Source: Candidatus Kaiserbacteria bacterium
Lineage (GTDB): Bacteria > Patescibacteriota > Minisyncoccia > Phycocordibacterales > UBA2100
Length of the DNA stretch: 64,000 nt
Reading direction: 5' to 3'
NCBI GenBank assembly: GCA_016432285.1
Contig: CP066682.1
Location: 730,274-794,273 of the forward strand
Shown: one piece after another, positions 1 through 64,000 of the stretch
Layout: the number at the start of each line of letters is the position of its first letter
How positions within the stretch are numbered: position 1 is the first letter of the stretch
Notes under the pieces: generated by a model
What the model was told of the DNA's origin: nothing
Databases searched by the model: none
The model's input: the letters and a program-made list of their open reading frames with translations, nothing else
Made by a program: the position numbers and the translations under genes

Positions 1-1577
1 GTTTGCCGGAATTCCGTAACGATCTGCTCGCCGTTTCCCAAGCCCGATTCCTCGATCTTGATTTTGAGCCGCTCGATTTCGCGGCGTCGTTTCTCTTGCA
101 CCGCTCTCTCCTCGGAAAGCGCGCCCTCGGGAATGCCCGCCTGCTCCCACCCGCGGACGCCGCCCCCCACGAGCGCCACGCCTTCGCGTACCTCTTCTTC
201 AAAGCGCTGCCGCGCGGCTGTCACGCTTGCGCGCGCTGCCTGGACGCTCGAGAGCTTGCCCTGCGCTTCCCGCACCGCCGACTCGAGCTCCACCAGCTCC
301 CGCTCGGCGCTGAATCCTTCTTCTCGGGTCGACGCAATTTTCTTGCGGAGATTTTCGAGATCGTCGGCGAGCGCCGATTCTTCTTGCTGTACGCGCTCGA
401 GCGACTGAGAGAGCGATTGCACCTGCTGCCGCGCCTCTTCGTTGGTGACGGGTGCGGCGCCCGAGAGACCCTCGATGAAGGACGAGATCTTTCCGCGGAT
501 CCCTTGGAGGCGGCGGCGCACGCTCGAGAGATCGTCGTCGCGCTCGATTTCGGCCACGCTCGCGTCCACTTCGCGCGCGAAGGCGCGTACGTGCGGCACC
601 GGCACGATGGCCTCGACCGTTACATTGTTGGCCTCGAGGGCCCCTTCGGCGCGGCCGAGCTCGCGCACCAACTTTTCGCTCTCGCGGCGCGCCTCGGAGA
701 GCTTGCCCTCTCGCTCAGAGAGCTTCTGCTGCAAACCGCGAAGCGCCGACTCGGCGGAGCCGCCGCCTTTGTGGCGCGCGTCGGTAACGCGCGCGCCGAG
801 CTGCTTCAGCTCGCTTTCGTGCGCCTTCACTTCCTCAAGGAGGCGCGTGTCTTCCTGCGTGATCCAGGCGCTCTCGCGCGAGAGATAGTCGTTCAGTTTG
901 TGCGAAAGCTCATCTTTCATCTCGCGCGCTTTCTCGATCTTCTCCACTTGTCCCCGCAAGAAGGTGAGGTGCGGCGCGAGCTCGCGACGAAGCGATTTGG
1001 TCTTGTCGATATTCACGCCTGTTTCCTCGAGCTTGCGCTCACTCTCCGCTTTTTTGTGCTGGTAGAGCTTGAGGCCGAGCGCGTCTTCCACCATCTCGCG
1101 GCGCTCGCGCGGCGAGGCGTTGAGGATTCGATCGGCCTCTCCCTGCGAGATGATCTGGTAGCCGGAGCCACCGATGTTGGCGCCCGCAAGGAGGCGGATC
1201 ACGTCCTTGAGCCGCACCACCGTGCCGTTCATGAGGTACTCGTTGACGCCGTCGCGGTGCACGACGCGTTCGACCACGACTTCCGGAAAGTCGATGTCGA
1301 GAAGGCGTTTGCTGTTGTCGAAGGTTACCTTCACGCTCGCCCGATTCATGCGTGAAAGCCCTGGAGAGCCGCCCCAGATAAGATCCTCACCCTTTTTGGA
1401 GCGCATCGATTTCATCGACTGCTCGCCGAGCACAAAGCGGAACGCCTCGGCCACGTTGGACTTGCCGGAGCCGTTGGGGCCGACGATCGAAGCGATCGGG
1501 GAGCCGAAAACGAGCTCCGTTTTCTTGCCGAACGACTTAAAGCCCGCGAGCTCGATCGATTTAAGACTAAGAAACAT
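1..1577 (-). CDS. smc: Chromosome segregation protein SMC, N-terminal part (gene continues beyond window start)
   Basis: Minus-strand translation from ATG at 1575-1577 reads MFLSLKSIELAGFKSFGKKTELVFGSPIASIVGPNGSGKSNVAEAFRFVLGEQS, with a Walker A GPNGSGKS motif and then long coiled-coil-like sequence. There is no stop before position 1. The listed + ORF 3..1355 is its antisense. Confidence 0.85.
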   Translation of the reverse strand, partial: MFLSLKSIELAGFKSFGKKTELVFGSPIASIVGPNGSGKSNVAEAFRFVLGEQSMKSMRSKKGEDLIWGGSPGLSRMNRASVKVTFDNSKRLLDIDFPEVVVERVVHRDGVNEYLMNGTVVRLKDVIRLLAGANIGGSGYQIISQGEADRILNASPRERREMVEDALGLKLYQHKKAESERKLEETGVNIDKTKSLRRELAPHLTFLRGQVEKIEKAREMKDELSHKLNDYLSRESAWITQEDTRLLEEVKAHESELKQLGARVTDARHKGGGSAESALRGLQQKLSEREGKLSEARRESEKLVRELGRAEGALEANNVTVEAIVPVPHVRAFAREVDASVAEIERDDDLSSVRRRLQGIRGKISSFIEGLSGAAPVTNEEARQQVQSLSQSLERVQQEESALADDLENLRKKIASTREEGFSAERELVELESAVREAQGKLSSVQAARASVTAARQRFEEEVREGVALVGGGVRGWEQAGIPEGALSEERAVQEKRRREIERLKIKIEESGLGNGEQIVTEFRQ

Positions 1578-1956
1578 TGAAGATAATTGTATCAAAAGAA
1601 TGAGGCACGGACCGTCTTCGGTCCGCGCCTCAGAAACTCATTCGGGCACTTCTACCTCGCAGCACGAAGCGAGTGGGAAGGCCGTCCGGCCGTGATCCGG
1701 CCTTCCCCGGTGCGAGTTCGGCGAATTCGGATACGCGACCGCACCACGGCCGACGTCTGTCTTCGTGCACCAGTCCGTGCCGTTCACAAGCGCGGACTGC
1801 CCGATGGGAACTTCTTCCCACCGGATTCTTTTGGTAACCGGCTTTCTCAACTTGTCCTCCCGACCTCTCGAGTGTTGAACGCGGATGACGATGGAACACA
1901 CGCAGGCGCCAGTCTGACATTCTCGCCCTCTACCTGCAAGCGCGGTCGATAAAAAA

Positions 1957-1990
1957 ATCGAGCCTCGGACCGAATTGTCCGAGGCTACAT
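1957..1990 (-). terminator. Rho-independent terminator for the 2003..2425 gene
   Basis: Hairpin gagcctcggac/gtccgaggct (1960-1988) with a run of A on the + strand at 1951-1958, which is a U-tract after the stem on the minus-strand transcript. Confidence 0.6.
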
Positions 1991-2002
1991 TGTGGCCCGC
2001 AT

Positions 2003-2425
2003 TTACGCGGCACGCCGACGTCTGCGTCGGAGCGTAATCTCGCGGGGAAAGTCGGTGGACCCGTTGAACCACGCGAACAAGGCCATCGCGAACCCGAACA
2101 ACAGCGACACGTTTTCCGGCGGAGTGGCGGTCGCCTGCCCCCACGGCGCGAAAGATACGGCCGCGAGGAATGCCAGAAAGGCGGAAATCCACGCCATCAT
2201 GGTGGCATCGGCGTACCAGCCACTGAGCAGGTTGACGAGAGATCGCATTGCGAACAAGACGCTGACGCCAAGGAGCACCGCACCGACCAAGACAGGGTCC
2301 CAGCGTTGCTCGGCAATTCCGAACCCGGCGACAACGGCAGCGACGACTCCAGCCGTGAGCACCACGGTCCAACCACCGTCAATCATCCTTCCGGAAATAA
2401 ATCCGGTTCGTTTCGTTCTCTTCAT
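2003..2425 (-). CDS. Small integral membrane protein (hypothetical)
   Basis: ATG at 2423-2425 with an AAGGA RBS about 9 nt upstream. 140 aa with several hydrophobic helices (VVLTAGVVAAVVAGFGIA, VGAVLLGVSVLFAM, AWISAFLAFLAAV). A terminator follows at 1957-1990. Confidence 0.55.
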   Translation of the reverse strand: MKRTKRTGFISGRMIDGGWTVVLTAGVVAAVVAGFGIAEQRWDPVLVGAVLLGVSVLFAMRSLVNLLSGWYADATMMAWISAFLAFLAAVSFAPWGQATATPPENVSLLFGFAMALFAWFNGSTDFPREITLRRRRRRAA

Positions 2426-2522
2426 CTGTCAAATCCTTCTGTACATGCACTTGCGAAGGCAAGTGCGTGCATGCTTTATAGCGCCACGAACCTTCCGCAG
2501 CAAGTACGAACGCTCATTCCTG

Positions 2523-2610
2523 AATACCGAGGTTTAACCTCGGTATACAGGTTTAACCTCGGTATTCACCTGGTTGTCGCCCCTCCGCACCGAGGTTTAA
2601 CCTCGGTGCG
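2523..2610. repeat. REP cluster (family 1): three palindromic copies built on cgaggtttaacctcg
   Basis: ataccgaggtttaacctcggtat (2523-2545), caggtttaacctcggtat (2547-2564) and ccgcaccgaggtttaacctcggtgcgg (2584-2610), immediately upstream of RAYT1. Confidence 0.85.
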
Positions 2611-2628
2611 GAATGGTAGTATGACGAG

Positions 2629-3303
2629 ATGAATCGCCAACCCATCGAGATCGGTGAGTGGTACCACTGCTACAACAGAGGCGTCGATAAAAGAAAAGTT
2701 TTTCTTGGACCAGGAGACTACGATCGTTTCTTGCTGCTCATGTATACGGCGAATGGTCATCTGCCCTCACACACCTTCCATCTTCGCGAAAAGCAACTAC
2801 AGAGATTCCTTGCGGAGGACAAGACGAAGCGCGACCAGATTGTGGAGATCGGAGCATATTCCCTGATGCCGAATCACTTCCACTTTGTGCTCAAGGAAAC
2901 ACGCGCGGGCGGCATCGCTCTGTTCATGCAAAAAGTACTGACCGGATACACCATGTTCTTCAACAAGAAAAACGAACGTACGGGGGCTTTATTTGCAGGG
3001 ACGTTCAAATCAAAGCACATCGACGATGACGATTACTTAAAGCTACTCATCCCCTACGTTCACCTCAACAGCGTCGAGCTGTTTGATCCCAAGTGGAAAA
3101 GCGGGAGAGGCAGCACCGCTGCCGTGCAGCAGCGAGTTTCGCAATACCCCTACTCGAGTTTGATGGATTTCATCGGCAAACCACGTCCCGAAAGGAAAAT
3201 CATTGGAGACGCGATTTTCGAACTGTATGACTCACTTCCGTCTGCACGCGAAATGCTTGACGACGCGAAGGAGTACTTCACGCAAACGAATACCGAGGTT
3301 TAA
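2629..3303 (+). CDS. REP-associated tyrosine transposase (RAYT, IS200/IS605 TnpA-like Y1 HuH family), copy 1
   Basis: 224 aa with a HuH motif (PNHFHFVLKE) and a C-terminal Tyr region (YPYSSLMDF), about 45% identical to the two other copies in the window. Flanked by cognate REPs, and its stop TAA lies in the centre of REP 3291-3311. Confidence 0.85.
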   Translation: MNRQPIEIGEWYHCYNRGVDKRKVFLGPGDYDRFLLLMYTANGHLPSHTFHLREKQLQRFLAEDKTKRDQIVEIGAYSLMPNHFHFVLKETRAGGIALFMQKVLTGYTMFFNKKNERTGALFAGTFKSKHIDDDDYLKLLIPYVHLNSVELFDPKWKSGRGSTAAVQQRVSQYPYSSLMDFIGKPRPERKIIGDAIFELYDSLPSAREMLDDAKEYFTQTNTEV

Positions 3304-3311
3304 CCTCGGTA
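3291..3311. repeat. REP (family 1) copy between convergent RAYT1 and rnc
   Basis: Perfect palindrome taccgaggtttaacctcggta. It contains the RAYT1 stop codon and abuts the rnc stop codon (3312-3314), so it probably acts as a bidirectional terminator hairpin. Confidence 0.85.
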
Positions 3312-4001
3312 CTACCAACCCTTTGCGGTCAGGGCTTTTTGTGCGGCGTCTTGTTCGGCCTCTTGCTTCGAGCGGCCTTCGCCGGAGGCGATTTTCTCCT
3401 TGCCGATATGCGCCGCCACCACGAAGCGTTTGTCGTGATCCGGGCCGCTCTGATCCACAAGCTCGTATTTCGGCGTGACGCCAAGCTGCTCCTGCGCGAT
3501 CTCCTGGAAGCGGCTCTTCGCGTCTTGCCACAAGCGCTTCGAGACCACCTCCTCGGTCTTGTGGAAAAGCTGATCCGCGATGAATTTTTTTGCGGCCTCG
3601 TAGCCGGCGTCGAGGTAGACTGCGCCGATCAGCGCTTCAAAGGCGTTGGCGAGGATGATTTGCCGCGCACGACCGGTGTCTCTCGACTCGCCGCGCGAGA
3701 GAAAGAGGTGATCGTTCATCTGGAGCACGGTTGCCGAAGCTGCGAGCGAGATCGTATTGACGAGCGCTGCCCGGTAGGCGGTGAGATCCCCTTCCGGCCG
3801 GTCGGGAAATTTGGCGTACAAAAATTCGGTAACCACGAGCTCCAGGACCGCGTCGCCCAAAAACTCCAGCCGTTCGTTGTGTTCGCGCCCGAGAGCGCGG
3901 TTTTCGTTGAGGTACGAGCGATGCGTAAACGCCTGCTCCAGGAGGCCCTTTTCCCGGAAGGTGTACCCGATCTTTTTTTCAAAACCAGCGAAGTCGGACA
4001 T
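3312..4001 (-). CDS. rnc: Ribonuclease III
   Basis: RNase III signature ERLEFLGDAVLE near the N-terminus, a C-terminal dsRBD-like region, 229 aa. Confidence 0.9.
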   Translation of the reverse strand: MSDFAGFEKKIGYTFREKGLLEQAFTHRSYLNENRALGREHNERLEFLGDAVLELVVTEFLYAKFPDRPEGDLTAYRAALVNTISLAASATVLQMNDHLFLSRGESRDTGRARQIILANAFEALIGAVYLDAGYEAAKKFIADQLFHKTEEVVSKRLWQDAKSRFQEIAQEQLGVTPKYELVDQSGPDHDKRFVVAAHIGKEKIASGEGRSKQEAEQDAAQKALTAKGW

Positions 4002-4013
4002 GGGTCGATGCTT

Positions 4014-4943
4014 CTATTTCCTGTCTCGCTGCGCGAGGAGATTGATGGCGGGAATAATGATCTTCAGCGTGTCGTCATAGAAATTGAGATCCCCCACCGC
4101 CGCAAGCGGAAACCACTGTGCGTCGTCGAGCCCGCCGGTTTGCTTCAGCTTCAGCTCGGAAAAGGGCGACTCCGCGAGGAAGTAGGTAACGTGCTTTTTC
4201 TTTTTGCCGCCCTCCACCTTGGAGTCGTTGGCCACGTACGTGTTTTCACCGAGCTTCTCCCTGATCATGATATCGAGTCCCATTTCTTCCTTGATCTCGC
4301 GCACCGCCGCCTCCTCGATCGTCTCGTCGCTGATTTCAGGCTTGTCGCCCACCTTGCCCTTCGAGATCGTCCAGTGGCCGAAGATGTCGTGCACGAATGC
4401 GAGGTATGTCTCGTCGCCGTTTTTGGCGTAGACCACGGCACCCGCGAGATGCTCCGTCAGGATCTTGCCCGACTTCGTCGCTTCCTTTTTCCTTGTGCTG
4501 CCCTCGTTTTTGCCGGGTTCCCCCAGCTCGATGTAGACGGCCCCCAAAACACCGTTGACGAATCGCCCTGAAGAGGAGCTGCCAAAAGTTTTCGCAAGCT
4601 CGATGGCCTCGTTGATCGCCACTTTGGCGGGCACTTGCGTGCGGTCGGCATAGAGGAGTTCAGAGAGGCCGAGCCGCAGCACGTTGCGGTCGATCGCCGC
4701 GATCTTTTCGAGCGGCCACTCGGGTGCCGCACGCACGATCACATCGTCGACTTCGCGCTGTTTCGCGATTGCCGTTTGGAGGACGTTTTTCATGAACGGC
4801 ATGTCCGACTCGCGCGCGCCGAACTCTTTCGCGTAGTCAGCGAGTCTTTGTACCGCTTCTTCGTTCGTCATCTTCCCTCCTCCAGCATCACGCTCGAAGA
4901 GAACCTGAAGAACGACGGAGCGGGCTAAGTGTCGATTTGCCAT
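4014..4943 (-). CDS. nusB: NusB-like antitermination domain fused to a C-terminal NUDIX hydrolase domain
   Basis: The N-terminal half carries the NusB hallmarks ARSVVLQVLFE ... VPAKVAINEAIELAKTFG ... FVNGVLG. The C-terminal half has a Nudix box GHWTISKGKVGDKPEISDETIEEAAVREIKEEMGL. A single continuous 309-aa ORF. Confidence 0.75.
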   Translation of the reverse strand: MANRHLARSVVLQVLFERDAGGGKMTNEEAVQRLADYAKEFGARESDMPFMKNVLQTAIAKQREVDDVIVRAAPEWPLEKIAAIDRNVLRLGLSELLYADRTQVPAKVAINEAIELAKTFGSSSSGRFVNGVLGAVYIELGEPGKNEGSTRKKEATKSGKILTEHLAGAVVYAKNGDETYLAFVHDIFGHWTISKGKVGDKPEISDETIEEAAVREIKEEMGLDIMIREKLGENTYVANDSKVEGGKKKKHVTYFLAESPFSELKLKQTGGLDDAQWFPLAAVGDLNFYDDTLKIIIPAINLLAQRDRK

Positions 4944-5035
4944 ACAAAAGAACGGAAAACTACTCTCACCTCTTCAGCTTACAGGAAATACATGAAAAAA
5001 CCGTAAAGAACGGCGCGAACGTGTGAATAGTGTGA

Positions 5036-5317
5036 TTATGCGGAGGTCGTCGCTTCTTCTTTCTTCGTTTCCGTTTGTGCGCCGGCGCCCGCTTGCGGCT
5101 GTTCGGCTTGACGGCGCTTTGCGCGACGTTGCTCACGCTTCGTACGAGCAACCACATCGATCACGACACGGCCGTTGTACTTGCCGCATTCGGGGCATGC
5201 ACGGTGCGGAATGCGGAGCGCGCCGCACTCGCAGGTGGCGAGCTTCTGCGCTTTCAGGGCGTGATGAGAGCGCCGCTTGGCGGTCTCGGATCGATTGCGA
5301 CGCATTCGTACGACCAT
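5036..5317 (-). CDS. rpmF: 50S ribosomal protein L32 with a K/E/A-rich C-terminal extension
   Basis: From the ATG at 5315-5317: MVVRMRRNRSETAKRRSHHALKA, then a CxxC...CxxC zinc ribbon (CECG...CPECGKYNGR) typical of L32, then an extension AKRRQAEQPQAGAGAQTETKKEE. Confidence 0.7.
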   Translation of the reverse strand: MVVRMRRNRSETAKRRSHHALKAQKLATCECGALRIPHRACPECGKYNGRVVIDVVARTKREQRRAKRRQAEQPQAGAGAQTETKKEEATTSA

Positions 5318-5433
5318 AGTCGCAGCACTATACAAAAAAAGCTCGGAATATTCAACCCCTCACACGGTTCCTCCGTTTTTTCAAAAAAGAGAAGACTGCT
5401 CTGCGTGGTATCAACGCTGCCCCGTGTGTGGGG

Positions 5434-6051
5434 TCAAGCGTGCACGGGCTGCTGCATTTTTGGGCCGATCCGCAGGCGCGAGCAGAATGAGACACGGTGC
5501 AGGTCGCTGAGACCATGGCGCGCGATCGCTCGGCGGTGCGCGAGTGTCGCGTAGCCTTTGTGCACGTCGAAGCCGTAGTCCGGATAGTGCTCCGAAAGCT
5601 CCTCCATGCGCCGATCGCGCAAGACTTTGGCCGCGATCGAGGCGAGGGAGATCACGGGCTCGGTCTCGTCGCCGCGTATGATCGTGTGCTGATCAAAAAA
5701 TTCGCGCGGAGCCCGGAGCCCGCCGTCGAGCAGTACCGTACTTTGTGCCACCTGCGGCTCCAGCGCGTAAATCGCCGAATAGAGTGCGCGACGAATCGCC
5801 GATACGATGCCGAACTCATCGATGTAGTCGCACGAGGAAAAGCGCACCGCATAGCGGATTTTGCCTCTGCTCTCGAGTACCTGCATCTGCTCGAATATCG
5901 AATCGCGCACTTGCGGCCGTAGCTGCTTCGAATCGCGTACGCCTTCGAGGAGCAACCAGTCGAAATCTTCGGGAAGAAGCACCGCGCCGACAGCCACGGG
6001 GCCCGCAAGAGGGCCGCGGCCGGCCTCATCGATGCCGATCACGTACCGCAT
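5434..6051 (-). CDS. rnhB: Ribonuclease HII
   Basis: N-terminus MRYVIGIDEAGRGPLAGPVAVGAV, the classic RNase HII catalytic motif. 205 aa. Confidence 0.9.
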   Translation of the reverse strand: MRYVIGIDEAGRGPLAGPVAVGAVLLPEDFDWLLLEGVRDSKQLRPQVRDSIFEQMQVLESRGKIRYAVRFSSCDYIDEFGIVSAIRRALYSAIYALEPQVAQSTVLLDGGLRAPREFFDQHTIIRGDETEPVISLASIAAKVLRDRRMEELSEHYPDYGFDVHKGYATLAHRRAIARHGLSDLHRVSFCSRLRIGPKMQQPVHA

Positions 6052-6124
6052 TACTCAATAAGTATAGCAATCAAAAGGGGCGGAACCGGTGGTCCGCCCC
6101 CTTCTGTTGACAACGCTCGATGCG

Positions 6125-6364
6125 TTAGCCGTTGCCGGTGTCCGGATCGCGAACACCGCGACCGGCGTGTTCACCATGGAACATGCCGCTGGTGTCCGAG
6201 GGACCTGCGGCGTCGGCCTGAACCTGCTGCTGCTGTTGTTGTTGTTGCGGCTGCGCAACAACATCGCCGGGGTGAACGCCGTAGCGCTCCTCCTCGACCG
6301 CCTGCCCTGCGCGAGCATTCTCGTCGGAGGCTGCGCGGCCTCCCTGGGACGTGTGTTTACGCAT
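6125..6364 (-). CDS. Small hypothetical protein with a poly-Gln tract
   Basis: ATG at 6362-6364 with AAGGAA 9-10 nt upstream. 79 aa containing QPQQQQQQQQVQ, encoded by a (CTG)4(TTG)4 tract on the + strand at 6228-6251. No homology recognised. Confidence 0.3.
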   Translation of the reverse strand: MRKHTSQGGRAASDENARAGQAVEEERYGVHPGDVVAQPQQQQQQQQVQADAAGPSDTSGMFHGEHAGRGVRDPDTGNG

Positions 6365-6590
6365 TTCCAAATTCCTTCTTGCAGGTTTGTTGGTCGGAGT
6401 GGGTCCGACACCGCCCGGCTACGCGTACTCTTTTGTGCCACGGTGATACTAGCCCCCACCGTGGCGGCGGTCAACGCCAAAATCCCCAGTGCTATACTCG
6501 CTTTATGAGCGTGCGCGGCTTCACCCATGTGCACCCCAGTACCACAACGCTTCGCGTTGGCTACGGGGCAGGTACCCACTCTCTTACGGT

Positions 6591-9500
6591 ATGAAAGCTG
6601 AGTTTGCGCATCTCCACACACATAGTCACTATTCCCTGCTCGAAGCACTCCCCAAAATACCTGAGCTCGTCGACGCCGCAGTAGCCGACGGACAGAGCGC
6701 GCTCGCTCTCACCGACAACGGCAACCTCTACGGCGCGATCGAGTTTTACAAGGAGGCCAAGGCAAAAGGGATCAAGCCGATCATCGGCGTCAATTTCTTT
6801 GTGGCCCCGCGCACGCGGCACGACAAAGAGCACCGCGTCGACGACGCCCTCTCGCGCCTGCTGCTCTTGGCCAAAAATCTGGAGGGCTACCGCAATCTGA
6901 TACAGCTCGTTTCGCGCTCGCATCTCGAAGGTTTCTTCGACCGCCCCCGCATTGACCGCGAGCTTATTTCGGAGCATCGCGGGGGTCTCATCGCAATCCT
7001 GCCGTCGTACGGCGGCAACCATGCGCACGCACTTCGCCATGGCGCACCCGATCGGGCGTCGCAGGAAATTGAATGGATGAAAAAAGTGTACGGCGACGAC
7101 CTCTACCTCGAGATCACCACGCACCCGGAGATCGACACGCACGAAGATGAGATGCAAAAGATCGTGGAGCTTGGGCGTGCGCAGGGCGTAAAGCTCGTGG
7201 CCGCGCACGATGTGTACTACCTTCGCGAAGACGACGGCCTCGCGAGCGATCTTGTCAACAAAATCCGCACCGGAAGTACTCTCCAGCGCGACGTCGACAC
7301 GGTGCGGCGCGACTTTTCCTTTAAGAAACAAGCAGAGATGAAAAAGCGTTTCGCAGATCTTCCGGAGGCCCTGCACAACAACGCCCGCATCGCCGACATG
7401 TGCGATCTGGAACTGACGCTCGGCTCCTGGGTCTTCCCCGATTACCCCGTGGAAAAGGGCTCGAGCCACGATGGGGAGCTGCGCTCGCTCGCGCACCAAG
7501 GATTCAAGACGCGCGGCGTGCCGGAGAGTGCAGAAAATAAGGAGCGGGTAGAGTACGAACTCTCGATCATCGCCAAAAAAGGCTACTCACCCTACTTTCT
7601 CGTGGTCGCCGACCTCTTGCGGCACGCGCGCGAAGAAGGAATCCTCACCAACACCCGTGGGTCCGCCGCCGGCTCTCTGGTCTCCTACCTCTGCGGGATT
7701 ACCACCGTGAATCCGCTGGAGTACCAGCTCCCCTTCGAGCGCTTCCTCAATCCGGAGCGCCCCTCTCCTCCCGACATCGACATGGACCTCGCCGACAACC
7801 GCCGCGACGAGCTGATCGCCTACGTGCGAAAAAAGTATGGCGAAGAGAAAGTCGCGCAGATCGGCACCTTCGGCACCATGATGGCGCGCGCCGCAGTGCG
7901 CGACGTGGCGCGCGCGCTCGGACTTTCATACGGCACGGGAGATGTGATCGCGAAAATGATCCCTTTTGGGAAGCAGGGCTTTCCCGTCTCGATCGAATCC
8001 TCGCTCCGGGACGTACCCGAGCTCGCCAAAGCGCAGAAGTCTGATCCGACAGTGCGCGAGGTGTTGGATCTCGCGCAAAAAATCGAGGGCAACGCGCGGC
8101 ACGTGGGCGTGCATGCAGCAGGCGTGGTGATCGCTCCCACTGCGGTAACGGATTTCTCACCGGTGCAGCTCGATCCGAAGGGCGGCAAGATCATCACGCA
8201 GTACGACATGTATGCGGTTGAGGAAGCGGGACTCCTCAAGTTCGACTTCCTCGGTCTCACCAACCTCTCGGTCTTGGCCGATGCGGTGTCGCGCGTGAAA
8301 GAGCGCATCGGTGTGGAGGTCGATCTCGATCGGCTCCCGCTCGACGACAAAAAAACCTTCGAGCTGCTCTCGCGCGGCGAGACGCTCGGCGTCTTCCAGC
8401 TCGCGGGAGGCGGCATGACGAGCTACCTTGTCGACCTCGAGCCTTCCTCGATCCACGACATCAACGCCATGGTGGCGCTCTACCGCCCGGGCCCCATGGC
8501 TTTTATCCCCGCGTACATCGAGCGCAAGAAAAATCCGAAGCTTGTGAAGTACCTCGATCCGCGCATGGAGCCGATTCTCAAAAAATCGTACGGCGTCATC
8601 ACCTACCAGGACGACGTCTTGGAGATCGCGATTAAGCTTGCCGGCTACTCGTGGCTTGAGGCGGACGGTTTCCGCAAGGCCATGGGCAAGAAGATCCCGA
8701 AGGAGATGGCCGCACAGAAGGAGAAATTTACCAAAGGCTGCGTTGCGGGCGGCATGAAAAAGGAGACTGTGCAGAAAATCTGGGAGCAGATCGAGACATT
8801 CGCCGCCTACGGCTTCAACAAGGCGCACGCCGCAAGCTACGGCAACCTTGCCTACAAGACCGCGTACATGAAGGCCAACTTCGCGGTCGATTACATGGCC
8901 GCGCTCCTCACGGCCGACGCGGGCGACGTGGAGAAGATTTCGGAAGCTGTGGCGGAGTGCAAGCGCCTGGAGATCACCGTGTGGCCGCCGTCGGTCAAGG
9001 AGAGCGCGGGCACTTTCACGGTGATCGACGACAAGAATATCCGCTTCGGACTCTACTCGATCAAAAACTTCGGCACCGGCGTCGCTGATTCGATCATCGC
9101 GGCACGCCAAAAAGACGGGCCCTTCAAAGACATTGCCGACTTTCTTTCGCGTGTTACCGACAAGAATCTCAACCGCAAATCACTCGAGTCGCTGATCCAG
9201 TGCGGCGCCTTCGACGACATGGGGATCACGCGCGGCGAGCTGATGGCCAACATCGAGACACTGCTCACCTTCCACCGTGAGCACCTCAAAGCGCCGCAAG
9301 ACCAGGGCTCGCTTTTCGGCGCGCTCGCTCCTGCGAAGATCTCGCTCTCGCTCGAAAAAGCGCAGCCGGTACCGCTCGACGTGCTGCTCGAATGGGAGAA
9401 GGAGCTCCTCGGGCTCTACGTGTCGGGCCACCCGCTCGACAAGCACAAAGATAAGCTCACGCGCCAGAAGATGGACATCAAAACCGGCAAGGAAAAGTTC

Positions 9501-9752
9501 CCCCGCGGCGTGGAAACGGTGATCGCGGGTCTCCTCGAGACCGTGCAGCCGATCCTCACCAAAAAAGGCGAGCGCATGCTCTTCGCGCGGCTCGCTGACT
9601 ATTCCGACGGCGTGGAGATTGTGGCCTTTCCGCGCGTCGTGAAAGAGAACGAGCAGCTCTTTTTGGCCGGCACATGCATTCTGGTGAAGGGCAAATTTTC
9701 CGAGCGCAATGGAGAAGCCAGTTTTGTTGTTGAGCGAGCGAAGGCTCTCTAA
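6591..9752 (+). CDS. dnaE: DNA polymerase III alpha subunit (short form, about 1053 aa)
   Basis: The N-terminal PHP domain begins MKAEFAHLHTHSHYSLLEALPKIPELVDAAVADGQSALALTDNGNLYGAIEFYK. Polymerase core motifs include GVHAAGVVI and FNKAHAASYG. An OB domain is near the C-terminus. The ORF is open from 6489, but the conserved start is M at 6591. Confidence 0.9.
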   Translation: MKAEFAHLHTHSHYSLLEALPKIPELVDAAVADGQSALALTDNGNLYGAIEFYKEAKAKGIKPIIGVNFFVAPRTRHDKEHRVDDALSRLLLLAKNLEGYRNLIQLVSRSHLEGFFDRPRIDRELISEHRGGLIAILPSYGGNHAHALRHGAPDRASQEIEWMKKVYGDDLYLEITTHPEIDTHEDEMQKIVELGRAQGVKLVAAHDVYYLREDDGLASDLVNKIRTGSTLQRDVDTVRRDFSFKKQAEMKKRFADLPEALHNNARIADMCDLELTLGSWVFPDYPVEKGSSHDGELRSLAHQGFKTRGVPESAENKERVEYELSIIAKKGYSPYFLVVADLLRHAREEGILTNTRGSAAGSLVSYLCGITTVNPLEYQLPFERFLNPERPSPPDIDMDLADNRRDELIAYVRKKYGEEKVAQIGTFGTMMARAAVRDVARALGLSYGTGDVIAKMIPFGKQGFPVSIESSLRDVPELAKAQKSDPTVREVLDLAQKIEGNARHVGVHAAGVVIAPTAVTDFSPVQLDPKGGKIITQYDMYAVEEAGLLKFDFLGLTNLSVLADAVSRVKERIGVEVDLDRLPLDDKKTFELLSRGETLGVFQLAGGGMTSYLVDLEPSSIHDINAMVALYRPGPMAFIPAYIERKKNPKLVKYLDPRMEPILKKSYGVITYQDDVLEIAIKLAGYSWLEADGFRKAMGKKIPKEMAAQKEKFTKGCVAGGMKKETVQKIWEQIETFAAYGFNKAHAASYGNLAYKTAYMKANFAVDYMAALLTADAGDVEKISEAVAECKRLEITVWPPSVKESAGTFTVIDDKNIRFGLYSIKNFGTGVADSIIAARQKDGPFKDIADFLSRVTDKNLNRKSLESLIQCGAFDDMGITRGELMANIETLLTFHREHLKAPQDQGSLFGALAPAKISLSLEKAQPVPLDVLLEWEKELLGLYVSGHPLDKHKDKLTRQKMDIKTGKEKFPRGVETVIAGLLETVQPILTKKGERMLFARLADYSDGVEIVAFPRVVKENEQLFLAGTCILVKGKFSERNGEASFVVERAKAL

Positions 9753-9762
9753 ACGCCTGTGG

Positions 9763-9792
9763 CCTGCCCCGTTGGAAGCGAAGCTTTCCAAC
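9763..9792 (+). terminator. Strong hairpin just after the dnaE stop (no U-tract)
   Basis: ccccgttggaagc-gaa-gctttccaacgggg, a stem of about 13 bp with one bulge. No T-run follows, so it is classed as a hairpin or possible non-canonical terminator. Confidence 0.35.
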
Positions 9793-9892
9793 GGGGTGGA
9801 GCGCGCAATGGTGCGCAAAGCTTGACGAACGACCTCTTTTGGGTTAAAAACAGGACTGAAACTTCACCGTTCTTCAACAAGGGGGCTACACG

Positions 9893-10303
9893 ATGCGGAA
9901 ACGCACCGAGATCCAGGTATTCGACGAAACTGCCAGCGAACTTGAGGAAGTGCTCCTGTCCGAGCGGGCCGGGGCCAACATCGTCTTCGATTCCGAGATG
10001 TTTTCTTCGTGCCTCACAAAAATGAGCACGCTGCGCAACGGCTTCAAGCCGACACGCAACGAATCCGGCATCAACCTGTTCGACGAAATCAGCGGCGCGA
10101 TCAAGCCGCTCTATACGGGCAGCGCTCCGTGGAGCGATGAGCTGAGACGCACGCTCTTCGACGCGCACATCGGCACGATCGACGAGTTCATGGAAGGAAG
10201 CGTGCCGGACAAGGACAAGCTTCGCGAGGCGGCGATGTTCTTGCGGTGCCTCATCACCGGCGTCGACAACTTCAAAAAGAAGTTGCTGTACCCGAAGGGG
10301 TAG
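9893..10303 (+). CDS. Hypothetical protein (136 aa)
   Basis: Non-repetitive composition, followed directly by a canonical terminator. The overlapping minus ORF is R/L/A-rich, antisense-like sequence. No recognisable domain. Confidence 0.45.
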   Translation: MRKRTEIQVFDETASELEEVLLSERAGANIVFDSEMFSSCLTKMSTLRNGFKPTRNESGINLFDEISGAIKPLYTGSAPWSDELRRTLFDAHIGTIDEFMEGSVPDKDKLREAAMFLRCLITGVDNFKKKLLYPKG

Positions 10304-10312
10304 CACCACTTA

Positions 10313-10355
10313 TGGCGGCGGCGCGAGAAATCTCGTGCCGCCGTTTCGTTTTTTA
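10313..10355 (+). terminator. Rho-independent terminator
   Basis: Stem ggcggcgcgag/ctcgtgccgcc with loop aaat, then gtttcgtttttt. Confidence 0.7.
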
Positions 10356-10378
10356 AGATATTTGCTAGTATCGTTTCT

Positions 10379-11596
10379 ATGTCAGACAAGGACGCGCTCC
10401 CCGACCACCGACGCCTCGGGCAGGAACTCGACCTCTTCGTCTTTTCGGATCTCGTGGGAAGTGGTCTCCCGCTCTGGACTCCGCGTGGCACGCTCTTGAG
10501 AAATCTGCTCGACGACTACGTGTGGGAGATGCGCAAGGCCCGCGGGTACGAAAAAGTCGAGATCCCGCACATCACCAAGAAGGAGCTCTACGAAACGAGT
10601 GGCCACTGGGACAAATTTAAGGACGATCTCTTCCGCATCACGACCCGCGAGGGCCACGAGTTTGCGATGAAGCCGATGAACTGCCCGCATCACACGCAGA
10701 TCTACGCCCGGAGGCCGTGGAGTTACCGAGAGATTCCGCAGCGCTACGCCAACAGCACCATGTGCTACCGCGACGAACAGTCGGGAGAGCTGAACGGCCT
10801 CTCGCGCGTTCGTGCCTTTACCCAGGACGATGCGCACGTTTTCTGCCGCGAACCCCAAGCGAAAGAGGAGTTTCTCAAGATTTGGGACATCATTGAGGAG
10901 TTCTATGGAACATTTGGTTTCAATCTCAAGATCCGCCTCTCCCTTCATGATCCAAAGGAACCGGACAAATATCTGGGAGACAAGAAGCGCTGGACAGCGG
11001 CGGAGCGGACGCTTACGGACATTGCAAAGGAAAGAGGCGTCGAATCCTCAATGGGAGTGGGCGAGGCAGCCTTCTACGGACCGAAAGTCGACTTTATGGC
11101 GGAAGACAGTCTCGGGCGGGAGTGGCAGGTGGCGACGATCCAACTCGATCTCAACATGCCGGAGCGCTTCGATCTCACGTGTGTGAACGAAAAAGGCGAG
11201 AAAGAGCGGGTCGTGATGATCCACGCGGCGATCATGGGATCGATCGAGCGCTTCCTTTCGATACTGCTGGAGCACCTCGACGGCAAACTCCCCACGTGGC
11301 TCTCCCCGGTACAGGTAGCAGTGCTCCCAGTCTCAGAAAGACACGCCCCGTACGCAGCGCAAATCCTCGAAGGGCTGCAACAGGCCGGGATTCGCGCGGA
11401 AATCAACGCCGACGACCCGCTGGGCAAGCGCATCCGGGAATCTAAAGTAAAAAAGATCCCGTACACGATCGTCGTCGGCGACGAAGAAATGAGCGCGAAG
11501 ACCGCCACACTCGAAGGCCGTACCGGCAAACTGGGCGTTCTTCCGATCGCGGATATTGTTTCAAAACTGGAAGAAGAAATACGAAATCGAGCCTAA
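10379..11596 (+). CDS. thrS: Threonyl-tRNA synthetase, catalytic plus anticodon-binding domains only (N-terminal TGS/editing domains absent)
   Basis: A class II aaRS core with ThrRS-specific zinc-site residues (KPMNCPHH...; motif 2 MCYRDEQSGELNGLSRVRAFTQDDAHVFC; motif 3 GSIERF) and a C-terminal anticodon-binding domain. Only 405 aa, against about 640 for canonical bacterial ThrRS. Confidence 0.85.
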   Translation: MSDKDALPDHRRLGQELDLFVFSDLVGSGLPLWTPRGTLLRNLLDDYVWEMRKARGYEKVEIPHITKKELYETSGHWDKFKDDLFRITTREGHEFAMKPMNCPHHTQIYARRPWSYREIPQRYANSTMCYRDEQSGELNGLSRVRAFTQDDAHVFCREPQAKEEFLKIWDIIEEFYGTFGFNLKIRLSLHDPKEPDKYLGDKKRWTAAERTLTDIAKERGVESSMGVGEAAFYGPKVDFMAEDSLGREWQVATIQLDLNMPERFDLTCVNEKGEKERVVMIHAAIMGSIERFLSILLEHLDGKLPTWLSPVQVAVLPVSERHAPYAAQILEGLQQAGIRAEINADDPLGKRIRESKVKKIPYTIVVGDEEMSAKTATLEGRTGKLGVLPIADIVSKLEEEIRNRA

Positions 11597-11602
11597 ACAA
11601 AA

Positions 11603-11633
11603 ACCCCGCCTAAAGGCGGGGTTTTTGTTTCTA
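11603..11633. terminator. Bidirectional rho-independent terminator
   Basis: aaaaccccgcc-taa-aggcggggtttttgttt, with an A-tract before the stem and a T-tract after it, lying between the convergent thrS and the 11673..13385 gene. Confidence 0.8.
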
Positions 11634-11672
11634 CTTTGGAGCGTTGGGGACGGCGGTCCGCCAGCTGGCGGA

Positions 11673-13385
11673 TTAGCTGCGCGCGATCACGATGCGCGGA
11701 GCGGCGCCGTCTTCCGGGCGAACGAAGCTCATCGCGTCTTTCGGTGCTTCGACAAAGAAGCGGGGTGCCTCTTCGCGAACCGGGAGGTTTGCGAGGCTAG
11801 CCGAACGAGCGATTGCCGGAGCCACTTTCTTTCCAAAGAGTGCCGGAGCTGCGACGGAGCCCGAGGACTGTGCCACCGGGGAGCGCTTCGGAGTGGCGAC
11901 CGCGAGCTTCGGAAAACCGAGACCCATGTTCGGGATGTAGTAGAGCGCGAGGTAGGCGCCGGCTGCCGCGAAGACAAGGAGCGAGCCGTAGAAGGCAGCG
12001 TTGCCCAAAAGCCCTGCGTCGAATCCGGTGTACGGAATCTGCGAGAGCGAGACCGAGGGACCGGCGACGTTGACCGCGACGTTGCAGGTGCGCGTGCCGC
12101 CTTGGCCCTGCACCGTGAGCACGTAGTTGGTCGAGACGTTGGGGCGCACCGTCAGAGAGCCGTTCGGTGAGACGTTGCCGATGCCGTCGGAGAGCCACGC
12201 CGAGTACGCGCCGTAGCTGGTCCACGAGAGCACCGTCGCCTGACCGTTTTGGATGTACGACTGCGAGGTCGTGATGATGCAGTAGAGGCCCTGCTGCGGA
12301 TACACCGGCGTTTGCGGGTAGACCGGGTACTGCGGATAAACGTACTGCACCGGGTACTGGATCGGGGTCTGATAGACCGGCGTTACTGTCGAGACGTTGG
12401 TGTTGCAGCTGCCGCCTGTGCACGTGTTGGTGTTGATGTTCGTGTTGGTGTTCGTGTTGACGATGTTGGTGCTCGGCGTCGGGAAGTAGACCGGAGGCTG
12501 TGGCTGCGGACGCGGAGGCTGTGGATAGACCGGAGGATAGCTCGGCGGCTGCGGCCGGATGACCGGCGGAGTCGTGTAGCTCGGCGGATAGCTCACCGAA
12601 CGCGGAGCCGAGTAGCTCGGAGCCGAGACGCGGAACGGCGCTGCGGCGGAAGCGTACTGCGGGTTCGAGTAGTTCTGCATCGAGTACCGCGTACCGAATT
12701 CATCAACATAGGTGTCGTAGATGCCGTACTCACTGTAGAGACCGTAAATATCGTACGGAGAAGAGTCACCGAAAAGCGCGCCTGTTCCATCACCAAAGAG
12801 TGCGCCGGAACCATCGCCGAAGTACGGATTGGAGCCGTCGCCAAAGAGACTGCCGGCACCATCGCCGAAGTACGAGCCAAGGCCATCGCCGTAGAAGTTA
12901 CCGAGGCCATCACCGAAGTACGAACCGGAGCCGTCCCCGAAGTACGAACTGAGACCATCGCCAAAGTACGAGCCGGAGCCATCGCCGAAGTACGGATCGG
13001 ATCCGTCGCCAAAGAGAGAGCCTGAGCCATCGCCATAGTAATAGCCGGAGCCGTCGCCGTAGATTGAACCGGAGCCGTCATCGAAGTAGGCGCCCCCTCC
13101 GTCGCCGTAATAGTAGCTTGCGCCATCACCGTAGAGGTTGCCAGCACCGTCTCCAAAGTAGAAACCACTCCCGTCATCATAGACAGAGCCGCCGCCGTCG
13201 CCGTAGTAGTAGCTTGCGCCATCACCGTAGAGGTTGCCGACACCATCACCAAAGAAACTTCCAAGTTCGTCGCCGCCGTAGGTATCGGCCGCCTCAGCGA
13301 CGCCAAAACTGCCCGCAAAAACGAGTGCGAGAGCGATGAGCCCGCCAAGAAATACGTTTGCATTTACACTGGATGCGGTTTTCAT
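11673..13385 (-). CDS. Secreted, C-terminally anchored protein with about 25 tandem octapeptide (F/Y)GDGxGx(Y/F/L) repeats
   Basis: Signal peptide MKTASSVNANVFLGGLIALALVFAGSFGVAEA. Residues about 40-240 are FGDGSGSY/FGDGLGNF/YGDGGGSV repeats, which show as a 24-nt DNA period from 12700 to 13300. These are followed by a Pro/Tyr/Gln-rich linker, an NTNTNINTNT tract, a beta-rich domain, an IPYTG motif, then a hydrophobic segment and a basic tail. Confidence 0.7.
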   Translation of the reverse strand: MKTASSVNANVFLGGLIALALVFAGSFGVAEAADTYGGDELGSFFGDGVGNLYGDGASYYYGDGGGSVYDDGSGFYFGDGAGNLYGDGASYYYGDGGGAYFDDGSGSIYGDGSGYYYGDGSGSLFGDGSDPYFGDGSGSYFGDGLSSYFGDGSGSYFGDGLGNFYGDGLGSYFGDGAGSLFGDGSNPYFGDGSGALFGDGTGALFGDSSPYDIYGLYSEYGIYDTYVDEFGTRYSMQNYSNPQYASAAAPFRVSAPSYSAPRSVSYPPSYTTPPVIRPQPPSYPPVYPQPPRPQPQPPVYFPTPSTNIVNTNTNTNINTNTCTGGSCNTNVSTVTPVYQTPIQYPVQYVYPQYPVYPQTPVYPQQGLYCIITTSQSYIQNGQATVLSWTSYGAYSAWLSDGIGNVSPNGSLTVRPNVSTNYVLTVQGQGGTRTCNVAVNVAGPSVSLSQIPYTGFDAGLLGNAAFYGSLLVFAAAGAYLALYYIPNMGLGFPKLAVATPKRSPVAQSSGSVAAPALFGKKVAPAIARSASLANLPVREEAPRFFVEAPKDAMSFVRPEDGAAPRIVIARS

Positions 13386-13537
13386 AATTATGTATGACGA
13401 CGTTTGCTAATTGCTTCAAACTACTACGACTTGTAATGCAGCTATTATATAACCCAAAAAAGGGTATGTCAAGTCCGAAGAATTGGCTGCGAGGCGCGCT
13501 GTTGGCGGGCCTCGCAACCGAAAACGCTCGATCTGGA

Positions 13538-14039
13538 TCAGGGTTTTTTGAGGATGACGATCCACTCACCTTTTTCGATCGTCCACTCCCCTTTGTACGC
13601 CACGCCCGCGATGAGCGCCCGCATCGAGGATCGCTTCGTCGCGACATCGGCCGGCACGGTGAGCATCGTTTCGAGCCACACGTACCGAGTGCCGTTTTTC
13701 ACGTACTCGGCGCGAAGCGCTTCGACGGTGTACTGGGCGGTCCCTTTTTTTGCCGCACGATCCGAACAGACGTAGATCTGCTTGATCCAGAGATTCTGAT
13801 CGGCTCTCGCGCGGGTGGGTTCGTCCATCTCAACGATGAGCGGGTATGTGAGCGGACGCTTCGCGTCCGGGTACGCACTCCAGTCGTAGAGCAATACGAC
13901 GCGCACGACCGACCAGCCGGGCGTGTTCGCTCTGATGAGCGTCTTGTGTGTGATCTTGATTTGATCACACGCCGCCTTACTTTCGGCGACTCCGATGAGG
14001 AGAGCCAAAAGAAGGATAAACATCCTGACAATGAACATC
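13538..14039 (-). CDS. Secreted hypothetical protein (167 aa)
   Basis: ATG at 14037-14039 with RBS AAAGGAAGGAACG. Signal peptide MFIVRMFILLLALLIGVAESKAA. The ORF track's longer 210-aa version is an upstream extension. Confidence 0.5.
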
Positions 14040-14121
14040 GTTCCTTCCTTTCTGCCCTCGTTCGTGAGAGCTCGACTGCACTTCGAGAAAAGTGCACGCG
14101 AGCGTTCGCGATAAACAGAGG

Positions 14122-14157
14122 CGCGCGAGGAGTGGTCGAAACCAACTCCTCGCGCGA
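14122..14157 (-). terminator. Candidate terminator hairpin downstream of the 14206..14574 gene
   Basis: Perfect 11-bp stem gcgcgaggagt/actcctcgcgc with loop ggtcgaaacca. Only a weak T-tract on the minus-strand side. Confidence 0.35.
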
Positions 14158-14205
14158 TCCTCAGACTCAATAGCCCTTGCTCGCGCTCGGGCTGCGGACG
14201 AGGCT

Positions 14206-14574
14206 TTACTTACGCTTCGGCCAGCCTTTGACGTTCGCCGCATCGCCGCCCGAGACCTTGGCCGGAGACAGCGCAGCGTACGTGTAGCGCAAGGGGCAGT
14301 CGGCAGCGAGCGCGACTTCCACCTTGTAGCCGATCGGCGCCTCGATGACCTTTTCGTCCGGCATGATCCATTCGGTCGGGCTCTTCTGCTTGGCCGCGAC
14401 CGGATCGCGCCAGGCGACCTGCGAGTTCGGGATCTGGAAGTTGCCGTCCTGCCCGACATTCAGCAGTTGCTGATTGGGACAGGCTTTCAGCGGGACCTCC
14501 TTGGTCTGCGCAAACGCAGACGTCGAGAGGGCGAGAACAGCCGCCGAGGCGGCAAGAGTGAAGAACTTGGTCAT
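14206..14574 (-). CDS. Small secreted hypothetical protein (122 aa)
   Basis: ATG at 14572-14574 with RBS AGGAGA. Signal peptide MTKFFTLAASAAVLALSTSAFAQ. Two Cys residues. No domain recognised. Confidence 0.5.
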   Translation of the reverse strand: MTKFFTLAASAAVLALSTSAFAQTKEVPLKACPNQQLLNVGQDGNFQIPNSQVAWRDPVAAKQKSPTEWIMPDEKVIEAPIGYKVEVALAADCPLRYTYAALSPAKVSGGDAANVKGWPKRK

Positions 14575-14904
14575 AGGAGTCTCCTGATACCCCTCGCAGT
14601 TGTTGAAGTTTGCGAGGGTTATATGCGCACCAAAATCGCGCGCAGGTAACCCTCGCAAATCGAGTCTGAGTTTAGTGAAAGAGCACGGGCTTGCGGGCCC
14701 TGCTCTGGCGCCCCGGACAGGAGGCTACAGAGCCGGGCAAACAATACAGAAAACGTGGAGAGATTTCAGCTTCGAGTGCCATTATAGCACCTCTGGAGCG
14801 ATTGTCAAGTCCCCTATTCGCCTTTAGGTAAGCCACGAAAAAGGATCCCGCGGCGGTGCTGAGTGCCGCCGCGGGTCGAAAGAACACTTCGGAACCTCAT
14901 CCTC

Positions 14905-15936
14905 TCAGTTGCAGACGCCCATGTTATTGGGGGCGATGCTGCAACCTTCCCGTGATGGCGGCTGAGGCTGTTGCACCGGAGCGGGCGGAGCAGGAGGCTG
15001 GATTACCGGCGATTGGACTGCCGGTGCTACGGGCGGAGGAGCTTCTTCCGACGGCTTGACTACCGGAGGCGAAGTCGGTTGCTCGAGCACAGGTGGCTTC
15101 TGCACAGGAACTTGCGGCTCCGGTGCAAGCTGCGTAGGCTTTTCCGTCTTGACCATTGGTGGTGCCGGTTGATCCGGCTTCACCTCCGCAGGCTTCTCCA
15201 CCGGTGCCGGTGGCAACACGGCCGGCTTCTCGATGGGAGCCGGAACAGGATCGGGCGGACCCTTCTCCCCCGCCCGCTCGGCCGGAGGCATCTGTACGTC
15301 CACCCCCGGCAGCTTGAGGCTCTTGAGGTGCGTCGCGACACGCTCCTTCACGAGATCGACGTCGGCGCGCTTGAACTCAATCACGCCAGTGCCGAGAAAG
15401 ACCGCGAGCACGAGCAGCACACCGACAACGGCACCCAGAAACATTTTGAGCGTGCTGCCGGTCGGCATATCGAGCGCCTCCGGCGAATTCGCCGGAGCCG
15501 TACCCCACCCCGCTCTCGCGGCGATACGCTTCAAGGTGTGCAACTGGTTGAAGCCGAGATCCCAGATGACCCACGCCGCAATCAGGCTGATCAGGATTTG
15601 ATCGTGCATCAGCGCCCAGAGATTGCTCCATGGAATCGGGTTTTCCCCAATGTATTTATTCCATGTCGGCAGCACGCGGTACGCCGCGTACAGCGATCCG
15701 CCGAGATCCGCGAGCCAGAACCACCAGTTGGCGGGTGCGAGCCGCGCGGAGAGGCGGTTGAAGTAGACGGCCGCGCCGAGTGCCACCCAACCGAGAATAT
15801 CGAGTGCGACCATACCGAGAATCGGAAGATCGATGATCGTCTTCTTCTCGATGAAGTAGATGGGCGTGATGTAGCCGATCACGTAGCTCGTGAAAATTGC
15901 GAGCGAAAGCAGCGCGAGTCCAAAGATGTAACGCAT
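14905..15936 (-). CDS. Polytopic membrane protein with a Pro-rich C-terminal repeat region
   Basis: Start MRYIFGLALLSLAIF at the ATG 15934-15936. At least five hydrophobic helices. The C-terminus carries PAPIEKPAVLPPAPVEKPAEVKPDQPAPP...PPVVKPSEEAPPPVAPAVQSP, then CSIAPNNMGVCN. Confidence 0.55.
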   Translation of the reverse strand: MRYIFGLALLSLAIFTSYVIGYITPIYFIEKKTIIDLPILGMVALDILGWVALGAAVYFNRLSARLAPANWWFWLADLGGSLYAAYRVLPTWNKYIGENPIPWSNLWALMHDQILISLIAAWVIWDLGFNQLHTLKRIAARAGWGTAPANSPEALDMPTGSTLKMFLGAVVGVLLVLAVFLGTGVIEFKRADVDLVKERVATHLKSLKLPGVDVQMPPAERAGEKGPPDPVPAPIEKPAVLPPAPVEKPAEVKPDQPAPPMVKTEKPTQLAPEPQVPVQKPPVLEQPTSPPVVKPSEEAPPPVAPAVQSPVIQPPAPPAPVQQPQPPSREGCSIAPNNMGVCN

Positions 15937-16098
15937 GGCGTTGTCCTTTCCACGATGAGAGGAGGGTTTGATTTCAGAGCCTGGAGACTGCCCCAGGAGC
16001 CGGGTACAGCAGTACGTCAAAATCGCTTACGCGTCAATGAAAAGAAGACCGGCGGCAACGAGGGTTGCCGCCGGCTATTTTGAGCCTCGTCAGCGTTT

Positions 16099-16647
16099 TC
16101 AACTGACTCTGTCGGAAGAGATCTCGTCGGTCAGCCGTGCGAAGCGGAAAGCGACCCACTGGAGGATCACAACGTCGAACTGCACGGTCCACCAGCCGAT
16201 GAAGATCACGAGAACCTGCTCCCACGTGAACCACGCAAGCGGGTTATACGCGCGGGAATCCCACTGCCACGGCCACCACGAGCGCGCGATGCCGAAGAGC
16301 AGAACGTAGGTGGCGATCTTCAGCGCCACCACGAGGTAGAGCGAGATCTTCGGCATGTAGGAGCGCCGTTGGTCGGCGATTGCCGCCGTTTCCCTGCCCG
16401 GGGGCCGGAAAAAGATCGGCAACGACTGCGCAAAGAGGTATCCGATCGAACCAAGCGCGAACGCGTACACGCACAGCCGGAAAATAAGGCCAGTTGTGCT
16501 GTTGTGGTCGATGGCCGCCGCCGGAACGACAAGCAGGATGACGAGGGCGATCGTGTAGATCACGATCGAACGCGTGCAAATACCCTCCCAGTTCTTGTTG
16601 GCCGCCCAGCTGTGCTGAGCGAGGAATTCGTGCGCCGGAGTTGGCAT
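16099..16647 (-). CDS. Integral membrane protein (hypothetical, 182 aa)
   Basis: Start MPTPAHEFLAQHSW at the ATG 16645-16647. Four hydrophobic helices. Trp-rich. Confidence 0.5.
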   Translation of the reverse strand: MPTPAHEFLAQHSWAANKNWEGICTRSIVIYTIALVILLVVPAAAIDHNSTTGLIFRLCVYAFALGSIGYLFAQSLPIFFRPPGRETAAIADQRRSYMPKISLYLVVALKIATYVLLFGIARSWWPWQWDSRAYNPLAWFTWEQVLVIFIGWWTVQFDVVILQWVAFRFARLTDEISSDRVS

Positions 16648-16794
16648 GATGATTCTCCACTTTGTCGATCCCCACGGATCGATCCAGAAAGATACAACCA
16701 CTAAAAGGTCGGGGTGTCAAAAGAAAACAGCGCGCGGGTCCAGAAGGATCTCCGCGCGCCGTGTTGATGGATGCTCGCCGCATTCGGTAGCGAA

Positions 16795-17175
16795 TCAGTA
16801 TCCGCCGGGACGCATCAGCAGCGGGGGCCGTCCGTCGAGAGGCTGTAGCACGAATCCCTCGAACTGGAGATAGGTGCCCGTCCGCCTGCTGCGCGCCCAC
16901 GCTTCGTAGGTTTCGATGGAACCCCCGCCGTTGTTTCCGTATCCGTTATGGTACGGATCGCGGTAACCGCCGCCGTATTGCGGCTGGTAGCCGCCGTACG
17001 ATTTACCGGGATAACCCCGGCGACCATACGGTGCCGGAGGCGGCGGATACGGTGAATGATCGGGTCCGCAGACGCCTCCCTGGTATGGGGAGCACGGGTG
17101 GCGGGCTTCCGCTGCCGACGGCAGCGCGAGCGCGAAACCCACCGCCACAATGGCGATGCCAAAGATCTTCTGCAT
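16795..17175 (-). CDS. Small secreted Gly/Tyr/Pro-rich protein
   Basis: Signal peptide MQKIFGIAIVAVGFALALPSAAEA, then HPCSPYQGGVCGPDHSPYPPPPAPYGRRGYPGKSYGGYQPQYGGGYRDPYHNGYGNNGGG, which is low-complexity. Confidence 0.55.
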   Translation of the reverse strand: MQKIFGIAIVAVGFALALPSAAEARHPCSPYQGGVCGPDHSPYPPPPAPYGRRGYPGKSYGGYQPQYGGGYRDPYHNGYGNNGGGSIETYEAWARSRRTGTYLQFEGFVLQPLDGRPPLLMRPGGY

Positions 17176-17300
17176 TTCTCTATTCCTTTCTCCGGATTTC
17201 AGGAACGCCCTCTCAAAATCGTTCGATCTTGCGAGAGCCCGCCACTTCGCAATCGCGCAAAGCGAAGTGGCGGGCGCTTACAAGCCCGGCTCAAAGAGCG

Positions 17301-17771
17301 TTAGCGGCCGACCGGCACCGCGTAGCCGATGTCGATCGGACGGCCGATTTCGACAGCGTACCCGAGATCGATCGCGTGTCCGATTTCCACGCCGTACCCG
17401 ATCGTGATTGGACGACCCACGTTGACGCCATAACCAATCGGCACCGCGTATCCCAAGGTGATCGGACGGCCCACCGGCACGGGGTAGCCGAGCGTAATCG
17501 GACGGCCCGTCGGCACTGGATAGCCGGTCGGTACGGGAGAGCCCGTCGGATACGGGCGCCCGACGGAGGCGGGCGAGCCGGTGTAGCCGGGAGAGCCGTA
17601 TGAGCTCGGCGAAGCGTACGCCGACGGATATGCGTAGCCCGCGGAATAAGCGTAGGCAGAAGGGTACGCGTACGCGGAGTCGTACGAAGCGTACGACGGA
17701 TACGCCTGCGCGCTCGCGCTCCCGATGCTGACGGCAAAGAAAGCGATTGTGATGAGAAGAATTTTTTTCAT
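17301..17771 (-). CDS. Secreted repetitive protein (Tyr/Ala/Ser-rich, then GRPIT(L/I)GY(A/P)VPVG repeats)
   Basis: Signal peptide MKKILLITIAFFAVSIGSASAQA. Then AYPSYASYDSAYAYPSAYAYSAGYAYPSAYASPSSYGSPGY. Then six or seven 13-aa repeats GRPITLGYPVPVG, GRPITLGYAVPIG, GRPITIGYGVEIG, GRPIDIGYAVPVG. Confidence 0.6.
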   Translation of the reverse strand: MKKILLITIAFFAVSIGSASAQAYPSYASYDSAYAYPSAYAYSAGYAYPSAYASPSSYGSPGYTGSPASVGRPYPTGSPVPTGYPVPTGRPITLGYPVPVGRPITLGYAVPIGYGVNVGRPITIGYGVEIGHAIDLGYAVEIGRPIDIGYAVPVGR

Positions 17772-17773
17772 AG

Positions 17774-18436
17774 TTAGATTTCCGCCACGAAGTCGGCAGT
17801 CAGGACGAAGCGCGCCGTCTCACCCGTCAGCGTGTCGCACGTAACGAGCGTGAGGCGCCTCCCCTCTTTTGCGAGACTGATCACAGAGGTTGGATCCTCC
17901 ACATCCATGCGCTCCACCGAGACGACGCTGTAGAGATACTCTCGCCCGTCGCCCGAGACGCGGATTGAATCGCCCGCCTCGAGCTCCGAGATGCGGTTGA
18001 AGGCTTTGTACATTTGGTTGCGCACGACGGCGACACGCGAAGAGTGCCCGAAGATGAGCACGTTGCCGCTCTCTCCGAGAAGCGCCGAGTCCACGTAGCG
18101 GATCGGACCCGCTTTGAGGTTGTCGTACAGGACCTCAATGTCGCGGCTCTCGATGTTCTGCACGGGCAGATCAAGGTCGATCTCGGGGATCACGATCCGC
18201 TCCGGCTTCACTCCCGGCACCGGTGCCTCCTTTTGCGCGAGAATCGAAAGCGGCCCGAGCTGCGGCAGCTCCGAGAGCGTTACGCTCGCGCTGGAGCAGG
18301 TGTCGTCGATGTAGCACGGCACGAAGCCGACCGATTCGGCGGCCGAGAGCGACAAAAAGAAAATGACGATCGTCGCCGCGAGGAACGCCGCTTTAGGCGG
18401 CTTCTGAGCCGAGGAATTGCGCGATATTTCGTTCAT
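17774..18436 (-). CDS. srt: Sortase-family transpeptidase
   Basis: N-terminal TM anchor (AAFLAATIVIFFLSLSAA). The catalytic region has ...NVLIFGHSS... and the sortase TLxTC motif (RLTLVTCDT) near the C-terminus. Start M at 18436, or the alternative M at 18442. Confidence 0.75.
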   Translation of the reverse strand: MNEISRNSSAQKPPKAAFLAATIVIFFLSLSAAESVGFVPCYIDDTCSSASVTLSELPQLGPLSILAQKEAPVPGVKPERIVIPEIDLDLPVQNIESRDIEVLYDNLKAGPIRYVDSALLGESGNVLIFGHSSRVAVVRNQMYKAFNRISELEAGDSIRVSGDGREYLYSVVSVERMDVEDPTSVISLAKEGRRLTLVTCDTLTGETARFVLTADFVAEI

Positions 18437-18604
18437 ACACATTGCAATAATACCCCGTGAATGCCCATCTGTCAAGATCTCTTTGTCGGAATCGTCGCCT
18501 CTTTACACACAGGGCCTTGCCCAGAGGACTGTCCTCTGGGGTTTTCCGCTTTGGGGTATTTAAATGGAACCGAGAGGCTTGACAAAGCAAAAATATGTAG
18601 TAGT

Positions 18605-19663
18605 ATGGCGCCACCTATGGCTGATACCAACGGCGAAACTCGCCCCAGCATTTTTGCGAATATCCTTGCGATTGTCGGATTCATCATCCTGATCGTTGTG
18701 GTTATTTGGGGCCTCATCAATCTTGCCTCGATTTCTCGGGGCTGGCTCTCTTCCCTTTTTGGCGGAAGCCGTGGCGCCGCGATCGAAGTGCGGGCTCCCG
18801 CGAGCACGACCTCCGGCACGCCCTTCACCGTCTCGTGGACATACGAGGAGAGCGATGAGGGCACGTACGCACTTTTGTATCAGTGCCAGCCGGGAATTCG
18901 TTTGCAGGTTGCTCCGTCGCAAAACGGCATCCCCTGTGGCGCCGCCTTCAATGTTGGGAGCTCCGAGAAACAAGTTTCCGTGATTCCGATCTTGAGCGGC
19001 CAGAGCACGACGAACCTCCCGATTTCGATCATCTTTTTGCCGACGGCTACCGGCACGCAGGCAGAAGGCTCAGCGACGGTTGCCGTACTTCCCGCTTCCG
19101 GTGCGACCCCAGAGCCCACGACGCCGACCCCGACGCCCTCGTCTCCTGAAACGCCGGCGCTGCCTGTCGGCCCTGCCGACCTTTCCGTTCAGATCCTTTC
19201 GGTGAGCATCGATTCCTCGGGCAACGGCACAGCCACCTTCGACATCGGTAACGTGGGACTTTCGGGATCCGGTACCTACTACTTCACGGCGCAGCTCCCG
19301 ACTCAGAGCGGCTACACCTACTCTTCGCCCGCGCAAAGCTCGCTCTCCCCCGGCTCGCACGTCGTGAACACGCTTCGCTTCAGTGCAGGCACGGGTGGAG
19401 TCTTCAGCGTGACCGTCGATCCTTCGAATGCGGTCCAGGAGTCCAACGAGGGCAACAACTTCGCCTCGCAAAATGCGAGTGCGCAGTACTACAACTACAA
19501 CAACTCCTACAACTACAATTACTCGCAGACCGCGGGCTACCCGTACACGTATAATCAGTATCAGTACTCGTATCAGGACTACAACGCGTACAACCAGTAT
19601 CCGTACAACTACAATTACAACTATCAATACCCGTACCAAACCTCCTACCCGTACGCATACTAG
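18605..19663 (+). CDS. Membrane-anchored cell-surface protein with CARDB-like beta-sandwich and a Tyr/Asn-rich tail
   Basis: ATG at 18605. N-terminal TM (IFANILAIVGFIILIVVVIWGLI). A Pro/Thr linker (PEPTTPTPTPSSPETPALP). A domain ending ...SVTVDPSNAVQESNEGNNFAS, an E-x-NE-x-NN motif typical of CARDB. The C-terminus is YYNYNNSYNYNYSQTAGYPYTYNQYQYSYQDYNAYNQYPYNYNYNYQYPYQTSYPYAY. Confidence 0.6.
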   Translation: MAPPMADTNGETRPSIFANILAIVGFIILIVVVIWGLINLASISRGWLSSLFGGSRGAAIEVRAPASTTSGTPFTVSWTYEESDEGTYALLYQCQPGIRLQVAPSQNGIPCGAAFNVGSSEKQVSVIPILSGQSTTNLPISIIFLPTATGTQAEGSATVAVLPASGATPEPTTPTPTPSSPETPALPVGPADLSVQILSVSIDSSGNGTATFDIGNVGLSGSGTYYFTAQLPTQSGYTYSSPAQSSLSPGSHVVNTLRFSAGTGGVFSVTVDPSNAVQESNEGNNFASQNASAQYYNYNNSYNYNYSQTAGYPYTYNQYQYSYQDYNAYNQYPYNYNYNYQYPYQTSYPYAY

Positions 19664-19763
19664 GACTCACGAGCCTCATCATAAAGGCGCCGCACGGCGC
19701 CTTTTTGATTTGTCGCCTGCGTGCAATAGTGCTCACATCCCATGAGCTCACAGGAGGATAGTC

Positions 19764-20435
19764 ATGGTTGGTCTTTCACTTTCTCTGCCCTGGCGCAGAA
19801 AGGCGCGCGCGCAAGCAGTACCGAGCGCGCTCGAGGCTGCCACAAGTTGTCTGGAACAAAATTGGGATGCGGCTGCTCTCAACCGGTACTACCAGACCCA
19901 ACCATCGAAAGGTGAGCGGGCAGATGCCGCGTGGCGTTTTCTGTTCAACTGGCCGAAGCATCCGATTTTCCTTGTCGATCACGAACCGTATACCGTACCC
20001 GTGTTCGCCGACATGGCACAGGCGGCGGCGCACGTTCGCTCACTTCTTCCGGCGAATGTCTTCGACGACGGTTTTCTCCAGAACATCGGCGTCTGGTACT
20101 ACCAGACGAGAAACCGACCACTGCCACTTAGTTGGTGCGGTGCGACCGGCAAGTGCATCACGCGGATGGCCGCAGTCGAGCAAACCTTCCGCGACCTCGT
20201 GAGCAACGAGGCCGTCGAGGTGGCGATTGCATTCTTCCGGCATGTACTGGTCAATTCCGGGGATGCCATTAGCGACACCGAGTGGATGCACGCGCTCGCC
20301 TACATGAAGCGTATGGCGGAAGTGAGGCGGGCGAAGAAGCACCTGATTCGCGAAGAGCTGCTGCAAATCCGGAATGCCGCGATTCCGCACAGATACGGGC
20401 TTGCGCTCGTGATTCAGCGGGAGATGTCGCGCTAA
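19764..20435 (+). CDS. Hypothetical protein (223 aa)
   Basis: AGGAGGA RBS 5 nt upstream of the ATG at 19764. Followed by a terminator at 20463-20493. No recognisable domain. Confidence 0.45.
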   Translation: MVGLSLSLPWRRKARAQAVPSALEAATSCLEQNWDAAALNRYYQTQPSKGERADAAWRFLFNWPKHPIFLVDHEPYTVPVFADMAQAAAHVRSLLPANVFDDGFLQNIGVWYYQTRNRPLPLSWCGATGKCITRMAAVEQTFRDLVSNEAVEVAIAFFRHVLVNSGDAISDTEWMHALAYMKRMAEVRRAKKHLIREELLQIRNAAIPHRYGLALVIQREMSR

Positions 20436-20462
20436 GCGCTTCTGATGCTTTCGAGAACTAAA

Positions 20463-20493
20463 GCGGCTCCGGGATGCGGGGCCGTTTTCTTTT
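20463..20493 (+). terminator. Rho-independent terminator overlapping the gyrB 3' end
   Basis: Stem cggctccg/cggggccg (one G-U wobble), loop ggatg, then ttttcttttat. The gyrB stop codon lies within the T-tract. Confidence 0.6.
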
Positions 20494-22552
20494 ATATATC
20501 GAGTGTTGCTTCCTTCGCGTGGGATTGGATGAATGACTTGCGCGCCGGCACATCGGTGCCCATGAGCATGTCGAAAATCTGGTCGGCCTCCTGCGCGTCC
20601 TCTATCGCTACCTGCTTCAGGATGCGGCGCGCCGGATCCATGGTCGTCTCCCACAACTCCTCCGCGTTCATCTCGCCGAGACCCTTGTAGCGCTGTACTG
20701 ATACCTTTGGAGTTTTCTTCGCCTTCGTTTCCTCCTCGGGCTCTTCCGTTTCTTCTGCCTCTGCCGGAGCTTCCGATTCGATCGGGAGGTCGGCACCCAC
20801 GAGTTTGATCCGCTCCTCGTCGGAATACGCATAGAAAATCTCCTTGCCCTTGCGCACCTTAAAGAGCGGCGGCTGCGCGATGTAGAGGTAGCCGCCGTCG
20901 ATCACGGGGCGGAAGTGGCGGTAGAGGAGCGTCAGGAGGAGCGTGCGGATGTGCGCGCCGTCCACGTCGGCATCCGTGGCGATGATGACTTTGTGGTAGC
21001 GCAGCTTTGTGATGTCGAAGATGTCGCCGATCGCGGTCCCGAGCGCGACCACGAGATTCTTGATCTGCTCCGAGGAGAGCATCTTATCGAGACGCGCTCG
21101 CTCGATGTTGAGAATCTTGCCGCGAAGCGGCAAGATCGCCTGCGTGCGCCGGTCGCGCCCCATCTTGGCGGTGCCGCCGGCCGAATCCCCTTCCACGATG
21201 AAGAGCTCGGATTCCTCGGCACTCTTCGTCTGGCAGTCGGCGAGCTTTCCCGGGAGCGTGAGGCCGTCGAGCGCGCCTTTGCGGAGGATCGAGTCCTTCG
21301 CCGCTTTCGCCGCTTTGCGTGCCTTCATCGCAAGTGCGACCTTGCCGACGATCGCTCTCGCGTCATCGGGATGCTCTTCGAGGAAGGCCTGGAATGCCTC
21401 ACCGAAGACAGCCTCGGTAGCTCCGCGCGCCTCGACGCTGCCGAGCTTGCCCTTGGTCTGACCCTCAAACTGCACCTCGCGCATTTTCACCGAGATCACG
21501 GCCGTGAGACCCTCGAGCACATCGTCGCCGGTGAAGCTGTCGCTTTCCTTGCCGCCGTTTTTGTTGACCGTGTTGAGCGTGCGGGTAAGTGCCGTTTTGA
21601 AACCGGTAACGTGCATGCCGCCTTCGGCGTTGTAGATATTGTTGGCGAAAGCCATGAGGCGCGCCGATACGTCGTCCACGTACTGGAGCGCGACTTCCAC
21701 ACTCACGCCGTCCTGCTCCTTTTCCACGTAGAAAATATTTTTGTGCATCGGCTCCTGGTGGCGGTTCTGGAACGCGACGAGGCTTCGGAGGCCTCCCTCG
21801 AAGTAGAAGGTCATCGACGGAGCGTCGAGGCCGAGCTCGCGGAGGTAAAAGACGTCTTCGTCGTTGACCTTTCCTGAATTACGCAGATCGATTACTGAAA
21901 TGCGGAGCCCCTTCACGAGATAGGCCTGCTGCCGCATGTGCGCCACGATCGTATCCCAGTTGAACTCGCGCTCGGGGAAGATCGAAGCGTCGGGCTCGAA
22001 GGTGATGATGGTGCCGTGCAGCTTCGAGGCGCCGACCTTTTTCGTTTTGCCGATCGGCTTGCCGCCATTTTTATATTCCTGCACATGCTCGCCGCCGTCT
22101 CGGTGCACCTGCGCACGGACGTTGGTCGAGAGCGCGTTGACGACCGAGACACCGACGCCGTGGAGTCCTCCCGATACTTTATATCCATCACCGCCGAACT
22201 TCCCTCCTGCGTGGAGAATCGTCATCACTGTCTCGAGGGCGGAGACTTTTGTCTTGGGGTGAATGTCGACCGGAATGCCGCGGCCGTTGTCGGCGACCCG
22301 CACGCGATTTTCCGGGAGCAGCACGACCTCGATGTCGTTGGCAAAACCGCCCATCGCCTCGTCGCGCGAGTTGTCGAAGACTTCCCAAATGAGGTGGTGC
22401 AGTCCGGCTGCGCCGGTCGTGCCGATGTACATGCCAGGGCGGCGGCGCACGGCCTCGAGCCCCTCGAGCACCGTGATGTCGCTCGCGCCGTACGAAGAAC
22501 CGCCCTTTTTCGGGGCGATTTCTTTGGCCTTTTTGACGTTATTTTTAGCCAT
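20492..22552 (-). CDS. gyrB: DNA gyrase subunit B
   Basis: GHKL ATPase N-terminus (...LEGLEAVRRRPGMYIGTTGAAGLHHLIWEVFDNSRDEA...), the transducer domain, the TOPRIM region (ELFIVEGDSAGG) and the C-terminal tail EATLDI. 686 aa. Confidence 0.9.
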   Translation of the reverse strand: MAKNNVKKAKEIAPKKGGSSYGASDITVLEGLEAVRRRPGMYIGTTGAAGLHHLIWEVFDNSRDEAMGGFANDIEVVLLPENRVRVADNGRGIPVDIHPKTKVSALETVMTILHAGGKFGGDGYKVSGGLHGVGVSVVNALSTNVRAQVHRDGGEHVQEYKNGGKPIGKTKKVGASKLHGTIITFEPDASIFPEREFNWDTIVAHMRQQAYLVKGLRISVIDLRNSGKVNDEDVFYLRELGLDAPSMTFYFEGGLRSLVAFQNRHQEPMHKNIFYVEKEQDGVSVEVALQYVDDVSARLMAFANNIYNAEGGMHVTGFKTALTRTLNTVNKNGGKESDSFTGDDVLEGLTAVISVKMREVQFEGQTKGKLGSVEARGATEAVFGEAFQAFLEEHPDDARAIVGKVALAMKARKAAKAAKDSILRKGALDGLTLPGKLADCQTKSAEESELFIVEGDSAGGTAKMGRDRRTQAILPLRGKILNIERARLDKMLSSEQIKNLVVALGTAIGDIFDITKLRYHKVIIATDADVDGAHIRTLLLTLLYRHFRPVIDGGYLYIAQPPLFKVRKGKEIFYAYSDEERIKLVGADLPIESEAPAEAEETEEPEEETKAKKTPKVSVQRYKGLGEMNAEELWETTMDPARRILKQVAIEDAQEADQIFDMLMGTDVPARKSFIQSHAKEATLDI

Positions 22553-22627
22553 TGTTTGAGTTTTAAGTATAGCAGATTTTGGGGCAAGATGCTACCGTGG
22601 AGTGGGGCAATTTGCAGGGAGCAGACG

Positions 22628-23047
22628 ATGAAAATGATCTTTGGCGGGCTACTGCTTGCGGCTCTTTCGGCGACACCCTCGAATGCGACTGTCGTGATAA
22701 CCAACGATCCGGGAGGCCGTATCGAGGACTATGTCAAACGTCTTTCGTCGCTTCGCGCACAGGGCGAAGAGTTCATCATCGACGGACCGTGCATCTCGGC
22801 GTGCACGCTCATCGTCGCGATAATCCCGCTCAAACGCGTCTGCGCAACCGGACGCTCAACGCTTGGTTTTCATGCAGCATGGAATCCAGGATGGTTCGGC
22901 CAGCAAGTGCCGAATGCGGAAGCGACGCGCGCGTTGATGAAGCGTTACCCGCGGCACGTTCGGAGAGTCATCGCAAAGAACGGCGGCCTCACGTCAAAGA
23001 TGTTCTTCGTGAGCGCGGCCGAGGTCGGCATCAGCCAATGCCGGTAG
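22628..23047 (+). CDS. Small secreted hypothetical protein (139 aa)
   Basis: ATG at 22628 with a GGGAG RBS. Signal peptide MKMIFGGLLLAALSATPSNA. Followed by a perfect terminator. Confidence 0.5.
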   Translation: MKMIFGGLLLAALSATPSNATVVITNDPGGRIEDYVKRLSSLRAQGEEFIIDGPCISACTLIVAIIPLKRVCATGRSTLGFHAAWNPGWFGQQVPNAEATRALMKRYPRHVRRVIAKNGGLTSKMFFVSAAEVGISQCR

Positions 23048-23058
23048 CGAACAATGCA

Positions 23059-23094
23059 ATTCGCGGGAGCAAACCTCCCGCGAATCTGTTTTCG
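23059..23094 (+). terminator. Rho-independent terminator
   Basis: Perfect 11-bp stem attcgcgggag/ctcccgcgaat with loop caaac, then ctgttttcg. Confidence 0.7.
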
Positions 23095-23162
23095 CAACCT
23101 AACCTCACTCGACGTACACGACCTCGGTAAAGTACGAGCGGATAACGACCCGCTTGTAGAAC

Positions 23163-24974
23163 CTATCGGATCTCGAAGCCCTTTGCGGCGAGCTCCTTCT
23201 GTACCCGATCCATCACGGCGTTGGCCTCCTCGTCGGTGAGTGTCTTTTCGAACGATTGGAGCACGAGCCGGAAGGCGTACGATACCCGCCCTTCTTTTTT
23301 GAACTGGTCGAAGAGCTCGACATGCCGCAGGAGCCCTTGTGAATGTGCCGCGAACAGGCTGATGACCTCGGTAAAGGAGTTGGAAGTGTCGGGTACCCAC
23401 ATCGAAATATCGCGCACGATGAAGGGATACTTCGAGAACGGCTGATAGCGCTCAGTCTGAGAGATCGGCAGGTCGTCGTACCGCTCTGCCGCCATCGCTT
23501 GAAGGAGTGCTTCTTTCATGCCGGATGAGTCTGCGCTGCCTACCATCGTGAGCTCTTTGCCCCCCTTCCAGACCGTACCGATCTCGAAGAGCTTCACTTC
23601 CTTGAGACCGAGGAGATCGCGACTGCGCGCATTGCGCTCAAGGGCCTCCCGGAGACCGTCCACGAGCGTGGTCCGCAGGTACGGCCGCTCGCCGCCTACC
23701 TTGTTGAGGACCGCGCGCTCGCCCTTTTCGGCAAAGACCGACGTGTACACCTCAGAATAGCCCTTCGATACAAAATCTTCCCGCACGCGCTCTGCCGCAT
23801 AAAAGTGCGCATTGATTTCGGGCTTTTTTGAAAACGGCGGCAGCGGCGTAGCAGGCACCTTCTCGTACCCCACGATGCGGCCGACCTCTTCGATCAAGTC
23901 CTCTGGTCCGCCGGCTGGCGGATTCAGATCGAGTCGTTGGAACGGCACGTCGATGGCGTATTCCCCATTTTTGTTCCGATACGTGAGGGCGAGCTTGCGG
24001 AACACACTTTCCACCTCCGATGCATCGAGATTCGTGCCGAGCACCTTGTTGATTTTCTCGAGCGAGACGGAGACCGTCTTTCTTTCTTGCGGCGCCGGAT
24101 ATTCGTCGACGAAACCGTGCAGCTCACCGCCGGCGATTGCGGCGACGAGATCTACCGTTTGTCGGAGTCCGTACGCACAGAGCTCGGGAGAAATGATCTG
24201 CTGGAAACGATCCGACGCGTCCGTGCGCAGCTTCAGCGCCTGGGACGTTTTGCGGATCATGGGGCCGTCCCAATTCGCCGCCTCCAGAATCACGTCGACG
24301 GTGGTCTCGTCGATACCGGTTGGCTTGCCACCCTTTATGCCGGCGATGCTGACTGCTTCCTTGGTGTGCCCGTCGGCGATCAGTAGCGTCGAGGGAGTGA
24401 GCGCGTATTGCTTATCGTCGAGGCCGAGCATCTTTTCTCCCGATTTCGCGCTCCTGACATGGAGAAAGTAGCCGTCTTTCTGCGTGAGTCTCCGGGCATC
24501 GAACGCATGCAGCGGTTGGCCCGTGTTGAACATGACGAGATTGGTCGCATCGACGACGTTGTTGATGGTTTTTTGCCCGACCGCATGGAGCGCTTCCACG
24601 AGCCACTCTGGCGATGGGCCTACTGTAATGCCCGTTATGTACGCCGCGGTAAAGCGCTTGCAGAGATTTGTGTCGTCAATCAAGACTTTCACCGCATCAG
24701 TCTTTTGTGAGAGATCCGGCAATTTCGCGAGCGGATCGCGCTCCGCGTTGAGCGGTATCTCCAAAATCGCCGAAAGCTCCGCTGCGATGCCACGGTGCGA
24801 CAGGCAATCATGTCCGCGATTGGGCGTTACTTTTACATCAAGCACATCGTCGCTGCCGACTTTCTCGACACTCTCGATTTCAAACGCGTGAAAAGTAAGC
24901 GCGTCCGCCAATTGTTCCGCGCTCGGAAGCGGTGCCTCAAAATAATTCTGGAGCCAATTTCTGGAGATTTTCAT
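23163..24974 (-). CDS. pheT: Phenylalanyl-tRNA synthetase beta subunit (603 aa, lacks the N-terminal tRNA-binding domain)
   Basis: PheT B3/B4 and B5 regions, a class II-like catalytic-like domain, and the C-terminal FDX-ACB anticodon-binding domain (...HVELFDQFKKEGRVSYAFRLVLQSFEKTLTDEEANAVMDRV...). It overlaps the upstream ORF by ATGA. Confidence 0.85.
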   Translation of the reverse strand: MKISRNWLQNYFEAPLPSAEQLADALTFHAFEIESVEKVGSDDVLDVKVTPNRGHDCLSHRGIAAELSAILEIPLNAERDPLAKLPDLSQKTDAVKVLIDDTNLCKRFTAAYITGITVGPSPEWLVEALHAVGQKTINNVVDATNLVMFNTGQPLHAFDARRLTQKDGYFLHVRSAKSGEKMLGLDDKQYALTPSTLLIADGHTKEAVSIAGIKGGKPTGIDETTVDVILEAANWDGPMIRKTSQALKLRTDASDRFQQIISPELCAYGLRQTVDLVAAIAGGELHGFVDEYPAPQERKTVSVSLEKINKVLGTNLDASEVESVFRKLALTYRNKNGEYAIDVPFQRLDLNPPAGGPEDLIEEVGRIVGYEKVPATPLPPFSKKPEINAHFYAAERVREDFVSKGYSEVYTSVFAEKGERAVLNKVGGERPYLRTTLVDGLREALERNARSRDLLGLKEVKLFEIGTVWKGGKELTMVGSADSSGMKEALLQAMAAERYDDLPISQTERYQPFSKYPFIVRDISMWVPDTSNSFTEVISLFAAHSQGLLRHVELFDQFKKEGRVSYAFRLVLQSFEKTLTDEEANAVMDRVQKELAAKGFEIR

Positions 24975-25480
24975 AGAAGAGAATATCGTTTTTTACCCTC
25001 TGGTAAGACGATTTCTTGGGCCACCCCTTCACTCACTAAGTGTTCCCAAAATTTATCTCCATCCGGACTCCTCACTTGGCTTGACTGGACTCCTTTCCCG
25101 AGACGCTCCCTACATATCTGATCAATCAGTTGGATTCGGCGCTTCGCCAAGCCGGTCTTTCTGAGACCCGATTCTGTTCTTGTGCTCAAAATAGTGGGGG
25201 TCCCCTCCGTATCAAGAGTGAAAGAAGTCGTGCCAACTATATCTTCACCCACGATATCGAGAACTTTCCCGAACGTATTATTTGGCTGTTCTCCGACCAA
25301 GAGTGAGGCGAAGGTTCTGCTTCCATCAGTGTTCCGAACTACATATCTCTCAGATCCGGTTAAAAACTCACCTGCAACAGCGAATGGAAATTTTTCCGAA
25401 CCTCGATCGTTGTCGTCAATCGGTTCTAAGCAAAAACTAACCCTTACTCGCTCTGATGTTTTTTTAAGCCCTTCACTCAT
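24971..25480 (-). CDS. Orphan hypothetical protein inserted between pheS and pheT; markedly lower GC than its surroundings
   Basis: A 169-aa ORF that exactly fills the pheS-pheT gap. Its stop is 2 nt from the pheS stop, and its ATGA overlaps the pheT start. Local GC is about 47-50% by eye, against about 60% in the flanking pheS and pheT. No domain recognised. Confidence 0.45.
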   Translation of the reverse strand: MSEGLKKTSERVRVSFCLEPIDDNDRGSEKFPFAVAGEFLTGSERYVVRNTDGSRTFASLLVGEQPNNTFGKVLDIVGEDIVGTTSFTLDTEGTPTILSTRTESGLRKTGLAKRRIQLIDQICRERLGKGVQSSQVRSPDGDKFWEHLVSEGVAQEIVLPEGKKRYSLL

Positions 25481-25482
25481 AC

Positions 25483-26229
25483 CTAAAATTGATTAACGAA
25501 CCGGAGGTCGCCAGAGTGCATGAGACGCACATCATCGATGCCCCACTTCAGCATCGCGAGGCGATCGAGCCCCATGCCAAAAGCGAACCCCTGATACTTC
25601 GCGGAATCGACGCCAGCGTTCTCCAACACGCTAGGATGTACCATACCCGCTCCCATCATCTCGATCCACTTGTCGCGCAATTTCTCTGGAACACTTTCTC
25701 CAACGAGGCGCGCGTCGACTTCGACCCCCGGCTCTACAAACGGGAAAAAGCTGGGGCGAAATCGCACCTCAACTTTCGCGCCCTTAAAGATGTGCGAATA
25801 GAAGTTCTCAAGCGTCCCCTTGAGGTTCGCGAGCGAATATCCCTCGCCGATCGCGAGCCCTTCGAGTTGCCAGAATTCCGCCTCATGGGTCATATCGGTC
25901 GCTTCATTGCGGAAGGCACGCCCCGGGACGATGACACGGTACGGCGGCGGGTTTCCCTTCTTGATCTCTCGTTCCATGTATCGGATCTGGACGGGCGAGG
26001 TGTGGGTACGAAGCACGAACCCTTCCTCGCCTTGTATGAAAAACGTGTCCTGCATGTCGCGCGCCGGATGATCCTTCGGCACATTGAGGGAGTCAAAGTT
26101 GTACCATTCGCTCTCGATCAGCGGCCCCTCAGCAAGGGTAAAACCCATATCAAAAAAGATCCGGTTTGCTTCCCGGATCAGACTTGAGATCGGGTGTACG
26201 TGACCTCGCGGCGTGTCCGTCATCTTCAC
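25483..26229 (-). CDS. pheS: Phenylalanyl-tRNA synthetase alpha subunit (short, 248 aa)
   Basis: Class II motifs: FDSLNVPKDHPARDMQDTFF (motif 1 region), RTHTSPVQIRYM, and GAGMVHPSVLENAGVD...GFAFGMGLDRLAML (motif 3). Confidence 0.9.
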   Translation of the reverse strand: MKMTDTPRGHVHPISSLIREANRIFFDMGFTLAEGPLIESEWYNFDSLNVPKDHPARDMQDTFFIQGEEGFVLRTHTSPVQIRYMEREIKKGNPPPYRVIVPGRAFRNEATDMTHEAEFWQLEGLAIGEGYSLANLKGTLENFYSHIFKGAKVEVRFRPSFFPFVEPGVEVDARLVGESVPEKLRDKWIEMMGAGMVHPSVLENAGVDSAKYQGFAFGMGLDRLAMLKWGIDDVRLMHSGDLRFVNQF

Positions 26230-26315
26230 AGTATACCCATAGTGCCGATGCTTTTCTATTGAAACGCGTCGCTAGAAGAGGGCGTGTCCTTCTGGTATAC
26301 TTTTCCGCTACTACA

Positions 26316-27548
26316 ATGGAAATTGTTACGTACGTGCTTCTCTTTGTTTCCCTCTACTTTGAGGTGTTCCTTTTGCTTTCGTTCCTCGAGCGACGTCGCG
26401 GCGTCGCGATCAAAAAGGGTCCAGGCGCGGCACTCCTCCCCTCTGTTGCGATCGTGGTGCCGTGCTTCAATGAAGAGGACGGTGTGCGATCGACGCTCCT
26501 CTCGCTCCTCTCGCTCCGATATCCCAGCGAGAAGATCGAGATCCTCCTCATAGACGACGGATCGACGGACCGCACGGTGGCGGTAGCGCAGGATCTGATC
26601 GCGGCGACTCCGGGCGCGGCGGAGCGTATAAAAATATTTTCAAAAGAGAACGGTGGCAAGCACACCGCGATGAATTTCGCGCTGGAGCGCACGGAGACAG
26701 ATCTCATCGGTTGCCTCGACGCCGATTCCGTGGTCGATCCGCACGCGCTCTCGCGCATCGTGCAGGTACTCGAGGATAGTGCGATCTCCGCTGTCACACC
26801 CGGCATTCATGCCAAAGAGCCCGAAACCTGGCTCCAGCACATGCAGCACGTAGAGTACCGCATCTCGATTTTCAACCGCTTCATGCTCGCGGCGCTCGGC
26901 TCTGCATTCATCACGCCCGGCCCCTTCTCGATATTCCGCACCGCTGTCGTACGGGAGCTCGGCGGCTGGAAGTACGGGCACTCGACCGAAGATATGGAGC
27001 TTGCGCTTCGCATGCAGAAGCACGGGCATCTCATCGCGAACGCTCCTTCGGCCACCGTCCACACCGGGATCCCGCGCACCTTTTCCGGCCTCTTTCGCCA
27101 GCGCGTCCGTTGGACCTACGGCTTTCTCAAAAATGCGATCGACTACCGCGCTATGATCTTCAACAGGTCGTACGGCAACCTCGGGCTCCTCGTGCTGCCG
27201 CTCGCACTCTTTTCGATCGCCGCCGCGATCTACTTCTTCTGCCAGATGATCTTCAGCGCGGCGCTTTCCCTCATGACCACCTTCACCCGGATCGAGCTTA
27301 CGGGCACGCTCCCAAGCCCGACGCTTGAGCTTTTCTATATCAACACGAGCGCGATGTGGATTCTCGTGATCGTCTCGGTGGCGCTCGTGCTCGCACTCAT
27401 CATGGCGGGCTCGCGGATCGGCACCGGCTCGAAGAGGCCTCCCATGGGCACGCCGCTCTTCATGCTCTTCTACAGCTTTTTGGTGCCGCTCTGGCTCGGA
27501 GCGGCCGTCGTTCGCGCGATTTTTAATACTGGTGTAAGGTGGCGCTGA
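26316..27548 (+). CDS. Family-2 glycosyltransferase, processive polysaccharide synthase type
   Basis: ATG at 26316. N-terminal TM. GT2 motifs VPCFNEE, LIDDGSTD, DADS and the QRVRW (QxxRW) motif of processive synthases (cellulose/chitin/PNAG-like). Several C-terminal TM helices. 410 aa. Confidence 0.8.
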   Translation: MEIVTYVLLFVSLYFEVFLLLSFLERRRGVAIKKGPGAALLPSVAIVVPCFNEEDGVRSTLLSLLSLRYPSEKIEILLIDDGSTDRTVAVAQDLIAATPGAAERIKIFSKENGGKHTAMNFALERTETDLIGCLDADSVVDPHALSRIVQVLEDSAISAVTPGIHAKEPETWLQHMQHVEYRISIFNRFMLAALGSAFITPGPFSIFRTAVVRELGGWKYGHSTEDMELALRMQKHGHLIANAPSATVHTGIPRTFSGLFRQRVRWTYGFLKNAIDYRAMIFNRSYGNLGLLVLPLALFSIAAAIYFFCQMIFSAALSLMTTFTRIELTGTLPSPTLELFYINTSAMWILVIVSVALVLALIMAGSRIGTGSKRPPMGTPLFMLFYSFLVPLWLGAAVVRAIFNTGVRWR

Positions 27549-28255
27549 TGGAAGAAGCGATCGTCAACTCAAGGGCCGCAAAGTGGAGCACGTACGCGGT
27601 CGCGTTTGTCATCACCGCCCTCATCTTCGGGACGGCCTTCGCGGCGAGCGTGTACTTTAACGGCCGGCGCGCGGCCGAGATCCGGACCGCGCAGGATTCG
27701 ATCTCGATCGACATCCTCTCACTTGAGACGCAGTTCGACCTCCTGGCGGAGCACTCCTGCCGCGACATATCGGAAAACTCCGTACTCTCCAAAGAGATCC
27801 GGCCGGTGGGAGAGCGGCTCTCCTTCCTCGAGGGCCAGCGCAACGTCGACCAGGACGAGCTGCTGCGGCTGAAGCGTTACTACTCGCTTCTCCAGATCAA
27901 GGATCTCCTTCTCATGCAGCGCGTCGCGCAAAAATGCGGCCTCGAGCCGGTCTTTATCCTCTACTTCTATTCCAACGCAGGCGACTGCGAAGACTGCGAG
28001 GAGCAGGGGTATGTGCTGACCGCGCTCTCGGAGCAGTATCCGCAGCTTCGCATCTACTCCTTCGACTACAATCTCGACCTCTCTGCCCTCCAGACTCTGA
28101 TCGACGTCAACGACGTGCAAAACAGCCTGCCCGCTCTCATCATCAACGACCGCGTGCAATACGGCCTCAAGACGATCGGCGACATCGAGAAGATACTGCC
28201 CGAGCTCGCGACGCTAAAAAAGGCCGAGTCGAAAAACGCGACCTCAACGGAGTAG
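27548..28255 (+). CDS. Membrane-anchored hypothetical protein, translationally coupled to the GT2 synthase
   Basis: Its ATG overlaps the GT2 stop (TGATG) and is preceded by a GGTGG RBS. One N-terminal TM (WSTYAVAFVITALIFGTAFAA). Contains YFYSNAGDCEDCEEQGYVL, which may be a CxxC redox-like motif. Confidence 0.55.
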   Translation: MEEAIVNSRAAKWSTYAVAFVITALIFGTAFAASVYFNGRRAAEIRTAQDSISIDILSLETQFDLLAEHSCRDISENSVLSKEIRPVGERLSFLEGQRNVDQDELLRLKRYYSLLQIKDLLLMQRVAQKCGLEPVFILYFYSNAGDCEDCEEQGYVLTALSEQYPQLRIYSFDYNLDLSALQTLIDVNDVQNSLPALIINDRVQYGLKTIGDIEKILPELATLKKAESKNATSTE

Positions 28256-28272
28256 TTTGGAGCGCCACCGCG

Positions 28273-28345
28273 GACATCTGGGAAACCCACGGTTTTCCCA
28301 GACCTTCCTCCACGGGGAACCAGCCGGTTCCCCGGTCCCCTCCTC
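28273..28345 (+). terminator. Two consecutive hairpins downstream of the 27548..28255 gene
   Basis: ctgggaaa-cccacgg-ttttcccag and ggggaacc-agcc-ggttcccc. No long U-tract, so this may be a terminator or a processing structure ahead of the tRNA. Confidence 0.3.
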
Positions 28346-28369
28346 GTCCGGGAGTCGCACTTTATTGAG

Positions 28370-28442
28370 AGCCGCCTCCCGGACTCGAACCGGGGACCTT
28401 CACTTTACAAAAGTGTTGCTCTACCAACTGAGCTAAGGCGGC
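28370..28442 (-). tRNA. tRNA-Thr (anticodon UGU)
   Basis: The reverse complement folds as a cloverleaf: acceptor GCCGCCU/AGGCGGC, D-arm GCUC-AGUUGGUA-GAGC, anticodon loop UUUGUAA (anticodon UGU), T-arm CCCGG-UUCGAGU-CCGGG, discriminator U. 73 nt, CCA not encoded. Confidence 0.85.
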
Positions 28443-28455
28443 AACTGCCGCACGA

Positions 28456-28863
28456 TTATACGCGCGTTGTCTCGTCCTGACTATCGCCGCTACTGCCATT
28501 CTTGTGCTCGATCACTTTCTGCAAAAACTCCGAGCGCGGAGCCCGGCGCGTGAAGCGACCCTTGTGAGAGACGAGGTCGGCGAGCCGGTGCGCCTGGCGC
28601 TCGAATCCGCGCGCCACCGATGCCGCACCGAGTGCCGTTTTGTGTACGAGAATCCGGGCAAGGTGTAGCGTCTCCGGCGGCAATTTTTCAAGATCTTTCT
28701 GCAGCGCAAAGAGGAGGTCCTTCAATCGGAGCGCCTCCGCGTCGAGCTTGCCGCGAAGCGCGGGCGCGAGGGTGCGGCTCTTGCTCTCTTCCCAGCGCTT
28801 CAGCCCAAAGAGCGAGAGAATGCCAAAAAGCGAGAGGAGGAAAACGATGATCGCAAACGTCAT
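28456..28863 (-). CDS. Small membrane protein (135 aa)
   Basis: Start MTFAIIVFLLSLFGILSLFGL at the ATG 28861-28863, 4 nt downstream of the tsf stop. A single TM then a charged coiled region. Confidence 0.45.
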   Translation of the reverse strand: MTFAIIVFLLSLFGILSLFGLKRWEESKSRTLAPALRGKLDAEALRLKDLLFALQKDLEKLPPETLHLARILVHKTALGAASVARGFERQAHRLADLVSHKGRFTRRAPRSEFLQKVIEHKNGSSGDSQDETTRV

Positions 28864-28867
28864 AGAT

Positions 28868-29449
28868 TTAGCGCACCGAGAGTCGCTCGAATCGCACGAC
28901 TTCAATCTTTTCGCCGAATTTCTGGACGGCGGATTCGATGAGCTGCCGCACCGTGAGGCTCGGGTCCTTCACAAAAGGCTGGTCGAGAAGCACGCGCTCG
29001 CGGAGATAGCTCTCCATCTTGCCGTCGATCGCCTTCCTGCGCGCTACCTCGGGGATGTTGGCCGCCTCTTTTTCAAAAACCTCGCGTGCGGCGCGCACGT
29101 CTTCGTCCTTCACATCTTCTTTGCTGCGAAACTGCGGGTTCATGGCCGCCACGTGCATCGCGATGTCGTACGCCAGTTTGCCAAACTCCTCGTTGCGGGA
29201 GACGAAGTCGGTCTCGCTTGCGAGCACGACCGCTCCCACCACCGAGCCGCCCGCGTGCGTGTAGGCTGCGGCCACTCCGGCGCCGAGCTCACGATCGCTC
29301 TTTTTCGTGGCCACCGATGCACTGATCTTGCGGAGGATCACCTTCGCCTTTTCGATATCTCCCCCCGCCTCTTCAAGCGCCTTTTTGCACTGCATCACTG
29401 AAACGCCGGTTTCGTCTCGGAGCGCTTTGATTTCTTCGGTGGTAGCCAT
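28868..29449 (-). CDS. tsf: Elongation factor Ts
   Basis: MATTEEIKALRDETGVSVMQCKKALEEAGGDIEKA (UBA-like N-terminus) plus the EF-Ts core. 193 aa. Confidence 0.9.
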   Translation of the reverse strand: MATTEEIKALRDETGVSVMQCKKALEEAGGDIEKAKVILRKISASVATKKSDRELGAGVAAAYTHAGGSVVGAVVLASETDFVSRNEEFGKLAYDIAMHVAAMNPQFRSKEDVKDEDVRAAREVFEKEAANIPEVARRKAIDGKMESYLRERVLLDQPFVKDPSLTVRQLIESAVQKFGEKIEVVRFERLSVR

Positions 29450-29491
29450 AACAAAAAAATGTAGCCGAAGCTACAGTCTACACGAAAACGA

Positions 29492-30187
29492 TTAATTCTT
29501 CGAGGGAGCGACTTTCTTTCCGGCTTGCACCGCTTCGCACATCCGTTCGCACACGAGACTCACGCTCCTGACCGACGTGTCATTGGCGGGGATCGGCCGC
29601 TGCACGAGCGAAAAATCGCAGTCCGAGCTCGAGAGCCCGATCACCGGAATACCGAGCTGATTCGCCTCCTGGACCGCCGTGTCCTCGTGACGCGTATCGA
29701 CGATAAAGAGCGCGCCCGGAAGCTCCGTCATGGAGACGAGCCCGCCAAAGCGCGCCAAGAGCTCCTCGATCTCGCGATCGATAAGCAAGCGCTCGCGCTT
29801 CGTGTACTTTTCGAGCTCCCCCTTTTCGCGCTCGTCCTGGAGTTTCTGAAGGCGGTCGATGCGCTTGCGGATATTTTTGAAATTGGTGAGCGTACCTCCG
29901 ATCCAGCGGCCCGCGACGTACGGCATTCCGGCCTTTTCGGCTGCCGCCTTCACGAAATCGGCCACCTCTGGCTTGCCGCCGACGAAGAGCACTTGCCGCG
30001 TCGCCGCCACTCCCTTTGCAAACTCAAGCGCTTCAGCGAAGCGCGCGTGGGTAGCCTCGAGATCGAAGATATCGGATCGGTCCTTCGTGGTGAAGATAAA
30101 AGGGGTCGCGCTCGGATGTCGCCTCGCGCGTGGCAGCGCAAAGTGCGCACCCGCGTCGAAAAGGCTCTGAATATCCGATACTTTCAT
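29492..30187 (-). CDS. rpsB: 30S ribosomal protein S2
   Basis: MKVSDIQSLFDAGAHFA..., VLFVGGKPE, IPVIGLSSSDCD, which are typical S2 blocks. Sits in the conserved rpsB-tsf arrangement. Confidence 0.85.
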   Translation of the reverse strand: MKVSDIQSLFDAGAHFALPRARRHPSATPFIFTTKDRSDIFDLEATHARFAEALEFAKGVAATRQVLFVGGKPEVADFVKAAAEKAGMPYVAGRWIGGTLTNFKNIRKRIDRLQKLQDEREKGELEKYTKRERLLIDREIEELLARFGGLVSMTELPGALFIVDTRHEDTAVQEANQLGIPVIGLSSSDCDFSLVQRPIPANDTSVRSVSLVCERMCEAVQAGKKVAPSKN

Positions 30188-30214
30188 AGTCCCGAGATAC
30201 TAGCAAAGCCGTCC

Positions 30215-31189
<975 letters not shown>

Positions 31190-31206
31190 GCAGCAAGTAT
31201 ACGCCG

Positions 31207-31235
31207 CGCCCCGCATGATGCGGGGCGCGGCACGA
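31207..31235. terminator. GC-rich hairpin between rpmE and prfA
   Basis: gccgcgccccgcat-gatgcggggcgcggc, a perfect palindrome. The T-tract is on the + side only, so orientation and function are ambiguous. Possibly a terminator, attenuator or processing site between co-directional genes. Confidence 0.35.
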
Positions 31236-31241
31236 GGGTCG

Positions 31242-31514
31242 TTATTTCTTTTTGGCAGCCTTTGGCTTTGCGGCGGCGGCGCGCTTTTTGAACTTGTCGA
31301 CGCGTCCGGCGGTGTCGATGGTCTTCGCTTGTCCTGTGTAGAAGGGGTGCGAGGCGCTCGAGATTTCCACCTGGTAGAGCGGATACTCTTTGCCGTCATC
31401 CCACTTGTCGGTCTTCGAGGTCTCCACGGTCGAACCAATCAAAAAACGCTTCCCCGAGGTGGAATCCTCGAAGATGACCGCTCTATAGTCTTTGGGGTGA
31501 AGATCCTTTTTCAT
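31242..31514 (-). CDS. rpmE: 50S ribosomal protein L31 (type B, no Cys) with a K/A-rich tail
   Basis: [35 protein letters not shown]...[23 protein letters not shown], then [12 protein letters not shown]. Start M at 31514, in-frame with a longer ORF-track version. Confidence 0.8.
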
Positions 31515-31548
31515 TGTCGGCACACTATAGAGGAATCGGGCTGAAATA

Positions 31549-32889
31549 TCAACGTCCCTCAAGAATGTCGATCTCGGCCTGGATTTCATCGACATGCTCC
31601 ATGACCGAGTCGCCGTACCGGGCGTTGGCGGCTTTGTTCCAGTTGGCGCCGGCGAAATACTTCAGAGCCGCACGGCGCTCAGCCGTACGCGTCCCCTCAT
31701 CGGCGCCGTTGTCCTTCATGAGGAAGGCGGTCGCGAAGACTGCGGTGCGCGCATTCCACGGATTCGGGAATGTCTCTCCGCTTGCCGCGGCAAGGCGCGT
31801 CTTGTAGAGCATCCAGGTCGAAGGAATGAACTGCGCCGGGCCCATGGCTCCCCCGTACCCGGAGCCTTGCGGGCACGACACCGGCGTGTTGGACCAGTCG
31901 CGGCCGAGTGCTTCGGTGATCGTCTGGAAGGGGGTCGTGTCGCGCGGCGCCTTCATCACGTTGGAAATGGCGCGACCAGTGTTCTTGCCGACGCCGCCGC
32001 CAGTGAGGAGATTCGTTACGTAGCACGAACCCACGTTGACTCCGAGATCGGATTCCTGCGTCAGAATCGCGAGCACGAGCGCGGGCCGGACGCCCGTGGA
32101 AGCGCTCGCTGCTTTGGCGTATTCGTACGCCGTGCCGAAGGGAATCGCCTCCGAGTCGCGCAGTCCAAAGAGCGCTGCGCGGATCGCATCGGCCTGGCGC
32201 TGCTTCTGCGCAATGATCTGCTCGTACGATTTTTCAACGCCCTTGGTGGCAGTCAAAATCCCCTGCTTTTCCTTTTCGTCGCGCTCCACGGCCTGCTTCG
32301 CGAGTACCTGCGCCGTGCGGACTTTCTGCGCCTCATCTTCTTCCTCTTCGAGCGCCTGTTTGCGGCCCGAGAGATCCTCCCGGAGCGCCGAAATCTGCGC
32401 AAAAGAAACGTCGAGCGATCGCTGGATTGCCTCGAAGTTGTCGATATCCTGAAAGAGATCCGAGAGCGATCCGCCGAGCGCGAGCTCGACGATCGTGAGG
32501 TCGTCGATCTCGCGGGTGCGCCGCAAAATCTGCGCGAGCGATTCCTCGCTGCGAAGCGCCTTCGCGTCGAGCTCGCGGATCGCGGATTGCTTTTCTGAAA
32601 TGCCGCCCTGGAGCTGCTTGAGGGCGAGGTCGGTCTGCTTGATCTGGAGCTGGGCGGTCTTAATCTTATTGTCGAGAATCGAGATGTCGCGCTCAAGCGA
32701 CGTGCGCTTTTTCTGAAGCTCGCTCAAGGTGCCTTTGTTGTTGGCGATATCGCGCTCGATCTGGTCGAGCTCCGCCTGGAGGCGCGCCCGCTCGGCCGCA
32801 TCCTGCACCTGCGCCCCAAGAGAAAGCGGCAGGGCCGAAAGGAATAGCAAAAGGATGGCACACAAAAAAAATCTCCGCGCGAGCACCAT
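31549..32889 (-). CDS. Secreted coiled-coil protein with a C-terminal SLT-type lytic transglycosylase domain
   Basis: Signal peptide [26 protein letters not shown]. About 230 aa of coiled-coil heptads. The C-terminal domain has [14 protein letters not shown] (catalytic Glu-Ser of the family-1 LT/lysozyme-like fold) and ...[13 protein letters not shown]... Confidence 0.7.
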
Positions 32890-32945
32890 ACTACTTATAG
32901 ACAGCAGTATAGCAGTTTTCTTTCTTCACTCTCAAAAAATCCGCG

Positions 32946-33593
32946 CTACTCCTTCTTCTCCTCCGCTGGGGCTTCGCCTCCCTCGGCTTCCTTCTTCTCC
33001 TCTTCGCCGATGATGACCGTTTCGGGTGCGGGTGCGACCTCGATCGGCACTTCCTTAAACTCCTTCACCGATGCGACGATTTCTTCTCCGTGCGTGATGA
33101 GCGATGCGCTTCCCGGAAGCTTGATCTGCGACGCCGCGATGTGATCTCCCACGTTTGCGAGCGAGGAAAGATCGACTTCGAGCGTGTGCGGAAGCTCCTG
33201 CGGCGTGACTTCGATCTCGACTTCGTGGAGCGTCTTCACGACGATGTGGCCCATCTTTTCCGCTGGTGCCTGTCCAACGAACTCGAGCGGAACCTTGATT
33301 TTCACTTTCTTGCCCTTTTCGATGACATAAAAATCCGCGTGCAAAAGTTTGCCGGTAACCGGGTGGAACTGCGCATCGTGAATCAGCGTGTCCTTTTCAG
33401 AGCCCACGCCCTTCAGCACGACGATCGTGGTCTCGCCCGCTTCCTTCCAGACGTGCTGGAGCCGGAGCGCTTCCACGGCGATCGGGGTCGACTCCTCTTT
33501 GGGGCCGTAAAAAATAGCAGGCACGAAGCCTCGCTTTCGCAGCTCCTCGGGCGACTCCGCCGCGTCGCGCGCTTTCACTTCAAGCGTCAACAT
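32946..33593 (-). CDS. rplY: 50S ribosomal protein L25 / general stress protein Ctc, with an E/K-rich tail
   Basis: Start MLTLEVKARDAAE... The L25 N-domain (GFVPAIFYGPKEESTPIAV), the Ctc beta-barrel C-domain, then ...EEEKKEAEGGEAPAEEKKE. Confidence 0.75.
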   Translation of the reverse strand: MLTLEVKARDAAESPEELRKRGFVPAIFYGPKEESTPIAVEALRLQHVWKEAGETTIVVLKGVGSEKDTLIHDAQFHPVTGKLLHADFYVIEKGKKVKIKVPLEFVGQAPAEKMGHIVVKTLHEVEIEVTPQELPHTLEVDLSSLANVGDHIAASQIKLPGSASLITHGEEIVASVKEFKEVPIEVAPAPETVIIGEEEKKEAEGGEAPAEEKKE

Positions 33594-33654
33594 AGTTTCA
33601 GGATTATACGGATTCTGCCCCCAAATGCAATGACGCCGTGCTACACTTTTCCCT

Positions 33655-34647
33655 ATGTCATTCGACGTGCTGGCGATCGGAGATACGACCATCGACGCCT
33701 TTATCAAGCTCACTGACGCCGTCGCCACCTGCGACGAACACGGCGAGCACTGTAAGCTGTGCCTGCGATATGCGGACAAGGTGCCGTACGAATCCGTCGA
33801 GGTGCTCGCGGGCGTCGGCAATTCCGCCAACGCCGCGGTCGCCTGCGCGCGCCTCGGCCTCTCAAGCGCACTCCGGGCTTACGTGGGCGACGATCGTGAA
33901 GGCACCGAGTGCATCGAGTACTTCAAGAGCCAGCATGTCGACACTTCTCTTGTTGAACGAGCGCCGGGCGTGAAGACAAATTACCACTACGTGCTCTGGT
34001 ACAAAGCCGACCGCACCATCCTCATCAAGCACGAGCGCTACGCGTACGCGATGCCGGCGACAACCCCGGAGCCGAAGTGGGTCTATCTCTCCTCGATGGC
34101 CGACAACTCGCTCGAGTACCACAAAGAGATCGCCACGTATCTTATGGCGCATCCTGGTGTGAAGGTCGCCTTTCAACCGGGCACCTTCCAGATGAAGCTC
34201 GGCGTCGACGTGCTGAAAGACATCTACGCACGCTCAGAAATTCTGTTCTGCAACAAAGAGGAGTCGCAGCGCATATTGAAAACGCAGGAGGACGACGTGA
34301 AGAAGCTCCTCGAGGGAATCCGAGCGCTCGGGCCCAAGCTCGCCGTCATCACCGACGGCCCCAGCGGGCTCTCCGCTTCAGACGGCAACGAGCAATTCCA
34401 TCTCCCCATGTATCCTGATCCGAAGCCACCGGTGGAGCGCACCGGCGCGGGAGACGCCACATCTTCAACGACAGTCGCCTATCTCGAGAAGGGTCTCTCG
34501 CTCCAGGAGGCCCTGAAGCGCGGGCTCATCAATTCCGCAAGCGTGGTGCAGCACGTGGGCGCTCAAAAGGGCCTGCTCTCGGCAGAAGAGATCGAGGAAT
34601 GGTACGTGCGGCGTCCCGCACATTTCGTAGCCGCACCTCTCTCATAA
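33655..34647 (+). CDS. PfkB-family carbohydrate kinase (ribokinase-like)
   Basis: MSFDVLAIGDTTIDAFIKL (N-terminal GD motif) and the C-terminal anion hole/ATP motif TGAGDATSSTTV. 330 aa. Confidence 0.75.
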   Translation: MSFDVLAIGDTTIDAFIKLTDAVATCDEHGEHCKLCLRYADKVPYESVEVLAGVGNSANAAVACARLGLSSALRAYVGDDREGTECIEYFKSQHVDTSLVERAPGVKTNYHYVLWYKADRTILIKHERYAYAMPATTPEPKWVYLSSMADNSLEYHKEIATYLMAHPGVKVAFQPGTFQMKLGVDVLKDIYARSEILFCNKEESQRILKTQEDDVKKLLEGIRALGPKLAVITDGPSGLSASDGNEQFHLPMYPDPKPPVERTGAGDATSSTTVAYLEKGLSLQEALKRGLINSASVVQHVGAQKGLLSAEEIEEWYVRRPAHFVAAPLS

Positions 34648-34650
34648 CGC

Positions 34651-34669
34651 CGGGATTTCGTAAATCCCG
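34651..34669. repeat. REP (family 2) copy upstream of RAYT2
   Basis: cgggatttcgtaaatcccg palindrome, 4 nt after the pfkB stop and 8 nt before the RAYT2 start. Confidence 0.8.
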
Positions 34670-34676
34670 ATTCCGC

Positions 34677-35330
34677 ATGGAGTTTTACCACGCACTCAAC
34701 AGGGGCGTTGAAGGCCGCAAACTCTTCCTCGACGACAGAGATCGTTTTCGATTCGTGCACGATCTGTGGGAATTCAACGACTCTGCACCTGCACCCGAAT
34801 TCTCCCGATATCGGGATTTACGAAATCCCGATACCTTGCCCGCACGTGAGCGCATCGTTGATATTCACGGTTGGTGCCTGATGAGCAATCACTACCACCT
34901 CTTACTCTCCGAGTGCCGCGAGGGAGGCCTTTCCTACTTTCTTCGAAAACTCAACGTGGGATACGCCAACTATTTTAACGAAAGATATGAAAGGCAGGGG
35001 TCCTTGTTCCAAGGACGAACGAAGAAAATCCTCATCGCGTCAGACGCACACTTTCTTCACATTCTGCACTACATACACCTCAATCCACTCGACTTCCTTC
35101 GAGCGACCCGTGATTGGCGCGCCGGGCGCATTGTTGGTCGCGGGCGAGCGATTGAGCACCTACAGAAGTATCGTTGGAGCAGCTATCTGGACTATTGCAG
35201 CCGAAAAAATTTCCCCTCCGTCGTTACAACGGAGTTGTTCGTAGATGTCTTCAAGAACTATGAAAAAGTGATTCGTTCCTACCTACAAGATATGGAGTTT
35301 GACGACGTACGTCCCCTGCTGCTTGAGTAG
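34677..35330 (+). CDS. REP-associated tyrosine transposase (RAYT), copy 2, with a REP-derived in-frame insert
   Basis: MEFYHALNRGVEGRKLF...GWCLMSNHYHLLLSE (HuH)...YRWSSYLDY (Tyr). An 11-bp-arm REP palindrome at 34807-34834 encodes residues ...RYRDLRNPDT... inside the ORF. Confidence 0.85.
   Translation: MEFYHALNRGVEGRKLFLDDRDRFRFVHDLWEFNDSAPAPEFSRYRDLRNPDTLPARERIVDIHGWCLMSNHYHLLLSECREGGLSYFLRKLNVGYANYFNERYERQGSLFQGRTKKILIASDAHFLHILHYIHLNPLDFLRATRDWRAGRIVGRGRAIEHLQKYRWSSYLDYCSRKNFPSVVTTELFVDVFKNYEKVIRSYLQDMEFDDVRPLLLE
34807..34834. repeat. REP (family 2) copy embedded in-frame within the RAYT2 coding sequence
   Basis: tatcgggatttacgaaatcccgata is a perfect palindrome with 11-bp arms and the same family as the flanking copies. 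The ORF frame stays open across it. Confidence 0.8.
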
Positions 35331-35341
35331 TTTCGGCCGGA

Positions 35342-36360
35342 TTACCGGGATTTACGAAATCCCGGTGTGGGTGATCGCCGGGCGGCCGCGCGGATCACCG
35401 CCTCTTTGATCGCGGTGTGAGACATGCCGAAGTGCTCGATAAGCTCCTGCGCCTCTCCCGACTGGCCGAAGCGATCCTGCATGCCGATAAACTCGATCGG
35501 CACCGGAGCCTCTCGCGAGAGGAGCTCGGCGATCGCGCCCCCGAAGCCCCCGTGCACCTGGTGCTCCTCCACGGTAACGACCGCACCCGCGCGCGTCGCC
35601 TCGCTAACGATCGTCTCCCGGTCGAGCGGCTTCACCGTGTGCACGTTGACCACGCTCACCTCGGTACCTTCGGCCTCCAGATCGCGCGCCGCAAGGAGCG
35701 CCTGATAGAGAAGAGAGCCTGTCGCGAAAATCGCGACCGATGGATTTTTGGATTGCCAGAAGAGCTGCGCCTTGCCGATCTGAAACGGCGTATCGGGAGT
35801 CGTCATGACAGGACTCTTTTCCCTGCCCCATCGCATGTACACGGGAGTGCCGAGCTTGGCAGCCGCGATCGTCGCCTTCCTGCCCTCCTCCGAATCGCAC
35901 GCGGAAATCACGGTAAAGCGCGGGATCGCGCGCATCATCGCGAGATCTTCGAGCGCCTGATGCGTCGCGCCGTCGGGGCCGACGGAAACGCCCGCGTGCA
36001 TGCCGCAGACGATGACCGGCACGTTGTTGATCCCGATCGTGGTGCGAATCTGCTCCCAGTTGCGGCCCGGATTGAACGCCGCGTAGGAGGTGATGAACGG
36101 AATCTTGCCGTAATTGGCCATGCCCGCCGCAACCGTCGCGAGGTTCTGCTCCGCGACGCCCACCTGCACGAAGCGCTCGGGAAATGCCTTTTCGAAATGG
36201 TGCGCCTGCGTGCTCTCCGCGAGGTCTGCCGTCAGCACGACGACGCGCTCATCGGCTTTTCCCGCTTCGACGACCCCTTTGCCAAACCCTTCGCGCGTCG
36301 AAGCCATCGCGGGCTTCTCGAAGATATTCTCGGCGAGTTTTGCGTCGGGATTGATCATAC
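35342..36360 (-). CDS. tkt: Transketolase, C-terminal subunit (pyrimidine-binding plus C-terminal domains)
   Basis: Start MINPDAKLAENIF at the ATG 36358-36360. Transketolase Pyr domain (...FPERFVQVGVAEQNLATVAAGMA...) and the C-terminal domain. The last 7 codons and the stop are REP-derived. Confidence 0.85.
35344..35366. repeat. REP (family 2) copy at the tktC 3' end
   Basis: accgggatttacgaaatcccggt. Read on the minus strand it encodes the last residues PGFRKSR, and the stop codon of the transketolase C-subunit ORF sits beside it. Confidence 0.8.
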
Positions 36361-37224
36361 GTTGTTTCCTTTTTCGAGCTCTTGTAAAAACATGGCTTTC
36401 TGCTGATCGGCGGGAAACTTGTCTGAGGGGCCCTTGCCGGGCGGCGCGCCATGCCAGCGGTAGTCGTTCTCGATAGAGGGCACGCCCTTGCCCGGAGTCG
36501 TATGGGCGAGGATCAGCGTCGGTTTTTCCTTGATCGATCTCGCCTCGTCGCATGCGGCAACAAACTGCCCCACGTTGTGGCCGTCTATGGGGATCACGTG
36601 CCAGCCGAACGCGCGGTACTTTTCATCAAGCGGCTCGAGCGGCATCACGTCTTCGGTATTGCCGTCGATCTGGATGTTGTTGCGATCCATCACCTGCACC
36701 AGATTGGTCAGCCGGTATTTGGCGGCAAACATCGCCCCTTCCCACGTGTTGCCTTCCTCTTGCTCGCCGTCGGAGGTGAGACAAAAGACGCGAAATGGTT
36801 TGCCGTCCATTCGCGCGGCAAGCGCGTAGCCCGCCGCCTGCGAGAGCCCCGAGCCAAGCGGCCCGGAAGTAGTCTCGAGCCCCGGCAACGATTCGCGCTC
36901 GGGGTGCCCCTGCAAGCGGGAGCCGAATGTGCGCAAGGTGAGGCACTCCTCCACCGGAAAGTATCCGGCGTGCGCCATGGCGGCGTACCGCACGGGCGTG
37001 ATGTGGCCGTTGGAGAGGATGAGGCGGTCGCGCTCTGCCCATGCAGGATTTTTCGGGTCGTGCTTCAGCACATGAAAATAGAGCGCCGCGAAAATATCCG
37101 CCATGCCTAAGGGGCCAGCGGTGTGCCCCGACTTAGCCGCGGCGAGCATCTCGATGATCGTCTTTCGTATCTCGAGGGCTTTTCCTTCGATCGCTTTTAT
37201 TTCGGCGTCGGTGATGGCGTTCAT
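36355..37224 (-). CDS. tkt: Transketolase, N-terminal subunit (TPP-binding domain)
   Basis: Start MNAITDAEIKAIEGKALEIRK... The TPP motif region is ...GHTAGPLGMADIFAALYFHVL...GPLGSGLSQAAG... Its stop overlaps the tktC start (ATGA). 289 aa. Confidence 0.85.
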   Translation of the reverse strand: MNAITDAEIKAIEGKALEIRKTIIEMLAAAKSGHTAGPLGMADIFAALYFHVLKHDPKNPAWAERDRLILSNGHITPVRYAAMAHAGYFPVEECLTLRTFGSRLQGHPERESLPGLETTSGPLGSGLSQAAGYALAARMDGKPFRVFCLTSDGEQEEGNTWEGAMFAAKYRLTNLVQVMDRNNIQIDGNTEDVMPLEPLDEKYRAFGWHVIPIDGHNVGQFVAACDEARSIKEKPTLILAHTTPGKGVPSIENDYRWHGAPPGKGPSDKFPADQQKAMFLQELEKGNNV

Positions 37225-37652
37225 ACGGCGACGTTGATGAGATTGAGGCCCGTTTCCTCGTCGAAGCCGCGCACGAGGGGCTGCGTAACCTCCCACATGC
37301 ACACCTCGAGCGTGAGCGCGACGACCGCTTTCCTTACATGCCCGCCGATCGTCTCGAGCGTTTCGTCGCAACGGGAGAGCACGGCGTGCACATGTGGCGA
37401 AGGCAGCTCGTTGAGCTCGGTGATGTTGCCGTCCATGCTGGAAACTTCAAACGGGCCCGCCTCCTGCCGGAATACGTACTGCCTCGTCGGAAGGTCGTAG
37501 TATCCGATCTCCACGTCTTCGACGGCGCCGATGGCCTGAAATTGCGCCCAGTGGATCTGATGCTCCTCGCAGTAGCGGCGGAGCGTCGCGATCAGCTCCT
37601 CGCCCCGCTCGAGTACGAGAAAGGTACCGTTGTGAATCTGCACGGCCTGCAT
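37221..37652 (-). CDS. DUF296 / PPC-domain protein (hypothetical)
   Basis: A 143-aa protein whose pattern GTFLVLERGEELIATLRRYCEEH...AIGAVEDVEIGYYD matches the plant-and-prokaryote-conserved (PPC/DUF296) fold. Its stop overlaps the tktN start (ATGA). Confidence 0.45.
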   Translation of the reverse strand: MQAVQIHNGTFLVLERGEELIATLRRYCEEHQIHWAQFQAIGAVEDVEIGYYDLPTRQYVFRQEAGPFEVSSMDGNITELNELPSPHVHAVLSRCDETLETIGGHVRKAVVALTLEVCMWEVTQPLVRGFDEETGLNLINVAV

Positions 37653-37770
37653 ACACGGAGTATACCCCGTGAGATAATGAAAATCACCGGGCAGTTTCCC
37701 ACAGAAAGTCTATGCGCCTCATGGATATGCGTGCGCGTTCGCGTATCTATCTCACGGGGTAGAGCCCGAT

Positions 37771-38889
37771 TTAGCGGGCGGCGAGAGATTGGAGCGCCTC
37801 GCGGACGGTCCTTTCCTCCACCGCATGCGCATACTCGCCGTCAGAGGTATCCACTGCTCCGCGGGATTGGAGGAGGACGAACTGCGGCACGCCAGCCCTC
37901 GTTTTTTTGTCAGCCTTCATCGCCTCCAGTATTTTTTCTGTGGAGAATTGCGGTACGTCTCTTTGGAGAATGCCCAAGCGGGAAAGAATATCGACGATGG
38001 CTGCCCTCTCCGTTGCGGACAAGATGCCGAGCAGCTCGGCAATTTTCATTTCCACGAGCATGCCATACCCCACCGCAAAGCCATGCGGCAACGAGTACTC
38101 GGAGAGGAGCTCGAACGCATGCCCCACCGTGTGCCCGAAATTCAAAATCTGCCGCTCGTTGCCCTCGCGCTCGTCACGGGAGACGACTTCCGCCTTGAAA
38201 GCGATCGAGCGTGCGACGAGATCCAATAGGAGGTCGGGCCTCCCGAGCGGATTATTGAGATCAAGCTCTTCGGCAAGCGTGAGCGCCTCCACGTCGGAAG
38301 TGATGAACGACTTCACAGCCTCCAAAAGGCCGCTCTGAAACTCCCGCTCTGGGAGCGAGCGCAAAAAATCGAGATCCGCGATCACGGCTTTCGGCTGCGC
38401 GAAGGCTCCGACCGTGTTTTTGCCGTACGGCGTGTCGACGCCGACCTTGCCGCCGATGGAGCTGTCGACCATAGCAAGGAGCGTGGTCGGCACATGCACG
38501 TACGGCACGCCGCGCATGTACGTGGCAGCTACGTAGCCTCCGAGATCTCCCGCGACGCCACCGCCAAGCGCGATCACGAGTGTGTCGCGGCCAAATCCCT
38601 TTTTGAGAAGCTCGTGCTGCACCCGCGTGGCCGTCTCCTGCGTTTTGTTTTTTTCTCCGTGCGGAAAGGTGAAGAGCTCGGCCTCGAAGGAAATCGTCTG
38701 GAGCGTGGCCAGAAAGCCCGGGGCGATCGCGCTCCCGACGCGGTCGTCGGTGATGATCGCGATGCGCCGCTTCCGGGCCTCTTTTTCGAGCACAGCCTTC
38801 AGTTCTTTACTGAGACCGAAACCCACGAAAACGCTATACGCGCCGCCCTGCGTCGTTACCGGAATCTCGCGCACTCCCTCGCTACGCAT
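37771..38889 (-). CDS. aroB: 3-dehydroquinate synthase
   Basis: The Gly-rich NAD site VIALGGGVAGDLGGYVAATYMRGVPYVHVPTTLLAMVDSSIGGKVGV and the metal-binding FGHTVGHAFE. 372 aa. Confidence 0.9.
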   Translation of the reverse strand: MRSEGVREIPVTTQGGAYSVFVGFGLSKELKAVLEKEARKRRIAIITDDRVGSAIAPGFLATLQTISFEAELFTFPHGEKNKTQETATRVQHELLKKGFGRDTLVIALGGGVAGDLGGYVAATYMRGVPYVHVPTTLLAMVDSSIGGKVGVDTPYGKNTVGAFAQPKAVIADLDFLRSLPEREFQSGLLEAVKSFITSDVEALTLAEELDLNNPLGRPDLLLDLVARSIAFKAEVVSRDEREGNERQILNFGHTVGHAFELLSEYSLPHGFAVGYGMLVEMKIAELLGILSATERAAIVDILSRLGILQRDVPQFSTEKILEAMKADKKTRAGVPQFVLLQSRGAVDTSDGEYAHAVEERTVREALQSLAAR

Positions 38890-39931
38890 GGTGCTTTGCC
38901 ATCTCGCGGATCAGCTGCTCCGTTTCTTCCCAGCCCATGCACGGGTCGGTGACAGACAGCCCCTCGCGATCGATTGTCTCCGGATCGAGCGATTCGATCT
39001 TTTGCGCTCCGGGCTTCAGGAAGCTTTCGATCATAAAACCTTTCACCAGTTTTTTCACTTCCGGGTTGACGGCGCGTACCGCCAAGACCTCCTTCACCAC
39101 CATGGCCTGCCGGCTCGGATCTTTGACGCCGTTGAAGCGGCAGTTGTCGTGGCTCGCGTCGACGATGATCGCCGGATTGTGCACTTTCTGTTTTTCAAAA
39201 AGCGTTTTCGCCTCCATGACATGCTCGACGCCGTAGTTGGGGCCGTCGGAGCCGCCCCGCAGCACGAGGTGCGCGTACTTGTTGCCCTTCGTCTCCACCT
39301 GATTGCCATCCCACACCGCGTGGTGCTTGTGCTGCGCCGCGACGATGCCGTTGACGGCCACTTCGATCGATCCCGTCGTGCCGTTTTTCATGCCGACCGG
39401 ACAGTCCGTGCCCGAGGCGAAGATGCGGTGCTCCTGATCTTCCACACTGCGTGCGCCGATCGCCATCCACGAAAGCAGCTCCGCGAAACCTTTTGCGTTG
39501 TGCGTGAAGACCGCCTCATCCGCGATGGGGAGGCCCATCTCTACCGCTTGCACCATCATGTCGCGGCAGTACGCGGCACCCTCTGGAATGTCAGGCGCCT
39601 GAAACGGATCCGGCTGGTTGACCGGCCCGAGCCAGCCCTTGATCGTCCGGGGCTTTTGGATGTACACGCGCATGACGAGCTTGATCCGCTTCTCGACGTC
39701 GGCGGAAAGATTCTTGAGCCGCTTGGCGAACTCCAAAACCGCCGGCGAAGGCCACGCGGAGCAGGGCCCCACGATGAGGAGAAGTCGATCATCGCGGCCG
39801 TCGAGGATTGTGCGGATCTCGTCGCGGTCAGCGAATACTTTTTTTTGAGCGCTCTTTGAGAGCGGGTAGCGCGCGATGATGTCGTCGATCTGCGGCAGCT
39901 TCCTGACGACCGTGAAATTCGCGTCCATCAA
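38882..39931 (-). CDS. aroG: 3-deoxy-D-arabino-heptulosonate-7-phosphate synthase, class I (AroG/F/H type)
   Basis: DDRLLLIVGPCSA, KPRTIKGWLGPVN and AIGARSVEDQEHR match class I-alpha DAHP synthase. It overlaps the aroB start by 8 nt. Confidence 0.85.
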   Translation of the reverse strand: MMDANFTVVRKLPQIDDIIARYPLSKSAQKKVFADRDEIRTILDGRDDRLLLIVGPCSAWPSPAVLEFAKRLKNLSADVEKRIKLVMRVYIQKPRTIKGWLGPVNQPDPFQAPDIPEGAAYCRDMMVQAVEMGLPIADEAVFTHNAKGFAELLSWMAIGARSVEDQEHRIFASGTDCPVGMKNGTTGSIEVAVNGIVAAQHKHHAVWDGNQVETKGNKYAHLVLRGGSDGPNYGVEHVMEAKTLFEKQKVHNPAIIVDASHDNCRFNGVKDPSRQAMVVKEVLAVRAVNPEVKKLVKGFMIESFLKPGAQKIESLDPETIDREGLSVTDPCMGWEETEQLIREMAKHHA

Positions 39932-39937
39932 GGGAGC

Positions 39938-40753
39938 TTAGCGCTCTCGCACTGCTTTTTCAAGCACAGGCGCGTACGCCGCGCTCTCAATGTCTCGTTG
40001 GAGCCATAAACGCTCCTGTTCGATTCCCTGCTCCAAAAACATCGTGAGGCCCGAGATCGTCGTCGCACCTTTTTCCTTCGCGGCACGCAGGAGCCCCGTC
40101 TCGAGCGGCGCGTACACGAGATCGAAAACCGCCGCACCAGAGCGGATGAGCGATGCATCAACTGGCAAACCCTCATGGTCCGGCGCCATACCGATCGGGG
40201 TCGCGTTGACGATGACGTCGTATGAAGTGCGCGCAAGATCGCCAGTCGCGACAAACGTGCCGCCGAAAGCGGCAACGAGCTCCCGTGCCTGCCCTTCGTC
40301 GCGATTTGTGCAAAAAATATGCGCCCCGGCTTCCTTGAGATGGAAGGCGACGCAGCGCGCGGCGCCTCCGGCGCCTACGAGGAGCACGTTGGCTTCCGCG
40401 AGGCGCACCTGGCCGAGCGCCTTGCTGATGCCGACCACGTCGGTGTTGTATCCAATGAGTTTCCCGCCTCGATTCACAACCGTGTTGACGGCACCGATCG
40501 CTTTTGCGGTGGCATCGATCTCATCGAGGAGCGGCATGATCGTCTGCTTGTGCGGCATGGTAACGGCCGCGAGATGGATCGGAAGAGATCTCTGGGCGGC
40601 CACAAGTGGCGCGACATCCGCGTGCGCGAAGGCGAGCATCACTGCATCGATCTTCTCGCGCTCGTAGATCGCGTTGTGCAAAAGCGGCGACAGCGAGTGC
40701 TTCACCGGGTTGCCGAAAATCGCCGTGAGTTTTGTCGCGGGAGAAAAGTGCAT
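39938..40753 (-). CDS. aroE: Shikimate 5-dehydrogenase
   Basis: Start MHFSPATKLTAIFGNPVKHSLSPLLHNAIY (substrate-binding N-domain). The NADP Rossmann motif is LLVGAGGAARCVAF. 271 aa. Confidence 0.85.
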   Translation of the reverse strand: MHFSPATKLTAIFGNPVKHSLSPLLHNAIYEREKIDAVMLAFAHADVAPLVAAQRSLPIHLAAVTMPHKQTIMPLLDEIDATAKAIGAVNTVVNRGGKLIGYNTDVVGISKALGQVRLAEANVLLVGAGGAARCVAFHLKEAGAHIFCTNRDEGQARELVAAFGGTFVATGDLARTSYDVIVNATPIGMAPDHEGLPVDASLIRSGAAVFDLVYAPLETGLLRAAKEKGATTISGLTMFLEQGIEQERLWLQRDIESAAYAPVLEKAVRER

Positions 40754-40755
40754 GG

Positions 40756-41190
40756 TTACTGTAGGTGCGGCGCGAGCGTCTCCAGCGCTTCGATGTATCC
40801 GTGCTCCTTCTTGCCGCTTATCTGCGCGATGCATGCGGGAGCGGTCACGGAGACCGTGCGCCAGCTCTCTCGTGAGATGATGTCCGAAAGATGCACTTCG
40901 ACGGCGGGAAGCTTGGTGTCGAGGAGCGCGTCGTGGAGGGCGTAGCTGTAGTGCGTGAGCGCCCCAGGATTGACGATGATGCCGCGGGCGCCTTCGCTCT
41001 CCTTCTGGAGCCAGTCGATGAGGGCACCCTCGTGGTTGGATTGAAATGCTTTCACTGTGTGCCCGCGCGCCTCGGCCTCCTTTTTCACAAGCGCTTCGAG
41101 CGCCGGGAGTGAAAGCGAGCCGTACTGCGCCGCGTCGCGCTTCCCAAGCTGGTTGAGGTTTGGCCCGTGAAGAAGAAGGATGGTGGCCAT
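40756..41190 (-). CDS. aroQ: 3-dehydroquinate dehydratase, type II
   Basis: MATILLLHGPNLNQLGKRDAAQYGSLSL...IIVNPGALTHYSYALHDAL, typical of AroQ type II. 144 aa. Confidence 0.85.
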   Translation of the reverse strand: MATILLLHGPNLNQLGKRDAAQYGSLSLPALEALVKKEAEARGHTVKAFQSNHEGALIDWLQKESEGARGIIVNPGALTHYSYALHDALLDTKLPAVEVHLSDIISRESWRTVSVTAPACIAQISGKKEHGYIEALETLAPHLQ

Positions 41191-41206
41191 GGAAAAAGAA
41201 ATCGTA

Positions 41207-41899
41207 CTACAGGAGCGCGTCTTCGGCGAGCGCCGAAAGGCGTTGAAAAGCGGCCGCCGGATCGGGAGCGCGCGCGATGGCCGCGCCCACGCCAAAGCGC
41301 CGCGCGCCAGCGCGCACCAGATCCTTCATGTTGGTTTCGGACACGCCGCCATCGACGCTGATGGTGATTTCAGGATAGCGGTCGTGGAATGCTGCGATGC
41401 GCGTCGGCGCGCTCGGCTCGTACGGAATCCCCTGCGTGCCGATCCGCGTGATCGACATCAGGTGCACGACGTCAACGATATATTTGTGGTGCTCCATCAC
41501 TTCAAGCGGCGTATCCCAGAGCATGGCGAGCCCCACCTCTGCCGCACCGTGGCGCTTCCATGCGTCGAGCGCGCCGTGCGCGTCGTTTTCGCCGGCGAAG
41601 GCCTCGACGTGCGCGATGATTCGGTTCGCACCCGCTTTGGCAAATTCGATCCCCAGAAGCCGCGGATCTTGCACCATGAGATGTATCTCGGGAAGGACGC
41701 CGACCACCATGGAAAGGTCGACGGCGCCGTATTCGCCTGCCTTTTCGTACGGCCATGTCGTAACGGGCGCGAAGCGCCCGTCGTCGATGTCGATATGTAT
41801 TTCGGAAGCGAACGGCTTGATCAGAGACACGCAGGCGCGTATCTCCTCTGCGCTTTGCGGCACGCACGTGGGCACGATCGCGATTCCTTTTTCGCTCAT
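41207..41899 (-). CDS. rpe: Ribulose-phosphate 3-epimerase
   Basis: Start MSEKGIAIVPT... IHIDIDDGRFAPVTTWP and IHLMVQDP are Rpe metal-site motifs. A TIM barrel, 230 aa. The longer ORF-track N-terminus is R-rich noise. Confidence 0.7.
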   Translation of the reverse strand: MSEKGIAIVPTCVPQSAEEIRACVSLIKPFASEIHIDIDDGRFAPVTTWPYEKAGEYGAVDLSMVVGVLPEIHLMVQDPRLLGIEFAKAGANRIIAHVEAFAGENDAHGALDAWKRHGAAEVGLAMLWDTPLEVMEHHKYIVDVVHLMSITRIGTQGIPYEPSAPTRIAAFHDRYPEITISVDGGVSETNMKDLVRAGARRFGVGAAIARAPDPAAAFQRLSALAEDALL

Positions 41900-42384
41900 G
41901 TGAGGGAATCGATTTGCTTGATACGGCGCACGTGCCGCTCCTCGCCCGGAAATGCGCGATCGAGCCATGCGGCGACGACCTCCTTTGCCTCGCTTTCTCT
42001 GATGAAGCGCGCGCCGAGCGAGAGCGCGTTGGAGTCGTTGTGCTCGCGGGTCGAGGCGATCATGTCGAGCGATGTGCCGCCCGCGTCTTTCTGCACGCCG
42101 GCCGCACCATAGTAGAGCGCGCACCGCACGCCTCGGAAGCGGTTGGCGACGATCGCCTCTCCTTGCCCCGAGGCGCCAAGGACGATGGCGCGGCTTTCCA
42201 CGCCGGAGCGGGCGTCGTCGGAGAGTTTTTTGGCGGCGGCCGCGATGAAGTGCGGATAGTCGTCGTCTTTATCAAAAGCAAATGCGCCGCAATCTTCCGC
42301 CTCGTGCCCGAGCGTGCGAACGTATTCTATGAGCGCGTTCTTCAGCTCGAAGCCCGCGTGATCGGCCGCGAAATAAATCTTCAT
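41896..42384 (-). CDS. rpiB: Ribose-5-phosphate isomerase B (RpiB/LacAB family)
   Basis: MKIYFAADHAGFELKNALIEYV...IVLGASGQGEAIVANRFRGVRCAL. It overlaps the rpe start (ATGA). Confidence 0.85.
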   Translation of the reverse strand: MKIYFAADHAGFELKNALIEYVRTLGHEAEDCGAFAFDKDDDYPHFIAAAAKKLSDDARSGVESRAIVLGASGQGEAIVANRFRGVRCALYYGAAGVQKDAGGTSLDMIASTREHNDSNALSLGARFIRESEAKEVVAAWLDRAFPGEERHVRRIKQIDSLT

Positions 42385-42385
42385 G

Positions 42386-43390
42386 CTACAGGCGCTTTGC
42401 CACCTCGGCGACGTGCTCCAGAAGCGTATGCGTGTACCCGGCCTCGTTGTCGTACCATGCCATTACCTTCACCAGCGTGCCGTCGACGACGCGCGTCATG
42501 GAAAGATCGGCGATCGCGCCGTAGGGCTGCCCGAGAATGTCGGAGGAGACGAGCGGCTCGTCGGTGATCGCAAACACGCGCTTCCATCGGTCGCTCGAAG
42601 CGGCTTTTCGTAAGGCGTCGTTGATTTCTTCCACGGTGGTCGGGCGTTTCGATACGAAGGTCACGTCGACAAGCGAGCCCGCGGGCACCGGGACGCGCAC
42701 CGAAATGCCGTCGAACTTGCCTTTCAGCTGCGGATACGCGAGCGCGGTCGCCTTTGCCGCACCGGTGGAGGTGGGCACGAGGTTTTGCGCCGCAGCGCGA
42801 CTCTCGCGAAGATCCTTGGCGCGGCCGCCGTCGACGATCGCTTGCGAGGCGGTGTAGCCGTGCGTCGTATTCAAAATCGCGCGCTCCACGCCCACCGCTT
42901 CGTCGAGAATGCCGACGAGCGGAGAGGCCGCGTTGGTGGTGCAGGAGGCATTGGAGGTGATGTCGCACTTCCCAAACTGCTCCTCGTTGGCGCCGATGAG
43001 AATCGTCTCCACGCCCTCGCCCTTGCCGGGAGCGGAGATCACCACCTTCTTGGCACCGGCCATGAGGTGCGCCTTCGCTTTTTCACCGTCGGTAAAGAGG
43101 CCAGTCGACTCGATTACGATGTCGACGCCGAGAGCTTTCCACGGCAGCGCCGCAGGATCCTTCTCGGTGTACACCGGCACGGTTGTGCCGTCAATCACGA
43201 TGGCCTTGTCGGCGGCTGCGACGGAAAACGGCGCCCTCCCGTACACGGTGTCATATTTCAAAAGGTACGCGAGGCTTTCCGGCGGAGTGATGTCGTTGAC
43301 GGCGACGAGCTCCATGTCCTTCCGGGCGTGCATCGCCCGCGCGAGCCCCCTGCCGATTCTGCCAAAACCGTTGATCGCGATTTTCACCAT
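42386..43390 (-). CDS. gap: Glyceraldehyde-3-phosphate dehydrogenase
   Basis: MVKIAINGFGRIGRGLARA and the catalytic region ASCTTNAASP. 334 aa. Confidence 0.9.
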   Translation of the reverse strand: MVKIAINGFGRIGRGLARAMHARKDMELVAVNDITPPESLAYLLKYDTVYGRAPFSVAAADKAIVIDGTTVPVYTEKDPAALPWKALGVDIVIESTGLFTDGEKAKAHLMAGAKKVVISAPGKGEGVETILIGANEEQFGKCDITSNASCTTNAASPLVGILDEAVGVERAILNTTHGYTASQAIVDGGRAKDLRESRAAAQNLVPTSTGAAKATALAYPQLKGKFDGISVRVPVPAGSLVDVTFVSKRPTTVEEINDALRKAASSDRWKRVFAITDEPLVSSDILGQPYGAIADLSMTRVVDGTLVKVMAWYDNEAGYTHTLLEHVAEVAKRL

Positions 43391-43416
43391 GCGCAGAATG
43401 ATACTATATCTCCGCG

Positions 43417-44412
43417 CTATTCGCTCGTTGTGGATGTGGCTGTATCAGTGGTTTCTGATTCGGGCTGCGGCTCTGGTTCTGGTTCTGCGCTCGGTGTGCT
43501 TGAGGCCGTTTCTTGCACGATCGGCGCATACGGGTCGTAAATCTCCACGATGCGCGTGGCCGTGCCCCTGTTGCCGCTGCTGTCGCTCGCCTCATACCGC
43601 ACCGTCCATGTCCCCGGCGCCGACGTGTCGATGGAAATCGCCGGCGTGTGGATGTCGTTGAGGTAGAGATCGATGAGGATCGACTGGCCGTCCGCTCCGG
43701 TCGCAAAGGCGCCGAGGTCGGCGTAGCGGTATCCCTTTTCGATGCGCGCCGGATTTTTGCCGAGCACCTGCACGTTGATCGTGCCGCCCGAAGCGGGCGC
43801 GGTGCTCACGCTTCCGCCACCCGAATCTCCCGAAGATGCGCTTCCGGAAGAAGCGTCAGAGCTCGTGGAAGCGATCGGCGCGGGCGGCGTCACGACCGGC
43901 TGATAGCCGGGGATCACTTCCGAGCTATCGTCGAGGAGCGCACCGACAAGCCCGCCGTATGTGGTGGCGACCGTTTTTTGCGTGATGCTCTTGCGCTCGA
44001 TCGCCTGCACCTCCTTGAGGAAGGAGATCTCGCGATCGATTTTCTGCTTCAGCTGCGCCATGGCGTAGAGGCCAAGGTCGCGGTACGGCCCGAGATCGGC
44101 CTTCGAGACGTTCATCGTCTCTTCGACGATGACGTCGCGCCACACGTAATCTTGGAGCGCGATCGTTCTGAACTGATACTTCACGTAGTAGTTGTCTTGA
44201 TCTTCTGTCACTTCCACAATCTGCACTTTGGGAGACCAGCTCGTAAAGTCTTTGCCCGAAATGTAGGTGTTGTCGACCGAGACGACTGTTTCCGATGCCG
44301 AGTAGATCGCCTCCGGATTCGTGGCCGCGAAGACGCCTCCCGCACCGAGGACGAGAATGCCGATCGCAATCGGCACGGCGTTGTGGTACTGCAAGAAGTG
44401 CCAAAATGACAT
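43417..44412 (-). CDS. Membrane-anchored protein with an Ig-like C-terminal domain and an acidic Ser/Thr/Pro/Glu tail
   Basis: Start MSFWHFLQYHNAVPIAIGILVLGAGGVFAA (TM). Then a Ser-rich linker, then the domain ...INVQVLGKNPARIEKGYRYADLGAFATGADGQSILIDLYLNDIHTPAISIDTSAPGTWTVRYEASDSSGNRGTATRIVEIYD, then the tail PSAEPEPEPQPESETTD. Confidence 0.55.
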   Translation of the reverse strand: MSFWHFLQYHNAVPIAIGILVLGAGGVFAATNPEAIYSASETVVSVDNTYISGKDFTSWSPKVQIVEVTEDQDNYYVKYQFRTIALQDYVWRDVIVEETMNVSKADLGPYRDLGLYAMAQLKQKIDREISFLKEVQAIERKSITQKTVATTYGGLVGALLDDSSEVIPGYQPVVTPPAPIASTSSDASSGSASSGDSGGGSVSTAPASGGTINVQVLGKNPARIEKGYRYADLGAFATGADGQSILIDLYLNDIHTPAISIDTSAPGTWTVRYEASDSSGNRGTATRIVEIYDPYAPIVQETASSTPSAEPEPEPQPESETTDTATSTTSE

Positions 44413-44479
44413 GGTCCCTTTCAGTATATAAGAGGAATGCCTCTCGCGTGGCATTGTCCCCACGAGTACGTCTTGTATT

Positions 44480-45637
44480 TCATCGCGTAGTGCAGAAAAG
44501 GTCGAACGACCGCCCGGCCGTCGCACAGAAACGTTTATACTCCCTCGTGTTTGACCCGAAAATAAACTCCGCCCGCAATACGAGAGCCTCGGCGCACGAA
44601 TGTCGAAGATCTACAGGCGCGGATTCGCAGAGACTGAGGGCTCGCTCGCCTTGCGAGCGGTCTTCCTCGAGCACAGCCTGCGCGACGGCAGTGAGGCATG
44701 CGAGACGCCTTTCTGCACCAACCGCTTTGCAGGCACGAACCGCTCCTCCGGGATTATCGAGCGACATTCTGCCAAGAATGGCGAACGCCGTGTCGTAGCA
44801 GTACCCTTGCTGCTCTTGATTTGGGTACCCTTCGCAAAACGAATCAATGCCGACTCCGGCGACAATCCCCTCCCGCGCGTATGGCCAACTTTCTCTGAGG
44901 CAGGCGCCTTCATACTGATCCTCCCCAAACTGCGAACAATACGTGCGGACGGTCGTGGTCGACGGTTTTTGAGACATGCGTTCGATTAACAAAAAATCAT
45001 CCGGTTCCAGGGGTTGGTAAATCTGCATGAAGACCCCTTCGAGACACATGCGTTGTGTACGATCGGACGTCGTTTTTTTGCACAATTGGAGCGAGCGCGG
45101 AATGTCTGCATCGGTGAGAAACACATACAGATGCCCGAGACCGTGATAGCAGATAGCCTTGTCGAGCTCGCTCGGATTCCAAGAACCTCGCGGCTCGCAT
45201 GCGCGGGAGAAATCCGGTATGAGTTTCTGGAGCGCATCCTCGGTCAGCACTTCCGCTCGGAACCTTCCTCCGATGACGCCGTGCATGAACCCGTTCGAGC
45301 ACAGACCGTCCGGGGGATTCAGCGGAATCGCGTCGAGCCACGCATCCGGATTGTCGGCAACGATGCGCTCTCCCAGCTTGTGCGCGAGCACATGGCAGAA
45401 CTGGTAACCAGAATCTGCGCGCCGAATTTCTCGAACGATCGCGAAGATAGCCTTCAATGGCATCTCGGGATAGAGAGCGGCCACTTCGCGCTCATAGCAG
45501 AACGCATGATTCGATTCCTTGTCGCATGCGGCGATGATGGAACGGGCACTCTCAGTCGTTGTTTCGCGTACGAACGCGAATACGCCGAGAAGCAGCAGCA
45601 TCGAGAACAAGAGAGGTAGCGCCGTGCTTCTTTGCAT
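44480..45637 (-). CDS. Secreted or membrane Cys-rich protein, paralog A (CYHGLGH motif)
   Basis: N-terminal hydrophobic leader (ALPLLFSMLLLLGVFAFV), about 16 Cys residues, and the motifs CHVLAHKLGE, CSNGFMHGVIGG and AICYHGLGHLYVF, which are shared with the downstream paralog. The start is uncertain (45637, 45646 or 45658). Confidence 0.55.
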   Translation of the reverse strand: MQRSTALPLLFSMLLLLGVFAFVRETTTESARSIIAACDKESNHAFCYEREVAALYPEMPLKAIFAIVREIRRADSGYQFCHVLAHKLGERIVADNPDAWLDAIPLNPPDGLCSNGFMHGVIGGRFRAEVLTEDALQKLIPDFSRACEPRGSWNPSELDKAICYHGLGHLYVFLTDADIPRSLQLCKKTTSDRTQRMCLEGVFMQIYQPLEPDDFLLIERMSQKPSTTTVRTYCSQFGEDQYEGACLRESWPYAREGIVAGVGIDSFCEGYPNQEQQGYCYDTAFAILGRMSLDNPGGAVRACKAVGAERRLACLTAVAQAVLEEDRSQGERALSLCESAPVDLRHSCAEALVLRAEFIFGSNTREYKRFCATAGRSFDLFCTTR

Positions 45638-45645
45638 ATCGCGCA

Positions 45646-46815
45646 TCAAACAGAGCACGAAGCTCTATATTCGACGGGCAATCTGTCGCAAAGCTTCCGG
45701 GTGCGCCCGCCTCCATATGAGCGTATGTCTTTCGAGAGGCGCATATAGCACGCCCCTCTCATTTGATCACTCACGAGTGCGCAGAAGCGAAACGACGCCT
45801 CCGGATCATTTTCACCGCCCCAAAAGATTGAGGCGACCGCGTCCGCAATACATGCGTCCCGCCCGTCAGCAGCAACAATCAGCCCACACCAGGAAATCGC
45901 CGTGCGAAATTCGTCGTCGGAAAAGCGGTCGACTTTGCGGATGTCTCGCTTCCCGGCGAGCGGAACAAACTCTTTGCCGAATCCCCCGAAGCACGCGTCG
46001 CGCCAATCCTGCCGCTCCTGCGGTATCGCCTCGCAGTACGACGACGCCGTACCGAAGAAAGCCGGATCTGGCGCCCCAAGACGTGCGCCTGCCACCTCGA
46101 GGAGGCGCGGCGTCAGGTAGATGAGACAGAGTGTCTTGGTCGGATCAGGCAGGAGATCGCTCATGCAGGGTGCGAGCGCATCGTTTGCGGAAAAATAGCG
46201 AACACGAGCTTTCATCCATGCGGATCGGTCGTGGCCCCCACCGCCCACGAGCTCCATGATCGCGCCGCCCACGCACTCCGTGTACTCCTGCTGTCCATGT
46301 CCGTCGGTACCTGTCTTTTTACAGAAATCGACCGTCGCAGGAAGATCGTAATCAAAAAAGGCGAAGACGCCGTGCCCGAGGCCGTGGTAGCACATGGTGT
46401 ACGCACCCGAGCGCCCGGGCGCAGTTTCGCAGGCTTCGCGGATACGCGGGAGCGCGGCCTCGCCGCCATATTCCTCGAGTGCGCCAATCACGATCGAGTG
46501 TGAGCACGCATTGCGAAAATCCTGCGAGCAGAGCGCGATTCCCTCGACACCTTTCTGCCGATAAAGTTCGTCGCCTACTGTATGCCCGAGGAGGTGGAGA
46601 TCGGTTTGCGGTGGGAGGGATGCAGCACGGAGCACCTCAAAGGCGTGCTCGGCACCCTTCTCCTTCGCAAGCGCAACGAATCGGTCTTGAATTTCCTGAA
46701 AATTGCGGGCGTCTTTCCCAATACGCTGCGCGTCCCAGGCACTTGATCCTGCGTTTAGAAGAAGTACCGAGACAAGTAGGAAAATAACAACCGCCACTCC
46801 CCTCCAGATCGTCAT
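45646..46815 (-). CDS. Secreted or membrane Cys-rich protein, paralog B (CYHGLGH motif)
   Basis: N-terminal TM (VAVVIFLLVSVLLLNAG). Motifs HLLGHTVGDE, TMCYHGLGHGVFAF and FCKKTGTD are colinear with paralog A. 389 aa. Confidence 0.55.
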   Translation of the reverse strand: MTIWRGVAVVIFLLVSVLLLNAGSSAWDAQRIGKDARNFQEIQDRFVALAKEKGAEHAFEVLRAASLPPQTDLHLLGHTVGDELYRQKGVEGIALCSQDFRNACSHSIVIGALEEYGGEAALPRIREACETAPGRSGAYTMCYHGLGHGVFAFFDYDLPATVDFCKKTGTDGHGQQEYTECVGGAIMELVGGGGHDRSAWMKARVRYFSANDALAPCMSDLLPDPTKTLCLIYLTPRLLEVAGARLGAPDPAFFGTASSYCEAIPQERQDWRDACFGGFGKEFVPLAGKRDIRKVDRFSDDEFRTAISWCGLIVAADGRDACIADAVASIFWGGENDPEASFRFCALVSDQMRGACYMRLSKDIRSYGGGRTRKLCDRLPVEYRASCSV

Positions 46816-46840
46816 GCGACAATTATAAACTTTCGAGATC

Positions 46841-47380
46841 TCAGAATTTGAACAGAACGGTGCCGATCATCTCCGAGGGCTGGATTGTGCCCCAGACCCG
46901 GCTGTCTTCACTTTGCGCGCGGTTGTCTCCCATGAGGAAATAATCTTCAGGACCCAGCTTCATTTCAAAATCCGGGCCGTTCCCCGCCTTTTCCCCTTCT
47001 TCCCATTTCTCAATGTTCGCCCCTTTCTCCTCTGCTCCCCCTTCCTCCCATTTTCCCCCTTTTCCCCTTTCTGCTGTCACCGATCCGTTCGCAATGCGGA
47101 TCGTTTCGTTCGGCAGTCCGATTACGCGCTTGAGGATGATCGGGTGCTGCGGATTACGCGGATCGCGGAACACCACCGGCGAGCCGCGGAAAAGCCCGAT
47201 AAGCCGCGGCGAGATCTTTTCCACGAGCAGGTAATCACCTTCCTGAAAAGTCGGCTGCATAGAAATTCCCGTCACGATATACGGCCGTATCAGAAAAGGC
47301 AGGAGCAAAATCAGAGTTGCAACAACGGTCAAGACTGGATCCCTCCGAATTCCTGGGAGGTTTAGCCTTCCAATTTTCAT
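46841..47380 (-). CDS. lepB: Signal peptidase I
   Basis: SPase I boxes: GISMQPT (Ser nucleophile), KRVIGLPNETI (Lys general base box) and GDNRAQSEDSRVWG. It has an unusual Gly/Glu/Lys-rich insertion (GKGGKWEEGGAEEKGANIEKWEEGEKAG). The ATG at 47378-47380 overlaps the RAYT3 stop (ATGA), and the first about 10 codons are REP-derived. Confidence 0.8.
   Translation of the reverse strand: MKIGRLNLPGIRRDPVLTVVATLILLLPFLIRPYIVTGISMQPTFQEGDYLLVEKISPRLIGLFRGSPVVFRDPRNPQHPIILKRVIGLPNETIRIANGSVTAERGKGGKWEEGGAEEKGANIEKWEEGEKAGNGPDFEMKLGPEDYFLMGDNRAQSEDSRVWGTIQPSEMIGTVLFKF
47352..47373. repeat. REP (family 3) copy at the RAYT3/lepB junction
   Basis: cctgggaggtttagccttccaa with arms gggagg/ccttcc. It lies within the first codons of lepB. 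Confidence 0.8.
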
Positions 47381-48036
47381 ACGCCGACATCTTTGTATCG
47401 TAGCCAATAATCCACATGATCCTGAACTTCCCTAGCGCTCGATAGGTACCCGGGGAAAGCTCGCGGAGAAGTAATTACGTGACGGTTGTTGATATATTCT
47501 CCCAGGCTCGAATACTGATACTCGCTTACATGTCTCTGTAGTTTCCCAAAGTCGCGTGCTCCGAATTTCTTCCAATTTGGATCTTTCAATTTGGCTGGAT
47601 TTAGATGAATATAGGAAAATAAATATTTAGCATACGCATCACCCTCCACGTGCGAGGCCTTAAACGTCCCCTGAAAAAGCGCGCCACTTCGCTCATGTTT
47701 TTCATTGAAATACATCGTATACGCAGTCTGTAGTCTCTGCATAAATTTCGAGATACCGCCGTCGACCAGCGGTGTCAGATACAGATGAAAATGATTGGGC
47801 ATCAAACAATACGCGCCTATTGCCACTAAAGAACTGGAAGGTTTAGCCTCCCAGATCCGGCTCGAGGTTTTAGAAGAGAATAGAAAATCGATTCTTTTGT
47901 TTTCTCTATCATTGAGCAGGAAAAGGTACACCAGAAATCTTTTGTACTCCGCTGGCGACATGAACACTCGGCGTTTATCAACGCCTCTATTGTAAATGTG
48001 ATAGAACTCGCCTTCTGCAAAGGTGATGCGTCTCAT
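47377..48036 (-). CDS. REP-associated tyrosine transposase (RAYT), copy 3, with a REP-derived in-frame insert
   Basis: MRRITFAEGEFYHIYNRGVDKRRVF...GAYCLMPNHFHLYLTP (HuH)...SEYQYSSLGEY (Tyr). The internal REP at 47834-47854 encodes ...RIWEAKPSSS... Its start ATG overlaps the stop of the giant upstream ORF, and its stop overlaps the lepB ATG. Confidence 0.85.
   Translation of the reverse strand: MRRITFAEGEFYHIYNRGVDKRRVFMSPAEYKRFLVYLFLLNDRENKRIDFLFSSKTSSRIWEAKPSSSLVAIGAYCLMPNHFHLYLTPLVDGGISKFMQRLQTAYTMYFNEKHERSGALFQGTFKASHVEGDAYAKYLFSYIHLNPAKLKDPNWKKFGARDFGKLQRHVSEYQYSSLGEYINNRHVITSPRAFPGYLSSAREVQDHVDYWLRYKDVGV
47834..47854. repeat. REP (family 3) copy embedded in-frame within the RAYT3 coding sequence
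   Basis: ctggaaggtttagcctcccag. The reading frame is maintained across it. It sits in the same protein loop as the embedded REP in RAYT2. Confidence 0.8.
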
Positions 48037-51000
48037 AGAGTGGGCGGATCGCGGCGCTCACTGGAAGGTTTAGCCTTCCAACGGGAGCGGGGCGGAGCGT
48101 CTACTGGAAGGTTTAGCCTTCCAGTGGGGGGCTTCCCTCTTGGGACGGGGAGGATGAAGAAGGACATGCCGATGAGGAAGGCGATGGCTTGGACGAAAGA
48201 GGAGACGACGGAGGCGGCGGAAGCGGCGGAGTATTTGAAGGGCTGCTCGGCAAATGCCATGTACACGTACGTCCCCCCGCTCGCATTTGCACCAGCTGCC
48301 GTGTTTCGCTGCTTGAACCCATTGGCGAGAAAATCCATATCGTTGCAGGACGCGGTTTCCGCTGCGTTGGACTCCAATCCAAAACACGGACTGATCGGAT
48401 TACTCGTATCTCGCGCCGCATCGTATGTATTCCAAGAGTATCCGAGCGTGTCTGTCCGTTTGATCACTACGTACTTAGGTTTGAACCCCGTGTACACAAA
48501 CGGCCCATCGGCCGAGCCGTTGCCGGTGTAGGAGCCGAAGTCGGAGAAGCCGGAGATTTCATCAAAAAGATAGGCGACATAGTTGTTGCCGCTGGTATTC
48601 ACATCAGCATTGGTACCGAGCGAGAAGACGGATGCGGTCGGCGCGGTGTCGTTCCAGTAGGTGGCATCGTCGGCGGTCGCGGCTGTGCCGTTCATCAAGA
48701 GGTAATCGGTCTCCGGCGCTGAAGTATTGGCAGCGTGGTAGACCGCCCAGTCGTTGGTCGCGCCGCGGTCTTTTACGATCATAAATTCTGGTGCAGAAGA
48801 GAGCGAATGGCTGATTGTGCGATTGGCACCGGTGCCGGCGTACGGCACGATATCGAATCCGCTCGTCGGATCTTCCTTCCAAAGCCACGAGATGTAGTTG
48901 TTGCCGCTTGTGTTGAAGAGCGAATTTGTGCCGAGCGTGAAGCCGTTTTCCAAGAATGCGGTGAGTGCCGATGCCGAGCTCGTCTCAATCGTCGTCGCGT
49001 TTGAAGAAAGATACGGAAACGTACTGCGTAGCGAATCGAAGAGCCCGTGCGCATTCGCGCTCGTTCTGTCTTTTATCCATGTGAGCGTCGGCGTGAAGTC
49101 GAGCCCCGTCACCGAGAGCGCGGCCCCCGTCCCCGTGTACGTGAGCGCATCGAAGTAATCATCGGGCTGCGTAATCGTCGGCGTAGGAAGATTCGTGGTC
49201 GAGAGGGCTTTGAAATCCGTCGGTGGTGCGTATTGGAAGTACCCTCCTGCCGATGAGCGGTATGGAAGTACCGTTGCTGTTGATGTCGGCGAAGAAGACT
49301 GGCCGAAGTTGAAATTGTACGAATGAGTCTGCCCGCTGGTTTGGCCAGCACCCGCGCCAATGAAGAGCGGGCCAGTGAGACCAGTAAATGCCGAGTTCGT
49401 GCCCGCTGCCGGATCACCGCTCGCCTGCCACGTGCCATTTTTTGAAAACCAAATCTTTCCGTTATCCAAATCGAGCGCAACGCCAATAACGTCGTTGGTC
49501 GTAAAGGTGTCGCCATAGGCGCTGTCACTGCTGCTATTTCGCTTGTTTCCACCACCTGCGTACGTGTACGCGAGATAATTGCTCTCGAGAATACAGTTTT
49601 GAACGGATGACGCGCCGATGAGATATCCTCCGCTAACGCCCGTAGTTCCGGTCGGGACGATCTCGGCGTACCATTTGCCCGATGTGGGTCCGATGGAAGA
49701 GCGACCGAATGTATAACAAGCCGGCGACGCGGGAAAGCTGTCTATCGTTGCCGTGAGGTTTCCTTGAGCAGCCGTCAGATCACTCGACGAATTTGCCAGT
49801 ATGTTTAGAGTCGCAGACCCATTCGTCGGGGAATCCTTGACGTTGTCGGTCGCGTCGAGGTTGTTGGCCGTCCAGTCATTGTTGTTGCTACTCGTATCGT
49901 CGCCGGGGCTGGTGGAGGTGAGCGGCAGGTGGAATCCATTAGTGCCATACGTCCCCGAATATGTCTTCGGTCGCCAGTAGCCCGATGCGTCGTATTCGCC
50001 GAAGTCGGAGGGGGTGAGTGCTTGTCCGTCGATGGCGTAGAAATCCGCAAGGTAGCCGTCGTAGTAAGAGGTCCCGCTATGCTGTTTGCCGAAAGCGTGT
50101 ATGACATTGTCGAGAACGTTCACGTCCGAGTTTTGCGTCATTGATGTATAGCCGGAGCCCGACCACGTTTGTGCAACGCCATTGACCCAAAGCCGGATTC
50201 TATCCGCGGCAGTTGCCTGCGTACTGTCTACGGTAAAGACAATGTGGAGCCACGCACCTGGATCGCGAAACTTCGCGTTTGTTGTATAGCTCCAGGTCTC
50301 ATTACCTGCATAGCCATACAACGTATCGCTGGTCGTAAACCGGAGGCCGTCTGCCGAGTATGCCGACCAGTTGATAAGAAATTGCTCGGTCCCCAGATTT
50401 GCCCGCTTGACCCAAAAGCTGAACGTCGCTGTCTTGCCCGCACCCGTCCCCGCAGATGAGAACGTTTTGGTTAGACTCGCACTATCGTCATCATTGAAAC
50501 GCGTGCTCGATGCGATGGTGAGGTTGTACGCTTGCGCGGATTGCTGGAAGGGCTGTTCGGCGAATGCGGCGTAGACGTACGTGGCACCACTGGCATTGTA
50601 GTTGGCATCCGTCGCACGCGGCTTGAATCCGTTTGAGAGAAAATCCATCTGCCTACTTGATCCGTCGTCTGCGTTTGTCAGATTGGCGTAGATCATGATG
50701 TCGCGGAGATTACCGTCGCCAGCAGCGCTACGTCGGTTGTCCCAGATGTACCAGCCGTTCGTTGAGGCACTGTCGCTTCTTTTTACAAGCAAGAACGCCG
50801 GCTTGAATCCCGTATACACGAACGGCCCATCGCTTGAGCCGTTGCCGGTGTAGGAGCCAAAAGATGAGTAGCCGGTGGTAGAGGCGAAGAGGTAGGCGAC
50901 GTAGTTGTTGCCGCTTGTATTTACATCCGCGTTGGTGCCGAGCGAGAAGACGGATGCGGTCGGAGCCGTATCGTTCCAATATGTAGCGTCGTCGGCAGTT

Positions 51001-53891
51001 GCCGCAGTCGAATTGAGAAGCAGGTAATCGGTCTTTGGGTCAGAGGTGTTTGCGGTGTGGTACACCGCCCAGTCGTTGGTGGCACCGCGATCTTTGATGA
51101 TCATAAAGTCGGGGGCGACACCGAGCGAGTGGCTCACGGTGCGATTGGCTCCCGTGCCCGTGTAATTCACGATGTCGAAGCGCGAGGTCGTGTCTTCTTT
51201 CCAGTTCCAGCTCACATAATTGTTGCCGCTCGTGTTGAAGAGCGCATTGGTGCCGAGGGTAAATCCATTCGAGAGGAAGCTCGTGAGCGTGGTCGAGGCA
51301 CCGCCGGTCTCCGCCGTCGTCGCATTGGACGAGAGGTACGGGAAGACGGAGCGGATGGCATCGAAGAGCCCGTGCGCGTTCGCGCTCGTGCGGTCTTTAA
51401 TCCAGACGAGGGAGGGGGTGAAGCCGAAGGATACGCCGGTCGAGACGTAGGTAATTTTGATGATGCCTTGCGCCCCCGCGCCGCCATTGCCCGTGGTCGT
51501 TCCTCCATATCCGCCCGAGCCGCCGCCGCCGCCGTAACTGCCCCCGTTGCCGCCGGCCGAACCGGTCGGCTCTTGCCCCGAACCGCCGGCGCCACCGCCA
51601 CCAGAGCCATGAGTGGCGTCCCACTCGGTACCGTTACCTCCGTTGCCGCCCGCCGCCCCCGCCACACCAGTGCCTCCGGCACCGCCTAAACCATTACCGC
51701 CCTGCCCGCCACTGGTGCCTGCAACTCCAGCACCAAGACCTGCAGTGCTAACGCCATCGGCACCCGCACCACTTGGGCCGCCGGCGCCACCACCACCCTG
51801 CCCGGCATAGTTGTTGGAGATATAGCCGCCTGTCCCGCCATTATATTTCGTACTCCCTACTGAAGCCGATGCAAGCCCGCCGGCTCCGGAACCCGTCAAG
51901 TAAACTGCACCATTGCCTGCCTTTGCACACACCGAAACAGTGTCGGCACAAGTGTTTGCTGACCCCGATGTCCGATTAAAGAATGTATCTGTTCCGGCAC
52001 TACCGTTCGACCCGTTGGTCGCGCCGCCTGCACCTCCTGCACCGACCTGAAAAGTGACGTTCCCGCCGGGAGTAAGAGAAAGATTTGATACTTTTGAATA
52101 AGCTCCGCCGCCGCCGCCGCCGTGGTCGCCATCGGCAGTCCCATCACGAACGCCGCCGCCGCCGCCGCCGATTACCTCAATAGTGTTGCTCGCATTGCCC
52201 CAATCGCTCGGCACCTGCCAAGTTTTGGCCGTCGTGTCCGTGAGATATACCGTGACGGTTTGCCCGGCAGTAGATGCGGCTGCCCGCGATACAGACTGTG
52301 CGGCGCCGCTACCCGTGTACGCCACCGCGTCAAAATAATTCTTCGGCACCGTGACCGCCGGCTCCGGAAGATTGGCAGTAGAAATTGCTTTGAACCCCGT
52401 CGGAGGCGTGTACATAAAGTAGCCGCCGGCTGCCGAGTCGTAGGTAAGTGTCGTTGCGGTGGAGGTCGGATTTTTGGATTGCCCGAAAATCAGATAGCTT
52501 TCCGTACTTCTGCTTACTCCAGCATCCATTCCTACTACCGGAAAAATCGGCGTGGTGGTGGAGATGTTGGAGAAGGCGGCATTTGTGCCCGCCACCGGAT
52601 CGGAAGATTCAAACCATCCGCTTTCGTCGCGGACGAAGAGTTTTCCGGCATCTGCATCGATCGCAACACCTAGGGTCAGATCGAGAGAACACGTGGAGTA
52701 CGTCGGCCCATACGCCGTGAGCGTCGTGTTGTAGATGGTGCACGATTTACCGCCGGTACACGAGCCCGAATTGGCGGGTAGCCATCCCCAGCTATTCGTA
52801 GTTTGCCCTACATATTCATCTTTACTTGCGTTGGTATTTGCTACTCCTACTTCAACATTGCAAATTCCCGACAAGTTCGCACTGCGAGCTTCAAAATACC
52901 ACTTGCCGCTGGTGATACCCATCGTTGCAAAATCGGTGGCGTTGGTACCGGTCCGGCTTGAATACAGATTGCCTTGAGAGTACGTCGAGATGGAAGGCTT
53001 GTTGAGCACGTTCAGGGTCGGATACATATTGGTCGGCGTATCAACCTCTTGATCCGTCGCGTTGATATTGTTGGCGGTCCAGTCGTTGTTTTGGCCGCTC
53101 ACGTCGTTACCAAGATCCGAGCCGCTCGCGAAATCAAGCTTAAAGCCGTTGGTGCCGTAGGTTCCGGTGTAGCTTTTGGGTCGCCAGTAGCCGTTGGCGT
53201 CCGTCTCGCCAAACGACGATGGCGTCAGCGCCTGGCCGTCGATCAGATAGACATCGGAAAGGTAACCATCAAAGTATGTTGAGTTTGAGTTACCGAATCG
53301 CCCTATTGCATGTGGATCCGTGCCATTTACTCTCGTGTCGACGTTTTGCGACGGGTCGTTTGCATCGCGAGCGATTCGCTGGCCATTCACATAAAATATG
53401 ACCCTGTCACCTGCGGTAGCTGCTGTCGTGTCCACAGCGACTACCACGTGCATCCATTGTGAAGGGTCTCGAAATACCGCGGTACTTTGTGTAGTCGGCG
53501 CGTTTGAACTGCTTTCTCGGCGTTGGAATTGGAGCTTATCGGAGTTGAAAGATATCGACGTGTGATGATCACCCGCCGTTGGTTCAGCGCTAAAGAGGAT
53601 ACCGTCTGTGAGATTCGCCCGCTTCACCCATGCACTCCACGTCCACGTCTTTTTATTTCCTGCGCTACTGGGCGTGCGCGACAGTCGAGCACTGTCGTCG
53701 TCGTTGAAGCGCGCGGAATTCGATATTGAATACGCGGCTTTGGCTTCCGGAAGCTGGAGGAGCACAAATTGCGTCGCAAATATCGCCAAGGAGATGAGAA
53801 GCGCGGTCGCGATACGGTGATGCCAGAGGTATCCCCCGATTGCGGGAATATATTTAGAGTTTAAAGATTTAAATGTTGGAAGCGGGAGCAT
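48033..53891 (-). CDS. Giant membrane-anchored surface protein (1952 aa) with two LamG-like (concanavalin-A-like lectin) domains in a duplicated ~800-aa super-repeat and a Gly-rich core
   Basis: N-terminal anchor (IATALLISLAIFATQFVLLQL). Two LamG-like jelly-roll signatures (TWTWSAWVKRANL...WMHVVVAVD...VIFYVNGQ and TATFSFWVKRANL...WLHIVFTVD...IRLWVNGV). A duplicated block ending NYVAYLF...FGSYTGNGS(A/S)DGPFVYTGFKP...YVYMAFAEQPF. A central tract of about 250 aa that is more than 50% Gly (GGGGGVRDGTADGDHGGGGGGAYS...GGNGGSYGGGGGSGGYGG). The last about 40 codons are REP-derived. Confidence 0.7.
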   Translation of the reverse strand: MLPLPTFKSLNSKYIPAIGGYLWHHRIATALLISLAIFATQFVLLQLPEAKAAYSISNSARFNDDDSARLSRTPSSAGNKKTWTWSAWVKRANLTDGILFSAEPTAGDHHTSISFNSDKLQFQRRESSSNAPTTQSTAVFRDPSQWMHVVVAVDTTAATAGDRVIFYVNGQRIARDANDPSQNVDTRVNGTDPHAIGRFGNSNSTYFDGYLSDVYLIDGQALTPSSFGETDANGYWRPKSYTGTYGTNGFKLDFASGSDLGNDVSGQNNDWTANNINATDQEVDTPTNMYPTLNVLNKPSISTYSQGNLYSSRTGTNATDFATMGITSGKWYFEARSANLSGICNVEVGVANTNASKDEYVGQTTNSWGWLPANSGSCTGGKSCTIYNTTLTAYGPTYSTCSLDLTLGVAIDADAGKLFVRDESGWFESSDPVAGTNAAFSNISTTTPIFPVVGMDAGVSRSTESYLIFGQSKNPTSTATTLTYDSAAGGYFMYTPPTGFKAISTANLPEPAVTVPKNYFDAVAYTGSGAAQSVSRAAASTAGQTVTVYLTDTTAKTWQVPSDWGNASNTIEVIGGGGGGVRDGTADGDHGGGGGGAYSKVSNLSLTPGGNVTFQVGAGGAGGATNGSNGSAGTDTFFNRTSGSANTCADTVSVCAKAGNGAVYLTGSGAGGLASASVGSTKYNGGTGGYISNNYAGQGGGGAGGPSGAGADGVSTAGLGAGVAGTSGGQGGNGLGGAGGTGVAGAAGGNGGNGTEWDATHGSGGGGAGGSGQEPTGSAGGNGGSYGGGGGSGGYGGTTTGNGGAGAQGIIKITYVSTGVSFGFTPSLVWIKDRTSANAHGLFDAIRSVFPYLSSNATTAETGGASTTLTSFLSNGFTLGTNALFNTSGNNYVSWNWKEDTTSRFDIVNYTGTGANRTVSHSLGVAPDFMIIKDRGATNDWAVYHTANTSDPKTDYLLLNSTAATADDATYWNDTAPTASVFSLGTNADVNTSGNNYVAYLFASTTGYSSFGSYTGNGSSDGPFVYTGFKPAFLLVKRSDSASTNGWYIWDNRRSAAGDGNLRDIMIYANLTNADDGSSRQMDFLSNGFKPRATDANYNASGATYVYAAFAEQPFQQSAQAYNLTIASSTRFNDDDSASLTKTFSSAGTGAGKTATFSFWVKRANLGTEQFLINWSAYSADGLRFTTSDTLYGYAGNETWSYTTNAKFRDPGAWLHIVFTVDSTQATAADRIRLWVNGVAQTWSGSGYTSMTQNSDVNVLDNVIHAFGKQHSGTSYYDGYLADFYAIDGQALTPSDFGEYDASGYWRPKTYSGTYGTNGFHLPLTSTSPGDDTSSNNNDWTANNLDATDNVKDSPTNGSATLNILANSSSDLTAAQGNLTATIDSFPASPACYTFGRSSIGPTSGKWYAEIVPTGTTGVSGGYLIGASSVQNCILESNYLAYTYAGGGNKRNSSSDSAYGDTFTTNDVIGVALDLDNGKIWFSKNGTWQASGDPAAGTNSAFTGLTGPLFIGAGAGQTSGQTHSYNFNFGQSSSPTSTATVLPYRSSAGGYFQYAPPTDFKALSTTNLPTPTITQPDDYFDALTYTGTGAALSVTGLDFTPTLTWIKDRTSANAHGLFDSLRSTFPYLSSNATTIETSSASALTAFLENGFTLGTNSLFNTSGNNYISWLWKEDPTSGFDIVPYAGTGANRTISHSLSSAPEFMIVKDRGATNDWAVYHAANTSAPETDYLLMNGTAATADDATYWNDTAPTASVFSLGTNADVNTSGNNYVAYLFDEISGFSDFGSYTGNGSADGPFVYTGFKPKYVVIKRTDTLGYSWNTYDAARDTSNPISPCFGLESNAAETASCNDMDFLANGFKQRNTAAGANASGGTYVYMAFAEQPFKYSAASAASVVSSFVQAIAFLIGMSFFILPVPRGKPPTGRLNLPVDAPPRSRWKAKPSSERRDPPTL
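48061..48124. repeat. Two REP (family 3) copies at the 3' end of the giant gene
   Basis: ctggaaggtttagccttcca (48061-48080) and ctggaaggtttagccttccag (48104-48124). The giant ORF reads through both (...GRLNLPV... and ...WKAKPSS...) before stopping at 48033. Confidence 0.85.
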
Positions 53892-53892
53892 A

Positions 53893-54384
53893 TCAGGATT
53901 TTATATCACCTCCCGGTGTGTAGAGGTGTGGATGAATCTTTGAAAGCTCCTTGCGTGCATTGCGCATAAACTCTTGCGCTTCTCGCTCGTCCTTGCTCAA
54001 TTCCCGTTTGCGTTGCAAACCGCTGTGCGGAGATGATTTGAGTGCCCTGATGAACGACGCGGTAAGTCTCGATGCCTGCTCTGCCAAATCATTTAAATAT
54101 TTAAATGTTTGAATATTCAAATACCCTATGTCATTTGCGATGTAGAGCTGTGCCCGCACCTCGCCGCACGATGCTTTTGCAATATAGAGGTAATTCAAAA
54201 ACCCCTCGCGTGTTCCCGACTCAAATCCTTCCGCGATGTTTGATACGACCGATACCAAAGCTCGCTGTATTTGATCGGTGAATCCTCTATCGTGACAACC
54301 ACGAAACACCTTGTAGACTTCGCGTGCTAGTTCTCGCCCCTTTTTCCAGGCCAGCAGCTCTTCAAATCTGTGCACAGTCGCCAT
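53893..54384 (-). CDS. Four-helix-bundle protein (TIGR02436-like; the family often called '23S rRNA intervening sequence protein')
   Basis: A 163-aa protein with the characteristic pattern ...FTDQIQRALVSVVSNIAEGFESGTREGFLNYLYIAKASCGEVRAQLYIANDIGYL... Visibly lower GC than its neighbours, and wedged 1 nt from the next gene's start. Confidence 0.6.
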   Translation of the reverse strand: MATVHRFEELLAWKKGRELAREVYKVFRGCHDRGFTDQIQRALVSVVSNIAEGFESGTREGFLNYLYIAKASCGEVRAQLYIANDIGYLNIQTFKYLNDLAEQASRLTASFIRALKSSPHSGLQRKRELSKDEREAQEFMRNARKELSKIHPHLYTPGGDIKS

Positions 54385-54387
54385 GCA

Positions 54388-57300
54388 CTAGAAGTTGGTC
54401 GCGGCAGCGCCGAATACTTGCGTCGCGGAAGAAGTGGCGTAGGTAGCGATGAATGTCGCGAGGTCGCACTTATTTGCAGTCGTGGTGAGGGTTGGCGCCG
54501 TGCCGCTTTGCCAGTTGACGCTGCCCCACGTGACAGTGCGCGATCCTGTGCCGTCCTGACACACCACAAGCCGCAAGATCTGTCCGGCGACATAGTTGGA
54601 GAAGTTGATTGTGCGGTTGCCACCGAGCGTTACGCGCTGCTGGTTGCCGTCACGCCAGTTGACTGTGATCGTCGCTCCATCAGTGAGCGCGTTCTCCACC
54701 GTCGTGATGGCGCCTCCGGCACCCACGGTGAATTTCGCCCACGGACTTGAGGTGCCCACACCGAGCTTGCCGTCGCTCGTGAAGACGAGGAGCGACTGAT
54801 TCGTCGTCGAAGCGATTTGCAAGAAGTTGCTTGTATCGTCGCTCGTCTCGATCGTGAGTTTGTATGCGGGCGTAGATGTGCCGATGCCGATTTTATTTTC
54901 CGCGACAATATTTCCGGTGCCAGTGGGATTGCCCGAAGGGCACGAGCCGCCGGTGCAAGACCAGAGATTATCGTCGTTGAGGAAGATGTCGTTGCCCGAC
55001 GGATCGATCGTTAGATCACCCGAAGCGTCGGTGAGGAATTGCGTGTAGCGTCCGGCATCGTACGCGAGTGCGAGTTGGGCGGTAGAGACCGCATCGGCGA
55101 CCGAAAGCTTGCGGAAAGGCGTCGTCGTGCCGACACCGAGGTACCCGGCGCTCGAAAGGCGCATCGCCTCGGTGAGCGAGCCCGACTGGAGCGTTGAGAA
55201 GACGAGATCCCCTTGGCCAGCTCCATAGTTCTGCTGGAGGATCGACGCGATTGCGGCCGTCGAAGTGCTGTTGCCGAGCACGTCGAGCGCTCGGAAGGTG
55301 AGGCGCGAAGCGCTCGAGGTGGCGCTCGCGAGATTCGAGAGGAAGAGGTTGTCGAAGGTGGAACCGCTCGAAGCGCCTGCAATCTCCATCTTAGCTGACG
55401 GAGTCGTGGTGCCGACACCGAAGTTGCCAGACGTCGTAAGGAAGATTGTAGAAGTTGCAGTAAGACTTGTTCCTGCTGCTTGGTAGAACGGAAGTTGTCC
55501 TTGCGTGCCGCTTCCGACGCTCCCGCCGAGACACGATCCGTTGACCGAAAAGCAGCCATCGTTGAGGTTGATGCCGTTCGCGGCAGTGGAGGTGGCACTG
55601 CCTGTCAGATTGAAAGCGGTCATTTGCAGGGCTCCGTACACTGTTGAGGTTCCACTATTTATAAAGTTGGCCACGTTGCCGATTGAAAAGACTGACGCGG
55701 GCGAGGAGGTACCGATCCCCACGAGCCCGTTGGCGTCGATAGCGAAGACGCTGGACGTAGCAAAACCCGAAGTGGAGGAAGAGATCGCAAAGAGCGGTGC
55801 CGTACCTCCCGCAGCGCCCGCGACCGAGAGCCGGGCAAAGGGCGAAGTGGTGCCCACACCGAAGCCCGTCGATGTCCAGCGCGTCAGCTCCGAGCCGCCG
55901 ACGATCGCGTTGATGTTGCCGGAGACGCCGGCCGCAAAACCGGTCGTGGAATCGCCGCGGCTGACGATGATATTTGGAGTCGTTTGTGTAACTCCGCTTG
56001 CATTCAAGAGCGAGAAACCCGCGGAGTTTGTCGAGCTCAAGGTGCCGCCGGTCGTGATCGCGCTTCCCACAGTGAGTCGAGCCGTACCTGCGGAGGAAAT
56101 AACGACCGAGCCACTGCTGTTGTAAATTCCCGAGTTTGAGTTGTTGGTAAAGGCGAGTGCGGGCGAGGATGCCGAGCCATCAGCGAGATAGCCGACGCCA
56201 GCGATCGAAAGCGCGGTGGTGGAAGCGTACGGGAACGTGTTGGCGGAGGTGGAGGTGACGGTAATCGCGCCGGTGGTGTCGATGGTCGTCGTTGCAGTGG
56301 CGCCGAAATACGCAGGGCCGTACGAAGAGAAGAGTGTCGTGGAAGCGCGCGGCAGTGTGGTGAGGCCGCTTACCGTGAGCGTTCCCGCACCCGAAATATT
56401 ACCCGCAGTGTCGATTGTGGTTGTGGCGGTCGAACCGAAGTAGGCGGGACCGTAGGCGGAGAGAAGAGTCGTCGAGGCGCGCGGCAGTGTGGTGAGGCCG
56501 CTCACCGTGAGCGATGAGAGCACCGTGGCACCCGCGTCGAGCGTATCGGCACCGATGTTGATCGCTCCGAAACCGGTGGTGATCTGACCGCTGTCGAGCG
56601 CTCCGACCGAAGTGAGCGACGAGCCGACTACGCTTGACCCGAGCGTCGTGCCGTTTAGCGCGAGCGCGTTGTTGATGAGGAACGCGCCGCCCGAAGCGAG
56701 GTTGAGGTTGCCGCCAGTGAGCGTGATGCCGCCCGAGAAAGTAGAGGTGGCGCTGTTGCCCACGATCGAGGTGGTGGCTGTACCGCCGATACTCAAGGTG
56801 CCGTAGCTTGTTGCGGACGAGAAGGTACTGGCACCCGCGGTGAGAGCACTGGATCCGATGTTGATGGAACTAAATCCGGAGCCGATGGACCCGGCGGTGA
56901 GTGCGCCGACTGTCGTGATCGAGGTCTGACCAACGTACGTAGAAGAAATATCGATCGCGTCGGCCGTCACCGAAATCCTGTTGGCCGTTCCCACCGCATT
57001 CACCGTATTACCGCTTTTGGTGAGACCATCGCCCGCGGTGATCTCGGATGATCCCGAGAATTGAGTGAATGAGAGCGAGGTGCTGTCGAGCGTGATGGTG
57101 GCCGGAGTAATCAGGGACCAGCCGGTGTTGGCGTATGCGGTTCCCTCAGTTACGAACGTGTACATCCCGGTAATCACTTCCGAATTCTCATTGGCGTCTG
57201 ACGAGCGCGACCACGCGCCAGCCGCGACTACATAGATGCCGTTGGCGCTCGCCGTACTCTGCCCCATCACCAACACGCGATCGCCCGCGATCGCCGAGAC

Positions 57301-60300
57301 GCCATCGATCGTCTGCGTGCCGGAGAGCGTGATATTGGAAGTGGTCGCGAGGCGCACCGATGCTCTCACCGAAAGCCCCTGCGCGATCGCGTCGACGTAC
57401 GCCTTCGTCGCTGCTTCTTGTGCGGAAGTCGGATCCGCAAGACCGGTGATCTTCTTGCCTCCGAATGCCACATCACCCGAAAACGTGGTGGTCGCCGCCG
57501 AGAGTGTGCCCGTAACCGACACATTGCCCGTGAAAGATCCCGTGCCATTGATGGTGAGATTGCCGGACCCGGTGATTGCGGAGCCGACGATCGAAGAGAA
57601 GGTCGCGGCACCGCCGGTGATCGGCGACGAGCCGATGTCGATAGCGCCAAAACCGCTGCCGAGCGCTCCGGATGTGAGCGTGCCGACCGTCGTGATCGAC
57701 GTTTGTCCGACGTAGCTCGAGGAGATATCGACGCTGTCAGCGTTGACCGTGATGCGGTTGCTCGTCCCGACCACGTCGAGCGTGTTGCCAGATTTAGTGA
57801 GCCCACTGCCAGCCGTGATCTGCCCCGCACCGGAGAACTGCGTGAATGCGAGGAGCGAGGTACCAAGCGTAATCGGATCCGCCGTTGTGAGCACCCAGCC
57901 CGAGTTCGCGTTGATCGTGCCTTCAGAAATGAACGTGAAGAGTCCGGAGCCGACCTCCGCGTTCGTGTCCGCGTCTTCCGAGCGGGTCCACACACCGGCA
58001 GACACCGCATACAGACCGTTCTTCGTTTGGTCGGTCTGATTTTTCACAAGCACGCGATCACCCGCCACGAGCGACACGCCGTCGACCGTCTGCTCACCGG
58101 AGAGTGTGATGTTCGCCGTGGTGGCCGCGCGCACCGAATCCTTGAGGTCAAGTCCTTGCGCCACCGAATCGACGTAGGATTTGTTGGCCGCGTCGCCGCT
58201 GTCGCTCGGCGTGGCGACGCCCGTGATCTTTTTCGTATTGAGCTGTAGCTCGCCCGAGAGAGTGGTGGTCGCGGCGGCGAGCGTGGTGCCGACCGAAAGC
58301 GAGCTAGAGAGTGTGGCGGCGCCTGTCACACCGAGCGTGCCGCCGATCGAGGCGTTGTTGGTGACAGAGAGTCCGGTGCCCGTGCCTGCAGCAGTGAGCG
58401 TGCCGTCGGCGCGGAGTGTCGAGTAAAAGCGGCTCGCGCCGGTAGCTTGGAGCGTCGAGGAGGCCGCAAATGCACTCGTCAGCCCGAGCGTGCCCGCGAT
58501 CGTCGTATTGCCTGTTGCGGGGGCGACGATGAAGCTGCTGCCGCCCACGGTGAAGTTGCCGGTCGTCACGTCGAGGCCATTCGTGGCGTCGACGTTGCCC
58601 GCAAACGTAACCTGCCCCGTGCCCGTCTGGTTGATAGGCCCAGTCGCAGAAAATGTGAGTGAGCTACCGCCCGAGATCGTAAGATCACCCGAGATGTCAG
58701 TGGCTACGTCGACATCGAGTCCGGTCGTGGGAGCAGCAGTGCCGATCCCAACGCGGCCGGAGTTTTGCTGCACGACGAATTTGCTGGTCTGTGCCGTGAT
58801 GCCGCCCGCAAAGGTCGAGGTCGCACTCGAGGAAGTCGCGACCAGATTCGCGGCGTCGAGGAAGGAGGAGAAGCGGCCGCCGCCCGTTACTTCGAAGGGA
58901 TAGCTGGGAGAAGCGGTGAGCACTCCGAGCCTTCCCGAGGAGTCGAAGGTGGATGTCGCGGAGCCGCCAAAGTATGCGCGGTCGAAGACCGAAAGCCGTG
59001 TCGTCGATGCTCCGGAGGAAAAGAGCTGCAACGCGCTCCACGAATTCGAGACGCTCGGCGACGCATAGTCGCTTCCTGCGGTGGCCACCGAAACGAGGCC
59101 GACCGAAGAGGTTTTCAAGATACCGCTTGGCGAACCGGAGACCGTAAGATTCGTCGTGCTTGCCGTGCCGAAATAGCCGGTGCCGGAAACCGAGAGCGCG
59201 GTCGACGACGCATACGGAAATACGTTGGCAAAGACCGCTGTCACGGTGATCGCGCCCGTCGTACCGATTGTGGTCGTGCCAGTCGCGCCGAAATACGAAG
59301 GGCCGTACGAGGAGAGAAGTGTTGTCGATGCGCGCGCGAATGACGCGAGGCCCGTGGCGCTCAAGGTGCCGCCCACCGAGAGGTTGCCCGATGCGTCAAG
59401 CGACGATGTCGCCGTCCCGCCGAAGTACGCCGTGCCGAAATTGGAAAAGTTCGTACTGGACGCGCCTGCGGAGAAGAGCTGGAGCGCGGTCCAGGTGTTG
59501 GCAGATGTCGTCCCAAACGCGGTGGAAAGCGTACCGGAAGTGAACACCAAACCATTGCCAACGGTCGCAGCTTGCACGCCCCCGGAGCTATTCGTCGACA
59601 GCAGCGAAGAAGGCGCGCCGGAAATAGTTAGATTGCTTGTTGAGGCAGTCGTGAAGTAGCCGCTTGTGGCGCTAAAGGCGGTCGAGCTTCCGTAGGTGAG
59701 GGTAAGCTTACCTGCCGAGTCGAACGACGATGTCGCCGTCCCGCCGAAGTACGCCGTGCCGAAATTGGAAAAGTTCGTACTGGACGCTCCCGCAGAAAAA
59801 AGCTGCAAGGCGGTCCAGGTGTTGGCATCGGAGAGCGAAGCGCCTCCACCGCCTCCCACGATGCACGTGCCGTCGACCGCAAAACAACCATCGGAAATAT
59901 CGATGCCGTTTGCAAAAGTCGTGGTTGCCGAACCTGTAACCGCAAGACGTGTTGATGTCGCGTTGCCAAATGAGACGTCGCCGGAGATGCTGAGAGAGGA
60001 CCCGGAAATTGATGCGCCGCTGATCGAACCGCCGGAGAATGTCGAGTTGGTAATGCTGACGCTCGAGAGGTTGTCGATACGCTGCGTTACCGCGATCATG
60101 TTGACCACGCCCCCCGAAGCAACGGGCGACGACGCGCTCGTGATTCCGTAGATCTGTGCAACAAGCTTGTTGTCGAGTTCGTTCAGCTTCGATTCCAAAA
60201 TCGATTCAGTGATGCCACCGACACTCACAATACGCTCCGTCTCAATCACGCGTTCGATGACCGGCTGGTTGATGATGGTTTGCGCAAGCGCCGCGCCGCC

Positions 60301-61158
60301 TTGGACTGAAGGTGTGGAAGTCGCCGATCGGGGAATCACACGCACGCGCACTCCGTCGCTCGCGATATTTTGATCCGAAGCCTTCGCAAGTGTCGTGCTC
60401 GTCGCAGGATCGTGGAAAACGAGGCGGTACATGAACGAGTCGATACGCTCGTTCCACGCGCGCGCGATACCCGAAAGAAAATCATTCATGGCGCCGCCCG
60501 GGTCGTTGGCCGCGGCAGCCAATTGCTCGCGCGCCGATTCGATCAGTGAAATGTTTGACGCAGCAGAGCGAACGGCGACGCTCGCATACTGCTGATCCAC
60601 GAAGGCGAACGTGCCCGCGGTAAAAAGGACGGCCACGAACACCGCGATCAACTTATGCACGAACTCCATCGCGGGCGTCAGCGCGTAGGCGCTCGTGAGC
60701 GGCGCGGTCGGAAGTTTCATCGCGATATCGGCGATGTGGGCAGCGTGCGCGTGCACGCTCGGAGAGCGCGCAATTTTTTCGAGCGCGGATTGCACGTGAT
60801 AGCTGCGGTAGCTCGAATCGGCGGCGAAGCGCCTGCTCGCCGCATACTGCATGTCGTACGCGGAGCTTTTTTCGCGCGAGGCCGCGCTCGTTTTGCCGCT
60901 TCCGGACCACGCGGCTCGGTACTCCTCCTTTCGCTGCCGGGCAAGATCCTGTGCGCGCTCGGCGCGTTGCTTGCTCTGATTTTTTACAAAAGTGTCGAGC
61001 GAGTCGCTTGAGACATACCAATTCGTGCCAATCCGCCGGCCCTGGACCCTGCCGTCCTTACAGAGGCGTGCGACATAGTCGCGGGTAAATCCCGCTGTGC
61101 GCGCCGCTTCCGCAGCGGAGATATATCGTGTGCCGTCAAAAAAAATTTCGTCAGTCAT
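54388..61158 (-). CDS. Giant type-II membrane protein (2256 aa): N-terminal cytoplasmic excisionase-like HTH module, one TM, then about 2050 aa of extracellular Ser/Thr/Gly/Ala-rich beta-type repeats
   Basis: N-terminus MTDEIFFDGTRYISAAEAARTAGFTRDYVARLCKDGRVQGRRIGTNWYVSSDSLDTFV, which fits the HTH_17/Xis-like pattern (EAA..G.s...v.rl...G......iG..W.v....L..f). A basic stretch, then the TM helix LIAVFVAVLFTAGTFAFV near residue 175. Several families of internal repeats follow: three near-identical ANTWTALQLFSAGASSTNFSNFGTAYFGGTATSS units; two ~190-aa units beginning KKITG(V/L)A(T/D)P...AA(N/T)K(S/A)YVD...GDRVLV...NG(L/I)Y; and TVSGLTTLPRASTTL units. Confidence 0.7.
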   Translation of the reverse strand: MTDEIFFDGTRYISAAEAARTAGFTRDYVARLCKDGRVQGRRIGTNWYVSSDSLDTFVKNQSKQRAERAQDLARQRKEEYRAAWSGSGKTSAASREKSSAYDMQYAASRRFAADSSYRSYHVQSALEKIARSPSVHAHAAHIADIAMKLPTAPLTSAYALTPAMEFVHKLIAVFVAVLFTAGTFAFVDQQYASVAVRSAASNISLIESAREQLAAAANDPGGAMNDFLSGIARAWNERIDSFMYRLVFHDPATSTTLAKASDQNIASDGVRVRVIPRSATSTPSVQGGAALAQTIINQPVIERVIETERIVSVGGITESILESKLNELDNKLVAQIYGITSASSPVASGGVVNMIAVTQRIDNLSSVSITNSTFSGGSISGASISGSSLSISGDVSFGNATSTRLAVTGSATTTFANGIDISDGCFAVDGTCIVGGGGGASLSDANTWTALQLFSAGASSTNFSNFGTAYFGGTATSSFDSAGKLTLTYGSSTAFSATSGYFTTASTSNLTISGAPSSLLSTNSSGGVQAATVGNGLVFTSGTLSTAFGTTSANTWTALQLFSAGASSTNFSNFGTAYFGGTATSSLDASGNLSVGGTLSATGLASFARASTTLLSSYGPSYFGATGTTTIGTTGAITVTAVFANVFPYASSTALSVSGTGYFGTASTTNLTVSGSPSGILKTSSVGLVSVATAGSDYASPSVSNSWSALQLFSSGASTTRLSVFDRAYFGGSATSTFDSSGRLGVLTASPSYPFEVTGGGRFSSFLDAANLVATSSSATSTFAGGITAQTSKFVVQQNSGRVGIGTAAPTTGLDVDVATDISGDLTISGGSSLTFSATGPINQTGTGQVTFAGNVDATNGLDVTTGNFTVGGSSFIVAPATGNTTIAGTLGLTSAFAASSTLQATGASRFYSTLRADGTLTAAGTGTGLSVTNNASIGGTLGVTGAATLSSSLSVGTTLAAATTTLSGELQLNTKKITGVATPSDSGDAANKSYVDSVAQGLDLKDSVRAATTANITLSGEQTVDGVSLVAGDRVLVKNQTDQTKNGLYAVSAGVWTRSEDADTNAEVGSGLFTFISEGTINANSGWVLTTADPITLGTSLLAFTQFSGAGQITAGSGLTKSGNTLDVVGTSNRITVNADSVDISSSYVGQTSITTVGTLTSGALGSGFGAIDIGSSPITGGAATFSSIVGSAITGSGNLTINGTGSFTGNVSVTGTLSAATTTFSGDVAFGGKKITGLADPTSAQEAATKAYVDAIAQGLSVRASVRLATTSNITLSGTQTIDGVSAIAGDRVLVMGQSTASANGIYVVAAGAWSRSSDANENSEVITGMYTFVTEGTAYANTGWSLITPATITLDSTSLSFTQFSGSSEITAGDGLTKSGNTVNAVGTANRISVTADAIDISSTYVGQTSITTVGALTAGSIGSGFSSINIGSSALTAGASTFSSATSYGTLSIGGTATTSIVGNSATSTFSGGITLTGGNLNLASGGAFLINNALALNGTTLGSSVVGSSLTSVGALDSGQITTGFGAINIGADTLDAGATVLSSLTVSGLTTLPRASTTLLSAYGPAYFGSTATTTIDTAGNISGAGTLTVSGLTTLPRASTTLFSSYGPAYFGATATTTIDTTGAITVTSTSANTFPYASTTALSIAGVGYLADGSASSPALAFTNNSNSGIYNSSGSVVISSAGTARLTVGSAITTGGTLSSTNSAGFSLLNASGVTQTTPNIIVSRGDSTTGFAAGVSGNINAIVGGSELTRWTSTGFGVGTTSPFARLSVAGAAGGTAPLFAISSSTSGFATSSVFAIDANGLVGIGTSSPASVFSIGNVANFINSGTSTVYGALQMTAFNLTGSATSTAANGINLNDGCFSVNGSCLGGSVGSGTQGQLPFYQAAGTSLTATSTIFLTTSGNFGVGTTTPSAKMEIAGASSGSTFDNLFLSNLASATSSASRLTFRALDVLGNSTSTAAIASILQQNYGAGQGDLVFSTLQSGSLTEAMRLSSAGYLGVGTTTPFRKLSVADAVSTAQLALAYDAGRYTQFLTDASGDLTIDPSGNDIFLNDDNLWSCTGGSCPSGNPTGTGNIVAENKIGIGTSTPAYKLTIETSDDTSNFLQIASTTNQSLLVFTSDGKLGVGTSSPWAKFTVGAGGAITTVENALTDGATITVNWRDGNQQRVTLGGNRTINFSNYVAGQILRLVVCQDGTGSRTVTWGSVNWQSGTAPTLTTTANKCDLATFIATYATSSATQVFGAAATNF

Positions 61159-61494
61159 AAAGACTGCCTTCAGAATTGGAGGCTTCTTGCTATCCGTGAG
61201 CCGCTTCCGATGCGACGTGAATGAATCGAAAGCTACTCACCAACACACGTCGTAGCTAGATTTTACTAGATATTTCGGGCATCCTGTTGAAAAAGGGTGT
61301 GCAAATATGGGGATAACTGTGAGATAAGGTGTTGGCAGTCACGCCACGGTGAGGGCCGGAGCGCATCAAGCGCCGCGGAATCACGTGGTGACTGTTTGAG
61401 GCTGAAATACCTCGCCATTTCTCGACCAAAGTCCAGTGCACGCCGGACGCGCAATCGATCTCGGCTATGCGAGATACGAAAACAAGGCGGAAAA

Positions 61495-62460
61495 TCAGCG
61501 TTCGCGGCGGAACGAGACGCCCGGTACGATCAACTGTTCAAGAAAATCGCCAATCTTCGCGAGAGTGCTCGCAGCGCTCGCCGTGAGAGCCTCTGTACCC
61601 TCCCGTAGCTTCAGATTTTGTGTATAGAGGGACGACGACTTCAGCGAGACAAATCCCACTGAGAGGAATATGACGACCGTGGCAACGGCCCCAGCGAGAG
61701 TGATGGACTTACGCATTGAAGTACGGGGCGCCTTCCTGCCGACCCGGATCCCCGCGATGAGGTGCGAGGGAATGCGCTGCTCGGCTTCCCGAGGTATGTG
61801 TTTTCGAATCGGGATGGGGTGTTCGATGCCTTCAGTTTCGAGCGGCAAGGTCGGCTCGGCCGAAGCGGGAGCATAATTTTCCGCCGACGAAGCAGTTCTC
61901 GGAAGCAAATCGCGACTATCAGATACGTATGTATAAAAAGGTTCTGCTCCGTTGTATCTATATATTCCTAACGATTCCGGTTGGACCGACTGCGACTCCG
62001 GCTTTCGGAGACCAACCGATTCCGCCTGCACTGCTGCGAGGAGCGAATCCTTTTTGTGCTTATGCCCGACTATGTCCGATTTCCCGACGTACCACCGATT
62101 CCCCACCTGCCGCGCCATGATCGCGCCGCTTCGCGCGAGTTGCGAGACGTAGTCCTGGTGGTAGCCCGTCAGCTCGGCCGCCTTTGATGCCGAGATGTAG
62201 TCCTTGCCGTCAAACGAGACGAGCGCTTCAGGATTCGCGACCGGAGGTTTGCGGGGCGGCTCGGGCTTATAGCTTTCCGCACGCTGCTTGTATTCCTGGA
62301 GCGATTCAAGCGAGACGTACCAGAGCGTGCCGATACGATGTGCATCGATCTGACCCGAGCGTGCGAGCTGTCCTACGTAATCTTGCGCGTATCCGCATTC
62401 CTGCGCTGCTTTTTTTGAGGGGATGTAGGTTTTCCCGGCGACGGCGATCTCATCGGTCAT
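61495..62460 (-). CDS. Membrane protein with two tandem N-terminal excisionase-like HTH modules and a C-terminal TM; paralogous to the N-terminus of the giant downstream gene
   Basis: MTDEIAVAGKTYIPSKKAAQECGYAQDYVGQLARSGQIDAHRIGTLWYV (module 1) and DGKDYISASKAAELTGYHQDYVSQLARSGAIMARQVGNRWYV (module 2), the same module as residues 1-50 of the 2256-aa protein. A C-terminal TM ITLAGAVATVVIFLSVGFV. 321 aa. Confidence 0.6.
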   Translation of the reverse strand: MTDEIAVAGKTYIPSKKAAQECGYAQDYVGQLARSGQIDAHRIGTLWYVSLESLQEYKQRAESYKPEPPRKPPVANPEALVSFDGKDYISASKAAELTGYHQDYVSQLARSGAIMARQVGNRWYVGKSDIVGHKHKKDSLLAAVQAESVGLRKPESQSVQPESLGIYRYNGAEPFYTYVSDSRDLLPRTASSAENYAPASAEPTLPLETEGIEHPIPIRKHIPREAEQRIPSHLIAGIRVGRKAPRTSMRKSITLAGAVATVVIFLSVGFVSLKSSSLYTQNLKLREGTEALTASAASTLAKIGDFLEQLIVPGVSFRRER

Positions 62461-62567
62461 ACAAAAAGTATATCCTGTCTTTCACCGTGCTGATTCGCCC
62501 ATGGGGACAGCGATGTCTCGGCACGGAAGTAAGCCAATCTCGGACCCGAGATACGAAATCTCGAAAG

Positions 62568-64000
62568 TCAGGAAATCGCCTCGAAGATCATTTTCTTGAG
62601 AAGTGCTGGATCCGCGGCTCCTTTGGTGGCCCGCATGCCCTGTCCAATGAGGAACTGGAGCGCCGCCTGCTTGCCGCTCTTGAAATCCGCCACAACTGAA
62701 GGATTAGCCTCTAGGACGGATTTCACAGAGGCCTCGAGGCCCTTCGAATCGCTGATCTGTAGGAGGCTGCGGTCCTTAGCGACCGCTTCAAGATCGCCGT
62801 CGATTCCCTCTCTCGCAACCGCAGAAATGAGATCCTTCGCTCCCCGTGACGACAATGCTCCCTGCCCCGCCATATCGACGATTTTGGCTAAACTGTGTGC
62901 CGAGATCGGGATATCGGCACTGTAATCCGAATCTCGTTTCTGGATATCTCGGAGCACGCTGACGAGATCGTTCGCGATGTAGTTGGCCGCGGTGAGACGT
63001 CGGTCCTTGGGGAGCTCTCGTGCGACGGCATCAAAAAAGTCCCCAAGAGCGCCTTCCGCAGTGAAAAGCTGGGCGTCGTCGGGCTTCAGCCCCATCTGCA
63101 GATAACCCTCGCGCCGTACGGAGGGCAACACTGGCAGCTCTGCGGCCAGCGCATCGGCACGAAAATCACCAATCTCTGAAATCTGAAGCGAGGGCAGATC
63201 CGGATCGGGAAAGTAGCGGTAGTCCGCGCTTCCCTCCTTCGTGCGCTGCGCAAACGTCTGCTGCTTCCCCTCGTCCCATCCCCGAGTCTCCTGGCGCACC
63301 TGCTCCCCGCTTTGAAGCGTCTTTTTTTGCCGCTCTATTTCGTACGCGACTGCTTTCTCCATGATCTTGAACGAGTTGAGGTTTTTGATTTCAACTTTTG
63401 TGCCGAGCTCACCCTTCTTGCCGACCGACACATTGGCTTCGACGCGCATCTCACCTTTTTCCATGTTGGCTTCCGATGCGCCGAGGTAGCGTAGGAGAAG
63501 CTGCAATTCTTTCGCGAATGCAGACGCATCTTCCGCGCTGTGAATCTCCGGTTCCGTCACGAGTTCCATGAGCGGCACGCCCGATCGGTTGAAATCGATC
63601 GTCGTCGTGCCTTCGTCGTCGCTGTGAATCGAGCTCGCCGTGTCTTCCTCGAGATGCACGCGCGTGATCGGCACGCCGAGGAGTGCTCCCCCGGAAACCA
63701 GCGGGTACTCGTACTGACTGAGCTGATAGCCTTTTGGGAGATCGGGGTAGAAGTAATTTTTGCGGTCGAACTCTGTGTAGTCGGCAAGCCGTCCGCCAAG
63801 CGCGAGACCAACCTTTAAGACGTGCTTCACCGCTTCCCTATTGATCACCGGGAGAGAGCCCGGATGCGCGAGGCATACCGGGCAGATATTTACGTTCGGC
63901 TTTTTTTCGTCGGGATCGTTTTTCGAAGTGCAGAACATCTTCGTCGCGGTCCGCAGCTCAGCGTGGATCTCGAGACCGATGGTCGCTTCGTACTCACTCA
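62568..64000 (-). CDS. gatB: Asp-tRNA(Asn)/Glu-tRNA(Gln) amidotransferase subunit B (5' end lies beyond the window)
   Basis: Translation of 64000 back to 63939 gives ...YEATIGLEIHAELRTATKMFCTS..., the conserved GatB N-terminus, so the ORF-track start MFCTS is internal. The remainder matches GatB through the C-terminal YqeY-like domain. Confidence 0.85.
   Translation of the reverse strand, partial: SEYEATIGLEIHAELRTATKMFCTSKNDPDEKKPNVNICPVCLAHPGSLPVINREAVKHVLKVGLALGGRLADYTEFDRKNYFYPDLPKGYQLSQYEYPLVSGGALLGVPITRVHLEEDTASSIHSDDEGTTTIDFNRSGVPLMELVTEPEIHSAEDASAFAKELQLLLRYLGASEANMEKGEMRVEANVSVGKKGELGTKVEIKNLNSFKIMEKAVAYEIERQKKTLQSGEQVRQETRGWDEGKQQTFAQRTKEGSADYRYFPDPDLPSLQISEIGDFRADALAAELPVLPSVRREGYLQMGLKPDDAQLFTAEGALGDFFDAVARELPKDRRLTAANYIANDLVSVLRDIQKRDSDYSADIPISAHSLAKIVDMAGQGALSSRGAKDLISAVAREGIDGDLEAVAKDRSLLQISDSKGLEASVKSVLEANPSVVADFKSGKQAALQFLIGQGMRATKGAADPALLKKMIFEAIS

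Follow-up and report, generated by a model that had tools for sequence, protein, structure and literature searches.

A putative Candidatus Kaiserbacteria surface protein with an N-terminal array of aromatic-Gly-Asp-Gly octapeptides and a sortase-like IPYTG motif

Candidatus Kaiserbacteria is an uncultured, ultrasmall CPR bacterium. To our knowledge, the means by which Parcubacteria such as Kaiserbacteria hold on to hosts or surfaces have yet to be worked out, and none has been cultured. Studies of attachment have concentrated on the type IV pili of Saccharibacteria. A 64,000-nucleotide stretch of a Kaiserbacteria genome, referred to here as the window, encodes a protein whose N-terminal part is a long run of short repeats rich in Gly, Asp and aromatic residues. 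This locus raises the question of what the repeats are, what keeps them in the genome and what they might do at the cell surface.

The gene and its octapeptide array

The repeat-bearing stretch singled out in the first-pass annotation is exactly one minus-strand open reading frame (Table 1), and both the gene and its repeats are real. The 570-aa product is identical to NCBI QQG37821.1 (HYS26_04330), a hypothetical protein of Candidatus Kaiserbacteria, for which a protein search found 104 family homologues. Overlapping open reading frames in other frames (e.g., 12249-13025 on the plus strand and 12593-13363 on the minus strand) are by-products of GC-rich periodic DNA, because homologues exist only for the 570-aa frame. 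Orthologues in six other loci also have a promoter-like sequence no more than 300 nt upstream of the gene, with 11-12 of 12 consensus positions matched. Judging by these consensus matches, the gene is probably strongly expressed from a predicted promoter of its own.

Table 1. Features of the repeat-protein gene and of the nearby sortase gene, in window positions
Feature	Position	Strand	Basis
Coding sequence, 570-aa putative surface protein (stop codon 11673-11675)	11673..13385	(-)	Single ORF, exact match to the annotated stretch
Sigma-70-type promoter, TTGACA-17 nt-TATAAT (predicted)	13444..13472	(-)	Consensus match 12/12, ATG 59 nt downstream
Signal-peptide-like N-terminus, aa 1-32, hydrophobic core then VAEA|AD	13290..13385	(-)	Sequence; AF2 helix aa 9-24
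Degenerate unit YGGDELGS, aa 36-43, preceding the array	13257..13280	(-)	Sequence
Array of 21 octapeptides, hydrophobic-[F/Y]-G-D-G-x-G-x, aa 44-211	12753..13256	(-)	Core spacing and consensus
Tyr-rich post-array segment with YVDEFGTRYS, aa 212-248	12642..12752	(-)	Sequence
Pro-rich linker 1, aa 249-305, PPSYPPVYPQPPRPQPQPP...	12471..12641	(-)	AF2 pLDDT <50
N/T-rich tract with C-x4-C loop, aa 306-334, TNIVNTNTNTNINTNTCTGGSCNTNVSTV	12384..12470	(-)	Sequence
Pro/Tyr/Gln linker 2, aa 335-365, PVQYVYPQYPVYPQTPVYPQQ	12291..12383	(-)	Sequence, TRF
Ig-like beta-sandwich domain, aa 366-442	12060..12290	(-)	AF2 pLDDT ~96
IPYTG, aa 450-454, within SLSQIPYTGFD, candidate sortase cleavage site	12024..12038	(-)	Conservation
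Candidate sortase-site sequence around IPYTG, as peptides: ...SLSQIPYTGFDAG...; VSLSQIPYTGFDAGL			
Predicted transmembrane helix, aa 458-483	11937..12014	(-)	AF2 helix, begins 4 residues after Gly454
Basic tail, 87 aa, probably cytoplasmic, ending in a ...KDxM...APRIVIxRS hairpin	11676..11936	(-)	Charge, AF2
Sortase gene, head of a conserved same-strand envelope cluster	17774..18475	(-)	PF04203, E 7.8e-21

The array is strictly regular. A G-D-[GS] core occurs 21 times in aa 44-211, all 20 core-to-core spacings are 8 residues, and the 168 residues contain no indels. With the one degenerate unit, this gives a count of 21-22 units, lower than the approximately 25 initially estimated. By column, position 1 is Y, L, F, V or I; position 2 is F or Y in all 21 units; position 3 is G in 19; position 4 is D in all 21; position 5 is G in 20; position 6 is small and variable; position 7 is G in 15; and position 8 is variable. 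The array has 24 acidic residues and no basic ones, and its composition is dominated by Gly (33%), Asp (14%), Tyr (14%), Ser (13%) and Phe (9.5%).

At the DNA level, TRF reports a period of 24 nt (11.8 copies, 66% matches) together with its 48-, 72- and 96-nt multiples. The 24-nt spacing was also recovered by a separate DNA repeat search of the window, and a degenerate two-unit pattern matched twice in the window versus 0.00 expected in shuffles. The DNA had been described as highly periodic; the period is real but degenerate, since the units have a mean nucleotide identity of 61%. No exact repeat is longer than 32 nt. Units 1-8 are composed of a 32-aa (96-nt) super-repeat present twice, with 84% identity by TRF at 13075-13254.

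The identity of codons at same-residue positions of the array is 0.426 for Gly, versus 0.419 expected from codon usage, and 0.479 for Asp, versus 0.572 expected. Because this is the random level, a recent DNA expansion is rejected as the origin of most of the array; the exception is the super-repeat. Five orthologous arrays were tested, and the units of each share 75-93% amino-acid identity. Their codon identity is 0.46-0.62 in four of the five, with locus L002 the exception at 0.84. The unit peptide is thus constant within a lineage while its synonymous codons are random, which means that selection maintains the peptide. Purifying selection acts on the array.

Copy-number variation had been considered likely on the strength of the DNA periodicity. 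That expectation is weakened by the low identity between units and by the randomised synonymous sites. Three related proteins have close variants that differ by whole-unit indels, though these come from metagenome assemblies, where repeats can be mis-assembled. For the gene itself, the databases contain no second allele, and its 90% cluster has one member. The copy number of QQG37821.1, at 21, is the highest in the family, where other homologues reach a maximum of ~14.

The protein family, its anchor and the sortase cluster

Approximately 100 orthologues share one architecture, composed of a signal peptide, an array of aromatic, Asp and small residues, Pro-rich linkers, an Ig-like domain, IPYTG, a membrane helix and a basic tail of ~90 aa. 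All 104 homologues are from Kaiserbacteria, Paceibacterota or Parcubacteria. The best non-self matches have E-values of 4e-84 to 1e-60 across the C-terminal 40-80% of the query, and the family profile matches many proteins of 400-560 aa from end to end. The protein is assigned to this family by full-length homology and by the architecture read from the sequences. The family has no database name, though its overall design is familiar for bacterial surface proteins. Searches of the literature on sortases of Parcubacteria and Patescibacteria, on CPR tandem-repeat adhesins and on these motifs found nothing on it.

In 73 of the 104 homologues, the N-terminal part carries an array with three or more copies. 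The array period is mostly 7-13 aa and the unit differs between lineages, with approximately one [FYW]G?[DE] per unit; WGDTTYNDG and GSYDPYA are examples of units shared within subclades. The median composition of the arrays is 0.24 aromatic, 0.19 acidic and 0 basic. Read from these sequences, the octapeptide is the form taken in one lineage by a repeat module that nearly all orthologues carry.

The segments around the array are conserved to different degrees. A32, at the end of the putative signal peptide, is shared by 90% or more of the homologues. The post-array YVDEFGTRYS has the counterpart YTDEYGVKYSY in relatives, and a strict regular expression for this motif matched just 8 of 104 homologues, so it is kept only in closer relatives. 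The Pro/Tyr/Gln linker and the N/T tract are both present as first described. The linker 1 region carries a 10-aa indel in a relative. TRF finds 6-, 12- and 18-nt periods in the N/T tract (12423-12460), where several relatives carry NTCxGNSCNTNVNNIDNS. In the Ig-like domain, Cys369 and Cys434 are conserved; its Foldseek matches are limited to generic Ig, PKD and SoxY folds, and thousands of proteins contain the domain as tandem copies.

In and around IPYTG, L447, I450, P451, Y452, T453 and G454 are invariant in 94 aligned sequences, and [IV]PYTG is present in 104 of 105 matches of the family search. In the window, this is the sole protein with such a motif followed by a hydrophobic stretch. 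The protein had been described as secreted; it is anchored by the predicted membrane helix rather than freely secreted. The ectodomain has 33 acidic versus 7 basic residues, and the tail has 12 K+R versus 6 D+E. AF2 places strands in the tail at 551-555 and 564-568 (pLDDT ~85), and a PRIVIxR-like end is present in 80 of 104 homologues.

The same strand carries a sortase gene 4.4 kb upstream of the repeat gene. The sortase scores 41.6 with TIGR01076 (cutoff 39.35) and has FGHS, TLVTCD and ARF motifs, and none of the sortase class models passed for it. The order of sortase, small secreted proteins and IPYTG protein is kept in 7 of 7 loci, and in all 6 of the other loci an orthologous sortase lies upstream of the orthologous gene. 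Two of the 7 clusters include L,D-transpeptidase genes. Tyr-rich secreted or anchored products are encoded by the neighbours at 17301-17771 and 16795-17175 and by 18461-19663, where the C-terminus is the Tyr-rich part. The gene order gyrB - CARDB gene - sortase - small ORFs - repeat gene - thrS - dnaE is found in the window and in loci L001-L004 and L006-L008. Because the flanking housekeeping genes are syntenic too, the sortase gene could be a neighbour through inherited gene order and not for functional reasons, and the separate promoter of the repeat gene also counts against a link.

The first-pass annotation had called IPYTG a possible sortase-like signal. Its invariance, the membrane helix that follows and the nearby sortase gene favour this proposal, while the tail and the anchor models do not fit it. 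An [LI]PxTG-type motif stands near the C-terminal end of the ectodomain, a hydrophobic segment directly follows it and the organism encodes a sortase, but the terminal tail is 87 aa long and net basic rather than short. TIGR01167 and PF00746, the anchor models, gave no match at E<=1 with the whole protein or at E<=10 with the C-terminal 225 aa. A canonical LPXTG anchor is rejected on these grounds, because 116 residues follow the motif (family median, 111 aa), including the conserved basic tail. Cleavage by sortase at IPYT|G and attachment to the wall are likely.

Comparison with known repeat systems

The repeat had been noted as belonging to no recognised family, and the searches agree. The whole 570-aa protein has no match in Pfam or NCBIfam at E<=1, the array alone has none at E<=10 among Pfam and repeat HMMs including HemolysinCabind, and PDB sequence searches with the array gave nothing meaningful. 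The array alone also had no match among 5.8 billion proteins, its source protein included, where the composition correction evidently suppressed the score. A two-octapeptide DNA pattern matched one Haloferula contig among 185,579 species genomes, a collection evidently lacking the window's own genome, since the pattern does match the window. The Haloferula match is due to chance, as it sits on the strand opposite a real gene of 799 aa.

One comparison is with the RTX repeats (HemolysinCabind, PF00353), which are likewise short Gly/Asp-rich tandem repeats with a hydrophobic position in an acidic extracellular protein. By analogy, folding upon Ca2+ binding is conceivable for the array. The first-pass annotation had set the array apart from Ca-binding beta-rolls, and correctly so: RTX repeats have the order GGxGxDxUx and a period of 9, whereas the array has the order hydrophobic-aromatic-G-D-G-x-G-x, a period of 8, two adjacent aromatic/hydrophobic residues and a single Asp. 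RTX arrays are C-terminal and accompanied by a type I secretion signal, whereas the Kaiserbacteria array is N-terminal and stands behind a Sec-type signal. Period, residue order and the lack of an HMM match reject RTX membership.

In overall design, the protein resembles MSCRAMM/Sdr-type and serine-rich-repeat adhesins, which have a signal peptide, an N-terminal functional or repeat region, a Pro-rich wall-spanning segment, [LI]PxTG and a helix. It shares with the sortase-anchored repeat proteins of Gram-positive bacteria a sortase gene in the cluster and a copy number that varies between close variants. It differs from them in its CPR host, its invariant IPYTGFD, the lack of matches to anchor HMMs and its 87-aa basic tail ending in a beta-hairpin, where those proteins have a short Arg/Lys stub. 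Their repeats are SD or Ser-rich and lie in the stalk, whereas the aromatic-Gly-Asp-Gly repeats lie at the distal tip.

Ice-nucleation protein repeats (PF00818) have an 8-residue sub-period within 16- and 48-residue units and are presumed to form a beta-solenoid. The array resembles them in its octapeptide sub-period, its Gly-aromatic-Gly-Ser flavour and its 16-, 24- and 32-residue higher-order periodicity. It is not a member of PF00818: there is no Pfam match, its units lack the TxT and SxL water-ordering motifs and its Asp is invariant. Protein architecture and host lineage differ as well. Looser analogies are the FUS-type [G/S]Y[G/S] and resilin-like repeats and synthetic binding sites dominated by Tyr, Ser, Gly and Asp, which share with the array the prevalence of Gly, Tyr/Phe, Ser and Asp and multivalent aromatics. 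The array has no homology to these domains and, unlike the FUS-type and resilin-like ones, is extracellular, strictly periodic, strongly acidic and selected for the exact unit.

One match outside the family was found, the uncharacterised OmpA-family protein P0104 (E 1.4e-4). Both share a [YF]GDGSG[ST][YF] core. The P0104 unit, N-[YF]-G-D-G-S-G-T-Y every 16-17 residues, has double the length and includes an additional strand-like VSIxN segment, and P0104 has a C-terminal OmpA peptidoglycan-binding domain. Its repeat matched no Pfam family or PDB entry.

Fold and possible roles of the array

The structure predictions, whose models include no ions, diverge. With the family alignment, AF2 gives the array a pLDDT of ~40 and no secondary structure. 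From the single sequence, it models the aromatic pair of each unit as a strand, one every 8 residues, at a pLDDT of 55-62, though the models disagree and two of the five average a pLDDT of <40. A Foldseek search with the single-sequence model gave no significant neighbour (best E 0.57); the best, insignificant ones are all beta-helices, namely tapirins, LpxD/GlmU, HpmA and ice-binding proteins. The array is thus a low-confidence strand every 8 residues in one mode and disordered in the other, and the beta-roll or beta-helix fold raised in the first-pass annotation is not established. Unit length ranges from 7 to 13 aa among orthologues, which fits poorly with a single conserved fold.

We lean towards a reading in which the array is the outermost, N-terminal part of a conserved, single-copy, envelope-anchored protein of Kaiserbacteria and related Paceibacteria and serves as a binding or coat module, polyanionic, aromatic and multivalent, on the tip of a stalk. 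The signal peptide would export the protein. The Ig-like domain, IPYTG, the membrane helix and the basic cytoplasmic tail would hold it in the envelope, and the Pro-rich linkers may be a wall-spanning stalk. An exported, envelope-anchored protein with such a stalk would present its array at the cell surface. There, each unit would offer approximately one aromatic-acidic pair set in Gly, Ser and Thr, free of basic residues, and the array may bind a host cell, a polysaccharide or a mineral, or serve as an outer coat. Each 8-residue unit probably forms a short strand, made of the two aromatic/hydrophobic residues, and a Gly-Asp-Gly-x-Gly turn, and the aligned Asp residues are possible sites for divalent cations.

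Two sharper proposals about the state of the array are possible, neither of them probable. In one, the array folds into a cation-dependent beta-roll or beta-solenoid with 2-3 octapeptides per coil, in which the GDGxG turns bind Ca2+ via an Asp ladder, one aromatic per unit fills the core and the other forms an exposed ladder, e.g., for polysaccharide binding. The exact register through 21 units despite randomised synonymous sites, the invariant Asp, the near-invariant Gly and the strictly aromatic position 2 would suit such a fold, as would the single-sequence strand on every aromatic pair and the beta-helical Foldseek neighbours, insignificant as these are. The low pLDDT and disagreement of the five models, the unstructured alignment-based prediction and the lack of any repeat HMM match, HemolysinCabind included, argue against it, as do the period of 8 rather than 9, a residue order unlike GGxGxDxUx, the single acidic residue per unit and the varied unit length of orthologues.

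The other proposal, which we hold to be equally doubtful, is a permanently disordered acidic and aromatic brush, an extended polyanion forming a hydrated coat, sticky or repellent, for which composition alone matters. It agrees with the alignment-based AF2 result, with the Gly content and with the observation that only composition (aromatic, acidic and small residues, zero basic) is common across lineages. A need for composition only does not predict that, within lineages, codons are randomised while the peptide of the unit and its exact length stay conserved; the array is also free of indels.

A bolder joint reading is unlikely. It combines a new short-period beta-solenoid with 16 or 24 residues per coil, probably with divalent cations, that would bind a host or polysaccharide and whose coil would be re-invented in each lineage, and a CPR-specific sorting system of IPYTGFD, helix and tail. 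In the solenoid, the turns would be lined with an Asp ladder and the outer face would bear a ladder of strictly aromatic residues; after cleavage by the sortase, the remaining fragment would still have its own function in the membrane or cytoplasm.

Less likely again is a self-assembling matrix or fibre, in which Tyr/Phe repeats of different molecules stack (cross-beta or dityrosine) into a sheath or aggregate cells, together with the Tyr-rich proteins of the cluster. Those neighbours, the periodic strand propensity and the strong promoter are in keeping with it, but 24 Asp/Glu with no basic residues would disfavour stacking without counter-ions, and Pfam and NCBIfam gave no similarity to the curli, Fap or chaplin families. 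Finally, a passive spacer or slippage by-product with no function of its own is very improbable: tandem arrays can arise by slippage and close variants of related proteins differ by whole units, but an array at the N-terminal tip has nothing beyond it to space out, its amino acids are under purifying selection while its codons are randomised, and no fewer than 73 of 104 orthologues still have an array.

If the array is just a disordered acidic coat, this is an ordinary low-complexity surface protein. The octapeptide also offers a small test case, provided by nature, for solenoid formation by an 8-residue Gly/Asp/aromatic unit. The gene is a core and syntenic envelope gene, appears to have a strong promoter and sits in a conserved sortase cluster, and the outermost part of its product is rebuilt in every lineage, yet held constant by selection within each. 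Several traits expected of a host- or environment-facing determinant are thus present. These traits make the protein a concrete candidate for work on surface proteins and sortase substrates in CPR bacteria.

Octapeptide array and repeat identity

Tandem octapeptides with a 24-nt DNA period are present in the array protein. The array is real and not a product of chance. Tandem Repeats Finder reported the 24-nt period with its 48-, 72-, and 96-nt multiples, a DNA repeat search gave a 24-nt spacing, and a pattern for two successive octapeptides had 2 matches in the window versus 0.00 in shuffles. The first-pass annotation had counted about 25 repeats; the count is 21-22, composed of 21 occurrences of a G-D-[G/S] core, all spaced by 8 residues, and one degenerate unit, YGGDELGS, before them. 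Position 1 is Y (11), L (6), F (2), V, or I; position 2 is always aromatic (F13, Y8); position 3 is G (19) or D (2); position 4 is D in all 21; position 5 is G (20) or S (1); position 6 is small and variable; position 7 is G in 15 units; and position 8 is variable. The signal-peptide-like N-terminus, Pro/Tyr/Gln linkers, N/T tract, and IPYTG that had also been described are all found, and the N/T tract contains a C-x4-C loop.

The repeat matches no recognised family, in line with the annotation, which had not recognised it. Neither Pfam nor NCBIfam matches the 570-aa protein at E<=1 or, at E<=10, the array or the C-terminal 225 aa taken by themselves, and the PDB sequence search returned only noise. 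Searching proteins with just the array as query gave zero matches and missed even the source protein, so this search carries no weight. Among 185,579 species genomes, the DNA pattern had one match, a chance one antisense to a real gene. Searches of the literature turned up neither the family nor its motif, and an RTX identity was ruled out by the tests run. P0104, an uncharacterised OmpA-family protein found in an unrelated context, has N-[YF]-G-D-G-S-G-T-Y units at a spacing of 16-17 residues, likewise without a Pfam or PDB match; its repeat may be related to the octapeptide turn motif, with a longer period.

Features of the array locus and its surroundings
Feature	Coordinates	Strand	Remarks
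Threonyl-tRNA synthetase (thrS)	10379-11596	+	Only 405 aa; class II core and anticodon-binding domain, without N-terminal editing/TGS region; orthologues 578-581 aa in L003 and L006, also short in L001, L002, and L007
Array gene	11673-13385	-	Exactly one ORF, 570 aa; identical to NCBI QQG37821.1, "hypothetical protein HYS26_04330", 859-kb Candidatus Kaiserbacteria contig
Tail (aa 484-570)	11676-11936	-	Long, basic; conserved end KDxM...APRIVIxRS; AF2-confident hairpin
G-D-[G/S] array (aa 44-211)	12753-13256	-	
Promoter	13444-13472	-	Sigma-70 consensus TTGACA-17-TATAAT, 12/12 match; 59 nt upstream of array gene
Membrane protein	14905-16020	-	371 aa, multi-pass; long Pro-rich C-terminal region
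Secreted protein	16795-17175	-	126 aa; Gly/Tyr/Pro-rich
ORF directly downstream of sortase	17301-17771	-	156 aa; signal peptide, Tyr-rich N-part; strict 6-residue period GRPITLGYPVPVGRPITLGYAVPIGYGVNV..., like hexapeptide left-handed beta-helix repeats (weak LpxD matches, E 0.02); homologues behind sortase in L001, L002, L003, and L007
CARDB-domain protein, divergent	18461-19663	+	N-terminal membrane helix; Tyr/Asn/Gln-rich C-terminal tail ending ...YPYAY; adjoins sortase in all loci, C-termini ending Y-x-Y
Two giant ORFs	47377-61158	-	1952 aa with DUF7483, Laminin_G_3, and SPRY; 2256 aa with only a weak HTH_17 match; 23S-rRNA-intervening-sequence-type protein between them; IS200-like Y1 transposase gene adjoins
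Second IPYTG-anchored protein, other locus (L008)	11426-12622	+	Directly downstream of the first; three Ig-like domains, no N-terminal array, shorter tail (58 aa after motif)

Selection, copy number, and predicted structure

Where the residue is the same between units, the same codon is used at frequencies of 0.426 for Gly (0.419 expected from genome codon usage) and 0.479 for Asp (0.572 expected). Because codon identity is close to this expectation, most of the array is old. A 96-nt super-repeat departs from this: its two copies, each of four units, are 84% identical. In most orthologous arrays, units share 75-93% amino-acid identity with a codon identity of only 0.46-0.62, the exception being the three-unit array of L002 (0.84); exact repeats in the orthologous arrays span 11-47 nt. 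A conserved peptide with randomised codons argues against both a passive slippage product and a purely compositional requirement. Purifying selection has maintained the motif and its exact 8-residue register. Copy-number variation, earlier called likely, is weakened for this gene by the randomised codons and a unit nucleotide identity of only 61%; no exact direct repeat exceeds 32 nt, and the databases contain no second allele. Close variants (>=90% identity) of three related proteins differ by +26 and -52 aa, by -12 aa, and by -10 aa (Pro-rich part), the whole-unit differences being from metagenome assemblies, in which repeats can be mis-assembled.

AF2 with the family alignment places an Ig-like sandwich confidently at aa 367-441 (pLDDT ~96), a helix at aa 458-483, and a C-terminal hairpin at 551-555/564-568 (pLDDT ~85). 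Structural matches to the Ig-like domain were confined to generic Ig, PKD, and SoxY folds. The array and linkers have no secondary structure in this model (pLDDT ~40), for which the array alignment is necessarily scrambled. Single-sequence AF2 of aa 33-243 forms a 3-4-residue strand at the aromatic pair in nearly all units, at pLDDT 55-62 and pTM 0.41, with two of five models averaging <40. Foldseek placed only beta-helices beside this model (tapirins, LpxD/GlmU, HpmA, ice-binding proteins), none of them significantly (best E 0.57). The annotation had named disorder and a known-family match as evidence against it; of the two predictions, the first shows disorder and the second weak periodicity, and no known family matches, which amounts to half of that evidence.

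Protein family, gene cluster, and anchoring

All 104 homologues from the full-length search belong to Kaiserbacteria, Paceibacterota, or Parcubacteria. These proteins are composed of a signal peptide, tandem array, Tyr-rich segment, Pro-rich linker, and N/T/Cys tract, followed by a Pro/Tyr/Gln linker, Ig-like domain, SLSQIPYTGFD, hydrophobic helix, and a ~90-aa tail ending in ...APRIVIxR. L447, I450, P451, Y452, T453, and G454 are invariant in an alignment of 94 sequences. The variable part is the array, with at least 3 copies in 73 homologues, periods mostly of 7-13 aa, and units such as YFDDSYGS, GWDNFASD, FYYDGSDQP, LGYVDTWGDN, and YDEYFTPYGNDT. Each unit has about one aromatic-(Gly)-acidic pair, and median composition is 0.24 aromatic, 0.19 acidic, and 0 basic. 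The window's protein has the highest copy number, 21 versus a maximum of ~14 among the others. The family profile matches 13,020 representative proteins, mostly through the Ig-like domain, which is tandemly repeated in giant proteins, many likewise ending in [ILV]PYTG and a helix.

The gene order is pheT, gyrB, the divergent CARDB gene, sortase, small secreted/membrane ORFs, the array gene, convergent thrS, and dnaE. This order is kept in 6/6 other loci examined, where the orthologues are 34-56% identical to the window's protein over aligned regions. Each cluster ends with the gene for the IPYTG protein, followed in one locus by a second such gene. Two of the six other clusters hold an L,D-transpeptidase gene. 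BLAST detected no homologue of the 126-aa and 371-aa ORFs in other clusters. Promoter matches of 11-12/12 stand upstream of all six orthologues examined (L001-L003 and L006-L008, at 9700-10000). Together with the 12/12 promoter of the array gene, they suggest high, independent transcription of this envelope gene.

The ectodomain is acidic (33 D+E versus 7 K+R) and the tail basic (12 K+R versus 6 D+E), a charge pattern that fits an N-out, C-in topology. IPYTG is the window's only [LIVA][PA]x[TS][GA] motif with a hydrophobic stretch after it, and the same strand carries a sortase gene 4.4 kb upstream. The sortase matches PF04203 (E 7.8e-21), passes the TIGR01076 cutoff, and has His, Cys, and Arg motifs; no class-specific model passes. 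Since the housekeeping neighbours are also syntenic, this linkage may reflect an ancestral gene order and not a functional tie. The proposed sortase-like signal is supported in that the motif is present and invariant, with a sortase gene nearby. A canonical sorting signal is opposed by the 116 residues after the motif (family median 111), the PRIVIxR-like end in 80/104 homologues, and the lack of any LPXTG-anchor model match. A tail of such length and conservation would be surprising if sortase did no more than cut it off. On balance, sortase processing is slightly favoured.

A probable distal binding or coat module of an envelope protein

The protein that carries the octapeptide array as its distal tip is a core, syntenic component of the envelope. 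It is built along the lines of Gram-positive wall-anchored surface proteins and, by the tests run, falls outside the canonical LPXTG proteins. The array is probably best regarded as a multivalent module for binding or coating, polyanionic and aromatic, on a Pro-rich stalk, with a repeat unit that would be tuned in each lineage. Such a module could tentatively be a cation-stabilised repetitive beta structure, in keeping with the single-sequence strands, or a permanently disordered brush, as in the family-alignment model; the two are about equally likely. A self-assembling matrix role is improbable, and a functionless spacer, set beside the conserved register, is very improbable. Nothing found contradicts what is expected of a repetitive surface protein. 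The repeat and the anchor module are each undescribed, and they come from a lineage whose surface biology is little charted.

Follow-up and report, generated by a model that had tools for sequence, protein, structure and literature searches.

What kind of gene separates pheS from pheT in a Candidatus Kaiserbacteria genome, and how can it stand inside the operon of an essential aminoacyl-tRNA synthetase? Between these two genes, the window considered here (a stretch of DNA of 64,000 nucleotides) carries a further gene, called X in what follows, which NCBI lists as hypothetical protein HYS26_04395 in a MAG of Candidatus Kaiserbacteria. The reading that we favor, with a probability of roughly 0.6, is that X is an accessory GNAT cassette that occupies a permissive slot of a conserved backbone and is expressed via the pheST operon. 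The slot belongs to a Kaiserbacteria-related clade of Paceibacteria (Patescibacteria/CPR), in which most relatives have an empty junction and about a quarter have one of various small unrelated genes there, X being one such cargo.

All features of the locus lie on the minus strand and are given here from pheS towards pheT:

26230..26258, minus strand: candidate operon promoter, sigma-70-like (TAGAAA-17-TATACT), directly upstream of pheS; consensus match only
25483..26229, minus strand: pheS, phenylalanyl-tRNA synthetase alpha subunit, 248 aa; tRNA-synt_2d (Pfam, E 4e-92) and TIGR00468
25481..25482, minus strand: 2-nt spacer GT from the pheS stop TAG to the ATG of X; direct sequence reading
24971..25480, minus strand: inserted gene X, 169 aa, ATG start; ORF call
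25145..25162, minus strand: predicted GNAT motif A loop of X, R107-K-T-G110-L-A112 (translation RKTGLA; pattern Q/R-x-x-G-x-G/A)
24971..24974, minus strand: ATGA, 4-nt overlap of the X stop TGA and the pheT start ATG; read from the sequence
23163..24974, minus strand: pheT, phenylalanyl-tRNA synthetase beta subunit, 603 aa; Pfam B3_4, B5, tRNA_synthFbeta and FDX-ACB, and TIGR00472

The minus-strand sequence across the junctions reads ...CAATTTTAG GT ATGAGTGAA...CTTCTATGAAAATCTCC. An earlier note on this DNA had described a 169-aa ORF set precisely between the genes of an essential operon and overlapping pheT, and this arrangement is borne out: the ORF starts 2 nt after the pheS stop, and translational coupling is suggested by the ATGA overlap. 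The pheS stop and the pheT start are separated by 512 nt, of which the ORF takes up 510; this leaves X no room for a promoter or terminator of its own, so that it would share the pheST mRNA. In a scan of the minus strand, no terminator-like site was found between pheS, X and pheT, and the gap, filled as it is by the ORF, holds no transposase, integrase or attachment site belonging to X. Translation of X may start by termination-reinitiation after pheS, via TAG-GT-ATG, and the ATGA overlap may then pass the ribosome from X on to pheT. The insertion would leave the essential pheST operon intact.

The composition of X sets it apart from its surroundings. Its GC content is 46.3%, as against 58.8% in the whole window, which places it at the 0.7th percentile among all 510-nt windows of the stretch, and its GC3 (41.8%) is the lowest of 53 non-overlapping ORFs (z = -2.7), while that of its neighbors is 0.69 (pheS), 0.71 (pheT) and 0.79 (gyrB). 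The AT-rich dip reported before thus holds when a GC profile is run. It might be asked whether the 512-nt spacer is simply AT-rich non-coding filler or a decayed pseudogene in which the ORF is spurious, as curated family searches give no match and an AF2 model built from the single sequence is poor (pLDDT 40). Nevertheless, the ORF runs through the entire spacer, and its GC content by codon position (0.53, 0.44 and 0.42) follows the order GC1 > GC2 > GC3, which is a coding pattern. Moreover, an exhaustive HMMER search finds 20 diverged homologues (28-43% identity) of similar length with conserved motifs, among which columns G83, T102, R115 and W145 are invariant, and the AF2 model that takes the family alignment as its input reaches a pLDDT of 92.4 and a pTM of 0.86. 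A spurious ORF is practically out of the question, and X is a genuine protein-coding accessory gene.

These homologues also alter the description of X as an orphan. The term stands for word-indexed searches, where X matches itself alone and a profile search of the same database adds no further family members, and it fails in the exhaustive HMMER search that recovers the 20 relatives. At least 10 other distinct loci carry an X homologue in the same pheS/pheT position (for instance, P0002-P0008, P0016 and P0021), at 27-49% identity, in genomes whose pheS is 72-84% identical to that of the window; between any two carriers, the identity of X is at most 49%. The ATGA overlap with pheT recurs at the homologues in L081-L089, L091 and L175, and a 3-nt spacer takes its place in L090 and L092. 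Of the core family, 10 members were examined, and every one is in the pheS|pheT slot. More divergent members are found elsewhere: P0018 precedes trpS (PF00579) by 30 nt, another adjoins uvrB/uvrA, and a third adjoins a tRNA gene and a hydrolase. A generic passenger might be expected at other junctions as well, and the confinement of the core family to this slot is, in this respect, a point against regarding X as a mere passenger; another is P0018, whose place beside trpS hints at a functional tie.

The same data bear on whether the insertion was a one-off, recent event. A single recent horizontal acquisition of an orphan from an AT-richer donor, tolerated in one genome, would account for a GC and GC3 dip that is real and extreme for the window, for the empty sites of the closest relatives, and for the self match in the word-indexed search. 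It is at odds, however, with the diverged homologues in the same position at other loci, all of which show lowered GC3, and with their low pairwise identity; the latter implies either a long association with the slot or a diverse circulating pool. Such an acquisition is therefore very improbable. All 10 core members are AT-richer than their own flanks, and since lowered GC3 is common to every one of them, it is a family trait rather than the timestamp of a recent transfer. Low GC is, in effect, a standing property of the X family, as is usual for accessory genes.

What else the junction may contain was assessed in an unbiased sample of 26 close relatives. In 19 of them, the junction holds no gene and 0-5 nt separate pheS from pheT, which agrees with the earlier view of X as an insert and makes it accessory with respect to most relatives. 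The spacing from the pheS stop to the pheT ATG at empty sites (0-4 nt) is of the same kind as the 2-nt spacer before X. The other seven hold an unrelated single gene, namely a 23S_rRNA_IVP four-helix bundle, a SemiSWEET/PQ-loop protein, PNPOx (twice), an isochorismatase, a SET protein and PemK/MazF; X itself is present in none of the 26. In more distant Patescibacteria, the cargo includes a 132-aa membrane protein, a thioredoxin-like protein, and NIF3 together with a type II restriction-modification (R-M) system, so that more than 10 cargo types are seen overall. Nearly all of the cargo genes exceed their flanks in AT content, and some that are unrelated to X (in L006, L095, L099 and L101) also overlap pheT through ATGA. 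Every locus has pheS and pheT on the two sides of the site, and the backbone GT-pheS-pheT-gyrB is conserved. It was also considered whether pheS|pheT is a uniquely hot spot. This idea was rejected, as the neighboring pheT|gyrB junction is filled at least as often (9 of 22 loci have ≥300 nt there); insertion at junctions of the backbone is therefore general, and pheS|pheT is better described as one of several permissive junctions.

The manner of insertion was approached from the sequences around the cargo. A target-site duplication was suspected from the repeats TATGA...TATGA in the window and GATATG...GATATG in L006, and it was discarded, as the mean repeat length (5.29 nt) does not differ from that of a between-locus control (5.15 nt; p 0.24). 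In addition, T at -1 and A at +4 belong to the general start-codon context here, empty sites included. A phage or defense origin was likewise rejected, with no meaningful matches in PHROGs and PADLOC and nothing beyond generic GNATs from a viral fold library. A separate case is the Uhrbacteria relative L019, whose pheS/pheT gap holds an MjaI-type R-M pair between perfect 81-bp direct repeats of the pheT 5′ end.

Two routes could have produced the present distribution of X. The gene may have passed between close relatives, with recombination taking place in the conserved flanking sequences of pheS and pheT, in the manner of a minimal mobile element (MME), or it may be an old insertion that has since undergone frequent precise loss. 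In neighbor-joining (NJ) trees of pheS, pheS+pheT or pheT, whose short internal branches are unresolved, the carriers of X are not monophyletic, and their sisters are genomes with empty sites or other cargo. Among the sampled genomes, nucleotide identity in the flanks is ~73% at the pheS 3′ end and ~60% at the pheT 5′ end, and the longest exact runs are typically of 8-15 nt. The flanks of carriers are marginally more alike among themselves (0.63 vs 0.57-0.60). The identity of X does not correlate significantly with that of its flanks (Spearman -0.18 and 0.10), a comparison that has little power because the clade is star-like.

As regards the product of X, the earlier statement that it has no recognizable domain remains correct for curated HMM thresholds and is overturned for the fold. 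The Pfam Acetyltransf_1 model gives 13 bits (E 0.13), below its cut-off of 20.7 bits; 5 of the 20 family members match this model weakly (best E 5.5e-4). HMM searches of NCBIfam, PHROGs and PADLOC with X gave no meaningful match, and a profile search of PDB sequences with the X family returned nothing. By contrast, when the alignment-based model is compared with structure libraries by Foldseek, the top 50 matches in PDB and the top 50 in BFVD are all GNAT acetyltransferases, with a probability of about 1.0 and a best E of 6e-5, although the TM scores are modest (0.40-0.48 across some 105 aligned residues, and 0.40-0.54 when the two sets are taken together). Streptothricin acetyltransferases (3pp9, 7ypu and 5c82), N-terminal acetyltransferases (Naa10/Ard1/RimI), EctA and 3d8p match the model best. 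The model contains the GNAT core of a mixed beta sheet, beta4-alpha3-beta5-alpha4 and the C-terminal strands, and it places the motif A loop between the strand at 95-102 and the helix at 111-127.

Conservation within the family falls on this same loop. At least 90% of members retain G110 and R114, and R115 does not vary, so that a near-invariant/invariant pair of arginines follows the loop; every member inspected has G or A at the end of the motif, and most have Q or R at its start. X also contains a segment resembling motif B (A-x-x-x-W-x-x-L-x-x-x-G-L-A). The N-terminal arm is less typical: before the sheet, the model has very short helices only (23-25 and 33-36), residues 1-10 are of low confidence, and the alpha1-alpha2 helices that usually form the acceptor site are not predicted in the N-terminal 43 residues. 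No conserved Tyr or Glu of X could be given a catalytic role. Judging from the predicted structure, X is a minimal, highly divergent GNAT-fold (acyl-CoA N-acyltransferase-like) protein, and its most likely activity would be that of an acetyl- or acyl-CoA-dependent N-acyltransferase.

The synthetase that surrounds X is itself unusual, and this raises the question of whether X could be an ancestral third component of PheRS that has later been lost repeatedly. Both subunits are short forms. PheS matches positions 64-322 of the 324 in the TIGR00468 profile and lacks the N-terminal ~60 (the coiled-coil arm), while the match of PheT to TIGR00472 begins at profile position 158, the N-terminal B1/B2 region (the OB-fold, tRNA-binding part) being missing. 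Thus, X might compensate for the lost tRNA-contacting regions, and its conserved position and putative translational coupling would fit such a role, as would a few C-terminal PheT residues (e.g., R442) that are present in 3 full-length carriers and not in 20 non-carriers, a difference that, with n = 3, may reflect phylogeny. Nevertheless, compensation was discarded, as relatives without X are equally truncated (PheS of 236-267 aa and PheT of 591-658 aa) even though their junction is empty or holds another gene. The carriers, furthermore, are scattered on the trees, and X has an enzyme fold with an intact cofactor loop rather than a tRNA-binding module. An ancestral, subunit-like gene had been foreseen as present throughout the clade with host-like codon usage, whereas synteny and codon checks show that the presence of X is patchy and that its codon composition is not host-like. 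This origin is highly unlikely.

A looser relationship is conceivable, in which X is functionally tied to aminoacyl-tRNA synthetases and kept in the pheST operon for co-expression. Candidate targets would then be a non-hydrolysable inhibitor resembling phenylalanyl-adenylate (an immunity like that of MccE2/RimL), Phe-tRNAPhe, aromatic amino acids that are D-forms or non-protein, or PheRS itself. The exclusive pheS/pheT position of the core members speaks for a tie, and so does P0018, since trpS is another gene for an aromatic-amino-acid synthetase and the chance of an aminoacyl-tRNA synthetase neighbor is roughly 5%. GNATs are also known to act on aminoacyl-nucleotides (MccE2; PMC8323819) and aminoacyl-tRNAs (GNAT toxins; PMC9177977, PMC6125619), the acetyl-CoA loop of X is conserved, and X evolves fast (28-49% identity, as against 72-84% for pheS), which would fit an arms race. 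However, SemiSWEET, PNPOx, isochorismatase, SET, MazF and IVP proteins, with no conceivable role in PheRS, occupy the same slot, and X is missing from all 26 close relatives of the unbiased sample, which have the same short PheS and PheT. No PheS column discriminates carriers (maximum frequency difference 0.42), other divergent members of the family lie beside uvrB/uvrA or beside a tRNA gene and a hydrolase, and models of GNAT toxins and defense proteins are not matched. There is also no consistent basic surface for tRNA binding, because the pI of the family spans 4.8 to 10.

On balance, a tie to the synthetases is possible but doubtful, and the earlier suggestion that X was co-opted for PheRS found no direct support, given the unrelated cargo in the same slot and a PheS with no carrier-specific residues. 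A bolder form of the idea would make the X family an unrecognized minimal GNAT class devoted to the tRNA synthetases for aromatic amino acids (pheST and, for a distant member, trpS). Encoded in the operon of their own target, such proteins might provide immunity or proofreading by N-acetylating mimics of aminoacyl-adenylates, aromatic amino acids that are mis-activated or in the D-form, or aminoacyl-tRNA, and an arms race in episymbiotic Patescibacteria would make them evolve fast. We regard this proposal as speculative and unlikely. If it is true that a GNAT such as X acts on the substrates of PheRS or TrpRS, it would represent a new kind of synthetase-associated protection factor.

Under the favored reading, that of an accessory cassette in a permissive slot, an essential and coupled synthetase operon can carry interchangeable single-gene cargo in reduced CPR genomes without being broken. 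A fold and a conserved cofactor motif can now also be assigned, from the models, to a family of hypothetical proteins that is beyond the reach of standard annotation. Finally, caution is needed with similar loci, since a GC dip combined with a lack of hits is not evidence for a recent one-off transfer; here, AT-richness is stable in a slot-resident family.

A literature search for pheS/pheT in combination with GNAT or acetyltransferase found no report, and X is best compared with its nearest known counterparts one by one. With the GNAT superfamily, it shares the predicted core (the beta sheet, a long alpha3, beta5, alpha4 and C-terminal strands) and a Q/R-x-x-G-x-G/A loop before alpha3; it differs in its sub-threshold Pfam score (13 vs 20.7 bits), its modest TM scores and the absence of alpha1-alpha2 helices from its model. 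MccE2 and RimL acetylate processed microcin C and other aminoacyl-nucleotides (PMC8323819), and the type II GNAT toxins TacT, AtaT and ItaT acetylate aminoacyl-tRNA (PMC9177977, PMC6125619). X resembles these proteins in its predicted fold and in size (about 160-180 aa), and it adjoins translation genes whose products make the substrates that they modify. By contrast, X has neither a DUF1778/RHH antitoxin partner nor a microcin cluster beside it, its neighbors being pheS (at 2 nt) and pheT (at -4 nt). PADLOC and Pfam toxin models do not match it, and MccE2, RimL, TacT, AtaT and ItaT are outside its top 50 structural matches.

Insertion of R-M units with long target duplication is reported to have been described in Helicobacter pylori by Kobayashi and co-workers. 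The R-M pair of L019, with its 81-bp repeat, resembles these cases, whereas X shows no such duplication, its 5-nt TATGA being no longer than the repeats between control loci.

The MMEs of Neisseria (Saunders and Snyder 2002; Snyder et al. 2007) are the closest known kind of element to the slot of X. In N. meningitidis, pheS/pheT is a known variable MME site that carries a type II R-M system (PMC3082526). There are some differences. MMEs vary among strains of one naturally transformable species, whereas the variation described here is among uncultivated Patescibacteria at the level of species or genera. Most cassettes here are single small ORFs set flush against the stop of pheS and the start of pheT (ATGA), with no intergenic DNA, promoter or uptake sequences, and the homologous recombination that defines MMEs is not demonstrated for flanks that are ~73% and ~60% identical. 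Nevertheless, the flanking conserved pair is the same, pheS and pheT; it encloses lineage-specific whole-gene cassettes or none; these cassettes lack mobility genes and are AT-richer than the genome; and, in L019, the gap also holds an R-M pair. The pheS|pheT junction, a variable site in Neisseria, varies in a phylum far removed from it as well, which suggests a general property of the junction itself, where two strongly conserved and separately translated essential cistrons meet.

The 169-aa ORF, hereafter X, occupies 510 of the 512 nt that separate the two synthetase genes:

24971..25480, minus strand: X, the 169-aa ORF
25483..26229, minus strand: pheS, upstream of X (Pfam tRNA-synt_2d, E 4e-92; TIGR00468)
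23163..24974, minus strand: pheT, downstream of X (B3_4, B5, FDX-ACB; TIGR00472)

On the minus strand, the junctions read ...CAATTTTAG-GT-ATGAGTGAA......CTTCTATGAAAATCTCC, where the X ATG follows the pheS stop after a 2-nt gap and the X stop shares 4 nt (ATGA) with the pheT start. The GC content of X is 46.3%, against 58.8% for the window, and lies at the 0.7th percentile among 510-nt windows. Its GC3 (41.8%) is the lowest among 53 non-overlapping ORFs of the window (z = -2.7), where pheS, pheT, and gyrB have values of 0.69-0.79. The ORF, the ATGA overlap, and the GC dip described in an earlier note are thus correct in every measurable detail.

A consensus scan found no minus-strand terminator-like site between pheS, X, and pheT, and the sole promoter-like match upstream of pheS is at 26230..26258 (minus strand). 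X would share a transcript with pheST, its translation would proceed by termination-reinitiation, and translation of pheT would in turn be coupled to X through the ATGA. The -10-like hexamer of the promoter-like match abuts the annotated GTG start of pheS (26229); translation might actually begin two codons further on, at an ATG, and the pheS mRNA might have little or no leader.

X had been regarded as an orphan with no recognisable domain. In effect, a word-indexed protein search finds only X itself, listed as a hypothetical protein in a MAG of Candidatus Kaiserbacteria, and curated libraries give nothing above threshold (Pfam GNAT at E 0.13; NCBIfam, PHROGs, and PADLOC blank). Nevertheless, X is not an orphan, as HMMER, run exhaustively over 1.84 billion cluster representatives, gives 20 further proteins of 160-220 aa (28-43% identity, E 1e-28 to 6e-4), five of which weakly match Pfam Acetyltransf_1. 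In the family alignment, G83, T102, R115, and W145 are invariant, and there is a conserved C-terminal block, G-L-[GA]-x-R-R-L...I-N...C-K...F-G...L-x-S-S...A-x-x-x-W-x-x-L-V-x-x-G-L-A. AlphaFold2 was uninformative from the single sequence (pLDDT 40) and reached pLDDT 92.4 and pTM 0.86 with the 20-sequence alignment. The top 50 Foldseek matches of this model in the PDB are all GNAT acetyltransferases (probability 1.0, best E 6e-5, TM 0.40-0.48), among them streptothricin acetyltransferases, Naa10/Ard1/RimI, EctA, and 3d8p; matches in a viral fold library agree with this, and searching PDB sequences with the family profile gave no match. Thus, the absence of a recognisable domain holds at curated thresholds but not for the predicted fold. 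A loop conserved in the family, R107-K-T-G110-L-A112, links strand 95-102 to helix 111-127 and matches Q/R-x-x-G-x-G/A, the acetyl-CoA motif of GNATs, whereas the N-terminal alpha1-alpha2 helices usual in GNATs are not predicted. As modelled, the X family is a minimal, very divergent GNAT fold outside every curated GNAT family. Given this fold and the conserved cofactor loop, X is most likely an acyl-CoA-dependent N-acyltransferase.

A PheS-query search of genome and metagenome collections, which carries no bias for or against X, yielded 26 close relatives (PheS identity of 66% or more). The junction is empty in 19, with a pheS-pheT gap of 0-5 nt, as in locus L001 (TTTTAG-T-ATGAAAATC), while the other seven hold a single unrelated gene. 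None has X, which is therefore a rare cargo.

Occupants of the pheS|pheT junction other than X, by locus
L005: 23S-rRNA-IVP four-helix-bundle protein
L006: SemiSWEET/PQ-loop protein
L007, L099: PNPOx-like proteins
L095: isochorismatase
L101: SET-domain protein
L108:3724-4346: PemK/MazF toxin
L011 (more distant Patescibacteria): 132-aa membrane protein
L017 (more distant Patescibacteria): thioredoxin-like lipoprotein
L019 (more distant Patescibacteria): NIF3, MjaI-type restriction enzyme, and methylase

These genes are mostly AT-richer than their flanks, and several are flush, with a start 1-2 nt past the pheS stop and an ATGA overlap with pheT. Only the PemK/MazF cassette has sizeable non-coding stretches around it (about 110 nt at either end), and it shows no obvious same-strand antitoxin ORF of at least 40 aa.

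Contigs were checked for 13 members of the X family, including the window protein. Ten lie between pheS and pheT (P0002, P0003, P0004, P0005, P0006, P0007, P0008, P0016, P0021, and the window protein). They begin 0-12 nt past the pheS stop, except in L089, where the slot holds two genes, X being preceded by a charged 90-aa ORF (1120-1392) with an internal repeat (D/PDLNKLR..VRK) and no match in Pfam. In eight of the ten, an ATGA overlap joins the X stop to the pheT start; L090 and L092 have a 3-nt spacer there. Relative to the window, pheS is 72-84% and pheT 57-79% identical in these loci, while the X homologues are 27-42% identical to X and at most 49% for any pair of carriers. GC3 of X (0.38-0.51) is below that of pheS (0.58-0.72) in every locus, and below that of pheT except in L090, where the contig has only 63 pheT codons. 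The three most divergent members are outside the slot: P0018 (198 aa) is 30 nt upstream of trpS (PF00579; L174:1557-3209, Logan SRR22388098 contig), P0020 is between uvrB and uvrA, and P0019 has a tRNA gene on one side and an alpha/beta-hydrolase gene on the other. In L174, trmD is convergent to P0018-trpS.

X carriers are scattered on NJ trees built from PheS, from PheS+PheT, and from the N-terminal region of PheT, in which the clade is star-like and poorly resolved. They are sister to genomes with an empty site or other cargo; for instance, L175 (X) pairs with L100 (empty) and L086 (X) with L095 (isochorismatase). Cassettes might arrive by homologous recombination in the pheS and pheT flanks, an appealing route, since it would account for the constant position of the core X family at this junction. 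However, flank identity in the sampled lineages is only ~73% and ~60%, with exact runs of 8-15 nt, and the flanks of carriers are barely more alike than those of non-carriers. An old insertion of X followed by many precise losses fits the data equally well. Short repeats at cassette edges (TATGA in the window) were rejected as target duplications (5.29 nt within loci, 5.15 nt in the between-locus control, p 0.24); TATG(A) is a general start context, empty sites included. There is one clear footprint, in a distant relative: the restriction-modification pair of L019 (Candidatus Uhrbacteria, DSBA01000068.1), an N6/N4 DNA methylase and the MjaI-type endonuclease, lies behind a NIF3-family gene and is an insertion with a long target duplication, the pheT 5′ end being repeated directly over 81 bp, without mismatch, on both sides of the pair (7366-7446 and 9043-9123).

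It is well known that, in most bacteria, core genes are less AT-rich than accessory genes and ORFans. All X-family members are AT-richer than their hosts, except P0018, whose GC, unlike that of X in pheST loci, equals that of its neighbours. Because this holds among proteins at most 49% identical, the GC dip is not a sign of recent arrival. The earlier interpretation of an acquired insert is partly supported: X is an accessory gene in an essential operon, but it is not an orphan, and its low GC does not mark a recent acquisition. The other identifiable low-GC3 ORFs of the window are also of accessory type, one encoding an IVP protein and one a homologue of IS200-like Y1 transposases. There are two paralogous transposase ORFs (REP-associated tyrosine transposase-like), 2629..3303 (plus strand; Pfam Y1_Tnp E 5e-4) and 47377..48036 (minus strand; E 1.4e-8), the latter in the lowest-GC island of the window (0.43-0.44). 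The 23S-rRNA-intervening-sequence-type four-helix-bundle protein (53893..54384, minus strand; GC 0.48; PF05635 E 4e-29) is of the same family as the L005 cargo, and its gene is directly upstream of that of a 1952-aa repetitive giant protein (48033..53891, minus strand).

The control junction pheT|gyrB ranges from 29 to 1446 nt (window and L001-L109), and 9 of 22 loci have an extra 300 nt or more there, while the divergent promoter region between pheS and the preceding backbone gene, GT, is nearly constant. Thus, several junctions of a conserved backbone are permissive, and pheS|pheT is one of them rather than a unique hot spot. In the window, the opposite strand of pheT|gyrB (22553..23162) may encode a small secreted protein (~22640..23047, plus strand; Pfam blank), and a strong hairpin follows (23059..23085).

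X is probably a passenger in the pheS|pheT slot (probability about 0.6). A synthetase-linked role specific to PheRS is less likely. In its favour, core members of the family occur only in this slot, one distant member adjoins trpS, and GNATs are known to acetylate aminoacyl-nucleotides (MccE2; PMC8323819) and aminoacyl-tRNAs (PMC9177977, PMC6125619). Against it, unrelated genes fill the same slot, no carrier-specific PheS residues were found, the family pI spreads from 4.8 to 10, and X is missing in relatives with the same short PheS and PheT. PheRS is reduced in this Paceibacteria clade (window; L001-L013, L016, L020, L094-L120): PheS (~236-267 aa) lacks the N-terminal coiled-coil arm (TIGR00468 match from profile position 64) and PheT (~590-660 aa) lacks B1/B2 (TIGR00472 match from position 158), while Peribacteria, Peregrinibacteria, and Uhrbacteria loci (L014, L015, L017-L019, L021) have full-length PheS (346-387 aa) and PheT (~800 aa).

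X is a slot-resident, fast-evolving accessory gene of predicted GNAT fold, at a site resembling a minimal mobile element (MME) within an essential operon; its host is a CPR bacterium related to Kaiserbacteria. In Neisseria, MMEs are defined by homologous recombination in the flanking genes, and the pheS/pheT MME locus bears a type II restriction-modification system (PMC3082526), to which the L019 cassette is a striking parallel. X belongs with known kinds, the GNAT superfamily and MME-type variable sites, while the variant itself is new.

Follow-up and report, generated by a model that had tools for sequence, protein, structure and literature searches.

Why would a transposase-like gene carry, in frame and within its own coding sequence, a copy of the hairpin that flanks it? 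This question is raised by the 64-kb stretch of Candidatus Kaiserbacteria (Patescibacteria/CPR) DNA analyzed here, referred to below as the window, in which two of three RAYT-type genes display such an internal copy.

Three RAYT-type genes and their private hairpins

The three genes encode Y1 HuH transposase-like proteins of ~220 aa each, with pairwise identities of 29-47%. They are RAYT2 (34677..35330, + strand, 217 aa), its paralogue RAYT3 (47377..48036, − strand, 219 aa), and a third paralogue, RAYT1 (2629..3303, + strand), which is without an intragenic hairpin. P0001, a protein annotated as "transposase [Candidatus Kaiserbacteria]," has a sequence 100% identical to that of RAYT2. None of the three ORFs is disrupted, and each retains the NH[YF]H (HuH), ...FQG..., Y[IV]HLNP, and Y-x-[WY]-S-S motifs, NH[YF]H and Y[IV]HLNP being invariant in A1 and A2. 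The match to the Pfam Y1_Tnp profile is marginal (20.6-35.3 bits for the window genes and 23.8 bits for RAYT2, with a cut-off of 23), and the scores against the NCBIfam REP_Tyr_transpos equivalog NF047646 (29.6-37.1 bits, RAYT2 scoring 36.6) fall below its cut-off of 80. As for the fold, an AlphaFold2 model of RAYT2 (pLDDT 77.5) has as its top PDB match 4er8_A, the E. coli TnpAREP (E=1.2e-5, TM(target) 0.61), followed by IS608 TnpA and ISDra2 TnpA. The 4er8 structure was found by the fold search alone and was not reached by PDB sequence searches with RAYT2 or its profile. Because motifs and fold fit but the NCBIfam cut-off is missed, we call RAYT1/2/3 distant RAYT-type relatives, that is, Y1 HuH proteins with a predicted activity on hairpins. 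The initial annotation took the reading frames to be open, and rightly so. The possibility that these are pseudogenes can be dismissed in view of the catalytic motifs and intact ORFs found in the window and at ~160 loci, an internal stop being present in L146 only.

Each gene has a hairpin type of its own. The intragenic hairpin of RAYT2 (34809..34833, + strand) is a 25-nt palindrome with perfect 11-bp arms and an ACG loop, TATCGGGATTT-ACG-AAATCCCGATA, which lies in frame and is translated as YRDLRNPD, the codons at 34806-34835 reading RYRDLRNPDT. It is identical to both flanking hairpins, which bears out the earlier claim of a perfect 11-bp-arm REP copy within this ORF. The upstream hairpin (34651..34669, + strand), whose loop is inverted (CGT), begins 4 nt past the stop codon of a PfkB kinase gene, lies 8 nt before the RAYT2 ATG, and fills the 29-nt gap between the two genes. 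The downstream hairpin (35344..35366, + strand) has an ACG loop and is located 14 nt past the stop codon. Within the 64-kb window, this hairpin type, REP2 (CGGGATTT-ACG-AAATCCCG), is private to RAYT2: its 19-nt core CGGGATTTNNNAAATCCCG occurs exactly three times, at 34651 (loop inverted), 34812, and 35346, all at RAYT2, against a chance expectation of 0.01 from shuffles. When folded as ssDNA, the internal hairpin reaches -10 kcal/mol (z = -3.7). An Rfam scan of the window returned a tRNA only and no family for the hairpins, and a promoter/terminator scan around RAYT2 yielded nothing useful and no terminator-like tail.

RAYT3 is associated with a different hairpin, REP3, with the core GGAAGGCTAAACCTTCC (GGAAGG-CTAAA-CCTTCC). 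Its intragenic copy (47834..47854, core 47836-47852, − strand), likewise flagged in the initial annotation, is real, with a core that has one mismatch (a G.T pair) and a translation reading RIWEAKPSS. Two upstream copies (48063-48079 and 48106-48122, − strand) are exact and fall within the final ~35 codons of a 1952-aa ORF, and the downstream copy (47355..47371, − strand), which has one mismatch and a weak fold, lies at the beginning of an S26 signal peptidase ORF. The chance expectation for the REP3 core with ≤3 mismatches is 0.17 in shuffles, and the internal hairpin folded as ssDNA is weaker than the RAYT2 copy (z = -1.8). RAYT1 is flanked by REP1 (ACCGAGGTTTAACCTCGGT; positions 2526, 2545 (partial), 2589, and 3292). 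Upstream on the + strand are two exact copies (2526-2544 and 2589-2607) and a partial one (2545-2563), and at the 3' end is a copy (3292..3310, + strand) whose palindrome centre is the stop codon TAA (3301-3303). There is no REP1 copy inside the RAYT1 ORF, as had been claimed, the best match in it having 7/17 mismatches. None of the three hairpin types has a copy away from its own gene within the 64-kb window, and neither GTAG nor, more generally, a 5' GT[AG]G guide was seen beside any hairpin copy in it.

The internal site in related genes and in the protein

The RAYT2-type relatives comprise 80 metagenome loci, 52-69% identical to RAYT2; all relatives in this study come from MAG or metagenome assemblies. 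A strong palindrome is found at ORF nt +126 to +165 in 66 of these 80 loci, and in the others a degraded version of the locus's own flanking hairpin occupies this position, which means that essentially all 80 are covered. The full three-site layout is seen in 59/80. There are 54 distinct hairpin cores among the 66 loci, all three copies being identical in 33, and the internal core is present in the flanks of its own locus in 63/66 cases, compared with 207/4290 cross-locus pairs (4.8%). Together, this own-locus versus cross-locus comparison and the shuffles rule out chance resemblance. In an alignment centred on the hairpin, 11/13 stem pairs show changes on both sides, and 90.5% of cells are paired, compared with 35-48% when the partner column is slid, the loci having been preselected for a palindrome, which is a selection bias in these figures. 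The internal hairpin is a standing, family-wide feature of the RAYT2 clade that changes along with the flanks, and the three copies evolve in concert, alike within a locus and unlike between loci. A seemingly N-terminally truncated second gene in L063 is an artefact, the gene being cut by the locus edge.

The RAYT1/3-type sample (80 genome loci, 81 genes) presents a patchier picture. An internal hairpin, of the AAGG-loop-CCTT type, is found at nt +150 to +172 in about 22/81 genes, and in the closest relatives of RAYT1 the hairpins are confined to the flanks. The loop that would house it has a median length of 27 aa both with the hairpin (n=21) and without it (n=61). Because loop length is equal in the two groups, the internal hairpin is not a net insertion in this clade; it occupies a pre-existing loop stretch and adds no residues. 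On a crude NJ tree, its presence among RAYT3-type genes is scattered, with at least 15 changes, which fits many in-place losses, some re-acquisition, or both. The RAYT3 copy itself sits ~9 codons nearer to β2 than in other RAYT3-type genes, with a total loop length that is equal, and on the same crude tree its nearest relatives (L064, L065, and L070) are without an internal copy. Since the copy is displaced and these relatives have none, RAYT3 may represent one independent re-acquisition.

The relatives bear directly on the reading that a REP has recently and independently inserted itself into RAYT2 and into RAYT3, only in-frame products surviving. Several observations are in its favor, namely the displaced RAYT3 copy with its three copy-free neighbors, the scattered RAYT3-type distribution on the crude NJ tree, an inverted doublet at the internal site of L087, and the existence elsewhere of in-frame intragenic REPs (PMC3733652, PMC6006769). 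However, the homologous RAYT2 site has a hairpin in every relative, down to 52% identity, there is no gain in length relative to hairpin-free genes, and only two frame classes occur, one of which is a single clade. Moreover, the orthologues P0002 (73% identity, RYRDLRNPDI) and P0007 (71%, GYRDLRNSDI) have the REP2 hairpin, the three sites, and the orientation pattern of RAYT2, the internal copy being slightly decayed in one of the two. It had been asked whether close relatives keep these loop residues without palindromic DNA; both of these orthologues have the same palindrome in their DNA. We therefore consider recent self-insertion to be improbable. What the initial annotation described as an insert is not one by comparison with relatives, and what it noted in two of the three genes is, among relatives, a standing family-wide site. 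Its proposal that each RAYT targets its own gene, followed by selection for an in-frame product, survives as repeated overwriting of an existing site but not as new insertion.

Where does this site lie in the protein? In the RAYT2 model, β1 (3-9) and αA (20-32) are followed by a coil (33-60), β2 (61-68), and the HuH motif (72-74). The hairpin peptide corresponds to residues 44-53, a block with a pLDDT of 58 that is the least confident part of the core. The modeled structure thereby places the copy in coil 33-60, in agreement with the earlier statement that the RAYT2 and RAYT3 copies share a loop before HuH, and the αA-β2 loop is a disordered and permissive location for a hairpin. Between close relatives, the hairpin loop flips, TTACGAA (DLR) alternating with TTCGTAA (DFV) to give DLRNP or DFVNP, and likewise E-I-R or E-I-V. 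The codon phase of the hairpin centre is 0 in 50 loci and 1 in 16, the phase-1 loci forming a single clade with a constant distance of 35 nt between hairpin and HGW anchor. Beyond the palindrome edge, the copies are no longer similar. On the strength of the loop flips and the two reading frames, the DNA palindrome is the object that is kept, the 8-10 residues that it encodes being tolerated passengers.

The converse, that selection acts on the loop peptide (as a DNA-contacting loop, for instance) and the palindrome is a codon by-product or a chance occurrence, strikes us as barely plausible. It is true that R, K, S, and P abound in the loop peptides, and that a hairpin-contacting residue of E. 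coli TnpAREP, R46 in αB, precedes the HuH strand in what is topologically the same region (PMC3479197). However, the chance expectation for the RAYT2 core matches speaks against coincidence, model confidence in the loop is low, the peptides are wholly different between loci while the DNA matches the flanks of its own locus, and one and the same hairpin occurs in two reading frames and with its loop either way round. As a sole explanation, peptide selection is ruled out by the frame, loop-flip, and own-flank data.

Proposed upkeep of the three copies

The overall anatomy of the units is compact. All three window genes are flanked by their own hairpins, as are at least 59/80 related loci. In RAYT2-type loci, the median distance from the end of the upstream hairpin to the start codon is 15 nt (IQR 12-18), and that from the stop codon to the downstream hairpin is 1 nt, the latter hairpin overlapping the ORF end in 25/57 loci. 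The hairpin feet are of the form (A/T)AT...AT(A/T) in the RAYT2 clade and are variable in the RAYT1/3 clade. Stems are similar at all three sites (~12 pairs), with a mean of 12.5 paired at the internal site versus 12.1 at the flanking ones; the internal stems thus show no consistent surplus of pairs that would point to additional selection for stability at that site. No signature of selection at the RNA level was found when sense-strand G.T and A.C mismatches were compared (7 vs 6 internally and 10 vs 4 upstream, not significant).

Orientation varies between loci, with each of the four combinations represented. In 36/55 scorable loci, the upstream copy is in inverted orientation with respect to the internal one, a tendency that is supported by Fisher's test (36:19 vs 14:40, p=5e-5), uncorrected for phylogeny. 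This preferential inversion, together with a spacing of ~170-200 bp that has the start codon in between, is what would be expected if the hairpins were recombination switch sites, by which inversion of the 5' segment between the inverted upstream and internal copies, or deletion of a segment between direct copies, turns the gene on or off. Nevertheless, none of ~160 independent assemblies is inverted or deleted, the tblastn matches are all collinear and full length, and the orientation combinations differ between loci, which together make a switch very unlikely.

Since copies are identical within loci and diverse between them, copying between the three sites is required. The reading that we prefer, with a probability of about one half, is that in a compact, low-copy REPtron-like unit the three hairpins keep overwriting each other, selection culling out-of-frame results. 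Each gene is such a unit, in which a private hairpin brackets the gene of a RAYT-type Y1 HuH enzyme; in RAYT2-clade genes, and in some of those of the RAYT1/3 clade, the stretch coding for the αA-β2 loop provides a third, standing hairpin site. Overwriting would take place repeatedly and in either orientation. It could come about when RAYT cleaves ssDNA at the feet of the hairpins and transfers strands there, or else by short-patch conversion or template switching that involves palindromes lying close together. Known recombination systems perform short-patch conversion poorly when the repeats measure 20-25 nt, which counts against the account. Selection on the enzyme would act as a mere filter that removes frame breaks, stops, and changes in loop length. 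The internal copy would then be an old resident of a permissive loop, kept alive by a homogenizing process, and wherever overwriting lapses it would decay in place, as may have happened in RAYT1, many RAYT1/3-type genes, L163, and L098. Secondarily, hairpins near the start and stop codons may hold expression of the enzyme low or allow it to act on its own gene. Further points weigh against this account. The RAYT proteins score 30-37 bits against a cut-off of 80, and the enzymatic step is one that we infer; the 80/80 retention among RAYT2-type loci could equally mean that the site is needed; and the non-random orientation hints at a strand-specific constraint, which a pure passenger would not be under.

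If the site is needed, the intragenic hairpin might be a cis-regulatory site under selection, acting jointly with the 5' hairpin at the ribosome-binding region and the 3' hairpin at the stop codon to restrain or autoregulate RAYT expression. Either the mRNA would fold so as to hinder ribosomes or recruit RNases, or RAYT would bind a hairpin or cruciform on its own gene. The autoregulation suggested in the initial annotation, by way of an mRNA hairpin that the transposase binds, may belong here as well. Because retention in the RAYT2 clade is complete and the outer hairpins lie at the start and stop codons, this is a serious alternative, although we hold it only tentatively. All 80 RAYT2-type loci retain the copy or a relic of it, with stems that match the flanking ones despite the coding constraint, the outer hairpins are tightly placed, the 5' one fills the spacer after the kinase gene at RAYT2, and orientation is non-random. 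Precedents exist: IS200 uses a 5' stem-loop to repress its tnpA, and work by Liang, Rudd and Deutscher from 2015 is said to show that in E. coli a REP no more than ~15 nt from a stop codon reduces translation. A passage in PMC3479197 describes E. coli TnpAREP as severely down-regulated. On the other hand, the internal site has no excess of G.U over A.C, loops flip freely between close relatives, all four orientation combinations are found, and there is neither an Rfam family nor a terminator-like tail. Furthermore, RAYT1 and most of its clade have flanking hairpins and no internal one, and some RAYT2-type loci tolerate decayed internal copies beside perfect flanks.

A further possibility, which we consider doubtful, is that the intragenic hairpin is a working third cis-site and that changes in the hairpin are written, via translation, into the αA-β2 loop of the enzyme. 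This loop is topologically the region before the HuH strand in which E. coli TnpAREP has its REP-contacting helix. Were this true, enzyme and target would be physically coupled, which could either drive rapid co-diversification and hold the three paralogous RAYT/hairpin pairs of one small genome orthogonal, or provide direct feedback of the enzyme on its own gene.

Comparison with known systems

The units described here have likenesses to several known systems. As in IS200/IS605 elements, a Y1 HuH gene is bracketed by hairpins of a kind recognized on ssDNA, and the RAYT2 model matches the TnpA proteins of IS608 and ISDra2. Unlike these elements, however, they do not occur in multiple identical or near-identical copies (the paralogues being 29-47% identical), they have Y---NP rather than Y---Q, and they have the same hairpin at both ends instead of distinct LE/RE hairpins. 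They are therefore not assigned to IS200/IS605, for which, to our knowledge, no internal hairpin has been described.

Rickettsia RPEs and GTAG/CGTC REPs are known examples of short palindromic repeats that become, through translation, part of functional proteins, presumably by occupying permissive loops; Di Nocera et al. 2013 (PMC3733652), who cite the former, found the latter in frame within many genes. However, RPEs and GTAG/CGTC REPs are scattered, high-copy insertions that add residues to unrelated genes (PMC3733652), whereas here the host gene is that of the repeat's own enzyme and the site is homologous throughout a clade and tracks the flanks.

The likeness to REPtrons, such as E. coli yafM with its REP/BIME (PMC2817692, PMC3479197, PMC5581495), goes further. 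Shared features are the Y1 HuH fold with HuH and Y---NP motifs and 4er8 as the best match, a gene flanked by its own palindromes, often inverted, a private hairpin family for each paralogue, and low or single copy number with partial synteny. RAYT2-type genes recur near the genes for L25, PfkB kinase, transketolase, rpe, rpiB, and GAPDH, but in different slots, and the downstream neighbor of RAYT1 is common to L003 and L004. The partly syntenic RAYT2-type neighborhood is reminiscent of vertically inherited RAYTs (PMC5581495) with local rearrangement. Distal copies, of which there are 6 in 194 kb of related flanks, are all inverted doublets 23-105 bp apart, and in this they resemble REPINs. Unlike REPtrons, the units show no high-copy dispersal, with 0 distal copies in the 64-kb window and ~1 per 32 kb in related flanks versus hundreds per genome, and they have no GTAG tag, score below the NCBIfam RAYT cut-off, and have the motif signature of subclass 2.1.

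The closest precedent is provided by Quentin, Siguier, Chandler and Fichant 2018 (PMC6006769), who reported cognate REPs in frame inside tnpAREP genes of subclass 2.4 (TnpAY1; Bertels group 4), which is found in Cyanobacteria and Bacteroidetes. The statement in the initial annotation that this arrangement had no description thus has to be withdrawn. As in subclass 2.4, a cognate REP lies inside its own RAYT gene as well as in the flanks and the frame is kept, in a peripheral loop that was judged activity-neutral there (PMC6006769). The differences are several. The loop in subclass 2.4 comes after HuH, whereas here it is αA-β2, before HuH, with no gain in length; the REPs are long and GT[AG]G-tagged or "double foot" there and untagged perfect palindromes with AT feet here; and the motifs are NH[IFV]H/WQ/YIxNNP there and NH[YF]H/FQ/Y[IV]HLNP plus SS here (PMC6006769). 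With both motifs and hairpin position differing, RAYT1/2/3 do not belong to subclass 2.4. By motif comparison only, they correspond instead to the subclass 2.1 row of Table 1 of PMC6006769, a subclass in which the 2018 survey found no REPs (PMC6006769). Genes with this signature that are RAYT-like do, it turns out, have cognate hairpins in Patescibacteria (CPR), a group on whose RAYTs our literature search found nothing specific.

These findings bear on how REPs and RAYTs stay matched and on how REPs are copied. We know of no REP transposition assay, and three hairpin copies packed into 0.9 kb, with coding constraint on one of the three, constitute an uncommonly clear natural record and a minimal substrate of one gene and three sites. 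They also provide a clear case in which part of a coding sequence is set by the structure of the DNA rather than by the protein. What PMC6006769 describes is insertions; it makes no mention of a homologous site that is fixed, of evolution of that site in concert with the flanks, of flipped loops, or of changes of frame. Likewise, no paper was found in our search on a clade-homologous site, covariation with flanks, loop flips, a frame change, or zero gain in length. The arrangement as such has already been described, then, and it is the clade, the loop, the hairpin type, and the family-wide concerted site that set the present case apart.

RAYT3 and its neighbouring ORFs

RAYT3, a Y1 HuH transposase-like gene on the minus strand (47377-48036), is linked to both adjacent ORFs by ATGA stop/start overlaps (within 48033-48122 and at 47377-47380). 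The upstream partner is a 1952-aa DUF7483/SPRY ORF, which is itself directly preceded on the same strand by a second giant ORF of 2256 aa (54388-61158), while the downstream partner encodes an S26 signal peptidase. Both upstream copies of REP3, the palindromic hairpin private to RAYT3, lie within the last ~35 codons of the 1952-aa ORF, past its hydrophobic C-terminal segment, in a tail reading ...TGRLNLPV...RWKAKPSS.... It thus looks as if this ORF was lengthened by the hairpins.

At the downstream junction (47330-47380), the reading depends on which start codon is used. With ATG 47380 as the start, the downstream REP3 copy would correspond to codons 3-9 of the signal peptidase. The other possible start, a TTG near 47330 that is preceded by GGAGG, would instead place this hairpin in the 5' UTR, outside the coding sequence. 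The Pfam S26 match in the signal peptidase starts at residue 16.

Hairpins at the 3' ends of RAYT genes and other window features

The 3' hairpin of RAYT1 (3292-3310) is centred exactly on the RAYT1 stop codon, TAA. Among related RAYT2-type loci from other assemblies, the 3' hairpin overlaps the end of the ORF in 25 of 57. In one related locus, L161, the 3' hairpin is adjoined by a second hairpin of a different type.

Elsewhere in the window, transketolase is split over two separate minus-strand ORFs (35342-37371), one for the N-terminal TPP-binding part (36355-37371) and one for the pyrimidine-binding and C-terminal parts (35342-36553). Across the window there was no Rfam match other than a minus-strand tRNA gene (28370-28442).

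Partial and doubled hairpins

A second perfect palindrome, TCCCGATATCGGGA (34803-34816), overlaps the left arm of the hairpin translated within RAYT2. This internal site is thus a half-hairpin plus a hairpin, resembling the partial copy of the RAYT1 hairpin, REP1, at 2545-2563. The related locus L087 (gene at 3001) has an inverted hairpin doublet at its internal site (nt ~3125-3165; peptide SDFVNPADLRNP), which amounts to a REPIN-like dimer within the ORF; the 3' hairpin of this locus is of a different type. The few hairpin copies distant from a RAYT gene in related loci are all inverted doublets, which also resemble REPINs (relative to gene start, -1197/-1174 in L082, +1802/+1890 in L086 and +1585/+1690 in L105).

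Conservation along the internal hairpin

When RAYT2-type internal hairpins were aligned, taking in only loci already showing the palindrome, the apex proved to be kept, with one invariant G-C pair and a nearly invariant T-ACG-A, whereas the basal stem is free to vary. This is the reverse of E. coli TnpAREP, in which the apical 5 bp of the hairpin make no contact with the protein (PMC3479197).
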